Shown here piece by piece: positions 1-48,255 of a stretch of 48,255 nt of DNA. Each line of letters begins with the position of its first letter. Within the stretch, counting starts at the first letter, position 1. The position numbers and the translations under genes were made by a program. The notes beneath the pieces were generated by a model. The model ran no database searches, was not told the origin of the DNA, and saw only the letters and a list, made by a program, of their open reading frames with translations. This stretch comes from a bacterium (GTDB taxonomy: Bacteria; Tectomicrobia; Entotheonellia; J063; CAVPRW01): contig JBKPCR010000213.1 in NCBI GenBank assembly GCA_046727435.1, positions 1 to 48,255 of the forward strand. Direction: 5' to 3'.

Positions 1-137
1 TTGCGTGGGAGGATACGTTCAATCGGCTGCTTCTTCGTTTTGAACACATGCAGCAACGACACTTTGGCATGAAATGACTGGCGTACACCTTGATCAAGGT
101 GCGGCAATTCTGCGGTGCCTAAAACTCGCAACCAGTT
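1..137 (+). pseudogene. 3' end of an IS5-family DDE transposase with an internal stop, plus probable right end of the element
   Basis: Frame from nt 3 reads AWEDTFNRLLLRFEHMQQRHFGMK*LAYTLIKVRQFCGA*, matching the IS5-family C-terminal pattern (FAW..KF.RL..RFE...). Contains an in-frame TGA. Truncated by the window start. Confidence 0.7.
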
Positions 138-139
138 CC

Positions 140-1391
140 TAGTACCGTGTCTCATAAATTCGTGAGCAGTGGTCAAGCGGCGGCCAGATCAAACTGTTGG
201 GGTGAAACGGCCAGTGGTTTACCCGTATACGTCCATTGAAATGGGTGTGCGAAGTGCGCATTCCAAGTATCAATAAAGCAGTGGATCACAGAGCGCAACT
301 CTCGGGTCGAACCCACACTGGCCCGGCGCAGGCATTTGCGCGACAGGATCGAGAACCAGATTTCCACTTGGTTGAGCCACGAACTGTGATAGGGCAACCA
401 GTGCCGCGTGAGCTTCGGCCGCTGGGCCGCGCACCACGCCAAGACTTCTGGTTTGGTATGATAACTGGCGTTGTCCAGAATCAGATGCCAGCGCCTGTCG
501 GGATCGCGTGCCCGCAGCCCCCGCAGAAAGTGACGCAACTCGACATTGCTGTGGTGTGTATAGCACTGTCCGAAAACCTGACCAGTGCGCACGTCGAACG
601 CCGCGAACAGGTCGACCACACCGTGACGAATATACTCGAACTCCCGTCGTTCGAGCCGGCCTGGGCGCCGCGGCAAGCTCGGGTAGCGACGTTCCAGTGC
701 TTGGATGCCGGTCTTCTCGTCTATACACAGCAGCCGACTGTGCCGCGGTGGAGCCAGATACAGATTGACGATCTCGTCCATCTTCCGCTCAAACTCCGGG
801 TCGGTGCGTGTCAGCCAGTAGCGCACCCGATGCGGCTTCAGCACCATCTCGGTCAAAATGCGCTGGAGCGTCGCCGGACTCATCGTGATGACTTCGCCGC
901 GCCTGGCCATCAACCGCGCCAGGTCGCGCACGCTGTCGTGCGAAAACCCACTGCAGTCCCGCTCCCTCCCTTCTTGACAAGCCACGCTCACCACCACGTG
1001 ACGGGCCTGCGGGGGAAAAAACCGGCGGGCGTCCCGACCGGGGCCAATCATCCAGGGCCGGTAGCCGCACCGGCGGTCCCACCTCTTTTTCCGACGGAGG
1101 GGCCTTCGCTTCATAATGCGCAAACCGCTTGCGCCACTTCTGCACCCAATGGCGCGAGGTCTCCAAGTGCTCTGCGATCTCCTGGTTGTTCATGCCAGCA
1201 TCAGCCAACAGGATGGCCGCCGCTCGCTTGGCCACCCGCTGCTGCGTCTTGCCAGCCCGGAGCAACGCCTCGATCTGCTGCCGCTCTTCAACGCTCAACT
1301 GTATCGCATACCGGGGACGTAACATGGCCATCTCCTTCTTCTCGCAATGGCCATTATTATACTGCTAACGAACTTGTGAGACAGGGTACTA
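140..1391 (-). mobile_element. IS630-family insertion sequence
   Basis: Imperfect terminal IRs at 142-170 (GTACCGTGTCTCATAAATTCGTGAGCAGT) and 1361-1389 (25/29 identical in reverse complement). Each end is flanked by TA within CTAG. A DDE transposase lies inside. Confidence 0.93.
173..1331 (-). CDS. IS630 transposase split in two frames (HTH ORF 789-1331, DDE ORF 173-1123) joined at a T6C5 run
   Basis: N-terminal HTH ends in PRSGRPPVFSP. Second frame has IDEKTGIQ, EYIRHG, LILDNASYH and SSWLNQVEIWF (DDE_3 motifs). The frames overlap at TTTTTTCCCCC (1011-1021, minus). Confidence 0.9.
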
Positions 1392-1789
1392 GCGATGGCT
1401 GTGAGGACACACACACATGATCGATCACGGCCTGACAGATCAGGGGGCCCATCGCCAGGCGTCAATCGCACGCTGGTGCGCGTTTGGCCGGGCTCATCGA
1501 TCCGAGAGTGGCGAACATGCCCTCGCCCCCACCGGTCGAATGGCCCTGCCCGTGCAACCCATGCGCTGCCGGTCGCGGCACGTGGGGACTGACGAATGGC
1601 GGTCCAGCGTCTCACGGGTCGTGACTCGGAGGGCCCATGGGGGTCTTTCGGCTCTGACGCATAAAAGCCTGAGCCATAACATCCCCTCTATGCTACTATG
1701 CGGCAAAATTTCAGCATATACCCCCGTGACCGGGATCATAGCTCGACACCCACCGTCGAGGTCTGGGGAAGGATATACGTCACAGGTGA

Positions 1790-1813
1790 TGTCTATATAA
1801 TCAAGCGTCCGGC
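1790..1813 (+). other. Possible attI / first-cassette junction
   Basis: AT-rich TCTATATAAT, 5-bp spacer, then GTCCGGC (1807-1813). This is one mismatch from GTTCGGC, the complement of the first cassette's R'' GCCGAAC. Confidence 0.4.
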
Positions 1814-1855
1814 TCCGCACCACCGAAAGGAAGCCAGAAATCAGGAGACGAGTAC

Positions 1856-2092
1856 ATGGGCGAACGGATTACCATTGACCCACAAGTGTGTCACGGGCAA
1901 GCCTGTATTCGGGGTACTCGCATTCCGGTGCATCTCATCCTCCGCATGCTCGCCCATGGGGATACCATCGAGGACCTGCTCCAAGAATATCCCTCATTGA
2001 CACGAGCGGATATCCTTGCCTGCCTCGACTATGCCGCCTCACTGGCAGAGGAGCAGGTGACGCCGCTTGAAGCCTTGTCAGGCGACGCATGA
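1856..2092 (+). CDS. DUF433 antitoxin (VapB45-like)
   Basis: RITIDPQVCHGQACIRGTRIPV...EYPSLTRADILACLDYAA signature. AGGAG RBS. ATGA overlap with the next gene. Confidence 0.92.
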   Translation: MGERITIDPQVCHGQACIRGTRIPVHLILRMLAHGDTIEDLLQEYPSLTRADILACLDYAASLAEEQVTPLEALSGDA

Positions 2093-2448
2093 AGATCCTG
2101 GTTGATGAGCATATCCCGTTAATGACGGTACAGGCACTTCGTTTGCTGAACCATGACGTCCGTGATATTCGCGGCACCCCAGATGAGGGGATACAAGATG
2201 ACGCGCTGTGGATGATGGCTCAGCGGGAAGAGCGCCTGTTGATTACCACCGACAGAGGGTTCAGCCAATATCGCACAGCACGGCATTATGGAATCCTGGT
2301 CATCCGACTTCGACGGCCGAATCGACACAGGATTCACCAACGCATCATGCAGGCGGTGACACAGTTTGCCGAAGGGGACTGGCCTGGGTTGCTGGTCGTT
2401 ATGCGGGATGTCGCGCAGAGCACCTGGCGTGCAAGGGAGCAACCCTGA
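2089..2448 (+). CDS. DUF5615 PIN-like toxin (VapC45-like)
   Basis: MKILVDEHIP...DDALW...ERLLITTDRGF motifs. Translationally coupled to the DUF433 gene. Confidence 0.9.
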   Translation: MKILVDEHIPLMTVQALRLLNHDVRDIRGTPDEGIQDDALWMMAQREERLLITTDRGFSQYRTARHYGILVIRLRRPNRHRIHQRIMQAVTQFAEGDWPGLLVVMRDVAQSTWRAREQP

Positions 2449-2532
2449 GCCGAACCAGGCTGCTGCACCTGCCGCGGCGGCCGTCAAGCCTTTGGCTTGC
2501 CGTCCCCCGCGCAGGTGAGCGCCGCATTCGGC
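2449..2532 (+). repeat. attC site 1 (integron cassette recombination site)
   Basis: Begins right after the toxin stop. R'' GCCGAAC, L'' GCTGCACCTG, L' CAGGTGAGC, R' ATTCGGC (degenerate GTTCGGC). 84-bp imperfect hairpin. Confidence 0.75.
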
Positions 2533-2639
2533 ATTTCGTGGCCGTGGCCGATCGAGGTTGTCGGCCTGTAAGCCATTCTACCTGATTGCATTGTCGCACA
2601 CACGATATGTGTGATCCGTCACGGAAAGGACACTTGAGC

Positions 2640-3404
2640 ATGGCCCATGCACCCTATCGCATCTACGCCGTTCGCTACGCCCACCGCACGTGCACCACCT
2701 CCGAGTGCTTCTACGGCGACTACCACGCGGCGCCCATGGCCATGGACTACTTTGTCTGGGCCCTCACCAACGGCACCGAGACGGTCGTGGTGGACCTGGG
2801 ATTCACGGAAGCGGTGGGCACACGGCGCGGTCGCCAGTTCCTGCGCTGCCCCGGCAAGGGCCTGGCCGAGCTCGGCATTGACTGCACCTCGGTGCAGCAC
2901 GTCATCCTGAGTCACTTCCACTACGACCACGTGGGCAACTACGCGCTCTTCCCCAACGCGACCTTCTACGTGCAGGACGCCGAGATGGCGTTCTACACCG
3001 GCCGCCACGCCTCCCTGGGGGGTTTCCGCCACTCGATCGAGGTGGACGACGTCTGCGCGCTCGTGCGGCTCAACTATGAGGGCCGACTCGCCTTCGTAGA
3101 TGGCTCGCGCGAGATCGTGCCCGGCATCGCCGTGCATCATGTGGGGGGCCACACGGCGGGGATGCAGATCGTCATGGTGGCCCATGCACGCGGCCGAGCG
3201 GTGGTGGCTTCCGACGCGTCCCACTATTACCGCAACTTCGCTGAGCGCATCCCGTTCAACACCCTGCACGACCTGCCGCGCATGTACGCGGCATTCGCGA
3301 AGATCCGGGAGCTGGCCTCGTCGGAGGACCTGGTGCTGCCCGGGCACGACCCTCTGGTGTTCGAGCGGCTCACGAAGGTAGGCGACGGGATCGTGGAGCT
3401 GTAG
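2640..3404 (+). CDS. N-acyl-homoserine lactonase-like metallo-beta-lactamase-fold hydrolase
   Basis: HFHYDH zinc motif, GGHTAG, ASDASH and PGHD motifs. AAAGGA RBS before ATG 2640. Confidence 0.85.
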   Translation: MAHAPYRIYAVRYAHRTCTTSECFYGDYHAAPMAMDYFVWALTNGTETVVVDLGFTEAVGTRRGRQFLRCPGKGLAELGIDCTSVQHVILSHFHYDHVGNYALFPNATFYVQDAEMAFYTGRHASLGGFRHSIEVDDVCALVRLNYEGRLAFVDGSREIVPGIAVHHVGGHTAGMQIVMVAHARGRAVVASDASHYYRNFAERIPFNTLHDLPRMYAAFAKIRELASSEDLVLPGHDPLVFERLTKVGDGIVEL

Positions 3405-3545
3405 CCCAGGCACTCACGCGTGCAGCCCGAATCGACACGTGCGTGACCGCGCTGTCGCCCGGAGGGAACGTCGCACGGGTACGCCGTGCCTCCGGCCGTG
3501 GTGGTCAATGGTGATGCTCACATCCGTGATGCTTTGCCGGCAGCC

Positions 3546-3641
3546 GACGAACCCGGCGCTCGAGCGGAGCGCTCAACAGTGCCGCTGTTAGGTTCCCGCC
3601 GCGCGTCGCGCGCCGGCGCCCGCTCAGCTTTAACGTTCGGC
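3546..3641 (+). repeat. attC site 2
   Basis: R'' GACGAAC, L'' GCTCGAGCGG, L' CCGCTCAGC, R' GTTCGGC. 96 bp with canonical attC arm pattern. Confidence 0.8.
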
Positions 3642-3701
3642 TTCCTCTTTCCACATCCTGTTGTTGAAGGCGGCTGTTTGCACAGAAAGGATGGCACGAC
3701 A

Positions 3702-4770
3702 ATGCGCTATCTGCAGTTTGGCGTCACGCTGTACGATGTGGCCAGGGCCACCCCTGGATTCACACTGATTGTGCCGTATTTCCGCCGCGAGGCTTACCTG
3801 ATCGGCATGCACGGGGAGGTGCCGCACCAGTGGACCAACCTCCCGTTGCCTCATGGTACGTACGCCTATGTGCTCAAGAACGGGAATCTTCTGTGGGCCG
3901 GCCGGACCGCCGAGGGCTGTCCGCTCCAGGCCGGCAAAGGCGGGCTGCTGCGCGAATACGACTGGGACGGCCACGTCCTGTGGGAATACCAGGATGACAA
4001 CCAGCATCATGATTTCCGCCGCTGCGAGACTGGCAACACCCTTTACCTCGGCTGGAGGCCATGCGCCCGGAGGCCGCTGCACGCGTGCAGGGCGGGCAGC
4101 CGGGTACCGAGCACGAGGGAGTGATGTATGGCGATTACGTGCGCGAGATTGATGCGCGCGGCACCACGGTTTGGGAGTGGCACGCACAAGACGACCTGGA
4201 CATCGAGCGCTATCCCCTGAACCCCTTGGTCCACCGCGATGAGTTCGCACACGCCAATGCGTGCTGTCCGCTGCCCAGCGGGGATGTCCTGTTGAGCTTC
4301 CGGCGGATCTCAACCATCATGATCCTCGACCGCCACACGCGCAAGCCGCGCTGGGAGCAGCGCGACGACACCTGGGGCATGCAGCATGACTGCGAGATGC
4401 TGGCCAACGGGCATATCACCTTCTTCGCCAACGGGCACAACACGGGACAGAATCCGTTCTCGCGGGTGATCGAGCTCGACCCCGGCACGCGCCAGACGGT
4501 GTGGGCGTACCAGGGCCACCCGCCGTGGACGTTCTTCAGCCCGCACATCAGCGGCGCCCAGCGCCTCGCCTCGGGCCATACGCTGATCTGCGAGGGTCAG
4601 TGGGGCGCGTGTTTGAGGTCACGCCGGCAGGCGAGATCGTCTGGGAATACATCAACCCGCATCATGGGGAGCAGCGTCCGGGCGTCCTGGCCAACTCGCT
4701 CTTCCGCGCCTACCGCTACGCCGCTGATTCGCCGGAAATCCGCGGGCGCCTGGGCTCGCTCGGCGTCTGA
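3702..4770 (+). pseudogene. Arylsulfotransferase (ASST)-like beta-propeller, two frameshifts
   Basis: QHHDF, HANA, QHD, SGAQRLASGHTLICEG and FEVTPAGEIVWEY motifs are spread over three frames. Breaks lie at ~4055 (GGCTGGAGG) and ~4605 (TGGGGCGC), and each is repaired by one extra G. Confidence 0.82.
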
Positions 4771-4823
4771 AATCGGAGCGGCGATCCGCGCGAGGTCACC
4801 AATCCGACCCGGATAGGAAGGGT

Positions 4824-4911
4824 GCCGAACATTGGCCAGCAGTCGATGCCTGCCAACCGTCGCTCATCCCTCGCTGCGGCTGCCAGACGCGGCTGAAGCC
4901 CAGCGTTTGGC
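4824..4911 (+). repeat. attC site 3
   Basis: R'' GCCGAAC, L'' CAGCAGTCGA, L' CGGCTGAAG, R' GTTTGGC. 88-bp imperfect hairpin. The next gene's RBS and ATG follow within 27 bp. Confidence 0.78.
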
Positions 4912-4937
4912 TGTTGGGTCTGAAGGAGGAAACGTGA

Positions 4938-5501
4938 ATGAACCATCAACCCATGGTAATTGATGACACCTGGTACCGTCGACTGCCAGCCGCTAAGGAA
5001 CGGATCGCAGCTGGCGGTATTGTCCTACGACAGGAGAACCAGCGCGTGTATGTCGCCCTCGCACGGGAACTCGCCCTTGTACGAGAGGCAGATGTCCCTC
5101 CATTTGTCCTGCCAAAGGGCGAGGTTGAACCAGGCGAAACGCTCGAAGCGGCAGCACGACGAGAAATTCGCGAGGAAGTTGGTCTCTCTGACCTGCAGTT
5201 GAGGAGCAAGCTCGGCGTATTGGAGCGCCTGAGTTACGACAAAATCTATTGGACGCAGACCCATTATTTTCTCTTTACGACGGCCCAAAAAGAGGGGATA
5301 CCGACCGACACCCAGCACCATGACGCGGTGTGGTGGTTTCCCCTTGACGGCCTCCCAGCCATGCTCTGGCCGGAACAACGGCGGTTGATCGACACCCATC
5401 GAGACATGCTCGCCACCGTCTGGCCTGCCCCACAGTGGTATGATGGCACCTCGACGCCTCAACTGGGCGAATCCACCCAGTCCGCGAGGGCACTGCCATG
5501 A
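4938..5501 (+). CDS. NUDIX hydrolase
   Basis: Nudix box GEVEPGETLEAAARREIREEVG. AAGGAGG RBS. Confidence 0.9.
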   Translation: MNHQPMVIDDTWYRRLPAAKERIAAGGIVLRQENQRVYVALARELALVREADVPPFVLPKGEVEPGETLEAAARREIREEVGLSDLQLRSKLGVLERLSYDKIYWTQTHYFLFTTAQKEGIPTDTQHHDAVWWFPLDGLPAMLWPEQRRLIDTHRDMLATVWPAPQWYDGTSTPQLGESTQSARALP

Positions 5502-6379
5502 CCGACATGGATCGGCCCCCATTCCTCAGACGACTCAGCGGGTGTTCACCCCTCCACTGGCCCTGGCGTGAGAAAAGGCCACCAGGGCGCACCCATTACC
5601 GACGGGTATGGTCGGCGCTCTTGGCCTGTGGCTTGCTCGTGGCGTCCATGGGGTGGACGTCTGAGAATGACCGCTTCACGGTGGAGCCCGATCGGCCTGA
5701 CATCAGTAACAGCACACACGCCGTCCCCGTGGGCGCGCTCCAGGTCGAGCTCGGGCTCGAATACGCGCGGTTCCGTAACGGCACCACTGAGCGAAGACTC
5801 GCCCTACAAACCACCCTGCGCACCGGCCTCACCGACCGCCTCGAAGTCCGGCTCGACAGCGAGCCCTTGGTCCGGGTGCAGGAAGACTCCGACGACGTGG
5901 GCCTGGGCGACCTCGCCCTCGGCGTGAAGGCGCGCGTCTTCGAGCCTGGAGAAGGCCAGCGGTGGCCCACCCTCGGGCTGCAGCCGTTTGTGAAGATCCC
6001 CACGGCACGAACGCCCGTCGGCTCAGGACGTCTGGACGGCGGGTTCCTCGTCCTCGCCGACCAGGACCTGCCGGGGGAGCTGCAACTGACCGTCAACGCC
6101 GGGCTCGTCGTGCTCGGGCAGCCTCACGGGGCCTTGCTCCAGGGCCTCACAGCCGCGTCGCTCTCCCGCGAGTTCTCGGACCGGCTCTCGCCCTTCCTCG
6201 AGCTGTTCTTCGCCTCGCGCGAGGAGCGGGATGGGCATGACACCGTCGGCCTCGACGTGGGGGCCTTCTACCGGGTGACCCGACGGATGGCCGTTGATGC
6301 GGCGGCGGAGATGACGCTCAACCGCCACCGCCCGGACTATGCGCTGCGCACTGGGGTCAGCTGGCTCATAGGGCGATAA
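5498..6379 (+). CDS. Outer-membrane beta-barrel 'transporter' (Phenol_MetA_deg-like)
   Basis: DRPD..NSTHAVPVGALQVELG, GLGDLALGVK and alternating amphipathic strands, with a near-terminal aromatic residue. Start uncertain. Confidence 0.7.
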   Translation: MTDMDRPPFLRRLSGCSPLHWPWREKRPPGRTHYRRVWSALLACGLLVASMGWTSENDRFTVEPDRPDISNSTHAVPVGALQVELGLEYARFRNGTTERRLALQTTLRTGLTDRLEVRLDSEPLVRVQEDSDDVGLGDLALGVKARVFEPGEGQRWPTLGLQPFVKIPTARTPVGSGRLDGGFLVLADQDLPGELQLTVNAGLVVLGQPHGALLQGLTAASLSREFSDRLSPFLELFFASREERDGHDTVGLDVGAFYRVTRRMAVDAAAEMTLNRHRPDYALRTGVSWLIGR

Positions 6380-6393
6380 GGGGAGATGCCGAC

Positions 6394-7722
6394 ATGCCGG
6401 CCATCGGGTTTGAGCTCTTCGCGATTCTGCTCTTGGTCCTCGCCAATGGCGTCTTTGCCATGGCGGAGATCGCGGTGGTGTCGGCACGCAGAGCCCGCCT
6501 GCAGATGTGGGCCGAGCAGGGGAACCCTCGGGCGCGCACGGCCTTGGAGCTGGCTGAGCACCCCGGTGAGTTTCTCTCGACCGTGCAGATTGGCATCACC
6601 CTCGTGGGCATCCTGGCGGGGGCCTTCGGCGGGGTGCGGCTCGCCGCGCCCCTGGCCGACGCGTTGCGTCCCCTGCCGGGCATCGGCCCGTATAGTGAGA
6701 CGCTCAGCCTGGGCCTCGTGGTGATGGGAATTGCCTATATATCGCTCATCATGGAGGAATTGGTGCCGAAGCAGCTCGCCCTCACGAGCCCCGAACGCCT
6801 CGCCGTGGCGCTGGCCGGTCCGATGCGGTTGGTCTCCCGCCTGGCGTCTCCGGCGGTGCGACTCCTCAGCCGCTCAACGGCGGCGGTGCTGCGGCTGTTC
6901 CGGGTCCGTCCCATCCCGGAGCCGCCGGTGACGGAGGGGGAGATTCGGCTCCTGATGCAGCAAGGGGCACAAGCCGGCGTGTTTGAGGCGGCCGAGCACG
7001 AGATGGTCCAAAGTGTCTTTCGCTTGGGGGACCGGCGCATCGGGGCGCTGATGACGCCGCGAACAGCCGTCGTGTGGCTGGACCTGGACGACCCGCCGGA
7101 GATACTTCACCGTATGGTGGTAGAAACCATACATGCGTGGCTCCCGGTCGCCCGAGGGGATTTGGATCAGCTTCTGGGCGTCGCCCGGGCCAAAGACCTG
7201 TTGGTCCCTCTGCTCAGCGGCCAGCCGGATGCGCTCGAGACATGCGTGCACCAGCCAGTCATTGTTCCCGAAAGCCTCCCAGCGTTGAGGGTGTTGGACA
7301 GGTTTCGGCAGGGAGGCATCCACCTGGCGCTCGTCGTCGATGAATACGGCGGCATTCAGGGGTTGGTGACCCCTATCGACCTCCTGGAGGCACTCGTGGG
7401 GGACATCCCTGAGGCGGGTATGCCGGCCGAGCCCTCCGTGGTGCGCCGCGAGGACGGCTCGTGGTTGGTCGACGGGATGCTGCCCATTGACGAGTTTAAA
7501 GAGCGCATAGCGCTCGGGCCGCTGCCCAGGGAGGGCATGGGTGCGTATCAGACGGTGAGCGGCTTCGTGATGCAGCAGCTCGGGCGGGTCCCCTCGACCA
7601 CCGACCATTTTTCGTGGGGCGGGTTTCGTTTCGAGGTCGTCGATATGGACGGCCACCGTGTCGATAAAGTCCTGGTCATGCCCCTGCCGGCGGAGGACAC
7701 GCCCGAGCAGGCAGGAAGCTGA
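6394..7722 (+). CDS. Hemolysin-family CNNM(DUF21)-CBS-CorC/HlyC Mg2+/Co2+ transport protein
   Basis: NGVFAMAEIAVVSAR, FLSTVQIGITLV, MTPR, VVDEYGG and RFEVVDMDGHRVDKV motifs. Confidence 0.93.
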   Translation: MPAIGFELFAILLLVLANGVFAMAEIAVVSARRARLQMWAEQGNPRARTALELAEHPGEFLSTVQIGITLVGILAGAFGGVRLAAPLADALRPLPGIGPYSETLSLGLVVMGIAYISLIMEELVPKQLALTSPERLAVALAGPMRLVSRLASPAVRLLSRSTAAVLRLFRVRPIPEPPVTEGEIRLLMQQGAQAGVFEAAEHEMVQSVFRLGDRRIGALMTPRTAVVWLDLDDPPEILHRMVVETIHAWLPVARGDLDQLLGVARAKDLLVPLLSGQPDALETCVHQPVIVPESLPALRVLDRFRQGGIHLALVVDEYGGIQGLVTPIDLLEALVGDIPEAGMPAEPSVVRREDGSWLVDGMLPIDEFKERIALGPLPREGMGAYQTVSGFVMQQLGRVPSTTDHFSWGGFRFEVVDMDGHRVDKVLVMPLPAEDTPEQAGS

Positions 7723-7842
7723 ACGCGGGCCACACAGTTCGACTCGCTGGCGGCATCATCCCTTGCCTGCCAAGGTGTTCTGCCTCATCACACCAACATG
7801 ACGACACCACTGTCTCCTGTCATCGTTCATGCCATTCCCCTA

Positions 7843-8175
7843 TCACATCTTTTGCTCCGGACGAGATAAGGCAGCCGGCACGTTCACCGTTAACGTGACG
7901 TCACCTCTGGTCCCTGTGTGGCTCCCAGGGCCTCGATTCGCCAACCTGTGCGCCAGGGCGACGACGTCGTGGGCGTGAACTAAGGTATCGACAGCACGGC
8001 TCAGGATGTCCTGAAGGGCTTGCGCATCCTCCCCCGATAGGCAGGCCGCAATCGTGGCCAGCCGTCCTTCTTTGACATTCGCGTCGACGACCTGAGTCAA
8101 TCGGAGAATCACGTCGATTGTGTCGCTGAGTGAAGACGGGGTGGTCACTTTCGAACGTTTCGGTTTGAATTTCAT
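7843..8175 (-). CDS. Hypothetical protein
   Basis: GGAGG RBS before ATG. Protein-like helical composition. No recognised motif. Confidence 0.5.
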   Translation of the reverse strand: MKFKPKRSKVTTPSSLSDTIDVILRLTQVVDANVKEGRLATIAACLSGEDAQALQDILSRAVDTLVHAHDVVALAHRLANRGPGSHTGTRGDVTLTVNVPAALSRPEQKM

Positions 8176-8444
8176 CGTGGCAATCCTCCGCTATCCGCGA
8201 GGGGTTAGCTCCCGTGCCGGATGCTCCGCCCCTGGGACACTCATGTAGCCCACCTCACGTCTATCCATTGAGACAACTCTCCTCATCGGGGCCATGCCGG
8301 GGGCACTGTCAACCACACGAGTGTCAAGTGCCCACGTGTGAGATGGCCGTCGTACCAGCATCTGTGGCGCCGGTGGATCACCCCTCCGGACTGATCCAAG
8401 CCTCCCATGGACAACCCGGAAGGTTGTCCAGCAGGCGCGGCACA

Positions 8445-9422
8445 TCACGGCTGCACCAGGGCCAAGAACGCTGGATCCGAGCGAAGGCCCTGGAAATCGT
8501 CATCCTGTTGCGCCTCAGACGCCAGCGCAGGGTTTAACGCAATGGCCTTGCCTAACCATTGCACGGCGTGTGCCCCATCGCCCAGGTGGGCATAGGCGGC
8601 GGCGAGGTTGTAACAGGCGTCGCTGAACTGCGGGTTGAGCCGGATGGCCTCCGTGAACGGCTCAAGGGCCCCCTGGTAGTCCTGGCGCCGGAGCAACAGG
8701 GTGCCAAGGTTATAATGGGCAGTGGCATACGAAGGGTTCAGGGCGATCGCCCGCTGAAAGGCGGCCACCGCCCGCTCGTACTCTCTCAGCCCTGCATGGG
8801 CAAGCCCCAGGTTCAAGAAGGTCGTCGGATCCTTGGGGTCAAGCATCCTCGCCTGTGTGAGGACCTCAACGGCCGAACCGAACCGCTGTTGTTTCACCAA
8901 GAGGTTCCCAAGCCGCACGTAGGAGGCTTGGTGGCCGGGGTCAAGGGCGAGCGCTCGCTTGAAGAGCGCCTCGGCCTCGTCGAAGCGACCGTCGTTGAGC
9001 TGGATCACCCCGAGGTTGTAATACGCCCTCGTGAGCCGGGGATCGAGCCGAACCGCTTCGACAAACGCCCTGCGGCCCTCCTCGGTCCTCCCAAGCTGCA
9101 GGAACACGACGCCCAGATTCAGATGGGCCGGGGCAAAATCGGGCTTAAGGGCGACGGCTTTCCCCAAGTGCTCCTCGGCCTCGTGCAGGTTCCCGACCTG
9201 GAAAGACAGCAGGCCGGTCTCATATTGGAGCTGAAAATCATGAGGCCGGAGCCCGGCGGCTTGATGGTAAAGATCCGCCGCGACATGCAGCTGCCCCGCG
9301 TTCCTCGACCGCTCCGCTAAGGCCACGAGCCTCTCAGCATTCTCGGCCGAGCTGCAGGCCAACGGGCCGCAGAGCACGAGGAGCCAGAGATACCGTTGCC
9401 ACCGCTGAGGCTTTCCCGTCAT
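8445..9422 (-). CDS. Tetratricopeptide-repeat lipoprotein
   Basis: Signal peptide with lipobox PLAC. Repeated AHLNLG/AYYNLG TPR units. C-terminal DDDFQGLRSDPAF cap. Confidence 0.88.
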   Translation of the reverse strand: MTGKPQRWQRYLWLLVLCGPLACSSAENAERLVALAERSRNAGQLHVAADLYHQAAGLRPHDFQLQYETGLLSFQVGNLHEAEEHLGKAVALKPDFAPAHLNLGVVFLQLGRTEEGRRAFVEAVRLDPRLTRAYYNLGVIQLNDGRFDEAEALFKRALALDPGHQASYVRLGNLLVKQQRFGSAVEVLTQARMLDPKDPTTFLNLGLAHAGLREYERAVAAFQRAIALNPSYATAHYNLGTLLLRRQDYQGALEPFTEAIRLNPQFSDACYNLAAAYAHLGDGAHAVQWLGKAIALNPALASEAQQDDDFQGLRSDPAFLALVQP

Positions 9423-9466
9423 CAGGCATCTCCGAGATGTGTCCAGTGGTTCCGGGTGACTGCCCG

Positions 9467-10807
9467 TCAGTAGAGGTACGGCGATAAGGCGGCCCAGGCC
9501 TGCATGACATCCTGGAGGGCATCCAGGTAATCGAGCCGCACCCTGGTCCAGTCCCTGCGAATGGGCAGGAGTTCGGCGAGGCTGATATCGCCGCTGGCAT
9601 AGCGGGTCTCGGCGCTGCGCAAGACGTTCTCGGCGCGTGGTAGAACCTCGTCGCGCAGCAGCGTGGCGGCGGCAGTGGCGGTGGCCAGTGTCCGGTAGGC
9701 CGTCTGCAGCTCCTGCGCTAACGCGTTCCGCGCGGAACGGGCTCGGGCTTCGGCCGCCACAAAATCGGCCCTGGCCTCACGTATACTGCCCTGATAGCGG
9801 TTGAACAGGGGGATCGGCAGCCGCAGGCCGACATCGACCGTGTTCTCCACATCACCGACCCGTCGGTACAACAGCTCGACGCTCACATCGGGGATCCGTT
9901 GGCTGTCAGCCAGATCGATGCGGGCCCGCTGCACCGCGATGTCCGCGTCCGCGGCAGCGATAAATGGGCTTTGCTCGAGACGTGTGGCCAGCGCTTCCAG
10001 GGTCGGGAGTGCCAGCGGCCCCTCTAACGCGCCCTCCAGGGATTCCACGTGTAACGTCGGATCGCCGATCGCGGTGACCAGGGCCTCGACGGCCTGTGCA
10101 CGCCCGGACGTGGCTTGCTCCAGCGCCAAGCGGGCTCGACCCCACTCCACCTCAGCTTGGCCAACTTCCGCAGGAATGGCATCTCCAGCGGCCAGGCGTG
10201 CCTTGGCGACGGCTACCCCGTTCTCGGCGATTTGGACATCTTCAGCCCGGGCCTGGATGACGCGTTGCCAGTACAGTACGGTAGCAAAGGCGCTCTGCAC
10301 ACGCCTGCGGATCTCCAGGCGCTTCACCTCCAACTCGAGCCCCAGACGGTCCCGATCGAGCGTTTCCACACGGCGGGCGACGGCGAGTCGCTGGCCTAAA
10401 GGAGCGGGTTGACTGACGCCGACGAGATACTCTGCCCGCTCGAGGGTCTGCCCGCTGACGGGGACCGACTCGATCCGGCTCACGAGCTCAGGGTTTGGGA
10501 AGAGCCCGGCCTGCAGGGCTCTTCCTTCGGCACTCTCGACCTGGGCCTGGGCAGTGGCCAAATCAGGATGAACACGTTCAGCGAGCTCTAGAGCCTGCGG
10601 CAGCGTCAAGCGCTCGATGCTCCGCTCATGGCGCGGCGAGGCAGACGGCGACATGAGACTGGCCGCCGCCACGGGAGTGGCCATGACATGAGGCTCCGTC
10701 ACAGGCAGGGCGCGACGAGCTTGGGGAAGAAGCTCCGGTGCGGGCGTTAGGGCGCAGCCGGCCATGAGAGCAGGCAGCGTCGCGACCCACCACAGCAACG
10801 TTTTCAT
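9467..10807 (-). CDS. czcC: CzcC/TolC-family outer-membrane efflux factor
   Basis: Lipobox MAGC. QAGLFPNPEL and LPIPLFNRYQG motifs. Coupled to the RND gene. Confidence 0.85.
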   Translation of the reverse strand: MKTLLWWVATLPALMAGCALTPAPELLPQARRALPVTEPHVMATPVAAASLMSPSASPRHERSIERLTLPQALELAERVHPDLATAQAQVESAEGRALQAGLFPNPELVSRIESVPVSGQTLERAEYLVGVSQPAPLGQRLAVARRVETLDRDRLGLELEVKRLEIRRRVQSAFATVLYWQRVIQARAEDVQIAENGVAVAKARLAAGDAIPAEVGQAEVEWGRARLALEQATSGRAQAVEALVTAIGDPTLHVESLEGALEGPLALPTLEALATRLEQSPFIAAADADIAVQRARIDLADSQRIPDVSVELLYRRVGDVENTVDVGLRLPIPLFNRYQGSIREARADFVAAEARARSARNALAQELQTAYRTLATATAAATLLRDEVLPRAENVLRSAETRYASGDISLAELLPIRRDWTRVRLDYLDALQDVMQAWAALSPYLY

Positions 10808-13800
10808 CGGGGACCCCCTTCCTGAGCCATCTGCACCGGCCGGCCGAAACGCAGGTAGAGCGCTGGAACGATCAGCATATTGAGCAACATCGAGGTCAGC
10901 AGTCCGAACAGGATGACGATGGCCATCGGCGTTTGAATCTCGTTGCCGGGCTTCTCGCCGCTGATGGCCAAGGGGATCAGCGCTAACCCCGCCGCCAGGG
11001 CCGTCATCAGGATGGGGGCCAGCCGTTCCATCGCGCCGCGGAAGACGGCTTCGCGGAAATCGGTCACCCCTTCGTGTGCCTGCAAATGGCGAATGTGCGA
11101 TACGAGCATGATGCCATTGCGGGTCGCGATGCCAAACACCGTAATGAACCCGATCAACGACGCCACCGAGAGCACGCCGCCGGAGATGAAGACGCCGGCA
11201 ATGCCGCCAATGAGCGCTAGCGGCAGGTTCACCATCACGAGCACGGCATCGCGCGCGGAGCCGAAGGCAAGATGCAGGAGGAGGGCGATCCCGAGGACGA
11301 CAGCGATGCCGAGCACGCCGAGAAGACGCCCGGCCTCTTCGGCGCTCTCAAATTGCCCGCCATAAGCCACAGCATAGCCAGGCTTTTCGGCAATGATGGG
11401 ATCGACGCGTTGCTGCATATCCTTCACCACCGAGGCCACGTCGCGTCCTGCCACATTGCACATCACGACGATTTTGCGCTCCACCTGTTCGCGGCTGATG
11501 GTATTGGGCCCAGTGGTCTTGCCGACCTGCGTGAGGACTTGCAGGGGGATCTTCGCGCCATCGGGCGTGTCCACCAGGAGGTGGCCGAGCGTCTCCGGGT
11601 TCCATCCCTCAGCTTCCGCCTGGCGCACCACCAGATCGAAGGCGTATCGCCCTTCCAGGATACGCGACACGGTGACGCCTTGCAGCGCGGCTTCGAGGGT
11701 GTGGGCTACATCTTCGACCATCACCCCATACCGCGCCATGGCTTGGCGGTCGAACCGCGCGCCGAGAATCGGCACGTCGATCTGTTGCTCGACCGACACG
11801 TCCACGGCGCCGGGAACGGTGGCTACGACCTGGCGGACTTTTTCGCCAAGGGCGCGCAGGGTGTAGAGGTCCTCGCCGAAAATTTTGACGGCGATATTCG
11901 CCCGTGTGCCCGACAGCATGTGATCGATCCGGTGCGAAATCGGCTGCCCGATCGTGATGTTCGTACCGGGGATGAGCGAGAAGTCCCGACGCAGGGCATT
12001 GAGGAACTCCGTTTTGCTGCGATCTCGCATGACAAGCGACACATCGAGTTCTGCTGCTTCGACGCCTTGCGCGTGCTCGTCGAGCTCGGCGCGGCCAGTC
12101 CGACGAGCGACAGAGACCACCTCCGGATGGGCCAGTAAGGTTTTCTCGACCACGCGCCCGAGGGCATCGGATTCGGGCAAGGAGGTGCCTGGGAGCGTGA
12201 CGGCACTGATGGTCAGGGAGCCTTCGTTGAAGTCCGGCAGGAAGGCGCGGCCCAGGAAGCTGGAGGCGATCACCGCGACGCCAAGCAGGAGGATGGCCGG
12301 GATCGTGACCAGCCATGGAAACTGCAGCGAAGGGTTCAGAATGGGGGCATAGCCCGATTTCAAGACGCGGACGAGTGGCGGCTCGCGGCCCGTTCGGACG
12401 GCTTTGCTACCAGGGAGCAGAAGGTAACAGAGCACGGGGGTGACGGTCACGGCCACGGCAAGCGAGGCGAGAATCGAGACCACATAGGCGGTGCCGAGCG
12501 GCCTGAGGAGTCTCCCTTCCACCCCTGCTAGGAAGAACAGGGGGAGGAACACGAGGATGATAATCAGCGTCGCGAAGACGATCGACGACTGGATCTCGAC
12601 GCTCGCCTCATAGACCACCTGGAACACAGACCGGCGCTTGTCTGCGGGGAGCATGACGTTTTCGCGCAGCCGCCGAAAGACGTTTTCCACGTCGATCACG
12701 GCGTCGTCGACCAACGCCCCGATGGCAATGGCCATCCCGCCCAGCGTCATCGTGTTGATCGTCGCACCGAAGGCCTGCAAGGTGAGCACCGCCGTTAACA
12801 GCGACAGTGGGATCGCGGTCAGCGTGATGAAGGCGGCCCTGAGGTTGGCGAGAAAGAGGAAGACGATGGCGATGACCAAGATCCCGCCGTCACGCAGGGC
12901 ATGAAAGACGTTCTCGATGGCGATTTCGATAAAGTCCGCCTGACGAAAGACCTGTTGAATCCGCATGCCTTCGGGGAATTTCCCCTGCAGCTCAGCGAGG
13001 ACCGCCTCTAAGGTGCGCGTCAAGGTGAGCGTGTTCGCTCCGGGTTGCTTCTGGACGCCAAGGATGACCGCTGGCTGCGCATTGATGGATCCCTCGCCTC
13101 GTTTGGGGGCGGCATCGATGCGCACGGCCCCGAGGTCCGACACGCGGATGGGAATGCCGTCTACCGCCGCCACAACCGCGGCGCCGATGTCCTCGGGCGT
13201 GCGCATGCGGCCAAGGCCGGTGACCAGGTATTCCGAGCCGCCGGCGATCAAGAAGCCGGCGGAGACATTGGTGTTCGAGGCGGTGAGGGCTTGGGTGACC
13301 TGTTTGAGGGACACGCCATAGGCGCGCAGTTTGGACGGCGCCAGGATGACCTGATACTGTTTCTCCCCGCCGCCGATCGGTGTGACCTGGGACACCCCTG
13401 GCACGGAGAGGAGCCGACGGCGGAGTGTGGTTTCGGCGATGGTGCGCAGCTCGATTGGACTGTGCCGATCAGACGTCAACGCCAGGAAGAGGATCTCCCC
13501 CATGATGGACGAGATGGGGGCCAGGATGGGTCGCTCGACCCCTGGCGGGAGATCTGCCGCGATCAGGGACACCTTTTCACTGACGATCTGACGGGCCGCG
13601 TAAATGTCCATGCCCCAGTCGAACTCTACCCAGACCACGGAAATGCCCACTGCGGTCGACGAGCGCACCCGCCTCACGCTCGATGCCCCGTTCACCGCTG
13701 TTTCGATCGGGAAGGTGACCTGGCTTTCCACCTCCACCGGAGCCATGCCATGGGCCTCGGTGATGACGGTCACGGTAGGGGCCGTGAGGTCTGGAAACAC

Positions 13801-13911
13801 ATCGACCGGCATCCGACGCGCGGTGTATACGCCGATCGCAGTCAGCACAAGTGCCAGCGAGATGATCACCGCCCGGTTGCGGAGAGACCAGCGAATCACG
13901 GAATCGATCAT
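10804..13911 (-). CDS. czcA: Heavy-metal efflux RND permease (CzcA/CusA/NrsA family)
   Basis: 1035 aa. VDVFPDL, LGGMAIAIGALVDDAVIDVEN, RRTGRAE and ERLAPILMTA motifs. Metal specificity cannot be determined from the sequence. Confidence 0.93.
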   Translation of the reverse strand: MIDSVIRWSLRNRAVIISLALVLTAIGVYTARRMPVDVFPDLTAPTVTVITEAHGMAPVEVESQVTFPIETAVNGASSVRRVRSSTAVGISVVWVEFDWGMDIYAARQIVSEKVSLIAADLPPGVERPILAPISSIMGEILFLALTSDRHSPIELRTIAETTLRRRLLSVPGVSQVTPIGGGEKQYQVILAPSKLRAYGVSLKQVTQALTASNTNVSAGFLIAGGSEYLVTGLGRMRTPEDIGAAVVAAVDGIPIRVSDLGAVRIDAAPKRGEGSINAQPAVILGVQKQPGANTLTLTRTLEAVLAELQGKFPEGMRIQQVFRQADFIEIAIENVFHALRDGGILVIAIVFLFLANLRAAFITLTAIPLSLLTAVLTLQAFGATINTMTLGGMAIAIGALVDDAVIDVENVFRRLRENVMLPADKRRSVFQVVYEASVEIQSSIVFATLIIILVFLPLFFLAGVEGRLLRPLGTAYVVSILASLAVAVTVTPVLCYLLLPGSKAVRTGREPPLVRVLKSGYAPILNPSLQFPWLVTIPAILLLGVAVIASSFLGRAFLPDFNEGSLTISAVTLPGTSLPESDALGRVVEKTLLAHPEVVSVARRTGRAELDEHAQGVEAAELDVSLVMRDRSKTEFLNALRRDFSLIPGTNITIGQPISHRIDHMLSGTRANIAVKIFGEDLYTLRALGEKVRQVVATVPGAVDVSVEQQIDVPILGARFDRQAMARYGVMVEDVAHTLEAALQGVTVSRILEGRYAFDLVVRQAEAEGWNPETLGHLLVDTPDGAKIPLQVLTQVGKTTGPNTISREQVERKIVVMCNVAGRDVASVVKDMQQRVDPIIAEKPGYAVAYGGQFESAEEAGRLLGVLGIAVVLGIALLLHLAFGSARDAVLVMVNLPLALIGGIAGVFISGGVLSVASLIGFITVFGIATRNGIMLVSHIRHLQAHEGVTDFREAVFRGAMERLAPILMTALAAGLALIPLAISGEKPGNEIQTPMAIVILFGLLTSMLLNMLIVPALYLRFGRPVQMAQEGGPR

Positions 13912-13923
13912 GGCTCTTTCCTC

Positions 13924-15591
13924 TCAATGGGCATGCCCATGCGCTGGAATCGCCGCCGACACTGACGCCAGGCGAATGGCATAGGCACCTTTGGTGACCA
14001 CGCGCTCGCCCTCGGCAAGCCCCGAGAGGACCTGGACGAAGGCGCCGTCGCGAATGCCCAGCGTCAGGTCGCGCTTGGCAAAGGTCTCACCGGCAACCTG
14101 GACGAAGGCGACTGCCCTGCCGTCTTCGTCGACCAACGCAGAGACAGGCACGACCAACGCCTCTTCAACCTGCGCCGTCTCCACATACACATTCAGCGCC
14201 ATGCCGATGCGCAGGCGCCCATCAGGATTGGGAACCTCATACACCAGGGGAAGGGTGCGGGTTTTGGGATCGACGGTAGTCCCGAGGTAGACGAGACGAC
14301 CTCCGCCGTTGCTGAGAATGGGCGCAAAGGTGCCTGGCGCGTCCGAGGTTTCGTAGGTCGCTCCGCGGGACGACCCGAGGCGGCTGAGGTCCCCCTCGGG
14401 GATCTGGGCTTCGATCAGGACACCCTCGGGGTTGAGAATGGTGAACACGGCCCCGTCCGAGGGCACATGCTCACCGACGGTCGCGCTGACGGCGATGATG
14501 ACACCAGCGATGGGGGCCTTCAGTTCGACCGCGGGCATCCCATGGCTCAGGTCGACCGATCGCGGGCGGTCCGCGAGCTGCTTCTTGGCTCTCTCATAGG
14601 TCTTTCGCAGCGCCTCAGCTGCGGTCAGGTCGGCCTCGGCCTTGCGCTGATCAAACTCTGCTTCCTCCAGTTCTCGTGCCGACTTGGCGTTCTGTTCGCG
14701 CAGTGCGCGCATGCGGCGCAAGACCTGCTCGGCTTGATTGAAGGCCACGCGCGCTCTGATGGCGTCGGCCTCGGCGGCAGCGGCTTTCACAGTCAATTCC
14801 ACGTCAAGGGCCTGGAGCTGCTGCTGGCTGCTAAGGAACGTCACCAGATCGGAACCTGCCAGGTGCGGTTGCACCATCGCGAGCACCTGCCCGGCCTGCA
14901 CGCGAGATCCGAGGGACGGCAGGGAGGCGCCAGGTGGAGACATGAGATGCCCGGCGATTGGCGGCGTCACGGCGGCGCGATGGCCTGGTCGAACGGACAC
15001 GACACCGGCGAGTCGGAGCCGTTCAATCACCTGTCGCCTGTGCACTGCCTCGGTTTTCGTAGATAATTTCCATTGCTGCTCTTTGAGAAAGCTGATGCCT
15101 TCGGGTGCGGCAGGGTCTGGGGCCATCGCCATCTCCTCGCGCGTGGCGAAGACGGTCAAGGGGGGCAACTCGACGATGTACTCCTGGCCCGCGGAGGGAA
15201 TGCGGAGAGACACGATCCACTCGCCAGGCCTCGGAAAGGTGAGCTCTGGGATATAAATGCCATCGCGTGCGGGGGTGGGCTCGACGTGGGTGATCGGCGC
15301 CTCGGAATCACGGCGGAGGATGAACGTCAGGGGCCCCTCCCGCCGGGGTTCGAGGGTCGTCAGATCGGTGACATGCGTGATGAATTTGGTCGGGGTATTG
15401 ACCACGATCAACCGGTATTCGAGGAAAATCTCAAATCGGTCACTCCAGACTGTCACCTGGGCCGTTTTCTCTTCCGCTTCCGTTTCCGCGCCCTCTTGGG
15501 AGGTCTCTAGGCGGCCACACGCGGCAACTAGGAGCGCGCAGAGTATGATCCAGGCCCGGAGATTCACGATGCTGATAGGGGTGAGGCTCAC
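13924..15591 (-). CDS. czcB: RND periplasmic adaptor (CzcB-like) lipoprotein
   Basis: LKAPIAG, VDPKTRT, LRIGM and GLAEGERVV motifs. C-terminal HGHAH. Lipobox VAAC. Confidence 0.9.
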   Translation of the reverse strand: MSLTPISIVNLRAWIILCALLVAACGRLETSQEGAETEAEEKTAQVTVWSDRFEIFLEYRLIVVNTPTKFITHVTDLTTLEPRREGPLTFILRRDSEAPITHVEPTPARDGIYIPELTFPRPGEWIVSLRIPSAGQEYIVELPPLTVFATREEMAMAPDPAAPEGISFLKEQQWKLSTKTEAVHRRQVIERLRLAGVVSVRPGHRAAVTPPIAGHLMSPPGASLPSLGSRVQAGQVLAMVQPHLAGSDLVTFLSSQQQLQALDVELTVKAAAAEADAIRARVAFNQAEQVLRRMRALREQNAKSARELEEAEFDQRKAEADLTAAEALRKTYERAKKQLADRPRSVDLSHGMPAVELKAPIAGVIIAVSATVGEHVPSDGAVFTILNPEGVLIEAQIPEGDLSRLGSSRGATYETSDAPGTFAPILSNGGGRLVYLGTTVDPKTRTLPLVYEVPNPDGRLRIGMALNVYVETAQVEEALVVPVSALVDEDGRAVAFVQVAGETFAKRDLTLGIRDGAFVQVLSGLAEGERVVTKGAYAIRLASVSAAIPAHGHAH

Positions 15592-15756
15592 CGCTGTGTT
15601 CTCCTCTGCTCTTGGGCTCTATCCCGGTGACCACACGTGGTGTTTGGGATGGGCGCTCTTCATTGGGGCATCAAGAGATGCGACTAACCGGCAATCGACG
15701 CCCACCACGCGCGAGGGACGGCTGGTGGTGTGCCGATCAGCGAAAGGGGCGAGCGC

Positions 15757-16146
15757 CTACGAGAGGAGAGAACAGTGTTGGAGGAAGAGTGGGGCAGGCG
15801 GGGGAGGATGTTCGAGGATTTGACGATACACAGGAGTGCTACCTACGAGAGGCTCTGTAGCCGCCCACGGCAAGCCATGAATGGCCACCAGGGCCATCGA
15901 GTGCGGTGGGGCGTCTGAGCCTGCTGTGGTGGTATACCACTCGAAGTGACAGTGGGTGTCCGCGTCATGATGAGAGGGATCAAGTACGCCTGATGGCTCA
16001 TGCGTGTTCTCATCACCGACGACAGGAAAGGCGCCTAGATGGGGGATGAAGACAGAACCCCGGTGTCCGCCGCCCCTGTGGTCAACGACGACGTGGGTGG
16101 AGGTCAAAAGGAAAGCCATCATCACCACAAGGCTCGGAACGCGCAT
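15757..16146 (-). CDS. Small His-rich exported protein heading the czc operon (CzcI/DUF2946-like)
   Basis: Hydrophobic N-terminus, HHDADTHCH, C-terminal HPPPPAPLFLQHCSLLS. First gene of the operon. Confidence 0.65.
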   Translation of the reverse strand: MRVPSLVVMMAFLLTSTHVVVDHRGGGHRGSVFIPHLGAFPVVGDENTHEPSGVLDPSHHDADTHCHFEWYTTTAGSDAPPHSMALVAIHGLPWAATEPLVGSTPVYRQILEHPPPPAPLFLQHCSLLS

Positions 16147-16153
16147 AGCATGT

Positions 16154-16183
16154 AGAATAGCCGAGCGATAGTCTGGAAGTCAA
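16154..16183 (-). promoter_or_regulatory. Sigma70-type promoter giving a leaderless transcript
   Basis: TTGACT (16183-16178), 18-bp spacer, TATTCT (16159-16154), then 7 nt to the A of ATG 16146. No SD sequence. Confidence 0.6.
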
Positions 16184-16240
16184 GAATCGGGATGGCCGGG
16201 TAGTGACTCAGTTTGAAATTTCAGGCTTGGCGGACGACAG

Positions 16241-16432
16241 ATGGACGAATAAGCCCGCGCGACTGAGCCAATCCTCTGCGAAATCAAGAATGGCTGGGCA
16301 GTCTTAGGACATGGATGGGCGGTTCATGGACGCACGAAAGAGCAGGCTCTCCAAAAATATCATGAAGCGGAAGCGAAGCACCGTGAGATTGACCAGCGCC
16401 CGTTTTGGCATGAACAGCTTCGACAAGTCTGA
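16241..16432 (+). pseudogene. Small ORF with an early stop, weakly HicB-like
   Basis: MDE*ARATEPILCEIKNGWAVLGHGWAVHGRTKEQALQKYHEAEAKH... The GxTxEQAL motif resembles the HicB N-terminal domain. Confidence 0.3.
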
Positions 16433-16843
16433 GCGAGATATGCTACCCTCATTGGAAGGGATCAGAAATCGATAGGACAAACGAGGTATCCGGGAACCTT
16501 GTCCACGGATGTGAACGGTTTATTCTGCAAATCCCTCAACGCTACTCATGCTCAGCGCCTATGAGCCGAGCCAGATAGCCGCGTGGAGGGAACCACATTG
16601 TAGGATTTGCAGGAAGGCTGTCCTCAGGCGTCTCCCGAATACGCAGGCCGTCTGCGTGAGCTATCGGCGGCATCGCTGTGATGACGCGTATCCGGCCATC
16701 TCTTGGGTCATCATGGGATACGCGCTGTGGCGTTGGCATGGAATATGCTGCTCAAGGGAGTTATATCTGTACTCGTTCAACTCTGGCCGTATCGCAGTGA
16801 TGAAAGCCCGGTAGGCATCCGGGCCACGTGAAAGGGCGGAATT

Positions 16844-17320
16844 ATGATCACCAAACATGTCGTCTGGCGGTGTCTGTGCATGGTGCTGTTGCTGGTGTCG
16901 ATGGTCGCAACCCCCGCCGTGGCCGACCCGGGGAAAGATGAGGCGCACGGCAAAGAGGGAAAGGGGAAACACGAGAAGCACCGGTCGAAGCCGAAAGACT
17001 GGGAGTCTCACGGGTATGACGGCTACTTCCACGAGCATGGGTATACCACGCTCGGCATTCCCCCAGGTCATCTGCCCCCGCCCGGCAAATGCCGCCTCTG
17101 GTATCCCGACCGGCCGCCGGGTCATCAACCGCCTCCAGAGAGCTGTGGGCGCCTGCGCGCGCACGCGCCTGTTGGCGGTTGGCTCATCCACCGTCCCAAG
17201 CACGAACCTCACTACGTGGATGTCTCCGTGTATGATGCGTATCAGCCCGGCATCGTCATCACCATCGGCATCTTTGACGTGGATACCGGCGCCTTCTTGC
17301 GCCATCTCAGACCACGCTAA
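16844..17320 (+). CDS. Secreted His/Lys-rich, Pro-rich hypothetical protein (passenger)
   Basis: Signal peptide ending AVA. HGKEGKGKHEKH. IPPGHLPPPGKCRLWYPDRPPGHQPPPESC motif. Confidence 0.8.
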   Translation: MITKHVVWRCLCMVLLLVSMVATPAVADPGKDEAHGKEGKGKHEKHRSKPKDWESHGYDGYFHEHGYTTLGIPPGHLPPPGKCRLWYPDRPPGHQPPPESCGRLRAHAPVGGWLIHRPKHEPHYVDVSVYDAYQPGIVITIGIFDVDTGAFLRHLRPR

Positions 17321-17714
17321 CATCTGGCTGGGCACTGAACGAAGCATGACTGACGCACTTCCTCCATACCAGCGTGAGCGCGGCGACCCCCATACCCACG
17401 CGTGCCACTGCGAGCAACTCAGTAACCAGCCCTACATAGCCATGCGAATGTAGGAAGTCCCTCACCGCCTTATTGCACCAACCCATGCATGTGAGCTAAG
17501 ATAAATTTCAAACTGAGTCACTACCGATGGCCGCATCAACGTTTACCCACCCTCCTCAGTGCCCACGAGAGTTTCGAGGACTCGCGGATGAAGGCTTCTC
17601 CGATGGAATTGGAGAAATTTTGTACGCTCGTGTGACCCGCCCCATGTGCGTGAGGTCACATGCGTCCGTGGCTGCCATTCTGCGGCATTGTGTAGCGTCT
17701 GCTGCACGTCTGCT

Positions 17715-17820
17715 GAGGGCCACATAGCGGTGAATTTGGCTGGTGAGATGCGCAAGGTACGGCAGATGTCCGCCACGGTCAGACGTCGATCCCCATAGAG
17801 CGTGTAGGCCATCTGCACCC
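17715..17820 (-). pseudogene. C-terminal HTH remnant of a serine resolvase/invertase
   Basis: VQMAYTLYGDRRLTVADICRTLRISPAK, then IHRYV in a shifted frame, resembling the resolvase HTH ending ISR.TLYRY. Confidence 0.55.
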
Positions 17821-18087
17821 GTGGTTCCTCTGGTTGGATTTGAGGCAGAGTCTCTGTTGCGTGCTTCCCCAGACGGGAGCGACAAACGGTGGTGCCTCGG
17901 CGCACCCAGATCCTCCTGTGGAGAGGCTGGTGGCACGAGCATCACTCGATCTTCTTCATCCATGGCCCGGCACCCAGTATCGCCATGTTCATCGACGGTG
18001 GTGAGCGGAACTCATGACCTACTGTTGGGGAGTTGCTTGTGTAGTCCCGCGAGTCGGCTCGAATGGCAGACAGGCCGTCACCACGCT

Positions 18088-18315
18088 TCAATGCCGAGAT
18101 CGACGCCGGAACAGGGCGTACAATGGGCCGAGCCACACGGCGAGCAATCCCAGATGCTTGATCACCACCAAAATAATCACGCCCGACACGACTGTGGCTG
18201 ATAGGGCCGTATGCGGCAACACGTAGGACAGGATGATTGCGTGACTGGCGATGAGCACGACGACTCCCACCGACAGCCTCAACGGGCGCGTCAGCAGGCG
18301 GCGATGTCCTTTCAT
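18088..18315 (-). CDS. Small membrane protein
   Basis: 75 aa with two hydrophobic segments, directly downstream of the methyltransferase. Confidence 0.55.
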   Translation of the reverse strand: MKGHRRLLTRPLRLSVGVVVLIASHAIILSYVLPHTALSATVVSGVIILVVIKHLGLLAVWLGPLYALFRRRSRH

Positions 18316-18346
18316 GGATTCGATCCTTTGGTGGCAATGGTCGTGA

Positions 18347-19000
18347 TCATGGGCAGCATGGGGCCGTCGCGAGAACAAACTGCAAGTCGCGCATGCCCAC
18401 CGCGCCGCTCTCAACCATGTTCAAGCCCGCTTCGCTGAGCAGAGCGATCATGTCAGGAAGGTTGACATGACCATGGCGGTGAACGTGTGCGAAAAGGCCT
18501 CTCCTTTGCCGTGCAGAGCCTCCGAAGTCAACGGCAAGCACTCGCCCGCCCGGCTTCAGAACCCTTCGGATCTCACAGGCGCACTGTTGGCGAGCTTTAC
18601 GGGGCAAATGATGAAGCATCACCGTGGTCAGGACAGCGTCAAAATGCGCAGCGGGAAACGGCAGCGCCTCGCCAACCGCATGTTTGAGAACCACCTCGAC
18701 CCCTGCCTTTCCCGCCTTCCTACGCGCCCTGGCAATCATCTCCGGCGATGCGTCGATCCCATCTACCGTGCCTGTTGGCCCGACACACCGTTTGGCAGCG
18801 ATCGCCAGGCTTCCTGTCCCGCAGCCCACATCTAGGACGGACTCGCCAGGTTGAAGGCGAGCCAGGCGGACCACCTTCTCCCGAAAGACCCGCTCCCGAC
18901 CGAGCGTGACCAGCCAGACCAGCAGGTCATAGCGAGCGGCCGAGCGCAGGACCGAGCCAGTCGTGCTGGGCGTTCGATGCAGATCCTCCATCGTCATCAC
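18347..19000 (-). CDS. Class I SAM-dependent methyltransferase (UbiE-like)
   Basis: VLDVGCGTG, LPFPAAHFD and RVLKPGG motifs. AAGGAGG RBS. Confidence 0.92.
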   Translation of the reverse strand: MMTMEDLHRTPSTTGSVLRSAARYDLLVWLVTLGRERVFREKVVRLARLQPGESVLDVGCGTGSLAIAAKRCVGPTGTVDGIDASPEMIARARRKAGKAGVEVVLKHAVGEALPFPAAHFDAVLTTVMLHHLPRKARQQCACEIRRVLKPGGRVLAVDFGGSARQRRGLFAHVHRHGHVNLPDMIALLSEAGLNMVESGAVGMRDLQFVLATAPCCP

Positions 19001-19074
19001 CCTCCTTGGGTATGGGTACTGTGAGCGAGACCCGCCACGATGCCGGTGGAGCTGAACGCTCCACCCCCATTGAC

Positions 19075-19190
19075 GGACAATCGTATGAAAGTGGACATGT
19101 GTTCATCTTTTAGTATAGGCTTAAAACGCATCGGGTGAAGAACAGCCATGGTCAATGTGTCCGATAGTGGACAACAAACACGTGTTGTTC
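19075..19190. promoter_or_regulatory. Candidate TetR operator half-sites in the divergent intergenic region
   Basis: Repeated GGACA/GAACA and TGTCC/TGTTC half-sites, e.g. GAACA-N13-TGTCC (19140-19162) and GGACA-N12-TGTTC (19169-19190). Confidence 0.4.
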
Positions 19191-19220
19191 GTGATCTCCC
19201 CCTCGGCTTTAGAGGAGGAT

Positions 19221-19817
19221 GTGACGTTGCCGGAAAAAGGGGTGAAGGATCGGCGGATTCAAAAGACGCGAAGACTCTTGCACGAGGCGCTGTTCTCCTT
19301 GATTCACGAAAAGAACTATGACGCCATTGTCGTGAAGGAGATTCTGGATCGCGCCAACGTCGGCAGATCAACCTTTTACACGCACTTCCGCAACAAAGAC
19401 GAGTTGCTTGTCAGCGGCATACATGACATGCTTCGCTCAGTTCAATCAGTGGGGCGGCCATCCTCGGCAACGCGGTACGAAAAGATCATGTGGTTCAGCC
19501 TTCCGATCTTCGAGCACATCAGTCACTATCGGCGCGCGGGAGAGGCCAGGATCGGGACCAGAGGCCGAGCGATCATTCACGAACACCTTCAACACGTGCT
19601 CGCTGATCTGATGGCTGAGGACGTCAGGGAAGAGTTTCAACGCCGGCGGGAAAAGGTCGGCCAGGTTACACCGGATCTGTTTGTGCAGTACGTGGCCTCG
19701 ACGTTCATTCTGGTGCTGAATTGGTGGGTGGACAATCGAAGCCCGCTTCCTCCCAAGGACGTCAACGACGTGTTTCGTGCACTGATCCTGCCTACCATGG
19801 CGGCGGCCTTGGAGTAA
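19221..19817 (+). CDS. TetR/AcrR-family transcriptional regulator
   Basis: DRRIQKTR...ANVGRSTFYTHFRNKDEL HTH. GAGGAGG RBS before GTG/TTG at 19221-19227. Confidence 0.92.
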   Translation: MTLPEKGVKDRRIQKTRRLLHEALFSLIHEKNYDAIVVKEILDRANVGRSTFYTHFRNKDELLVSGIHDMLRSVQSVGRPSSATRYEKIMWFSLPIFEHISHYRRAGEARIGTRGRAIIHEHLQHVLADLMAEDVREEFQRRREKVGQVTPDLFVQYVASTFILVLNWWVDNRSPLPPKDVNDVFRALILPTMAAALE

Positions 19818-19892
19818 TGCGGAGAACGCCATTCGAAATGACCGCCTTCACGTCAGGCACGTTCAGGCTCGATGCCCGATTGGAAGGGTCTT

Positions 19893-20065
19893 TTCAGCAA
19901 CTCGGGCGCATCCCCGCGCCACCGGACCATGTTGACTGGGGCGGGTGGCGCTTTGAGGTCATGGACATGGACGGCCGCTGGACCGATAAACTGCTCATCA
20001 CCCCCGTGCCCTCATCCGCCCCGGATGGGGAGGCCGAGCCGGAGGATGCGTCACGTCCATCATAG
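19893..20065 (+). pseudogene. Isolated CorC/HlyC C-terminal fragment
   Basis: QQLGRIPAPPDHVDWGGWRFEVMDMDGRWTDKLLITP parallels the end of 6394-7722 (QQLGRVPSTTDHFSWGGFRFEVVDMDGHRVDKVLVMP). Confidence 0.78.
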
Positions 20066-20077
20066 CTCCACCGTGGT

Positions 20078-21112
20078 TCACATGGGAGCGACCTCGGGTG
20101 CCGCATGCGCATGCGCTGGTAAGCCGTCGTGGACGTGCTCGGCGATCTGATGATAGTGCGCGCCCGCCTCATCGGCGGGGTCGACGTGCACGATGACGCC
20201 GCTGAGGTAGCGCACGTGGTGGAGGAGCTGGTGGCGGACCTCCTTGGCGATGGCATGCCCCTCGGACACCGACAGTGCCGGTGCCACCGCAATACTCACT
20301 TCTGCCCGGAGGTAATGGCCCACCCAGCGGGCTTGCACCTCTGTCACCGCCTGCACCTCTGAGACGTGCGCGGCGGCATGCCGAAGCTCGTGGATGACCT
20401 CTGGGTCCACCCCATCTAACGCCCGGTGCAAGACTATCGTGCCCGACTGCCACACGAGCCACAGGATGGCTGCGGTGATGACGAGGCCGATGACGGGGTC
20501 GGCCAGTGGGTAGCCGAGCCAGACGCCTAAGGCGCCGGCCAACACCGCCAAACTGGTCCACCCATCCACCCGCGCATGATAGCCATCGGCGATGAGCGCC
20601 GCGCTGCCGATGGCTCGTCCCACCTTGATGCGAAAGATGGCCACGGCCTCGTTGCCCAGAAAGCCGACGATGGATGCCACCGCCACAGTCCCGAGATACG
20701 CTACCGGCTGGGGATGGACGAGGCGCATGACGGCTTCATAGCCTGCCAGAAGGGCGCTCAAGGCCATGATGAGCACGATCGCCATGCCGGCGAGGTCCTC
20801 AAGGCGGCCGAAGCCGTAGGTGAACCGCTCAGTGGGCCGGCGGCGGGCCAGGGCAAAGGCCACCCACAGCGGCAGCGCCGTGGCGGCATCGCCGAAATTA
20901 TGAATGGTATCGGCCAGGAGGGCCACGCTCCCCGAGAGCGCGACGACGACCAGCTGAAAGCCGGCGGTGACGAGCAAGCCCACACACGACCACTTGAGGG
21001 CCCACATGCCGCGCGCGGTGGTGACGATGGCAGGGTCGGCTATGCCATGCAGATGGCTATGGCCGGCGTGTGCGTGTGGATGGGAAGATCGGTCAGCATG
21101 CTGATGCGTCAC
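20078..21112 (-). CDS. Cation diffusion facilitator (CDF) transporter with His-rich termini
   Basis: ALLADTIHNFGD, TYGFGRLED and LIADGYHARVD motifs. AAGGAG RBS before GTG 21112. Confidence 0.92.
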   Translation of the reverse strand: MTHQHADRSSHPHAHAGHSHLHGIADPAIVTTARGMWALKWSCVGLLVTAGFQLVVVALSGSVALLADTIHNFGDAATALPLWVAFALARRRPTERFTYGFGRLEDLAGMAIVLIMALSALLAGYEAVMRLVHPQPVAYLGTVAVASIVGFLGNEAVAIFRIKVGRAIGSAALIADGYHARVDGWTSLAVLAGALGVWLGYPLADPVIGLVITAAILWLVWQSGTIVLHRALDGVDPEVIHELRHAAAHVSEVQAVTEVQARWVGHYLRAEVSIAVAPALSVSEGHAIAKEVRHQLLHHVRYLSGVIVHVDPADEAGAHYHQIAEHVHDGLPAHAHAAPEVAPM

Positions 21113-21144
21113 GACAGTTCTCCTTAGAGCCATGCCCCCGTCTC

Positions 21145-21345
21145 TTAGAAGAGCTCTTCCAGATGGCCGCCAGTGAGGAACGCTAGGAGCACTCGCACCA
21201 GTGGATGGTCCCGATACGGCCAGAGGAGGGGGATGCCCCCCCACATGACGACCACATACACAATCAGGGCAAGGACGATCAGCAGCATGCCCATTACATG
21301 GGATCGACGAAGCCAGCGCATGGCGACCTCCCTCTCTGTGCTCAT
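21145..21345 (-). CDS. Small membrane protein
   Basis: 66 aa with one long hydrophobic helix, co-oriented in the cluster. Confidence 0.5.
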   Translation of the reverse strand: MSTEREVAMRWLRRSHVMGMLLIVLALIVYVVVMWGGIPLLWPYRDHPLVRVLLAFLTGGHLEELF

Positions 21346-21482
21346 GTAGCCCTGGCTGGATTCCTGTCTCCTCTCTCCTCTACGTTACTCGAATTCTGGG
21401 GATTTCGCCACCTTCCTTGAGCACAGGCAAACGGCCAGCTTGTCGGATCCTACGGGGCGAGCCATGGCGCGCCATGACCACT

Positions 21483-22745
21483 TCACGAAGAGCGCCGGGA
21501 TGAAGGCCCAGAGGCTTCTTCCGGAGGCTTCACCCGGCGGAAGAGGCACCAGAGGGTCAGGTCGTAGGCGATCTTGACCACACCGCCCACCACGAAGGGC
21601 GCGCTGGCCGACGCGGCGCCCCACAGGGCTGTGGCGGCGACCGGGCCCGCCGCGATCCCGGTGCTACGGCTGACGCTGGTGGCGGCGGCCATGGCGCTGC
21701 GTTCCTCGGGACCCACCACGGCCATAGTGTAGGACTGGCTGGTGGGGGCGTCCATCTGGACGAAGAAGGCGCGCACCAGCCAGCAGAGCACCGCCAGCCA
21801 GGCGTCAGGCAGGAAGGGGATGGCGATCAGGAGAAGGCTAGAGGGGATGTGCGTGAACACCATGGTATTGACCAGACCGATATGGCCGGCAAGCCTAGCA
21901 GCCACCCACAGAGAGATCGCCGTCAGCACATGGGAGGCAAAAAACATCAGGCCCAGCTCTTGCGCCGAGATGCCGAAGCGGGTGAAGAACCAGTATGAGG
22001 CCAAGCTCTGGCCCAATAGGCCGGTGCCGAAGCTATCCACCGTAAAGAGGCCAGCCAGGATCACGATGCGTTTGCGGGAAGGCAGCCGTAGGGGGTTGAC
22101 CCAGCGCGCCTCGGCGGCCGCAACCTCAACGTCGGGGGAGAGTTGACTATAGAGCAACGCGGCGATCAGACTCAAGAGGACATAGCCTCCGAAGATCGCT
22201 TGAAACGAGGCGACCTGGTCGACGCCAAAGGCACGCTGGAATGTGGCGGGAAGCCCGGCGGCCAGCGCGCCCAAGGACACCGCCGCCGTGCCGACGATGC
22301 CGTAGAGAGCAAATAGCTCCGTCCTCCGTTCGGGTGGAGCCGTGGCCGGAAGGCTCGCTTGCTCAAGAGGACCCATGGCCCCGGAGGCGCCGGTCATGGC
22401 GCTGAAGCTCCCCAGGAACGCGGCCGCGGCGAGGAGTTGCAAGTTCTCCGACGTGATGAGCGCCACGCCGGTGATAGCCGACAGGAAGGCCATGACAGTG
22501 AGCAGCCGTCGGCGCCCCATCAGATCGCCGAGCAGGCCTGCCACCAGAGCCCAGAACACCGCGCCAGTGGAGCCAATGGTGAGGAAGAGCCCGATCTCGA
22601 AGAGACCAAACCCCTGGAGATCGAGGTAGATGGCGAGTAAGACCGAGGCCGCACTGTGCGCAAAGGTCCGCACGCCCCGGACCGTGATGATCAGTTTTCC
22701 GTCGCGATTAATCCAGCCAAACCGCATCTGGTCACGGCGCATCAC
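21483..22745 (-). CDS. MFS transporter (paralog 1)
   Basis: GDLMGRRR motif A. VFTHIPSS...QMDAPTSQSYTMAVV family signature. Confidence 0.9.
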   Translation of the reverse strand: MMRRDQMRFGWINRDGKLIITVRGVRTFAHSAASVLLAIYLDLQGFGLFEIGLFLTIGSTGAVFWALVAGLLGDLMGRRRLLTVMAFLSAITGVALITSENLQLLAAAAFLGSFSAMTGASGAMGPLEQASLPATAPPERRTELFALYGIVGTAAVSLGALAAGLPATFQRAFGVDQVASFQAIFGGYVLLSLIAALLYSQLSPDVEVAAAEARWVNPLRLPSRKRIVILAGLFTVDSFGTGLLGQSLASYWFFTRFGISAQELGLMFFASHVLTAISLWVAARLAGHIGLVNTMVFTHIPSSLLLIAIPFLPDAWLAVLCWLVRAFFVQMDAPTSQSYTMAVVGPEERSAMAAATSVSRSTGIAAGPVAATALWGAASASAPFVVGGVVKIAYDLTLWCLFRRVKPPEEASGPSSRRSS

Positions 22746-23053
22746 CCTGACCTCCCTCAGTCGGTCGATCCCGCTCCCAGGAGTTTGTCATAACCCTGAG
22801 TTGCAGATTCTCCCTTTCCTAGCCCCGGTGTGTAGCCCCTCAACATTCACCCAAACGCCCAATTCACGTCCTACATGCGTGGTCTGGTGACGTACGACGT
22901 GCTCTTCTTCACGCATCTCGCCACCAGCAGGGATCATGTCACGGGCGTCACGCCGCATCCTGTCGAGCACTGGATGATGCACGTGGCTCGGCACGTCACG
23001 TTGGCTGATTGAGGTGTGCTGTCCTCTAGTGGGATGAGATCTGACCGCGTCCC

Positions 23054-23848
23054 CTAGACCAGGTATCGCCGCAATTGATGGGCGGGCGTCAGATAGCGCC
23101 TGACGGCCAGCCGGACGAAGAGGAGCGAGCTCACCGCCGTGGCCGCCGCGAGCATGAACATGACGACGATCTGGTACCGGATCGCCACGAGCGGCGAGGC
23201 ACCCGCGAGGATCTGCCCCGTCATCATGCCCGGGAGCTGCACGAGGCCCACGGTCATCATCCCGTTCACCGTCGGGATCATCGCCGCCCGCAGGGATGCG
23301 CGCACCAACGGCTGCACGGCCTCGCGGCCGGAGAAGCCGAGGGCGAGCCGGGCTTCCACCTCGTCCGCACGGGCGCGGAGCTCACCTTGCAGGCGCTCGC
23401 CGGCGAGCGCGGCGCTGGTCATCGAGTTGCCGAGGATCATGCCGGCGAGCGGGATGATGTACTGCGGCTCGTACCATGGGCGCACCTGGACGACGATGGT
23501 GATCACGTAGGCGAGCGTTGCCGCCGTCGAGAGCGTCAGGGCGGTCGCCGCGATCTGGTGCCCGCCGGGAATCGGCTTCTGGAGCCGCGAGAGTGCCGCC
23601 TGCGTCGCGACGCCCGTCATCCCCATCAGGATGAGTACGACCCAGTACCATTGCGCCGCCGCGAACACCGCCGTGAGCATGAGCCCGACCCCATAGAGCT
23701 GCACAACGGTCCGGATGGAGCCGATCACGAGGTCGCGCTCGAGGCCCAGTGCCTGGCGGATCGAGACCGCAATGATCACGCCGACGAGGAGGAGGGCCAC
23801 CGCGAGCTGCCAGACCGAGAGATCGATCACACCCGCGGTGCCTATCAT
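23054..23848 (-). CDS. fetB: FetB/YbbM (UPF0014) ABC permease
   Basis: RTVVQL, PQYIIPLAGMILGNSM and GLVQLPGMMTGQILAGASPLVAIRYQI motifs. Confidence 0.9.
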   Translation of the reverse strand: MIGTAGVIDLSVWQLAVALLLVGVIIAVSIRQALGLERDLVIGSIRTVVQLYGVGLMLTAVFAAAQWYWVVLILMGMTGVATQAALSRLQKPIPGGHQIAATALTLSTAATLAYVITIVVQVRPWYEPQYIIPLAGMILGNSMTSAALAGERLQGELRARADEVEARLALGFSGREAVQPLVRASLRAAMIPTVNGMMTVGLVQLPGMMTGQILAGASPLVAIRYQIVVMFMLAAATAVSSLLFVRLAVRRYLTPAHQLRRYLV

Positions 23849-24624
23849 GCGTCGCTCCTGACGGCGGGCGGCCACTCGCCGGCCAGAAAGGCGTGAAGCC
23901 GCTCGTCCGTCACGGCATGGGACGCGTCACCCACGAGACGCTGGTACGCCTGCACCCGACCCCCCACCAAATACAGCAGCCCGCCACCAAGGCGGCGGGC
24001 GAGCTCTGGCTGATGCGTCACCGCAATAATGCTGAGACCCCGCTCCTCCCGCAACCGGGCGATCGTCTCCACGACCCGCGTCACGTTGGGCGGATCAAGC
24101 GCCGAAGTCGGCTCGTCGAGGAGGAGGGCTTGCGGGTCGCGGAGGAGCGCCCGGGCGATCGTCACGCGCTGCTTCTCACCGCCGGACAGGGTGGCAGCGT
24201 CGCGGTCGAGAACGTCCGGGTCGAGGCCGACGTCGGCGAGGCCAGCGCCCAGCCGGGCGTCGGAGAAGTCGCCCGGGGTGTCGGCGGGCCGGAGACGCAG
24301 GTTGTCCCGCACCGTGCCCTCAAAGAGCACGGGCGTCTGCATGACGAGCGCGGCCCGGCATCGCAGCTCACGGGGGTCGAGGGATCGGATGTCGCGGCCG
24401 TCGAAGCGCACCGTGCCCGCCGTCGGCTCCACAAGGCGGTTGAGACAGCGGAGCAGGGTCGATTTCCCCGACCCCGACGGGCCCACCAGCGTGAGCGCGC
24501 CGCCGCGCTCCACGGCCACCGACACGTCCTGCAAGATCGGCACCGCCGAATGCCTTCGGCGCGTCGGGTACGCCAGGGACAGATGGTCCACCTCAACGAT
24601 CGGATCGCTGCTGTCCCATCCCAT
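23845..24624 (-). CDS. fetA: FetA/YbbL-type ABC ATPase
   Basis: GPSGSGKS, LSGGEKQR and LLLDEPTSALD motifs. ATGA overlap with fetB. Start approximate. Confidence 0.85.
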   Translation of the reverse strand: MGWDSSDPIVEVDHLSLAYPTRRRHSAVPILQDVSVAVERGGALTLVGPSGSGKSTLLRCLNRLVEPTAGTVRFDGRDIRSLDPRELRCRAALVMQTPVLFEGTVRDNLRLRPADTPGDFSDARLGAGLADVGLDPDVLDRDAATLSGGEKQRVTIARALLRDPQALLLDEPTSALDPPNVTRVVETIARLREERGLSIIAVTHQPELARRLGGGLLYLVGGRVQAYQRLVGDASHAVTDERLHAFLAGEWPPAVRSDA

Positions 24625-25007
24625 ACGGCTCACCTGCACACCGCGAGACCGCGCGTCCCACGCCTGGTGCGCGACTCCGGGTCCTGTTCCATACATCGGG
24701 CACACCCCTCGGTGTCACCCAGCATTACATGGGCCCCGACTATTTCACCAGGGCATCGAAGACCGCATCGATTAAGTCGACCACACTGGGTAAGGAAGGG
24801 TCCTCACGGTGATCACGTCGGCCGTATGCCGGCGGATGATCCCGCCCTCAGGGGGACGCTCACCGCACGCCTATGGCAGTCAGTGCACCTCTGCCATCAG
24901 GCGAACCCGGACAGCCCGCAGCGCTCCCTGTGGACGGCCTACCGTACCCATAGTGTAGCGGAGCGCTCCTCAGCGGGGGTGTGGGGGGGCATACCCCTGA
25001 CTCCGAC

Positions 25008-26870
25008 CTACGGCCTGAAGGATCTCCCATCGGTCTGCCAGTCCCAACCCGCCGCTTCCAGCTCCAGCAGGGCGGCAAACCGTCCGCCTCGGCTGATGAG
25101 CTCCTCTGGCGGACCCTCTTCCACGATCTGACCCGCCTCCATGACCAGGACCCGATCGGCTTCTTGTGCCGTGGCCAGGCGATGGGCCACGGTGAGCACG
25201 GCGCGGCCACTGCCAATGACTGCCTCGCGGATGGCACCTCGAACGGCGGCCTCGCTGGCACTATCGATCGCGGCCGTGGCCTCATCCAGCAAGAGCACGG
25301 CCGGGTCCCACACCAGGGCCCGGGTGAGGGCGAGCAACTGACGCTGTCCAGCCGAGAGTTGCACACCGCTGCCCAACGGCGTGTCATACCCCTGCGGCAA
25401 CGCCTGGATGAAGGCGTCCGCCCCTGCGATGGCCGCGGCCCGCTGCACGGCCTCTCGGGGCACCGCCCCATCACCCAACGTGAGATTGTCGAACACCGTC
25501 CCGCGGAACAGTTGCACCACCTGTTGGACTACCCCCATCGCACGCCGGCGCTCGTCGTCGGTTAACGATGTGGGGTCGGCGCCAGCCACCCGGACGGTCC
25601 CGCTCCACGGGGCGTAGAGTCCGCCCAGCAGGTGCAAGACGCTGCTCTTCCCGGCGCCCGTCCGTCCCACCAAGACGATATGCTCCTCCGGCTGCACCGC
25701 CAACGACACGCCACGCAGCACGGGGCGGTTGGACAGGTAGCCAAAGCTCACCTCTCGCATCTTGATGGTGGCGCGGCTTCGGGATGGAGGCTGGTGCTGG
25801 CTCCTGGGCGCACGCTCCGCGGACGGCAGCGCCAGCACCTGGAAGATGCGCTCCAGCCCCGCCAGGGCGGCCTGGACGGTCTGCCACTCGTTGCCCAGGG
25901 TCATGATCGGGACAAAAAAGCGTTGCAAGAGCAGGACAAAGGCGGTGAGCGTGCCCAGCGAGATGTTCAGGGACGCCAGCAGGTCCTGGCCCGCCACCCC
26001 GACCCAGAGCACGAGGGCCATCGCCAGAGCCGACACGATCACCATCAGGGGGATGTAGAGGGCGGAGAACACGGTGGCGCGATTGTAGGCGGCCACGCCG
26101 TCGCGGAGTGCCGCTCGGAAGCGGGCGATAAAGGCGGCCTCGCCGCCGAGCGCACGAATCACCTCCACACCACCCAGCGTCTCCTGGAGGTGGGTATTTT
26201 GCAGACCGACCGCCTGGCGGCTGGCGCGTTCGGCATCGCGAACACGCACCTGGAACGCTCGGGTCACCAGCACCACCGGCACCACCGGCAGCGCCGCCAC
26301 CAGCGACAGCAGCGGGCTGAGGGCCACCATGGCCGCGGCCATGGTGGCCAGGCGGACCACACCCAGCAGGACCGTGGCCCCGCTCGTTCCACTGGCGACA
26401 CCCCCTGAGGAGGCCACTGCCCCGGCCACTGCGGTCGTGAAGAGCGTCGACACGGTTTCCACATCCGCGGTGCAGCGGCTGATGGTATCCCCCAGGGGGG
26501 TGCGGTCATAATAACTCATGGGTAATGTGAGCAGGTGGCTGAAGAGCTGCACCCGCAGTCGTCGCAGCACACCCTGCGCAATGGTGGCCGTGAGATACTC
26601 GGTGAGAAACCCCATCACCTGCACGGCCGCCGTGGCCCCCAGGTACAGGGCCGCGATGGCGAGCAAGCCCTCGGACCGGCCGTGGGCCAGCGGCCCATCG
26701 ATGATCTTCTGCACTAGGAGCGGCGGAGCCAACTCCAACACCGCGCCCAGGAGCACCGAGACGCCTACCAGGGCGAGCCACCAGCGCCAGGGCTTGAGCA
26801 TGGCCCACAGCTGGCTGAGGGTCAGCCCACCGTGCTGTGGGGTTGCGGCAGAGGCGTGCGTGTGGGTCAT
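25008..26870 (-). CDS. ABC exporter TMD-NBD subunit (MdlB/TM288-like)
   Basis: TMD plus GRTGAGKS, LSAGQRQL, LLLDE and AHRL. Confidence 0.9.
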   Translation of the reverse strand: MTHTHASAATPQHGGLTLSQLWAMLKPWRWWLALVGVSVLLGAVLELAPPLLVQKIIDGPLAHGRSEGLLAIAALYLGATAAVQVMGFLTEYLTATIAQGVLRRLRVQLFSHLLTLPMSYYDRTPLGDTISRCTADVETVSTLFTTAVAGAVASSGGVASGTSGATVLLGVVRLATMAAAMVALSPLLSLVAALPVVPVVLVTRAFQVRVRDAERASRQAVGLQNTHLQETLGGVEVIRALGGEAAFIARFRAALRDGVAAYNRATVFSALYIPLMVIVSALAMALVLWVGVAGQDLLASLNISLGTLTAFVLLLQRFFVPIMTLGNEWQTVQAALAGLERIFQVLALPSAERAPRSQHQPPSRSRATIKMREVSFGYLSNRPVLRGVSLAVQPEEHIVLVGRTGAGKSSVLHLLGGLYAPWSGTVRVAGADPTSLTDDERRRAMGVVQQVVQLFRGTVFDNLTLGDGAVPREAVQRAAAIAGADAFIQALPQGYDTPLGSGVQLSAGQRQLLALTRALVWDPAVLLLDEATAAIDSASEAAVRGAIREAVIGSGRAVLTVAHRLATAQEADRVLVMEAGQIVEEGPPEELISRGGRFAALLELEAAGWDWQTDGRSFRP

Positions 26871-26891
26871 CGGGTGTCCCCCTGCGTCACA

Positions 26892-28808
26892 TTACGTTGC
26901 GCTGACCAGACGCTGCGCCCGGTAGATGCGGGCGTACAGCCCATGGCCGGCGCTGAGCTCGGCGTGGGTTCCTTGCTCGAGCACGCGGCCATGGTCCAGC
27001 ACCACCACCAGATCGGCCTGGGGAAATGCCGACAGTCGGTGCGAGCACAGCACGATCGTGCACCGCTGTGCGTACGGCTGCGACGGCCCGAAGAGCTGTC
27101 GCAAGGCCGCGACGATCTTGGCTTCCGTGTCCAGGTCCAGGGCCGAGAATGGATCATCCAGGACCAGCAGCCCTGGAGCCCGTGGGCCGGAGGCCGCCAT
27201 CGCCCGGGCCAGGGCAATGCGCTGGCGCTGGCCGCCGGACACGCGGATGCCCCGTTCGCCAATTTCCGTCTCCAGGCCTGCCGAAAAGGTGCGCAGGTCT
27301 GCACTCAGGGCGGCGCAGGACATGGCCCATTCTGGGACCTGGCCATCTCTCGTGCCATCGCGGGCGTGGTCCTGAGTCTGACGCAGGGTGACCGAGCCCA
27401 GCAAGATGTTGTCGCGGACGGTGCCTGAAAAGAGGAAAGGGTCCTGGGCTAAATATCCCGTACGGGCGGCACGCTCGGCCACCGGAATGTCGTCCAGGGG
27501 ACGGCCATCCAACAGCACCTGGCCCGATTCTAAGGGATACAGGCCCAGCAGGGCCCTGGCCAGCGCGCTTTTACCTGAGCCCACGGGCCCCGTGACCGCG
27601 ACCAGGGCACCAGCGGGAATATCCAGCCAGATGTCGTGCAACGCTGGAGCGGTAGCGGTCGAGTATCGGAAGGTCACGCCGTGCAAGGAAACCGCCACCG
27701 GTCCGATGGACACGCTGGGCGGTTCAGGCATCGGCTCCTGCATCCCGGCGATATGGCCGGCACGGAAGGAGGCCCAAGGTGGCTCGCTGGAGAGCAGTAA
27801 GGGGCGAGCCAGGAGTGGACGGAGCCGCGCGTAGGCGGCGGCGCCGCCCTGGATGGAGTTGATCATCTGAGGCACCCGAAAGCCCCGGTTGACGAAGCGG
27901 AGATAGAGCTCCAGGTAGGCGATGAAGGCCCCCAGTGTCATGGCGCCGCTGACGACCTTCTCACCCCCTTGCCAGACCACCAGCAGGACGCCAGCGCTCA
28001 TCAGCGTGGTATAGACCGGCCGGAGTCCGCTGCGCAGCCGCACCAGGGCCAGGTTGGCGCCTGCTTGCTCTTCCGAAAGCATGTCGACACGCTCGACGGC
28101 GGCTCCCGTGCGACCAAACAGCCGAAGCACACGGAGACCGGCCAACTGCTCCTGGAGCGCCGTGGTCAGGGACGCGTTGGCTTGGCGGGAGGCCGTGGTG
28201 CGATCGGCGACCCACCGACCCGTCACCTTGGCCAGCAACATGGCCACGGGCACCGGCAGCAAGGCCAGCACAGTCAAGGGTAGGTCGTAGACCAGCATGG
28301 CCACCACGAGCGAGAGGGAAAACAGGACAGTGTCCCAGGTCTCGATGGTAAACTCGCGTAGGCCCACGCCCAGCACCTCGACGTCGCCGATAATGCGCGC
28401 CATCACGTCGCCCACAGGGGTGCGGTCGATCCGTGCCATCGGCCAGGCGATGACGCCGCGTAACGCATCCCCCCGGACATTGGCACGGATACGGCCGTTG
28501 GCCGTCATCAGCCACCAGCGCTTGGCGATACGGGGAACTTCGGTGAGTAGCGTGCCGCCAAAGAAGGCCAGGGCAGCCCAGCCCACCGTGCCTGGGCCCA
28601 CGTCACCCCGTTCAAACGCCAGAGCTGCATTGATCACCTGGCCTAGCAGGATCGCAGGCAGCACCACGGCGGTGTTCATGATGATTCCGGTAATAGAGCC
28701 GAGCACAAGCTGCCCTGCTACTTGCCGGAAGTATGGGCGCATCTCCCAGAGATAATAACTCATTAATGACAGATCCTCCCCCGATGTTTCGTCTTCCTCC
28801 GACTGCAC
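26892..28808 (-). CDS. ABC exporter TMD-NBD subunit (MdlA/TM287-like)
   Basis: GPVGSGKS, VSGGQRQR and a degenerate Walker B (LVLDD), consistent with a heterodimeric exporter with one degenerate site. Confidence 0.9.
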   Translation of the reverse strand: MQSEEDETSGEDLSLMSYYLWEMRPYFRQVAGQLVLGSITGIIMNTAVVLPAILLGQVINAALAFERGDVGPGTVGWAALAFFGGTLLTEVPRIAKRWWLMTANGRIRANVRGDALRGVIAWPMARIDRTPVGDVMARIIGDVEVLGVGLREFTIETWDTVLFSLSLVVAMLVYDLPLTVLALLPVPVAMLLAKVTGRWVADRTTASRQANASLTTALQEQLAGLRVLRLFGRTGAAVERVDMLSEEQAGANLALVRLRSGLRPVYTTLMSAGVLLVVWQGGEKVVSGAMTLGAFIAYLELYLRFVNRGFRVPQMINSIQGGAAAYARLRPLLARPLLLSSEPPWASFRAGHIAGMQEPMPEPPSVSIGPVAVSLHGVTFRYSTATAPALHDIWLDIPAGALVAVTGPVGSGKSALARALLGLYPLESGQVLLDGRPLDDIPVAERAARTGYLAQDPFLFSGTVRDNILLGSVTLRQTQDHARDGTRDGQVPEWAMSCAALSADLRTFSAGLETEIGERGIRVSGGQRQRIALARAMAASGPRAPGLLVLDDPFSALDLDTEAKIVAALRQLFGPSQPYAQRCTIVLCSHRLSAFPQADLVVVLDHGRVLEQGTHAELSAGHGLYARIYRAQRLVSAT

Positions 28809-28882
28809 AGGCGTGTTACTGCTCTCACATTCCCAAGCAGCCTCCTACCAGACCAGCCGTGACACGCACAGGGCTTTTTTCC

Positions 28883-30127
28883 CTATCTGCCCGCCACCTC
28901 TTCCGGAGGTTTGACCTGGCGGAACATCCACCATAGCGTCAGGTCATAGGCGATCTTGACGGTGCCGCCCACGAGGAATCGCGCGCCGGGTCCGATCGCC
29001 GTCCACAACGCTGTCCCCACCGACGGGCCGGCGGCGAGCCCGGCGCTCCGGGTCACGGTCGCGGCGCTCGCCATGGCGGTTTGTTCTGCGGGTGCGACGA
29101 CCGCCATCGTGTAGGACTGGCTGGTTGGTGCGTCCATCTGCACGAAGAAGGCCCGCAGCAACCAGAGGGCGATGGCCATCCAGGCGTCGGGCACGAACGG
29201 CACAGCGATCAGAAACAGGCTCGACGGGATGTGGGTGAAGACGATCGTGTTCAACAGCCCTATACGCCGGGCGAGACGGGCTGCGACCCACAGTGAGATC
29301 GCTGTTAAGGCATTCGACGCGAAGAACAGGGCCCCCAGGGAGCCGGGCTGAAGTCCAAAGCGCGTGAAAAACCAATAGGACGCCAGGCTCTGCACGATGA
29401 GCCCCGTGCCGAAGCTGTCGACCGTGAAGAGCCCCGCCAGGGTGAAGATGCGGCCCCGGGATGGCAGCGTGAACGGGTTCGTCCACCGCACCTCGCCGCT
29501 GGAGACTTCGACCCGGCGGGAGAGCCGGCTGTAAAAGAGTGCAGTGAGCACAGCCAGGACGGTATAGGCGACAAATACGGGGCGGAAGGAGGCGAGCGCT
29601 CCGAGTCCGAGCGCGCGCTGCAGCAGGGTCGGCATGCCAGAGGCGAGCGCTCCGAGGGAACCCGCGATGGTACCGGCGATGCTGCTCAGGGCGAAGAGAT
29701 CTGTGCGCCGTTGCGGTGTCACAGAGACGGCCAGGACGGCCTGTTCGAGCGGACCTGTGCCGCCTCCCCCGACGAACCCGCTGAGATTCCCCACGAAGGC
29801 GGCGATGAGCAGGACGGGGAAGCGCTCGCTTACCACGAGCAGAATCCCGGCGAGCGCCATGAGGCCGCTCAGGGTCACGAGGGTTCGGCGTCGCCCAACG
29901 GCATCGCCCAGCACCCCCGCCACGACGGCGGCGAGCGCCGCCCCCACGGCGCCGACGGTTAAGAAGGCGCCCACCTGCACCAGCGCGAAGCCGTGCAGGC
30001 CGAGATAGATCGCGATGAGGACCGCGACCGCACTCTGGGCAAAGCTGCGCGTGGCCCGGGCCGCCATCGCCATCCTGGCGTCCCACTCGACCCAGCTCAG
30101 ACGGCCGGCTTCAGTCCCCATCGTCAA
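28883..30127 (-). CDS. MFS transporter (paralog 2)
   Basis: GDAVGRRR. VFTHIPSS...QMDAPTSQSYTMAVV. Confidence 0.9.
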   Translation of the reverse strand: MTMGTEAGRLSWVEWDARMAMAARATRSFAQSAVAVLIAIYLGLHGFALVQVGAFLTVGAVGAALAAVVAGVLGDAVGRRRTLVTLSGLMALAGILLVVSERFPVLLIAAFVGNLSGFVGGGGTGPLEQAVLAVSVTPQRRTDLFALSSIAGTIAGSLGALASGMPTLLQRALGLGALASFRPVFVAYTVLAVLTALFYSRLSRRVEVSSGEVRWTNPFTLPSRGRIFTLAGLFTVDSFGTGLIVQSLASYWFFTRFGLQPGSLGALFFASNALTAISLWVAARLARRIGLLNTIVFTHIPSSLFLIAVPFVPDAWMAIALWLLRAFFVQMDAPTSQSYTMAVVAPAEQTAMASAATVTRSAGLAAGPSVGTALWTAIGPGARFLVGGTVKIAYDLTLWWMFRQVKPPEEVAGR

Positions 30128-30243
30128 TCTCCGCTATCTCGTGCTGTCCGCCCAAGCGCGCGTTCAGCCAGTGAAGGGTCCAGTGAGTAGCCATACCTAC
30201 GCACTCTATGGGCAGGGCACAGGCCTGCAATGCCGCTGCGTCT

Positions 30244-30655
30244 TCAGTTCAAGGTCTCTCCGCTCCTCACCGCTCCAAGCGGGAGGGCCGGCGCGGTGGC
30301 GAAGTGTGCCGAGAGTGGCCCGGTCAGACTGCGCAGAAACGCCACGATCTCACAAGTCTCCTCGTCCGTGAGCGGACTGCCCAACTGCACGCGGGCCATC
30401 ACCTGCACGGCCTCCGTCAATGTCGCCACCGATCCATCGTGGAAATACGGCGGCGTCATCGCCACGTTGCGGAGGCTGGGGGCCTTGAAGACATAAAGAT
30501 CGGCGGGGTCTTTGGTCAGCCCGAAACGTCCCTGGTCAATCTCCTGGCTCCCGGTCGCCTTCCAGTATGCTTCCACGACCCCGAACTTCTGGAACAGCTG
30601 GCCGCCGATCCCGACCCCATTGTGGCAGGCAACGCAACCTCGGCTCATGAAGGAA
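30244..30655 (-). pseudogene. C-terminal half of a di-heme cytochrome c peroxidase (CcP/MauG family)
   Basis: GCVACHNG, FKAPSLRNVAMTPPYFHDGSV and IVAFLRSLTG. The N-terminal heme domain is absent. Confidence 0.85.
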
Positions 30656-30698
30656 ATCTGTGGGGGGCTTCCCCCAACATCTCCATGCTCTCTGCTCA

Positions 30699-31628
30699 TC
30701 ACACACCCGTATCGACATAGACCGCTGCCCGATGGGTCTGCGGCATGAAGGCGTAGACCTTGTCCCTGTCAGCGTCGAGCGCGATCGTATGCGCGCCCCG
30801 CTCTGTCGCCACCGTCTCGATGCGTGCGAGCGTAGTAGTCTCAAAGACGTCGATGAGCCCGGGCTCACCGATGGCGACGCACAGGTGCCCGAGGCGTGCG
30901 TGGAGGAAGATGACGTCGGGCACGCCGCTCAACTCGTGCTCATCCAGCACCCGACCCGAACGCGCCTCCAGACACACGAGCTTCCCGGCGTCGCAGGCGC
31001 AGAACAGCCGTCCCTGGGCGCCGTCGAGATCGAGCCCATGCGGCCCGGCCGCCGGCACATCATAGACGCGGGCGATCTGCGTGGGGTACCGGGCCTCGAT
31101 GACGACGATCTGCGGGGGGTCGGCGATGTTCACAAAGAACACCTCCTGGTGCGGGTCGAACACGGTCCAGCGCGTGCGCCCAGGCACGGCCACGCTGGCC
31201 ACGAGGGCTCGCTTGTCCACGTCCACCAGCGACACCGTGTGAGAGCCTGGTTGCTGCGGATCGCCCACGTTGGCGGCCAACAGCAGGTTCCGCCCCGGAT
31301 CATAGGCTAGGCCGTTGGGGCCGATGCCGACCGGGACCTTCACCAGGGCCTCCTCGGCGTCAGGGGCAAAGATGCCCACTGTGTGTTCGCCGCGATTGGA
31401 GGTGAACACCAGCTGCCGTGCGTCGGACACCAGGGCCCCGGCCACGCCGGTTAGGCCGGCGATGGAGTGCAGATAGCGGTCCCTTTCACAGTCGATGACG
31501 TCGACGGCGTCATTGGCCGTGTGGGCCACGTATAGGCGCGTGCTGGCGCGGTGGACCGCCGCATGGTCAAAGCCTCCCGGCTGGCGGTGGGCCGGCAACG
31601 CAATATCGGTACGATGTTCGAGAGCCAT
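30699..31628 (-). CDS. YncE-like beta-propeller protein
   Basis: GGFDHAAV...RLYVAHT, VGIGPNGLAYDP, GPHGLDLD and GAHTIALD repeats. AAGGAG RBS before ATG 31628. Confidence 0.85.
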   Translation of the reverse strand: MALEHRTDIALPAHRQPGGFDHAAVHRASTRLYVAHTANDAVDVIDCERDRYLHSIAGLTGVAGALVSDARQLVFTSNRGEHTVGIFAPDAEEALVKVPVGIGPNGLAYDPGRNLLLAANVGDPQQPGSHTVSLVDVDKRALVASVAVPGRTRWTVFDPHQEVFFVNIADPPQIVVIEARYPTQIARVYDVPAAGPHGLDLDGAQGRLFCACDAGKLVCLEARSGRVLDEHELSGVPDVIFLHARLGHLCVAIGEPGLIDVFETTTLARIETVATERGAHTIALDADRDKVYAFMPQTHRAAVYVDTGV

Positions 31629-31876
31629 CGTGCGCTCCTTCGCATAAAGCCGCTCGTGAGGCCGTGCGCTGCGCCGGGGTTCAGCCCCCAAACAGGAGCC
31701 ATCCTCGTGCGGTCGACCCCAAGACGGCAAAGACCACCATGACATTCGAGTGCCAGAGGCATCATACCAGCGATGCCACCCCGAAGATGACAAGCCTTCG
31801 CACCCCAGTGACGGCGTGTCCCCGTGGGGGGGCAGGCCATGGCCGCTCAAGCGCGTTCTCATCAGGGCTGTCAAGA

Positions 31877-33073
31877 TCATCGGGCGCGTAGGATCAACCC
31901 TATGGCGGCACCTCCGGTCATGAGCGGCAAGGGGCTGAGGTGCCACAGCCCCATCGCCACCACGGTGCCCGCGGCCAGCGCCCCGGTGAGAGGGTCCGGG
32001 ATTGCAGAGGGCAGCATCCGCAGCACCGCCACGGCGGTCATGCCGATCACCGCCGGGCTGATGCCCTGCAGCGCCGCGTTCATCCAGGCCAGGCGTTTGA
32101 GGCGTCCCATCGCGGGCAACACCGCAAGCATCAGGATAAAGGACGGCAGGTAGACGGCTGCCGCCGCGACCATGGCACCCCCGATGGCGCCGACCTCATA
32201 GCCCACGAAGGCGGCCAGCATCACGATAGGCCCTGGGGTGAGTTGGCCGAGGGCGAGACCGTCCAGGAATTGCTGCGGCGTCAGCCAGTGCAAGTGGTTG
32301 ACGACTTGATCCTGTATAAACGCCAGGATGGTCAATCCGCCCCCAAAGGTCAAGGCCCCGACCTTGAGAAAGAAGAGCCCGATCTCCCAGAGGCCAGGGC
32401 TGAGGGACGTCACGGCGCGGTCGAGATCGGTGCCAGTGGCGGCAGGCATCGTCAACCACGCGCTCCCCCAATGGTGGGCACCATACAAGACCAGGATCAC
32501 CAGCGCTGAAACGATGCCCCAGGTGCGCGCGCCGTACAGCGCGACGCCCGCGGCACCGGCGAGGAGCAAGGTGGGGCCAATGCCCAAGGGCGTCAGGCCC
32601 ATAGCGAGAGCGGCGGCGACCGCGAGCAGGGCTTGCGTCCCATCGCGAACCGCCGCCCGGCCCAGCCGGTACACTGACATGGCGAACACCCCCACCACTA
32701 CGGGGCTCAGCCCATAGAACAGATGGCGGATGCGCGGCAGCGCGCCATAGTGCTCGTAGATCAAGGTCAAGGAGAGCAAGATACAAAACGCGGGCAGGAT
32801 GAAACCGAGGCCGGCGAGTACACCGCCCCACCACCCGGCACGGGTGTGGCCTAAGAAGATCCCGAGCTGGACCCCGCCAGGACCTGGCAAGGTGTTCACG
32901 AGCGCCATCCCCTCGAGAAACTGTTCCTTTGGTAACCAGGCCCGCTTTTCCTGGACCTCCGTCTGCATGATACCCACGGAGGCCGCCCCGCCGTAACTCA
33001 GAGCGCCGATCTTCAGGAAGGTCCCGATCACCTCCCGCCAGTGCTGTCGAAATCGTCCCGGCGTGGTCCTCAC
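31877..33073 (-). CDS. chrA: Long-chain chromate efflux transporter
   Basis: FLKIGALSYGG..TLPGP and FLKVGALTFGGG..QLTPGP (two CHR domains). Confidence 0.92.
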   Translation of the reverse strand: MRTTPGRFRQHWREVIGTFLKIGALSYGGAASVGIMQTEVQEKRAWLPKEQFLEGMALVNTLPGPGGVQLGIFLGHTRAGWWGGVLAGLGFILPAFCILLSLTLIYEHYGALPRIRHLFYGLSPVVVGVFAMSVYRLGRAAVRDGTQALLAVAAALAMGLTPLGIGPTLLLAGAAGVALYGARTWGIVSALVILVLYGAHHWGSAWLTMPAATGTDLDRAVTSLSPGLWEIGLFFLKVGALTFGGGLTILAFIQDQVVNHLHWLTPQQFLDGLALGQLTPGPIVMLAAFVGYEVGAIGGAMVAAAAVYLPSFILMLAVLPAMGRLKRLAWMNAALQGISPAVIGMTAVAVLRMLPSAIPDPLTGALAAGTVVAMGLWHLSPLPLMTGGAAIGLILRAR

Positions 33074-33280
33074 AAGTATTCCCTCCTGCTCCCGTATGAC
33101 TTAGGATCGTGCCTGGTCCCCGTGGAGCTGCAACATACATGGGCGACTGCGATGTTGCGCGGTGCGATGAATAGCGCCTTCCAGCTTCCGTCCGCCTGTG
33201 AGGTCTTATCGTATGCTTCCTCATGTCGGTCTTAGGCCGTTCCGCCGGGGGCTCGGGCTGCTGCTTCGACCAGGAGCAGC

Positions 33281-34549
33281 TCATGAGGCGATGGTCTCTT
33301 GCCGCTCCTCCGGCGGCTTGATGGCCCGGAAGCTGCCGTAAAGGGTCAGGTCGTACACGCTTTTGAGCAGGCCTGCGAGCACAAAAGGCGCCCCCCACAG
33401 CGACGCGTTGAAGAGCACGCCGGTGAGCAGCGGCGCCCAAGCGCCGGCAATCGTGCGGGCGACACTGGTGAGGCCGGCTGCCGCCGAGCGCTCGTCGGGG
33501 TCGACGACGGCCATGGTGTAGGACTGGCGCGTCGGCACGTCCATCTGGGACAGGCTGAAACGCAACAAGAGCATGGCGATGACCAGTGGCAAGGTGGGCA
33601 TGAACGGCACCAGCATCAGGAAGATGTTCGACGGCAGGTGCGTCACCACCATGGTGTTGATGAGCCCGATGCGGGCCGCGATGCGCGCCGCCGCCAGTGC
33701 CGAGCATCCGGCAAAGAGATTCGCACCGAAGAAAATGCCCCCCAGAAGCGCCGGCTCGACGCCGAAGCGGGCGTGGAACCAATAAGCCATAAGGCTCTGG
33801 ACGACCAACCCGCCGCCGAAGGAATCGAGCATGAACAGCACCCCCAGCTTGAAGACGACCCCGCGCGAGCGGTGCAGCCCCAGGCGGCGCTTGGCGGGCG
33901 CGTTGACGACCGGAGCGACTTCCACCGCCGGCGACAGGCGCGTAAAGAACCAGCCCAGCAGCACCCCCAGGCCGGCGTAGCCGAGGAGGATCACCCGATA
34001 GCTGGCGAGGGGGGTGCTCCCCAGACCTTGCATCGCCTGGGCCAGCGCCCCGCCCCCCAGGGCCCCCAGCGCCGTGGCGAACGAGCCGACCAGGTTATAC
34101 CAGGCGAACACCGGCGTGCGGTGCTCATCGGTGGTGGTCTGTGGCAGGGCGGCCTGCTCAATGGACAAAAAAGGGCCCACCTCGCCGCCGCTCGGGCTCA
34201 TCGTCCCGATGAAGGCCGCCAGCACGAGCAGGGGCACAGCGCTGGAGACCCCGAAGACGACGCCCCCGAACACCATCAACCCGACGCCGAGGAGGAGCAT
34301 GTGCCGCCGTCCGAAGCGGTCGGCTACCGTCGCGATCCACAGGGAGAGTGTGGCATCCCCGACGAGGGTCAGCGTGAGCACGAGGCCAATCTGCCCGTCG
34401 GTCAGGCCGAGCGCCGCCAGGTAGAGGGCAAACATCACGGAGAGGAAGCCAAAGGCGAAGAGCCGCACCACGCGTGCGAGGATGAGCAGGTGCCCGTCGC
34501 GGGTGAGAGTGCGCAAGGCCTGAATTTCGAGCAGGCTCAAGAGCCGCAT
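33281..34549 (-). CDS. MFS transporter (paralog 3)
   Basis: ADRFGRR, SPSGGEVGPF and THLPSN...QMDVPTRQSYTMAVV. Confidence 0.9.
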   Translation of the reverse strand: MRLLSLLEIQALRTLTRDGHLLILARVVRLFAFGFLSVMFALYLAALGLTDGQIGLVLTLTLVGDATLSLWIATVADRFGRRHMLLLGVGLMVFGGVVFGVSSAVPLLVLAAFIGTMSPSGGEVGPFLSIEQAALPQTTTDEHRTPVFAWYNLVGSFATALGALGGGALAQAMQGLGSTPLASYRVILLGYAGLGVLLGWFFTRLSPAVEVAPVVNAPAKRRLGLHRSRGVVFKLGVLFMLDSFGGGLVVQSLMAYWFHARFGVEPALLGGIFFGANLFAGCSALAAARIAARIGLINTMVVTHLPSNIFLMLVPFMPTLPLVIAMLLLRFSLSQMDVPTRQSYTMAVVDPDERSAAAGLTSVARTIAGAWAPLLTGVLFNASLWGAPFVLAGLLKSVYDLTLYGSFRAIKPPEERQETIAS

Positions 34550-34785
34550 GACGCTGCACTCCACGATCGATGGTCCCAAGGGCGCCGGGGGTGCCTCACC
34601 GCAGTACACCCCTCGGCGCGCAGCCATTCCACCACGGCGGCGGATATAGCTGCATCAGGCTTCACCCCGGCGAAGGTGATGTGTAAGTCGAGGCCGTGTG
34701 GCGTCGCGAAGCGTTGACACGAGGCAGCCGCGATGGCGCGTTTCGCCGCATGGTGTGGACATCGGAAGAGCACAGTCTGAGGCAT
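34537..34785 (-). pseudogene. Degenerate N-terminal part of an ArsC/LMW-PTP family protein
   Basis: TVLFRCPHHAAKRAIAAA...FAGVKPD resembles the P-loop region VLFxCxHNxxRS. Truncated. Confidence 0.6.
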
Positions 34786-34873
34786 AGACGCTTCCCCCTC
34801 TCGCTGCAAACACCCGCTCCTTCTCCTCACACGGCGGCTCCGACGCGGCTCGCTGGCCGGCCATGACCTTCTT

Positions 34874-35383
34874 CTAGCGCGGGAGGACGAGAATATTCGC
34901 GGTCATTGTCGGTGCATGCGTCTCGCAGCTGAGCTTGTAGGTCCCCACCTTCTCGGCCACAAAGGACACGCGGTACTCCGTGCCGCGATTCCATGTGGCC
35001 TTGGGCACGACGACCTGCCCATCAGGCCCGAGGACTCCAACCTCATGCTTGTCCCCGTTTACGACGAGCACCTGCAGCGTCACCGTGTCTCCCTGTTGCA
35101 CCGTCACAAACCCTGGGGTCAACGCGTAGCTGTCGATTTCCCACACTTGTGGGGCGGTTTTGTCGGCCTCACCAGGAGGTTTGAGGACGTAGCCTTTCGA
35201 CAAGGTTGCGGGGTTGACTGCCGGAGGCGCGAGCTTTTCCGTGCTCGTCGATCCTTTATACTCAACCGCATTCATGAAGATGGTGTGCTTGGCCTGTTGC
35301 CCATGAACGGCTTGGGCCAGCAGTACCAGAGACAGGGTCAGGACTCCATACGCTGATGCTCTCCAGATTGGCTGTGGTCTCAT
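34874..35383 (-). CDS. Secreted cupredoxin-domain protein
   Basis: Signal peptide. PGFVTVQQGDTV, DKH and GTYKLSCETHAPTM give a type-1 Cu ligand set (H...C-x2-H-x3-M). Confidence 0.8.
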   Translation of the reverse strand: MRPQPIWRASAYGVLTLSLVLLAQAVHGQQAKHTIFMNAVEYKGSTSTEKLAPPAVNPATLSKGYVLKPPGEADKTAPQVWEIDSYALTPGFVTVQQGDTVTLQVLVVNGDKHEVGVLGPDGQVVVPKATWNRGTEYRVSFVAEKVGTYKLSCETHAPTMTANILVLPR

Positions 35384-35692
35384 GTTATGCCCTCCCACGC
35401 ATTGCATTCTCATGGCACATCATCCTTCCCAACCAACTCAGACTGGCCGCCCTGCGGCGTGTTATGCAAGGTCATGAGGGAACCGCAAGCGGTACAGATC
35501 GTTCTCGATAGCGAGATCCTCCTCAACGCGTAATGATCCTCTGACTGCGAGCCATCGGCGTGCATCAGATCGGTTTCATAACAGTATGACGCCGAGAGGC
35601 TCTTCGCTGGCACGCTCACGATCCAGATGACACGCTGTTTCCCGACCCATGTCGCGGACATGGGACCGTTGCAAGATGGTCAGGTCTCAACC

Positions 35693-36514
35693 TCAGCGCC
35701 ATGCTGTTCCCCGCGCTGAGGGCAGCGAGAAGCCCACGGTCACGCCGCCCGTGAATTGCCAATCCGGAGCGCCGCGGCTGATGCCGCGCCGCACGCCTGC
35801 ATCCAGAGAGACATATGCGGCCGCGGCCTGCCAGATGATGCCGAGCAGCGCAGAGTTGTTCGGGAGCGCCCCCCTGGTACTCTCCCCAGCCACCTCGCCC
35901 ACGAGCCTGAAGCGCGGATGCACGGGGAGTTCCCCGATCACCCCCCAGATGCCGAACGGCTGGGCACCTGTTCTCTCGATCCCCCCACCGCCGTTCACAT
36001 GGAGGGTGAACGGTGCCACCCGCCCGCTGACGATGCCGATGGCTTCGATGCCCACGCGTCGCTCGCCTGGCCGCGTCGACGGCAGCAACGGGCCCGCCTC
36101 CACCGCCACACTGAGGCCTTCTTGCTCCTGGAGCACGCCCTCCTTGAGGACCACCTTCACGAACAGCCCAGGATCGACGAGGTGCAGCTCCCCGGCATGG
36201 TCCCGCGCGACCGCAAATTCCCCGACGACCTCGAGATCCCTCCACAGACCATAATTGAGAACCAGGCTCGGCAGCATGGAGGTCTGCTGGCCCTGAGCTT
36301 GCTCGAGGGTGAAGTACCCGAGCTCGATCTCTGCCTCTTGCGGATCGGCCACCGCGGCATCGGTCGAGACGAACGGCCTGTAGGCCCAACCGTTCACCGC
36401 GCCGACGAGGCAGCCAAGCGCTCCCAACCAGCAGGCGAGGGCCGTCTGCCACGCGCGCAAGCGCTGCCACGCACGCCTCAGGTCGTGCACCGACGCTCTC
36501 CCCGGCGCAGGCAT
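35693..36514 (-). CDS. Outer-membrane beta-barrel-like protein
   Basis: Signal ending AYRPFVSTDA. Amphipathic strands ending PDWQFTGGVTVGF. Confidence 0.65.
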   Translation of the reverse strand: MPAPGRASVHDLRRAWQRLRAWQTALACWLGALGCLVGAVNGWAYRPFVSTDAAVADPQEAEIELGYFTLEQAQGQQTSMLPSLVLNYGLWRDLEVVGEFAVARDHAGELHLVDPGLFVKVVLKEGVLQEQEGLSVAVEAGPLLPSTRPGERRVGIEAIGIVSGRVAPFTLHVNGGGGIERTGAQPFGIWGVIGELPVHPRFRLVGEVAGESTRGALPNNSALLGIIWQAAAAYVSLDAGVRRGISRGAPDWQFTGGVTVGFSLPSARGTAWR

Positions 36515-37536
36515 CGCGGCGGCCTGCGCACCGTCAGCGTGACCCGCTGCCCGGCCGGGATGTCGGCCGACGATCGCACTTTCAGGAACCGGCTGCCCAG
36601 ATCGATGTAAAGGAGCCCCCCGCCGGGATAGACCGTGCGCGCGACGACGCCCACGAGCTCACCGGCCCCATCCGGCTCGACGTGGAGATCTTCGGCCCGG
36701 ACCACCACCTGCACGGCTTCCCCAATGTCCATGCTTGACGCCTCGCAGCGGATCACCCCGCACGCGGTCTGCACCCGGCCATCGGCCACCACGATCCCGT
36801 CGAGGACATTGGTTACCCCGATGAAGCGCTGCACGAAGGCGGTGGCCGGGCGGTGGTAGATGGCCTCAGGCGTGCCCACTTGTTCGACCTGGCCTTGGTT
36901 CATGACCACCATGTGGTCGGCCAGCGTGAAGGCCTCCTCATGGTCGTGGGTGACGTAGAGCAAGGACAAGGGCTCATCCTTGACCAGGCAGAGCAGTATT
37001 TCGATGAACTGCTCCCGGAGGGCCACGTCCAGGCTCGCCAGCGGCTCATCCATGAGGATGACCCCGGGCTGGGCGATCAGCGCCCGGGCCAGGGCCAGCA
37101 GTTGCTGCTGGCCTCCCGACAGTTGGGCGGGGTAGGCCGTGGCGACCGCGTGTAAGGAGGCCTTGGTGAGCATCGCCTGGATCCGCTCGGCCCGCTCGTC
37201 CGCCGGGCATCCGACCCCGCGCAGCACGAAATCGAGGGTCGTTCGCACCGTCATATGGGGCCAGAGGGCCAGATCCTGGAACACCATGCCGATCCGCCGC
37301 CGCTCGGGCGGGACCATGATCCGCCCATCCCGGCTCACCACCTGGTCTCCGAGGCGGATCACCCCGCGCTTCGGCGCCTCAAAGCCCGCGATCAGGCGCA
37401 GCAGCGTACTCTTGCCACAGCCCGAGGGCCCGAGGAGCACGGTGATCTGCCGCGGCTCGACGGTGAGGGAGACGTCTCGCAGGATCGGTGTGGCCCCGTA
37501 GGCGAAGCCGAGGTGTTGGACGTCAATGATCGCCAT
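36478..37536 (-). CDS. FbpC/PotA-type ABC ATPase
   Basis: [36 protein letters not shown] and a TOBE-type tail. Confidence 0.9.
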
Positions 37537-39139
37537 GGAACGCTTCCCCAGATGCGCTCGCGACGAGCCAGCCGATCGCCGTCAGCGCCAGGAGGGTCAT
37601 CAGGATGAGCATCATGGCCAGCGCCGCCACCACGGACGCGGGGCTGTTGGCCATGAGAGTATAGATCCGGACCGGGAGCGTTTCCTGCCCGGGAGGATAG
37701 ATGGTCATGGTCGTGTCCAGGTCGCGCAGGCAGAAGATGAACGTGATCACCCAGGAGGCCATCAGCGAGTGTTTGAGCGTCGGGACGTGGATGCGGCGCA
37801 CTTCAGTGCCCCACCGCACCTGGGCCAGCCGGGCCGCTTCTTCATAGCTGGTGGGGACCTGGCGCAGGGCTATGCCCTGAGTGCGGGTGGCCAGTACGGC
37901 GTACCGAGCGATGTAACCCAGCACAATAATCAGGAGGCTGCCATAGACCCAGGCGGTGGTGGCCCGGTTCCAGAGCAAGATGAGCCCAACCCCCAGGACG
38001 GTCCCGGGCAAGGTCAGGAGGAGGATCAGCAGAGAGTCAAGCCCCTGGCGACGTCTCCTGCCGGAGCGCTCGATGAGGTAGGTGAGGAACAAGCCGAGGA
38101 TGGTGATCGCCGTCGCCCCCAGGGTGGCGGCGAGGAAGCTGTTAGCGATGCTGCGCCCTGACCCCGTCAGCGCTTCGACATAAGCGGAGGGAGCGCGGGA
38201 GGTGATGGCCAGGGCACCCAGCGGGAGGAAGACGGCCAGCCCCGCGAACGTGCACACGAGGAGGCCGATGGGGAGGCGGAGACGTCCCAAGGGGACGACC
38301 GCTTCCCGTCGGACCCGTCGCCCCACCACGGCGAAGAACCGGTCGCGCAGGGTATAGCGCTCGACCAGCAACAGAGCGGCGATCAAGACGAGGAGGGGTA
38401 TGGAGAAGAGCACCGCCATGCGGTAGTCGTAGAAGGCGGCGAACTGGGTGAAGACCTGGACCGTGAACACGTCGTACCGGAGGAACAACGGGACCCCCAG
38501 CTCGGTGATGCTCAGGATCACCGTGAAGAGGGCTCCCAGGAAGACCCCGGGTGCGACGAGCGGGAGGTCGATCTTCGCCAGCACCGCCGGCCAGGGAAAC
38601 AGCAGCCGCGCCGCCTCCTCGACGGAGCTGTCGATGGCCTTGACGAAGGCGTGGACCAGGACCATGGGCACCGGATAGTAACTCAAGCTCAGGACGAAGG
38701 CGCTGCCGGCGAGGCTGAAGAGGAAGGCGGAACCGGAGCCTCCGACCCCGGGGCCAAGGGTGGAGGCCAGGAGCCCCTGTTTCCCCAGCAGATAGAACCA
38801 GGCGAGGGCAAGGATATACGGGGGGAGGAAGAGGGGCACCATGAGGATGAGCCAGAGCGGCCCTTTCCAGGGGAGGTCGGTCTTGGCCAGGAGCCATCCC
38901 AAGGGCGTGCCCACGAGGGTGGTCCCCAGCCCCACGAGCATCCCAAGGAGGACGGTGTTGCCGAGGAGGTGCCACTGACGCCCGGTGAGGAGGAGCGCGC
39001 GAAGCTGCGAGAGCCCCGTGTCCGCAAGCGTGCTCACGACCAGCCAGGCCACCGGAGCCACGCCGATCACGAGGAACGCCAGCAGACTGACGGCCAGTGA
39101 GAGTTCCCGGGTGCGCGGGAGAGGACGTCTCCAAGTCAT
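37523..39139 (-). CDS. FbpB-type ABC permease (two TMD repeats)
   Basis: Two EAA motifs (SVEEAAR, SYEEAAR). About 540 aa. Confidence 0.9.
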   Translation of the reverse strand: MTWRRPLPRTRELSLAVSLLAFLVIGVAPVAWLVVSTLADTGLSQLRALLLTGRQWHLLGNTVLLGMLVGLGTTLVGTPLGWLLAKTDLPWKGPLWLILMVPLFLPPYILALAWFYLLGKQGLLASTLGPGVGGSGSAFLFSLAGSAFVLSLSYYPVPMVLVHAFVKAIDSSVEEAARLLFPWPAVLAKIDLPLVAPGVFLGALFTVILSITELGVPLFLRYDVFTVQVFTQFAAFYDYRMAVLFSIPLLVLIAALLLVERYTLRDRFFAVVGRRVRREAVVPLGRLRLPIGLLVCTFAGLAVFLPLGALAITSRAPSAYVEALTGSGRSIANSFLAATLGATAITILGLFLTYLIERSGRRRRQGLDSLLILLLTLPGTVLGVGLILLWNRATTAWVYGSLLIIVLGYIARYAVLATRTQGIALRQVPTSYEEAARLAQVRWGTEVRRIHVPTLKHSLMASWVITFIFCLRDLDTTMTIYPPGQETLPVRIYTLMANSPASVVAALAMMLILMTLLALTAIGWLVASASGEAFHGDH

Positions 39140-40149
39140 CGATACCCGACCCATGTGCTCAAGAACGGCTGGATCCGCTCCAGGGTCTCGGCGATCGTCG
39201 TGTAATCCACGTCCATGCCCTTGAGGGAGTCGGGCGTTGGCACCCCTTCGGGCGTCTTCACGCCCGGCCCGAGGGGCATTTGCGCCGCCGGAGAGACCGC
39301 GAGCTTCTCCTCCACCTCGGCCGAGAGCAGGTAGTCGATCAGCTGCTTGGCAGGCCCGGGATGAGGACTGCTCTTGAGCATCGCGACCATGTTGGGCATG
39401 ATGAGCGTCCCGACGCCATCCTGATCCGGGTAGACCACCTCCACCGGCTTTTGCTCCGTGACGGCCACGTGGGCATCATCGGTATCGGTGAAGCCCCAGG
39501 CCACCTCTCCGGCGGCGACCAAGTCCCGCACCTCGCCGTTACTGGTCGCGATCCTGACGCCGTTGTGCCGCATCTGCTCGAAGAACGCCTTGGCGCGGCT
39601 CTCGCCCCAGAGGGCGAAGAGGGCCGCGGCGTGAATCGTCGAGGTGCCAAAGAGCGGGTTAGCAAAGGCGGCCTGGCCTTTCCACGCTGGGGCGGTGAGG
39701 TCTAGGACCGAGTGCGGGGCGTCTCCGGACTTGACCAGCTGCTGGTCGTAGACGATCACCCGCGCCCGTGCCGAGAACCCGGTCCAGTAGCCCTCGGCAT
39801 CCCGATACTGCGGGGGGATCCGCTCCCGATTGGGTGATCGATAGGCGGTCAGGACCCCTTTTCGTTGCAGGACAATGGGCCGGACGGGATCGTTACTCCA
39901 GAAGACATCGGCCTGCGGGTTGGCCCGCTCGGCCATCAGACGGTTGACGACCCCGGTGCTTTTGGTCTCCTCCGTGTCGTACACGGCTTTGACGGTGATG
40001 CCTGTCTTGGCTTCGAAGGCGTTCAGGATCGGTTCCGAGAAGACCTGATCCTCGGAGGTATACACCACGACCTGTTCAGCGGCGCGAGCGCTGCCGTTGA
40101 GGAGGCCCACCACCAGGAGCGCGAGGCCGCCGATTAGCATCCGCATCAT
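39136..40149 (-). CDS. FbpA/AfuA-type ABC substrate-binding protein
   Basis: Signal peptide. FEAKTGITV, NPQADVFWS, WTGFSARARVIVY and AKQLIDYLLS motifs. Confidence 0.88.
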   Translation of the reverse strand: MMRMLIGGLALLVVGLLNGSARAAEQVVVYTSEDQVFSEPILNAFEAKTGITVKAVYDTEETKSTGVVNRLMAERANPQADVFWSNDPVRPIVLQRKGVLTAYRSPNRERIPPQYRDAEGYWTGFSARARVIVYDQQLVKSGDAPHSVLDLTAPAWKGQAAFANPLFGTSTIHAAALFALWGESRAKAFFEQMRHNGVRIATSNGEVRDLVAAGEVAWGFTDTDDAHVAVTEQKPVEVVYPDQDGVGTLIMPNMVAMLKSSPHPGPAKQLIDYLLSAEVEEKLAVSPAAQMPLGPGVKTPEGVPTPDSLKGMDVDYTTIAETLERIQPFLSTWVGYR

Positions 40150-40844
40150 TGGGCTCCTCCCCTGACGCCACGCACGACCAGATCATCGAAGGCGGTGATG
40201 GAGTCGGCCTTGGTCCACAGGCCCACCTGACCGGCGCGAAAGCGGGCGTCACGATGATCGAGCAGGGGCTGGCCGTCGAGCGAGGCCTGGATGTGATCGC
40301 CCACCGCGACGACTCGGAGCGTATGCCACTGGCCGAGCGCCGGCGGCTGGACCTTCGCCGAGGCGAGCTGGTGCCGGCTGCCATTGTAATAATACAGCCG
40401 AAAATTGTTCTCTAACGCGTTGGCCCGCACGACGTAGTAGCGCCCGTCGGCAAAGCGAAAGACGATGCCGCCGGAGGCATCTTCCCGGCCGGACATCGGT
40501 TTGAAGCGGACGGAGACGTCGACGTCCGTGTACGGCCCTCCGGGGGCGACGAGCACGTCGAAGGCGTTCTTCACGGCGCGCTGGACGAGCACCCGTTGGC
40601 CGCTGGGGGCCCCGGGCATCTCTTCCACGGCCCACTGACCGTCGACCGTGGTCCAGCCCTCAAGGTTCCCCGGCTCGAAGTCGAAGCGCTCCACGGCAGC
40701 CGCCTCAGGGACATTCAGCTCGGCCGCGTTTGCCAGCGATGGAGCGCTGGGGCGGTCTGCGATGGATCCAAAGACCCAAAACCCGCCGAGCACGATCAGC
40801 GCAAGCCCACAAGCATAACGCACAAATGGCTTGATCCGTTGCAT
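40146..40844 (-). CDS. Exported DUF1080-like beta-jelly-roll protein
   Basis: YYVVRANALENNFRLY, WHTLRVVAVGDHI and GQVGLWTKADS. Confidence 0.8.
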   Translation of the reverse strand: MQRIKPFVRYACGLALIVLGGFWVFGSIADRPSAPSLANAAELNVPEAAAVERFDFEPGNLEGWTTVDGQWAVEEMPGAPSGQRVLVQRAVKNAFDVLVAPGGPYTDVDVSVRFKPMSGREDASGGIVFRFADGRYYVVRANALENNFRLYYYNGSRHQLASAKVQPPALGQWHTLRVVAVGDHIQASLDGQPLLDHRDARFRAGQVGLWTKADSITAFDDLVVRGVRGGAQ

Positions 40845-41021
40845 GCGAGGCTCCTTACGTGTAGGTCAGCTCAAACACACGCGTCACATGTTGTGCTAGC
40901 CCATGCCGATCCTCATGTGGAGGCATGGACGTAATCTTCTGTTATGTGAGGTCAGGCACACCAAACGCCGGCTCTGGCGCCGGGGCCCTCCCCCTGAAAG
41001 CGCCAGATCGTACCTGGGGTC

Positions 41022-41220
41022 TTACTGAGGCGGCGCGACGTCCTGCTGTTGCACCGCCGACTCATCCAACCGCTCCGCAACGGCCTTCGCCGTCTCATCC
41101 TTGACCAGGGTGACCTCCGCTATCGAGCGCTCCGACGCCACGAGCGCAGGCACGATGCCGACGAGGTGAAAGCCCCGATGGGCTTTCGGGGCATTCACGG
41201 CGACGGTGTGGAGCGACCAC
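41022..41220 (-). pseudogene. C-terminal fragment of a PepSY-like exported protein
   Basis: AVNAPKAHRGFHLVGIVPALV...IAEVTLVKDETAKAVAERLD reads like a real C-terminus with no start. Family assignment is tentative. Confidence 0.35.
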
Positions 41221-41227
41221 GGCGCCA

Positions 41228-42463
41228 TTACCCCATCCGCACCAGCGGCCAGAGGGCCAGGCCGACGAGTCCGGAGAGCGCCACCAGCACCGGTTCCGGG
41301 ACTTTGAAGCGCCATAAGACCCCGAGGCTGACGAGCCCGATGAGCGCCGTGGGCCAGTCGATGAGTGCCCGCGCGCCGAGCAGCACGACGGCGCCCGTGA
41401 TGGCGCCGGTGGCGGCCGCAGTGGCCCCGTCCACGAAGGCCTTCAGCTGCGGATTATCTCGGTGGCGTTTGAACCAGGGGGCGGGGACAATGGTGAAGAC
41501 ATAGACGGGCAGGAAGATGCCGATCGCGGCCATGATCGCCCCGGCCAACCCAGCGACGAGGAACCCGATGAATGCCACCGTGATCACCACGGGGCCGGGG
41601 GTAATCATCGCCACCGCGACGGCGTCCAGGAACTGGTGCTCGTTCAGCCAGCCGAATTGCTGGACCACCCCTTGGTGCAAAAACGGAATGATGGCCAGCC
41701 CGCTGCCGAAGACAAACGCACCGGCCTTGGTGAAAAACAGCAGAATCTGGGCCAGGACATCCGTCGAATCGGCGGCGGTTCCGGCGTGACGGAGCCAGGC
41801 CTCGAGCCACCAGACGGCTACCCCCACTCCCATGCCACCCAGTCCCATGAGCAGACCCCGTTGCCAGCCCGGCCACGCCCGGCCTAGCAGCACCACCAGC
41901 CCCGCCAGGATAAAAAACTCCGCCAGTTCGGCTTGGGCCCAGATGGTGACCGCGGTGAGTATGACGAAGATGCCCCAGAGCAACGGATCGCGCTTGTTGG
42001 TACTGCGGGCGAGCTTGTACGCCGCGATGGCGATGATGGCGATGACCGTGGCGCCGATCGCATAGAAGAGCGCTTGCATCCACCACAACCCGCCATACGC
42101 GATGTAGGCGAGCGAGATGGCCACCACCATCAGAAACGAGGGCAGCACGAAGGCGAGCCCGGTGAAGGTGGCACCCAGGATGCCGCCTTCGAAATAGCCG
42201 ATGGCGATGGCCACCTGTGCCGCGAGCGGTCCCGGCATGATCTGGGCGAGGGCGAGGGAGAGCTTGTACGTCTCCTCCGTGATCCACCGTCGGCGCTCCA
42301 CCAGGTCCCGGTGCATGAAGCCGACCAACGCGACCGGCCCGCCAAAACCCCACGTGCCGAGTTTGAGAAAGTACACGGTAAGCGGCCAGCGCCCTACGCC
42401 ACTTCCCACGACGGGCGCGTCGTAGCCTCGTGGCCCAACTGATTCAGACGGCGACAGTGACAT
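41228..42463 (-). CDS. chrA: Long-chain chromate efflux transporter (second copy)
   Basis: FLKLGTWGFGGP..IMPGP and KAGAFVFGSG..MITPGP. GGAGG RBS before ATG 42463. Confidence 0.93.
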   Translation of the reverse strand: MSLSPSESVGPRGYDAPVVGSGVGRWPLTVYFLKLGTWGFGGPVALVGFMHRDLVERRRWITEETYKLSLALAQIMPGPLAAQVAIAIGYFEGGILGATFTGLAFVLPSFLMVVAISLAYIAYGGLWWMQALFYAIGATVIAIIAIAAYKLARSTNKRDPLLWGIFVILTAVTIWAQAELAEFFILAGLVVLLGRAWPGWQRGLLMGLGGMGVGVAVWWLEAWLRHAGTAADSTDVLAQILLFFTKAGAFVFGSGLAIIPFLHQGVVQQFGWLNEHQFLDAVAVAMITPGPVVITVAFIGFLVAGLAGAIMAAIGIFLPVYVFTIVPAPWFKRHRDNPQLKAFVDGATAAATGAITGAVVLLGARALIDWPTALIGLVSLGVLWRFKVPEPVLVALSGLVGLALWPLVRMG

Positions 42464-42537
42464 CGTGATCCTCCAGCGACCCCTGTTCACGTAGGTGACG
42501 TCTGCATCCACGCCTCTAGGGACCGGCGTGCGCCCGG

Positions 42538-43449
42538 TTATGGCCGTTGAGTATCAAGCGCGGCCTTTAACCCCGTGGCGAGCACGCGGGTCGGGCCCAC
42601 GCCCCAGTAGTGCAGAAAGACCGTACGCGGCGATTCCCCGATCATGTGATTATGGATCGCGACGATATTGATCCCAGCTCCGCGCAAGGCTTTGAGCACC
42701 GGCTGCACCTCGGGCTCAAACATGACGAAATCGCCATCGACCACAGCTTTCTCATCGCTCCCGGCAAACGCCGCCCATGTATTGACGCCCATGGTATTGC
42801 CGACCTCATGGCCGTCCATCTTCGTGGTACGCCCGATGGTGACCTTGTAGACGCCATTGGCCAATTGGCCCTTCACCCCGAGGACGTCCTCGATCGCCTT
42901 GGGATCCAGTGACGTTTGTGCCGGGCTGAGATCGACCCGCGGGACCTCCCCCTTGCCGCCGCTGGTGTCTTTGATCATGCCAAACACCTTGCCCACCGCT
43001 CCAGCCAGTTGCCCTTCATCGCCCATACCACCGATATGCATGAACATCACTTTTGGCGTGTCCCAGAAGAAGTGGTTGTGCAGCGCGGTGACCTCCAGGC
43101 CGTTGTCAAGGGCCGTGCTCATCACGGCATTCACCTGGTCTTCCAGCATGACCATATCGCCCATGACCATGGCCTGCTCTCCGGCCTTCTGAAACGCCGC
43201 CCACGACGTCAGTCCTAAGGGTGGCGTCATCTTGACGCCGGCCGCCGTGACGTCGAGGTCGCTGCGCGACACACTGACCTTGAACACGCCTTCTTTCTCG
43301 CTCAATTCGCCTTTGACCCCCGTCAGCCGCTCGATCGTGGCGGTATCAAGGGCCTTCTCTCCGGTCAGAGCGGTTGTTGGACTCCAGAGGAGCCCAACGA
43401 TGGCCAACGTGTACGCGATGGTGAGGTGGTGAAGCATGCGTGCGTTCAT
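42538..43449 (-). CDS. DUF1259 (LppY/LpqO-like) exported protein, two repeats
   Basis: TALHNHFFWDTPKVMFMH and VAIHNHMIGESPRTVFLHYW. Confidence 0.88.
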   Translation of the reverse strand: MNARMLHHLTIAYTLAIVGLLWSPTTALTGEKALDTATIERLTGVKGELSEKEGVFKVSVSRSDLDVTAAGVKMTPPLGLTSWAAFQKAGEQAMVMGDMVMLEDQVNAVMSTALDNGLEVTALHNHFFWDTPKVMFMHIGGMGDEGQLAGAVGKVFGMIKDTSGGKGEVPRVDLSPAQTSLDPKAIEDVLGVKGQLANGVYKVTIGRTTKMDGHEVGNTMGVNTWAAFAGSDEKAVVDGDFVMFEPEVQPVLKALRGAGINIVAIHNHMIGESPRTVFLHYWGVGPTRVLATGLKAALDTQRP

Positions 43450-43502
43450 GGTGATCCCCCTTCTCATCACCTGGTCTCGTTCATCTTTGCCTTGAGCACG
43501 TG

Positions 43503-44195
43503 CTAGCGTGCTGCATCCGTCTTCACCGTGAGGTTGTCGAAGGAGGTCACGCTGTCCGCCTTGGTCCACAGCCCGACCTTCCCCGCATCTTTAAATCTGG
43601 CATCATCCGCCTCAAACAAAAACTTATCGTTGAGGAATACCCTGAAGTGTGTGCCCTTCACCTCCAACGTGAGGGTCTGCCACTCGTTCGCTGGCACTTT
43701 CACGTTCACACCGGCAAACTGCTGGCGCTTGCCGCGTTCGACCCTGTAGAGTCGTACGTTATCTTCCAGGGCGTTAGCCCGGACGATGTAGTAGTTGTCC
43801 TGATCCCGGTATCGCGCCAGAAGTCCTGCAGCCTGGTCCACCGTCCCGGAGACCGGCTTGAATGTGACGGACACTTCCACATCTTTCGCCGCTAGGCGGT
43901 CATAGATGCAGAGTGGAAAGCGGGAGGACGTCTTATCGGTACTCGTCTGCGCGAGCACCTTCCCGCCGCTTGGGGCCGTGGCGTCATCAACGACACGCCA
44001 TTCTCCTGGCCCTCCGCCGCCCGTGACCGCGGTCGAGAAGCCGGCTGGGAGCTCGCCCACGGTCGCCGTATCAAAATCCACCATGATGCTCTCACGTGCC
44101 CCCGTCCCTCCGGCCTCGGCCGAAAGCTCCCAGGCTATACACGCCAACAGGAGCAGCATGGCATATGCGCGTATTGTTGCCTTGCGTCTCGGCAC
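43503..44195 (-). CDS. Exported DUF1080-like protein (second copy)
   Basis: YYIVRANALEDNVRLY, GKVGLWTKADS and a signal peptide. Confidence 0.8.
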   Translation of the reverse strand: MPRRKATIRAYAMLLLLACIAWELSAEAGGTGARESIMVDFDTATVGELPAGFSTAVTGGGGPGEWRVVDDATAPSGGKVLAQTSTDKTSSRFPLCIYDRLAAKDVEVSVTFKPVSGTVDQAAGLLARYRDQDNYYIVRANALEDNVRLYRVERGKRQQFAGVNVKVPANEWQTLTLEVKGTHFRVFLNDKFLFEADDARFKDAGKVGLWTKADSVTSFDNLTVKTDAAR

Positions 44196-44252
44196 GTGTG
44201 TCTCCCCTCGTGGTAAACTCAGAGCTTGACACGCAGCCTTTCCAACGCCAGC

Positions 44253-44708
44253 TCAGATGTGACCGGCGAGCTTGGGAACGGGCCACGTGCCACCGCAGTA
44301 GACATAGAGCGCATCGTAGAGAGGAAACTCGCGCTCGAGCTTCTCGTGGTCGCCGATCTCCATCTGCTGGAACCCGCCGGCAATGGCATCAAGCCCGCGT
44401 GATTCGGGCGTGAGGTCTTTATCCGACGTATCCGCCCCGCGCACGATGAGCGCCAGGCGGTCGAGGGCTGGGTCTTTGCCTTCCAGGTTATACTTCCGCA
44501 TCACCGCGTCAAAGCTACAGAAGGGCCCGTGGTGGCCCAGTTCCACGCCCTGGATGTCATAGGGGATCGCCCCTTGTTTTTCGGCTTCGGCGAGCACCTC
44601 GTCCGCTGGCACATAGATGAACTCCGGCGTTGGATCGATAAAGCGGCTGATGAGCCACGGACAGGCAATCCGGTCGATTTTCGCTCGTGCACGTGTGATC
44701 CATTTCAT
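44253..44708 (-). CDS. Chromate resistance protein, stand-alone ChrB C-terminal domain (ChrF-like)
   Basis: MKWITRARAKIDRIACPWLISRFID, HHGPFCSFD, IVRGAD and LYDALY. Confidence 0.9.
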   Translation of the reverse strand: MKWITRARAKIDRIACPWLISRFIDPTPEFIYVPADEVLAEAEKQGAIPYDIQGVELGHHGPFCSFDAVMRKYNLEGKDPALDRLALIVRGADTSDKDLTPESRGLDAIAGGFQQMEIGDHEKLEREFPLYDALYVYCGGTWPVPKLAGHI

Positions 44709-45697
44709 GTGCGCTCTCCTTCTGATGCACGTGTGATTGTTCTCCCACGTCCGCCCAGCTGCCCTCGCCGGGTGAGCGCGGTATAGAGTCCCTCATAGAG
44801 GGCCACCCCGTGACTCTCAAGCTCGCAATCGGAGAGCCCCGCCAGGAGCCAGCCCTTCAGCACCTCATCGACCCCCGTAGTCTCCGGGTGTGCATAGCGG
44901 CCATCGCGCAAATCGATCTCATGGACAATCTCCCCCATCGTGCGCAGGCTCTGGTCGTCCAGGCCGAAAGCAGCAACCATGGTTTCAAACGTGCAGGGGT
45001 TCCCCCGATGCCCGAAGGTGCCCTCCCGCATGTCGAAGGCGACCTCATCCGGCCCGGGTGTCTTGGCGTAGCGGATGACGGCCGCGGGGTTGATGAAGCG
45101 TCGGATGAGCCAGATGCAGGCCAGCCGGTCCACATGTGGCCGTGGCCGGGTGACCTAGTGCGCCTCCCGGTAGGCCTCAAGGGCTGCAGGGGTCACGGAT
45201 GCGGCCGCGCCTTCGCCGGCCGACAGCGCCTGGGCAATGCGCCCGAGGCGTGAGGTGAGAGGGCCCCCTTGCGGCGCATCAAAGAAATCGATGCGGGCCA
45301 CTTCGGCGTGTTGTCGCCGCAAGCGCTCAAGCACCTCCCGCAACTGGGAGCGCTCCTCTGGTTTCAGCTCCGGGTTGAGCTGCGCTTCAAGCGCTGCCGC
45401 CTGGGCGTCGAGGGCCGTATAGTCCTCCGCCCGCGCCTTCCGGAAGCGGTCCATCAGTTCCGCATCCGAGAGCCCCTCGAACTGCTCAACTCTCATCACC
45501 AGGGCCTCCCCCTTGGCATGCTGGACCTCTTCGGCCAACCATTGGAAGGCCTCAAGGCACTCTTCCCGGGCGGGCAGGACTTGGATGCCTCCCGTCGGCG
45601 AGAATGCCCCCAGGCGGCCCAACCACCGCCAAAGGGCGACTCGGGGGCTCGAGTGCCCTTTCGAGGGCAACGAATAGGAAAAAACCACCCACGTCAT
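44705..45697 (-). pseudogene. chrB: chrB chromate sensor/regulator interrupted by an in-frame TAG
   Basis: ChrB N-domain (RVALWRWL, IDFF) then AH*VTRPRPHVDRLACIWLIRRFI. The TAG at 45155-45157 replaces the Trp of WVTR. Confidence 0.88.
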
Positions 45698-45723
45698 GGT
45701 ATGCCTCCTGTTCCGAGGATGAA

Positions 45724-45761
45724 TGTAATATATGTTTCTTCGATATGCAACTTTAATTTCA
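45724..45761. promoter_or_regulatory. Tandem imperfect palindromes upstream of chrB (candidate ChrB operator)
   Basis: TGTAATATATGTTTC (45724) and TGCAACTTTAATTTCA (45746), 22 bp apart, in an AT-rich patch just upstream of the chrB RBS. Confidence 0.5.
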
Positions 45762-45943
45762 CCTGATAACGGGTTTTGCAGAAGACAGATTGCCCACAGC
45801 GCCTTAGAGCATTTCGAAGCGAAGGGCAGCGAAACGACGTATTGTATGCCTTCTACTCTGTTACCCCTTAATCCCTGTCACCTCACCCCCCAACACGACC
45901 GCTAGGCGGCCTTTGGCTTTCCTACGAAAGGGCTTCGCCGTGG

Positions 45944-46204
45944 ATGCCTTCTGAGTCTTATGCGTATCATTACATCCGTTTCGACCGGACGGACGCCATG
46001 TCGGAGGAGGAAGTTCGGGCATTACTGGCAGAGCACGGCTTTCGCGTGGCGAACATAGGTTACCGCATCACACGTGACGGCCGAAGTTTTGAGTATCGCA
46101 TGACCATTCGGACCACAGACCCCAACAACACCGCTCACCTCGCCGCCTCGTTGCGCAAACTAGAAATTGCCCGCGAATTCCGCCTTTCACCTATGGGTGA
46201 CTAG
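45944..46204 (+). pseudogene. C-terminal (ACT-like) fragment of an MgtC/SapB-family protein
   Basis: MPSESYAYHYIRF...HGFRVAN...FEYRMTIR...EFRLSPMGD. The membrane domain is missing. Confidence 0.6.
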
Positions 46205-46257
46205 GCGGAAATCCAATGTTACCTTCACACTGCCATACTCCCGCGACCACGCTAGGC

Positions 46258-46286
46258 TTGACATTTGTCGTGCCACATGATATATG
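46258..46286 (+). promoter_or_regulatory. Candidate sigma70 promoter for the riboswitch leader
   Basis: Perfect TTGACA, 17 bp, then TATATG preceded by TGn. About 25 nt upstream of riboswitch 1. Confidence 0.45.
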
Positions 46287-46308
46287 CATGCGATCCTTTG
46301 CAGTACTT

Positions 46309-46469
46309 GCTATAGAGGTGGAGCATACGGGAAGAGGGTGTCATTCCCTCACGGGCGCGCCACTGTGATCGGGGACGAACGCCAACAGGACATACCACTG
46401 GCGGGGATACCGCTGGGAAGGTGTTGGCTAGTAGGACGATCCGTCAGTCAGGAGACCGCCCTCTATAGC
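46309..46469 (+). ncRNA. Cobalamin riboswitch 1
   Basis: P1 GCTATAGAG/CTCTATAGC. GGGAAGAGGGTG..ATTCCC, GCCACTGTGA, CCACTG..GGGAAGG and B12 box AGTCAGGAGACC. Confidence 0.92.
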
Positions 46470-46525
46470 TTAGACGAAGCCTCCTTCGCGGGATGAGGAG
46501 CGACCCATATGATTCCTTCGTAGAC

Positions 46526-46560
46526 ACCCTCACCGGGGATATCCGTGGGGGTTTTTTATT
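46526..46560 (+). terminator. Intrinsic terminator (expression platform of riboswitch 1)
   Basis: ACCCTCAC...GTGGGGGT stem followed by TTTTTATT. Confidence 0.8.
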
Positions 46561-46690
46561 GCCCGGCGGTCGCACGAAGGACCATCGGAAACCGCGCTTA
46601 ACGCTCGACGAGACTGGAGGTGCAGATGACGACAGTTGTGCCGTGTATTGGCATGGCGTGACTATTCACACTACTGAGGTTGGAATCTTC

Positions 46691-46838
46691 ACCCTGGAGT
46701 ATGGGGAAGCCGGTGTAAATCCGGTGCTGCCCCGCAACTGTGAACGGGGACGAAACCTGCGGCAGACCACTTGCCTAACGGCTGGGAAGGAGCAGGGAGT
46801 AGGATGATCCGTGAGCCAGGAGACCTGTATTCCGGGGT
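46691..46838 (+). ncRNA. Cobalamin riboswitch 2
   Basis: P1 ACCCTGGAGTAT/GTATTCCGGGGT. GGGAAGCCGGTGTAAATCCGG, CCCCGCAACTGTGA, GGGAAGG and GAGCCAGGAGACC. Followed by an SD-sequestering hairpin CCTTTC-GCGG-GAAAGG. Confidence 0.93.
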
Positions 46839-46867
46839 CCGCGAGCACACCCTTTCGCGGGAAAGGA

Positions 46868-48255
46868 ATGCATCTCATGTGGCGACGACTGCGGAGAGCT
46901 GGAGTAGAGACCGTGATGGTGCTGGTAGGACTGACGATGATGGCTGATACGGTGGGCGCGGCGACTACCCCGGCTGAGCAACGTCTGCTCGAACGGATCC
47001 GCGCGCTTGAAGAACGACTGAACAAGCTTGAAAAGATCGAAGGGACCACGCAGCCCCCGACAGCGGCCGAAACCCAGGATATGGAGCGCCTCCTGGAACG
47101 CCTCAACGTGCTTGAAGAGCGATTGGACAGGCTCGACCGGACCAATGTTATCAAGAAGAAGGTTGAGTATGTCTGTCCCGGTGGTGAGATTCTCACGGAG
47201 CCTCCGCCCGAGGGGCGCTGCCCGGATGCCGCTAAGCCGCAGGTTCGGGAGACAGTGAGTACGGAGTCGGTGTTACGGCGCCAATCCATCGCTGAGCAGA
47301 TCGAAGGTGCCCTCCAGGATGCCGAAGGGAAAAAAGTCGCTATCGGAGGGTCGGCGCGCGGTATCCTCCAGCAAGTCACCAACGGCCAGCGCGGGCAAAA
47401 TGATCTCTTTCCCTCGGGGGCATTTGATCTGGTGTTGCTGTCGCGGCCGATGGCGAATACGACCTTCTACGTCGATATCGAGGCCATTGCTGGCCCGGGG
47501 CCCGATCGAGTGCTTGGGAGTCTGTCCCGCCTGAATGCCGATGTGGAGACGCTGGGCCTGGGGGGGCTGGGAATCGGCGGGCAGGACCAAAGGCTGGCGA
47601 TACGGGAAGCCTGGCTGGGGTTCCAGTTGTTTAAAGACCGCCTCGATGCGTTTGCGGGGAAGCTCGATCCGACCAACTACTTCGATCGCAACGCTTTCGC
47701 CAACGACGAAACCTCCCAGTTCTTGGATGCAGCCCTAGTGAACAATCCGATGCTCAAGCAGCCTCCGAATGGGCCAGGCCTGGTCACGCGCTGGGACGCC
47801 AACCGCGATCTCGGTTTTAGCCTTGGGGTAATGGGGTCCCGCGAATTTGAAGGGGCGCTGTTTGATGGGCCGTTCGTGGCCGGGGAGATCGATTACCATT
47901 CAGCGCGACTGCTCGATGGCAACTACCGTGTGTGGGCCCGCCTGGGGAGGGTCCCGGACGATTTACAGCGGCAGACGTGGGGCATGGGCGTCAGCATAGA
48001 CCAACTGCTGACGCAGCAGCTCGGCGTATTTGTGCGGGCGGGATTTAGTCAGTCGGACGGGATTCCTCAGCTCTCCTCCGCAGCGTCTGGAGGGCTCCAA
48101 TTGAGGGCGCCGTGGTTGAGCCGACCACGAGATCGGGTGGGCGCTGGCTATACCTACCAATGGGAACCCATAGGTTCAGAGCAGCTGGCCGAGTTCTACT
48201 ACAATTTGTTCCTCACGGACCGGTTGTCGTTAATTGGCAACGTTCAGTGGCTCAT
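46868..48255 (+). CDS. OprB-family porin with N-terminal coiled coil (partial, runs off the window)
   Basis: Absent from the ORF track because it has no stop in the window. Manual translation shows a signal peptide, two RIRALEERL-type coiled-coil repeats, IREAW and GKLDPTNYFDRNAFANDETSQF (OprB-type FD.N.FAND..QF). Confidence 0.8.
   Translation, partial: MHLMWRRLRRAGVETVMVLVGLTMMADTVGAATTPAEQRLLERIRALEERLNKLEKIEGTTQPPTAAETQDMERLLERLNVLEERLDRLDRTNVIKKKVEYVCPGGEILTEPPPEGRCPDAAKPQVRETVSTESVLRRQSIAEQIEGALQDAEGKKVAIGGSARGILQQVTNGQRGQNDLFPSGAFDLVLLSRPMANTTFYVDIEAIAGPGPDRVLGSLSRLNADVETLGLGGLGIGGQDQRLAIREAWLGFQLFKDRLDAFAGKLDPTNYFDRNAFANDETSQFLDAALVNNPMLKQPPNGPGLVTRWDANRDLGFSLGVMGSREFEGALFDGPFVAGEIDYHSARLLDGNYRVWARLGRVPDDLQRQTWGMGVSIDQLLTQQLGVFVRAGFSQSDGIPQLSSAASGGLQLRAPWLSRPRDRVGAGYTYQWEPIGSEQLAEFYYNLFLTDRLSLIGNVQWL

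Follow-up and report, generated by a model that had tools for sequence, protein, structure and literature searches.

Features of the locus

The window analysed here is the 48,255-nt stretch of contig JBKPCR010000213.1 (C213), from a MAG that is 81% complete. All coordinates refer to this window; C338, C371 and similar labels denote other contigs of the same genome, and G001 is a congener genome. At its left end, the window contains an insertion sequence (IS), the end of a second one, a predicted attI region and four co-oriented gene cassettes with three attC sites. Efflux and chromate genes lie downstream of the array, and the earlier placing of the array as left flank of a metal island corresponds to plain adjacency to these genes. 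The features are as follows, with attC scores from the covariance model R1 described below.

1-138, - strand: second IS end (IS481/IS3-like), terminal ~130 bp, running off the contig end
142-1389, - strand: IS630-family IS, TA target duplications at 140-141 and 1390-1391
1395-1807, + strand: predicted attI region (platform remnant), homologous to the C338 intI-proximal stretch; conserved TATAAT at 1796-1801
1808-2526, + strand: cassette 1, predicted toxin-antitoxin (TA) pair, DUF433 (1856-2092) and DUF5615/PIN-like (2089-2448)
2449-2532, + strand: attC1, 84 bp; R'' GCCGAAC, R' ATTCGGC; R1 22.4 bits, E 1.5e-3
2527-3635, + strand: cassette 2, MBL-fold, lactonase-like hydrolase gene (2640-3404); Pfam Lactamase_B, 43.2 bits
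3546-3641, + strand: attC2, 96 bp; R'' GACGAAC, R' GTTCGGC; R1 27.5 bits, E 6e-5
3636-4905, + strand: cassette 3, arylsulfotransferase-like pseudogene (3702-4770) with two frameshifts; Pfam Arylsulfotrans and Arylsulfotran_2
4824-4911, + strand: attC3, 88 bp; R'' GCCGAAC, R' GTTTGGC; R1 67.8 bits, E 6e-16
4906-5435, + strand: cassette 4, NUDIX hydrolase gene (ORF 4938-5501), 3'-truncated, without an attC of its own

Both genes of cassette 1 match their Pfam models above the cut-offs (DUF433, 96.3 bits against 23.6; DUF5615, 75.8 bits against 23.8) and overlap by 4 bp (2089-2092), and together they encode a predicted type II toxin-antitoxin pair. Cassette 1 shares 92% identity with G001:C22:188585-189255, the homology beginning at window position 1811. 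It opens with TCCGGC instead of TTCGGC, and its triplets are non-canonical at both ends (GTC at attI and ATT at attC1). Because TA cassettes are an established feature of chromosomal integrons, the pair probably helps to retain the array by post-segregational killing.

AHL-lactonase models matched the hydrolase of cassette 2 weakly, with scores far under the cut-offs, and none of its homologues in three class-level relatives is convincingly flanked by attC (one match, E 0.045). In cassette 3, the arylsulfotransferase-like gene is split into three overlapping ORF pieces in three frames, to which the intact, single-frame homologue in genome G012 aligns in order; metagenome contigs have an additional G near 4055 and another behind 4601. 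Window positions 4861-5434 are 78% identical to G001:C44:16721-17276, where the NUDIX gene lies between two R1 attC matches. This homology stops near 5434-5440, two soil runs yield contigs with a break at 5435, and window 5450-25400 has only scattered matches to G001. The NUDIX gene is itself a cassette, the fourth, and was cut off near 5435.

The attC sites and their relatives

The covariance model R1 was seeded with 17 attC sites, all from other contigs of the same genome; it is family-specific, its R-box pairs were added by hand, and compensatory changes occur in 11 of the 20 predicted stem pairs of the seed alignment. A scan of the whole 48-kb window (filters off, E<=10) returned 31 matches, just three of which had E<0.01, namely 2449-2532, 3546-3641 and 4824-4911, all on the + strand and each spanning model positions 1-88. 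The next match was the reverse of attC3 (E 0.19), and the remainder, at <=11.3 bits, were noise. A chance origin of the three matches is excluded. Window E values translate into genome E values by a factor of about 139; by this rough scaling attC1 (0.2) and attC2 (0.009) are each not significant alone, and the genome-wide R1 E of attC3 is 8.6e-14.

A preliminary description of the locus had placed three same-orientation elements of 84, 96 and 88 bp at exactly these positions and proposed a covariance model as a check, and R1 recovered every one of them with the same coordinates and strand. Its reading of the element ends is likewise accurate: all three start with G(C/A)CGAAC and end with (G/A)TT(C/T)GGC, cassette 3 starts with GTTCGGC (3635-3641) as the exact complement of GCCGAAC at 4824-4830, and the NUDIX ATG (4938) lies 27 bp past the attC3 end (4911). 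The elements had also been described as imperfect hairpins, and in bottom-strand folding they differ: attC1 folds strongly (-38.2 kcal/mol, z -6.7 versus shuffles), attC2 (z -0.7) and attC3 (z -0.6) no better than shuffled sequence. Among the 17 seed sites, fold energies run from -14.0 to -33.6 kcal/mol, which makes weak folding normal for this attC family.

In structure, attC1 folds into a strong hairpin whose R''-L'' arm has three bulges, although its R' reads ATT. In the attC2 fold the R box is paired, and the R''-L'' arm has two single-base bulges, a G and a T, spaced 6 bp apart, which by the canonical base identity would be the extrahelical bases; the site thus has attC architecture (R''/R' boxes, a paired L box and extrahelical bases, with a central part that varies). 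Canonical boxes and a weak stem with several mismatches characterize attC3, whose attC-type hairpin lies 2.8 kcal/mol above the MFE.

Used alone as an nhmmer query, attC3 matched C289 3584-3669 at E 2.9e-6, plus others, and it is a full member of the genome's main attC family, which comprises 51 nhmmer matches or 62 R1 matches genome-wide. The same search with attC1 found no relative in its own genome; in G001, six copies, near-identical but for a few single-base differences, share the sequence between R'' and the crossover triplet and have unrelated flanks. For attC2, no sequence relative was found in its own genome (nhmmer) or in 40 relatives.

The genome search for intI and related attC that had been suggested earlier was productive, with 9 integrase loci and at least 62 attC sites. 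Integron-integrase loci above the curated cut-off number 9 in this genome, none of them on C213, and 11 in the congener; C117 and C433 carry full-length integron integrases without internal stops, and IntI homologues in named genomes are 60-72% identical and spread over many phyla. Members of the attC family adjoin intI loci on C338, C273, C289 and C408, and the C338 sites (1441-1499 and 294-381) match the window in orientation. In all ten multi-match contigs the attC matches share one strand (nhmmer). In 36 of the 42 cases with a codon-usage call, attC and the gene upstream of it share a strand (6 more gave no call, 2 were skipped); the call upstream of attC3 falls on the wrong strand owing to the frameshifted gene. 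A cruder orientation test, based on the longest upstream open frame, gave 29 of 48 on the same strand, which is not significant (p 0.19).

The attI region, the missing integrase and the origin of the array

Over 414 bp, window 1395-1808 shares 88.6% identity with C338 3028-2620, a stretch that ends about 85 bp from the start of an intI pseudogene (3114-4048) with 5 TGA and 1 TAG inside the match. The homology ends at ...AAGCGT, at the crossover between G and T, and different cassettes lie beyond it in each locus. Because the homology to this intI-proximal stretch stops at the crossover, we interpret 1395-1808 as the attI region, and a predicted attI site, recognized by homology alone, heads the array. 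Part of the region (1655-1833) recurs inside an array on C5. For the cassette promoter (Pc) expected upstream of attI in a complete integron, a consensus scan called no sigma-70 promoter; the conserved TATAAT (1796-1801) stands without a -35 element.

Contigs from four soil runs were compared with the window, and uncovered parts and small word shares were not taken as evidence. These contigs break at 2449, exactly at the start of attC1, and at 4912 and 5435, and an identical contig diverges at 1793, 15 bp ahead of the junction placed between 1807 and 1808. No joints were found in the contigs of the four runs, hence no excision product.

The expected position of intI is occupied by the IS630-family IS and the second IS, in which the contig ends, ~2.4 kb upstream of attC1. 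The IS630 ORFs (173-1123 and 789-1331) match NF033545 with 183 bits (cut-off 100) and contain Pfam DDE_3 and HTH domains; the inverted ends of the element read CTAGTACC(G/C)TGTCTCA. For the second IS, window 11-138 shares 82% identity with C371 30087-29960, where an element has its 5' end; the 419-aa ORF of that element gives matches to IS481 and IS3 transposase models that stay under the cut-offs. Three copies diverge directly after ...CAACCAGTTC. On C213, no TIGR02249 match was found at E<=0.001, a result that applies to the contig only.

Window 1395 to ~5435 is very probably a chromosomal-integron remnant consisting of an attI region and four co-oriented cassettes. That the locus is an integron-type cassette array, as first proposed, is supported by the covariance model, by homology breaks at cassette boundaries and by the genome's intI genes and co-oriented arrays. 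From the known integron mechanism, each cassette would have entered as a circle, with IntI recombining the folded bottom-strand attC with attI between G and TT; such IntI-catalysed entry would explain why the first six bases of the cassettes are complementary to their own R''. Cassettes 1-3 each end in attC, and cassette 4 probably lost its end and its attC in a rearrangement near 5435. The integrase gene would be expected to the left on the - strand and is absent on the contig; the IS481/IS3-like end sits within about 6 bp of the platform remnant, and the IS630-family IS has inserted into that junction. No recombinase is encoded in the array, and the C117 and C433 integrases could still excise or reshuffle its cassettes in trans. 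Its proposed partial decay is confirmed by the two frameshifts in cassette 3, the GTC and ATT triplets of the TA cassette and the truncated NUDIX cassette.

Hairpin repeats of REP-like or terminator-like type, with no tie to integrons, are a highly improbable explanation. It might draw on the two hairpins that fold no better than shuffles and on Rfam, which at gathering thresholds was without an attC-like family and gave two cobalamin riboswitches as its sole matches; an ad hoc end-motif pattern also occurs 140 times in the genome against about 95 expected by chance (hand estimate), although it is too unspecific, and AAC/GTT hairpin scans miss attC1 (ATT) and cannot assign a strand to palindromic sites. 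Against such repeats stand the strand agreement of the multi-match contigs and of the upstream genes, the attC sites that adjoin intI loci, and homology breakpoints at R'' and at the GTT triplet between G and TT; a fourth end-motif match on the contig (29771-29889), moreover, has no R1 match at E<=10. REP-like repeats in random orientation, in particular, are contradicted by the R1 matches and the co-oriented arrays. An array that arose by secondary-site insertion or rearrangement and never had its own attI/intI platform here, that is, a strict CALIN, is improbable. Both processes are listed as CALIN origins, and about half of CALIN are placed in IntI-encoding genomes, by Cury et al. (2016), and some G001 arrays lie far from any intI; yet the 414 bp directly upstream of cassette 1 are homologous to an intI-proximal region, and homology ending at the crossover is predicted by a resident attI and not by a secondary site.

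More plausible, but still doubtful, is that the integron is complete and merely IS-interrupted ~85 bp upstream of intI, with intI, intact or not, beyond the left contig end and its absence an assembly artefact. The IS481/IS3-like terminus near the attI homology corresponds to the point on C338 about 85 bp from the intI start, the contig end falls inside this repeat, the intact TA duplications indicate that the IS630-family IS itself is a simple insertion, and several intI contigs of the MAG start or end at or near intI. However, no contig joining the far IS end to an intI start came up in BLAST searches with the IS and with the intI-proximal stretch of C338; intI is dead on C338, which has the sole known paralogue of the platform; and an intI, if present, would lie at least 3.7 kb from attC1. 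An integron remnant with a recognizable attI region is the reading that we prefer.

Relation to known integrons and significance

As defined by Cury et al. (2016, IntegronFinder), a CALIN has at least two attC sites, <4 kb apart and on one strand, without an integron-integrase. The window resembles such elements in its three + strand attC sites, which start at 2449, 3546 and 4824 and thus lie ~1.0-1.2 kb apart, in its non-resistance cassettes, in the lack of intI on the contig, although the 4-kb intI-free span reaches past the contig end, and in the IS at the array edge, which fits IS-mediated origins that this source proposes. The earlier label of a CALIN without an intact integrase therefore holds for the contig, but the array is not bare, since it keeps the 414-bp attI-region homologue at 1395-1808. 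In a complete integron, intI would lie next to attI and run divergently to the array, an arrangement absent from the contig.

Similar to sedentary chromosomal integrons of the Vibrio superintegron type, the genome has a genome-wide family of related attC sites and cassettes encoding TA systems and diverse functions, and the cassette ORFs all run in one direction, away from the attI/intI side, a layout also seen on C338. In contrast to them, the window array is short (four cassettes), attC1 and attC2 have no nhmmer-detectable similarity to attC3, and the array is one of many small integron loci rather than one large array. The paralogous platform on C338 shares the attI region, the crossover position and cassettes with family attC sites downstream; C338 keeps intI as a pseudogene and carries other cassettes, whereas the window has IS elements instead of intI.

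The locus is a real but ordinary integron gene-cassette array of a known kind, and it adds one environmental cassette array without resistance genes. It also illustrates cleanly how a CALIN-like element originates: attI is recognizable, the IS elements that replace or separate intI are present and both array ends can be mapped to the base. The wider context weighs more: two congeneric soil genomes each contain ~ten integrase loci, along with attC sites related to each other by the dozen and DUF433 TA cassettes that recur. Complete-genome surveys (PMC4889954, PMC9024848) report just one intI for most genomes with integrons, and two or more for about 20-22%. We tentatively suggest that the window may show one of some ten paralogous integron platforms that have multiplied in a single genus of soil bacteria; these would have one attC family in common and, for at least two of them, the attI region as well. 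IS insertions may disable these platforms singly, and TA cassettes with both triplets mutated (GTC and ATT in this array; in the congener, the flanks are decayed) may stay fixed and anchor the arrays. If true, the genus would be a natural system for platform duplication and for cassette traffic between integrons within one cell.

attC sites of the array

In the window, which is the whole of contig C213 (48,255 bp), sequence inspection found, where the preliminary description had placed the attC sites of an integron-type cassette array, three + strand elements of 84, 96 and 88 bp (attC1, attC2 and attC3), which end cassettes 1 to 3.

Features of the array and of the adjacent insertion sequences (R1, covariance model built from attC sites on other contigs of the same genome)
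1-138, - strand: end of a second IS, whose relative on contig C371 encodes an IS481/IS3-like transposase, below model cut-offs
142-1389, - strand: IS630-family element; transposase 183 bits (cut-off 100), inverted ends, TA duplications at 140-141 and 1390-1391
1808-2526, + strand: cassette 1, DUF433 and DUF5615/PIN-like protein, predicted TA pair
2449-2532, + strand: attC1, GCCGAAC to ATTCGGC; R1 22.4 bits, E 1.5e-3
2527-3635, + strand: cassette 2, MBL-fold, lactonase-like hydrolase
3546-3641, + strand: attC2, GACGAAC to GTTCGGC; R1 27.5 bits, E 6e-5
3636-4905, + strand: cassette 3, arylsulfotransferase-like gene split over three frames
4824-4911, + strand: attC3, GCCGAAC to GTTTGGC; R1 67.8 bits, E 6e-16

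The preceding + strand gene stops 0, 141 and 53 bp before attC1, attC2 and attC3, respectively. As previously described, cassette 3 starts with GTTCGGC, which is exactly complementary to R'' of the same cassette (GCCGAAC), and the NUDIX ATG lies 27 bp behind attC3; the first bases of each putative cassette are complementary to its own R''.

Rfam holds no family matching the three elements. With attC3 alone as nhmmer query, C289 3584-3669 was retrieved at E 2.9e-6, along with five further sites of the genome at E<0.01, and one profile iteration yielded 51 related matches at E<=1e-3 on 30 contigs. R1 was seeded with 17 full-length attC sites from other contigs, the window being excluded, and seven R''/R' pairs were put in by hand; RNAalifold on the seed sites gave a 20-pair stem with compensatory changes in 11 pairs. 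Scanning the entire window on both strands with filters off returned 31 matches at E<=10. All three attC sites span the full model; attC3 in reverse ranks next (E 0.19), and no other match exceeds 11.3 bits. These E-values are rough, from a short calibration. attC1 and attC2 would not be significant alone at genome scale and take their weight from the strong same-strand site within 4 kb. Genome-wide, R1 identified at least 62 sites at E<=1e-3 among the 150 of 3,719 first-look candidates that were scored.

Support differs from site to site. Six copies of attC1 occur in the congener genome G001, five of them at 94-96% identity by search; they are near-identical from GCCGAAC through the crossover triplet, with a few single-base differences and unrelated flanks on both sides, and three sit in co-oriented arrays with family sites. 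The triplet in these copies and the window is GTT (3/7), ATT (3/7) or AGT (1/7). Folding the attC1 bottom strand gives -38.2 kcal/mol (z -6.7), and the R''-L'' arm carries all three of its single-base bulges. No sequence relative of attC2 was found in its own genome or the relatives searched; its bottom strand pairs the R box, and on the R''-L'' arm a G and a T bulge out singly, 6 bp apart, in agreement with the canonical attC pattern of the structure literature. attC3 folds weakly, the attC-type hairpin reaching -16.8 kcal/mol against an MFE of -19.6, which is not unusual because the 17 seed sites fold at -14.0 to -33.6 kcal/mol.

That the hairpins are instead REP-like repeats is very unlikely. 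Against this reading, family sites share one strand in all 10 multi-match contigs, usually spaced by about 1 kb. Gene orientation at family sites outside the window depends on the measure: by a crude one, the longest open frame within 600 bp upstream lies on the attC strand in 29 of 48 cases (p 0.19, not significant); a codon-usage call, for which 467 long ORFs of the genome served as training set, places the best-scoring upstream gene on that strand in 36 of the 42 cases with a call (p 3e-6; six further cases gave none, two were skipped). Contigs C289, C273, C408 and C338 carry both intI and family attC sites.

Cassettes and their boundaries

The putative cassette boundaries are marked by homology breakpoints. 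Cassette 1 is 92% identical to a G001 unit, with homology beginning at 1811, and four of eight DUF433 homologues elsewhere in its own genome (C161, C341, C270 and C426) adjoin a same-strand attC. Homologues of the cassette 2 hydrolase (67.7% amino-acid identity) are ordinary chromosomal genes in two class-level relatives, where no attC was found beside them. The three pieces of cassette 3 align in order to an intact one-frame homologue in another relative (G012); soil contigs have a single additional G both near 4055 and behind 4601, and the two breaks thus resemble the loss of 1 nt from a run of Gs. A NUDIX homologue in G001 is flanked on both sides by R1 attC matches, which indicates that the NUDIX gene too is a cassette (cassette 4); the window copy diverges near 5434-5440, with no attC behind it.

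Four soil metagenome runs contain parts of the locus, some identical to the window. Soil contigs break at 2449, where the end of another cassette lies upstream and matches the G001 flank; at 4912, where attC3 ends; and at 5435 (two runs). Other contigs of the same runs span 4912 and 5435 as in the window. No joints were seen in contigs of the four runs.

Family attC sites on C534 (9535-9622), C46 (2424-2505), C408, C499 and C554 end in GCGTTGATATGA, so the next cassette starts TTGATATGA with an ATG a few bases past the crossover; this recurrent start may supply the start codon. Identical attC copies on C251 (172-259 and 293-380, 121 bp apart start to start) reflect tandem duplication or, alternatively, a near-empty cassette.

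The attI region and insertion sequences

Window 1395-1808 is 88.6% identical across 414 bp to C338 3028-2620, a stretch whose end lies about 85 bp from where an intI pseudogene begins (match to the integron-integrase profile TIGR02249 at 3114-3443 and 3470-4048, with five TGA and one TAG inside). The alignment ends in ...TATATAATCAAGCGT, followed by CCGGC in the window and TAGCC on C338, where attC sites of matching orientation follow (1441-1499 and 294-381). This is the signature of a putative attI site with differing first cassettes and a predicted crossover at 1807|1808; the architecture seen is an attI region with cassettes behind it. One section of the region, window 1655-1833, recurs on C5, C554 and C178. 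The C5 fragment (19823-20003; 7824-8004 of the stretch labelled L012) shares 82-92% identity with the attI regions of the window and C338. It lies within an array of co-oriented attC sites, between those at L012 7119-7217 and 10342-10399, and resembles a second platform remnant enclosed by an array. Contig record 25 of soil run X4 is identical to window 1793-1975 with 128 unrelated bases upstream, a breakpoint 15 bp before the C338-inferred attI/cassette junction. A conserved TATAAT lies at 1796-1801; with no -35 element there and no call from a promoter scan at attI, a cassette promoter is only possible.

Where intI would be expected stand the insertion sequences. Three copies of the second IS diverge directly behind ...CAACCAGTTC, and without IS630 about 6 bp would separate its terminus from the attI-region homology. 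intI is absent from C213, as the preliminary description held, although this statement is limited to the contig, whose left end lies within the second IS; no contig of the genome was found to join the other end of that IS to intI. The IS630 transposase occupies two overlapping - strand ORFs (173-1331; HTH part 789-1331, DDE part 173-1123), split by either a frameshift or programmed frameshifting.

Genome context and classification

The genome is an 81%-complete MAG (6.72 Mb, 555 contigs, 59.5% G+C). It contains 71 TIGR02249 matches at E<=0.001, nine of them above the 265-bit cut-off (C117, C334, C433, C181, C273, C260, C503, C382 and C408): two (C117, C433) are full-length and free of internal stops, four have one in-frame stop and three are partial. 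G001 (8.3 Mb, 50 contigs) has 11 intI loci above the cut-off and attC arrays far from any intI.

The rest of the window encodes an RND efflux triad (OEP, AcrB-type, HlyD-type), a CDF cation-efflux gene and a chromate transporter with ChrB N- and C-domain ORFs (stretches 9470-15591, 20081-21244 and 41231-45697); only scattered pieces of 5450-25400 match G001. Two tandem + strand cobalamin riboswitch aptamers (46299-46478 and 46668-46846; 84.9 and 95 bits) immediately precede an OprB-like porin ORF (46811-48253) and overlap its start; the ORF exits the contig.

From established integron biology, the cassettes would have been inserted by IntI at attI via folded bottom-strand attC, may still move in trans through intact IntI encoded elsewhere, and would be stabilised by the TA cassette. 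The non-canonical triplets GTC and ATT around that cassette may lower its excision, a speculative reading given that attC1 copies of the congener have ATT as well. By the definitions in Cury et al. (2016), the array is a CALIN-like element (CALIN, an attC cluster without integron-integrase) that probably arose by IS-associated loss or separation of intI, unusual for a CALIN in keeping its attI region.

The array belongs to an already known kind of element, and its significance is modest. Two surveys (PMC4889954, PMC9024848) report more than one intI in 20-22% of the complete genomes that bear the gene; a non-exhaustive literature search found no reports of about 10 per genome. Integron-bearing genomes typically have a single intI, far fewer than the nine and eleven loci here, and this multi-integron genus is a more notable observation than the locus itself.

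Follow-up and report, generated by a model that had tools for sequence, protein, structure and literature searches.

The window analyzed here, a stretch of 48,255 nucleotides of bacterial DNA, contains a 1327-bp segment that is bounded by inverted repeats and lies beside an efflux operon. Did this segment move there as a unit and, if so, what moved it and where did its genes come from? The original prediction, made from the sequence alone, described a mobile insertion cassette (MIC) with IS1-type ends, carrying a gene and mobilized in trans. We examined the ends, the interior, the cargo and the insertion site in turn.

Perfect repeats and an exact duplication delimit the element

Two exact copies of the 23-mer GGTAGTGACTCAGTTTGAAATTT are present in the 48-kb window, one at 16199-16221 on the plus strand and one at 17503-17525 on the minus strand, with 0 mismatches. 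When the window was shuffled 100 times with dinucleotide composition preserved, none of the shuffles gave two matches to the 23-mer, with up to 3 mismatches allowed. The octamer GATGGCCG adjoins both outer ends of the repeats, at 16191-16198 and 17526-17533. Both features have clear limits: the inverted repeats stop at 23 bp, base 24 being C in one arm and A in the other, and the duplication stops at 8 bp, the bases beyond the octamer being unlike on the two sides. From repeat tip to repeat tip the element measures 1327 bp. Perfect 23-bp repeats, an exact 8-bp duplication and this same length had been described in the original prediction, and all three were reproduced. The G+C content of the interior is 57.0%, compared to 62.5% for the flanks. 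The element is composed as follows:

16191..16198, no strand: target-site duplication, left copy, 8 bp, GATGGCCG (read and recomputed)
16199..16221, plus strand: left terminal inverted repeat, 23 bp, with a GGTAGTG tip of IS1-family type (0 mismatches; 0 expected by chance)
16241..16432, plus strand: small passenger gene with an in-frame TAA at codon 4, 16250-16252 (homolog alignment)
16482..16538, plus strand: solo copy of the ~55-bp repeat family IR2 (nhmmer, E 1e-15)
16844..17320, plus strand: intact passenger gene, 158 aa (544 homologs at E <= 0.001)
17503..17525, minus strand: right terminal inverted repeat, 23 bp, a perfect match to the left repeat (repeat scan)
17526..17533, no strand: target-site duplication, right copy, 8 bp, GATGGCCG (read and recomputed)

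A search of positions 15500-18500 against Rfam matched no family at E <= 1.

The window's own genome (6.7 Mb, 81% complete) is a fragmented metagenomic bin of 555 contigs, a setting in which an inverted repeat might arise from misassembly or simply by chance. We judge there to be almost no prospect of either here. The shuffles gave 0 chance matches, and the same end recurs with 8-bp duplications family-wide (see below). Additionally, contigs from two further soil runs (X3, record 19; X4, record 26) span the filled left junction with 0 differences, although these runs are possibly not independent of the source sample.

The element lies upstream of an efflux operon

The insertion is intergenic and no gene is interrupted. 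It lies 45 bp upstream of the ATG (16146) of the first ORF of the efflux operon, and to the right of the element are a CDF transporter and a TetR regulator. The operon and the promoter-like site that precedes it are:

9467..16146, minus strand: efflux operon (Pfam; NCBIfam)
15757-16146, minus strand: His-rich 129-aa ORF, first of the operon, ATG at 16146
13924-15591, minus strand: membrane-fusion protein (Pfam)
10804-13911, minus strand: CusA/CzcA-family RND pump (NCBIfam TIGR00914, 797 bits, cut-off 701)
9467-10807, minus strand: outer-membrane factor (Pfam)
16154..16183, minus strand: promoter-like hexamer pair TTGACT, 18 nt, TATTCT, facing the efflux operon (consensus match 9/12)

The left end of the element is 15 bp upstream of the -35 hexamer of this pair. 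This agrees with the distance originally predicted, but the site is only consensus-like, and no enrichment of such promoter-like pairs was seen in the region (2 vs. 1.2 expected). Placed directly upstream of a CusA/CzcA-type operon, the insertion could rewire the promoter region.

The interior encodes no recognizable transposase

To analyze the coding capacity of the interior, we compared its ORFs to Pfam and NCBIfam, and no transposase family was matched. InsAB had been suggested as the query for a tblastn of the interior. We instead used six cognate transposases, taken from elements that share the 23-bp end (described below), together with six IS1 DDE segments from the window's own genome; neither set gave anything convincing. 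With the cognate transposases one weak match recurred, 34-35 aa long with E values of 0.03-1.9 in a 1327-nt database, at element positions 1088-1189. Its first third is an alternative frame of the passenger gene's conserved 3' end, its DNA is equally conserved in loci without the repeats, and the remainder scores low, so we dropped the match as a transposase remnant. No other portion of the ~290-aa transposase was detectable in the interior by Pfam, NCBIfam or tblastn. The absence of a transposase inside the element, part of the original prediction, was therefore upheld.

The position of the weak match, near the right end where autonomous members of the family have the C-terminus of their transposase, would suit a decayed autonomous IS, the interior of which is a degenerate transposase gene broken by secondary insertions, without captured cargo. 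That reading is highly improbable given what the interior does contain. Apart from the origin of the match itself, a stretch of ~870 bp (16496-17365) has homologs elsewhere in loci that lack the repeats, and another conserved gene occupies 16241-16432.

The ends are those of a family of single-ORF elements, probably of IS1 type

Members of the IS1 family end in GGnnnTG-tipped inverted repeats of ~20-25 bp and produce target duplications of 8-9 bp. The tip of the element, GGTAGTG, and its 8-bp duplication fit both of these features. A scan for GGTAGTGNNTCAGTTTGAA in one genome per species returned at least 129 stretches across many phyla; Acidobacteriota, Pseudomonadota, Verrucomicrobiota, Chloroflexota and others are among the matches listed. 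In 23 of the 80 loci that were fetched, a homolog of one ~290-320-aa transposase is encoded within 2 kb of the repeat, often reaching up to it.

The first 19 positions of the 23-mer, with two positions free, bound autonomous elements such as L139, which at 1085 bp is the smallest member and contains the transposase alone. Four longer members (L103/104, L099/100, L084/085 and L092/093; 2066-4135 bp) combine the transposase with passengers such as SocA_Panacea and P63C. One end pair of 2929 bp has only a transposase fragment, beside an HTH-IrrE gene, while two others, L082 (1434 bp) and L144 (1905 bp, P63C cargo), are without a transposase. Exact 8-bp duplications were found for 8 of the 10 complete end pairs that could be delimited.

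The associated transposases are single ORFs of 288-319 codons (stop to stop), with no insA/insB' -1 frameshift pair. The Pfam model DDE_Tnp_IS1 (PF03400) scored just above its cut-off of 24.1 bits in five of six transposases (24.7-35.4 bits). The NCBIfam model 'IS1 family transposase' was the best match in all four transposases compared to it, with scores of 52-65 bits that lie below the 100-bit cut-off. The fit to the IS1 models is weak in both cases. Plasmid homologs of 54-60% identity carry the depositors' label 'IS1 family transposase' in three of the four records at that identity.

IS1595-family elements also have GG-starting ends, 8-bp duplications, one ORF and passenger-carrying forms, and the ends could on these features be assigned to that family, or to another that duplicates 8 bp. 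We regard this assignment as very unlikely. A scan of the transposases against the whole Pfam library returned DDE_Tnp_IS1 and, more weakly, DDE_Tnp_IS240, with no IS1595 model at E <= 0.001, and IS1 is the name given by both the best NCBIfam match and the depositors of the homologs. The IS1-type ends of the original prediction are supported, as elsewhere the same end delimits autonomous single-ORF elements probably of the IS1 family.

The window's own genome has nine DDE matches of the classical IS1 type, but their ends agree in the 7-base tip only, or in 15 of 21 bases at best. The classical two-ORF IS1-like elements of this genome and of G001, a sister species of the same genus (95% complete), begin with GGTAGTG, GGTAATG or GGTGGTG.

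Short elements share the left end of the cassette

The 23-mer, with 0 or 1 mismatch, is found at three further places in the window's genome, in each case as the left end of a MITE. These three MITEs are 113-114 bp long and each has its own exact 8-bp direct repeat (CGCCCTTG, CACGTCAG and CACGCATC). Their right end has only the 12-base tip in common with the left end, while both ends of the element in the window carry the full 23-mer. For one of the three (C143), the flanks are joined in the sister species G001 (85% and 82% identity), with a single octamer CATGCACC and no MITE, and thus represent an empty site. G001 has its own copies of the end at other sites.

When up to 3 mismatches were allowed, 9 of 61 genomes, counting that of the window, contained the end, mostly as part of short elements. 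The end found in G009, with 2 mismatches, adjoins a transposase gene. In G004, repeat-rich regions contain ten copies of the end, and no transposase was found in them. The end family was active in the past in this genus. It comprises IS, passenger-carrying IS, cassette and MITE forms, and the element in the window therefore counts among its cassettes without a transposase.

The cargo is a mosaic

The original prediction gave the cassette a single passenger gene. One intact conserved gene (16844-17320) is indeed present, but the cargo also includes a gene broken by a stop codon and a solo repeat. Seven metagenome loci hold the 158-aa gene, with 67-87% identity, without the 23-bp repeats. The homology of the cassette to these repeat-less loci is restricted to about 16496-17365, and the small gene is absent from all seven, as well as from all other fetched loci. 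Because the small gene is unlinked elsewhere and the homology is limited in this way, the cargo is a mosaic of an intact 158-aa gene, a small gene cut short by an early stop codon and a solo repeat.

The 158-aa protein begins with a hydrophobic, signal-like helix, followed by a charged linker of low complexity and a conserved C-terminal domain of ~85 aa, in which two Cys are invariant in the alignment of homologs. We read the hydrophobic helix, which ends AVA/D, as a signal peptide, and the protein is thus predicted to be secreted. AlphaFold2 gave a mean pLDDT of 77, with blocks from residue 61 onward scoring 82-96. Among 28 aligned members, the family of this protein matched no Pfam family, and the protein had no PDB match by sequence and no Foldseek match at E <= 0.001. 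The JGI name 'Ni/Co efflux regulator RcnB' is attached to 2 of the 120 homologs listed. This name could not be reproduced: 0 of the 28 aligned members match an RcnB Pfam model at E <= 0.05, and the NCBIfam CigR model scores far below its cut-off (E 0.0086, 16 bits vs. a cut-off of 78).

The small gene at 16241-16432 has 21 homologs of 62-97% identity. The relatives are 59-81 aa long, and the gene in the window spans ~63 codons. The relatives begin MDE(E/D)A..., with Glu or Asp at the fourth position; in the window TAA takes the place of this codon 4, and the gene reads M D E stop. The gene is 95% identical to its homolog P0121, with one TAA inside, and its bases occur without difference in contigs of two other runs. 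It is probably a pseudogene.

To place the cargo among related genomes, we searched 61 of them for both genes. The 158-aa gene occurs in two (G000 and G008) and the small gene in one (G000 only), and neither was found in the sister species G001. Judged by sequence comparison, the cargo is foreign DNA, because it is rare among the 61 genomes and absent in G001, has repeat-less loci elsewhere and is lower in G+C than its surroundings.

A second repeat family encloses other genes

The solo repeat in the cargo belongs to IR2, a ~55-bp family unrelated to the 23-bp ends, with 38 copies in the window's genome (nhmmer) and many in G001. The copy in the cassette (16482-16538) is about 305 bp upstream of the intact passenger gene, and a weak IR2 copy occupies the same relative place in the metagenome locus L200. 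We examined eight inverted IR2 pairs with spacings of 0.44-2.2 kb. When the cargo ORFs of five pairs were compared to Pfam, different genes were found in each and no transposase family was matched. The matches were PAP2/vanadium-chloroperoxidase-like, DUF3466, ABC substrate-binding, pentapeptide and GH39-like, mostly exported or periplasmic protein families. Six of the eight pairs have flanking direct repeats of 7-10 bp. No empty sites of IR2 cassettes were found in G001, and no enzyme associated with the IR2 pairs was found.

As a separate observation, G001 contains a homologous IR2 cassette with the ABC-binding-protein gene in a different context.

Since one IR2 end still lies upstream of the 158-aa gene, this gene may formerly have been an IR2 cassette gene. 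The shuffling would then have had two tiers, the gene being later captured between IS1-type ends and exported to a new site. We offer this only as a tentative proposal that is rather unlikely to be correct. Should IR2 pairs be a new class of mobile gene cassette driven by a putative enzyme, this would be the real novelty of the locus.

Searches for a partner, an empty site and a second copy

A search with the 23-mer had been expected to reveal an autonomous partner and other end pairs with different cargo. The second part of this expectation was realized by L082 and L144, which lack a transposase; the first part was not, as the window's own assembly revealed no autonomous partner. Using tblastn with the six cognate transposases, we detected no cognate transposase in this assembly of 555 contigs and 81% completeness, with no match at E <= 1e-10. 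The best matches were 24-35% identical and were all other IS1-like genes, with identities of ~50% occurring in fragments of 24-37 aa. ISs are frequently missing from assemblies. Copies of the transposase in G001, G007 and G009 look decayed, being split into pieces or interrupted by internal stops, and a search for their second end found none.

The empty-site allele that had been anticipated, with a single GATGGCCG, was not found in 20 relatives, in metagenome contigs or in four soil runs. A DNA search of the 20 relatives matched neither flank, and no homologs of the two flanking ORFs (15757-16146 and 17556-17963) were found there. The 24-mer of the left flank had 0 exact occurrences in the metagenome contigs. 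The contigs of the four soil runs, which show presence and not absence, did not contain the joint 16198/17534, and the right junction was not bridged among the pieces listed from them. The cassette was not found again at any other site. The case for its movement as a unit therefore depends on the duplication and on how the family behaves.

Probable movement of the cassette as a unit

A history without any joint movement would require solo ends or MITEs to have inserted separately on either side of resident DNA. In its favor, MITEs with this end are present in the genome, and neither a second cassette copy nor an empty site was found. However, two insertions should each have left a separate duplication, while here the same octamer lies at both outer ends, with a probability by chance of about 1 in 65,536. 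Additionally, neither enclosed gene was detected in the sister species and the interior is lower in G+C than the flanks, and the MITEs of this genome have an asymmetric right end with the 12-base tip while the cassette ends both carry the full 23-mer. We therefore give very little weight to two independent insertions.

The 1327-bp segment is very probably an MIC, a non-autonomous derivative of the IS1 family moved by a transposase acting in trans, because it has the ends of an IS family, an 8-bp duplication and passenger genes but no transposase. The original reading as a mobile insertion cassette is in this way supported by the autonomous IS1-type family with the same ends, by other transposase-less end pairs and by sibling MITEs with 8-bp duplications. 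That the cassette itself was mobilized in trans we infer, and the sibling MITE C143, with its empty site in the sister species, lends indirect support.

The cassette retains both 23-bp ends, which the DDE transposase of the family would recognize, while encoding none itself. A single-ORF IS1-family transposase from an autonomous relative then in the cell would have bound both ends, and the unit would have been inserted into the intergenic octamer GATGGCCG at a staggered 8-bp cut, the repair of which would have produced the duplication. Deletion and replacement in a passenger-carrying IS, or recombination between copies, are candidate routes by which the cargo may have come between the two ends. 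The exact ends and duplication suggest that the insertion was recent.

Comparison with known systems

As defined in PMC3129680, MICs are elements with IS-type terminal repeats around passenger genes and no transposase, with a duplication of the parent's length and a related IS as the presumed mobilizer. Described examples are MIC231 of the Bacillus cereus group, the qnrD 'mic' of Proteeae and the Tn3-derived elements of Xanthomonas (PMC3129680, PMC3913671, PMC4337579, PMC4133298). The cassette is like these in its IS-type ends, its passengers, the absence of a transposase and a duplication of the length typical of the parent family. It differs in its parent, here a single-ORF IS1-type group as opposed to IS231/IS4 or Tn3 for MIC231 and the others. 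Its cargo is also a mosaic of an intact gene, a gene with a nonsense mutation and a solo IR2 end, and its mobilization in trans is presumed from sequence.

With the single-ORF branch of IS1, the cassette shares the GGnnnTG tip, repeats of ~20-23 bp, the 8-bp duplication and the company of passenger-carrying members (1085-4135 bp), but the element in the window is without a transposase and is thus a derivative and not an IS. The branch itself departs from classical IS1, which has the insA/insB' frameshift pair, in that the associated transposases are one ~290-aa ORF that scores below the NCBIfam IS1 cut-off. We take this passenger-carrying branch of 'transporter IS' to be the 'ISMhu11-like' subgroup of ISfinder; a literature search for the word 'ISMhu11' found nothing.

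MITEs resemble the cassette in non-autonomy, ends and 8-bp duplication, and three MITEs in the same genome share its left end. MITEs are, however, short and non-coding, while the cassette is 1327 bp long and contains genes. Composite transposons likewise carry passengers between IS-derived ends, but in these a complete IS copy at each end provides the transposase, whereas the cassette is bounded by bare 23-bp ends.

Elements of this kind escape gene-based annotation, yet carry genes between genomes. The cassette is a concrete, datable gene import by a transposase-less vehicle, with an end family that spans many phyla of soil bacteria. It is a fresh example of the already known MIC type, and the known workings of such elements are unchanged by it.

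Activity and cargo of the cassette's end family

The genome containing the window (G000) carries a 113-bp MITE at C143:5894-6022 (L005 1493-1621) whose left end is that of the cassette and which lies between two copies of CACGCATC. The sister species G001 has one CATGCACC and lacks the MITE at C8:168285-168291 (L229 about 2293-2300), a clean empty site. Thus, the end family of the cassette was once active in the genus. Elsewhere, passengers of this IS family (L099/L100, L092/L093, L144, L130/L131) include SocA_Panacea antitoxin-like, P63C-domain and HTH-IrrE (Peptidase_M78) genes, which points to cargo biased to toxin-antitoxin or phage-related genes.

Within the cassette, positions 16241-16432 of the window hold a conserved small gene whose relatives are 59-81 aa long. 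Its codon 4 is TAA, a position at which each of the 12 relatives in the alignment encodes Glu, Asp or some other amino acid; the closest, P0121, is 97% identical and intact.

To the left of the cassette, one contig from the soil run X2 joins 15281 to 16089. The 807 bp missing between them span most of the 129-aa ORF and the 5' portion of the efflux operon's membrane-fusion gene. Compared with the window, this contig has 13 differences in its left part and 0 in its right part, suggesting a variant or paralogous arrangement adjoining the cassette.

A variant end, GGTAGTGGCTCACTTTCAAATTT, occurs in ten copies in the class-level relative G004, where an IS1-type DDE match is absent. These ends sit inside five internally repetitive regions of 6-7 kb that resemble one another (L053-L057; G004:C1 around 1.84, 2.48, 2.56, 3.07 and 3.19 Mb).

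A second repeat family and classical IS1 elements

A second repeat of ~55 bp, IR2, is present in 38 copies in G000. It starts with TGGTGT(A/G)TCCGCGAATC and ends with TTATTCTGCAAAA.

Locations of IR2
Window 16482-16538, IR2 copy
G000 C256:6446-8342
G000 C266:46-1403
G000 C218:932-2115
G000 C304:1326-3569
G000 C303:8037-9318
G000 C89:9003-9443
G001:C14 (L063 1495-2821)
G001:C9 (L236 1499-2712)

Inverted IR2 pairs enclose single, mutually unrelated genes, and direct repeats of 7-10 bp flank six of eight pairs. The cargo of five of the eight gave no Pfam match to a transposase, a search for an enzyme associated with the pairs found none, and comparison with G001 yielded no empty site. The IR2 pairs may be a further family of gene cassettes without a transposase.

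The classical IS1 DDE domain has nine matches in G000 (C210, C77, C39, C49, C553, C318, C50, C355 and C510), several with internal stops. Among them are ~880-910-bp elements with GGTAATG/GGTAGTG ends. Together, the nine matches and these ends indicate at least two IS1-type lineages in G000 besides that of the cassette.
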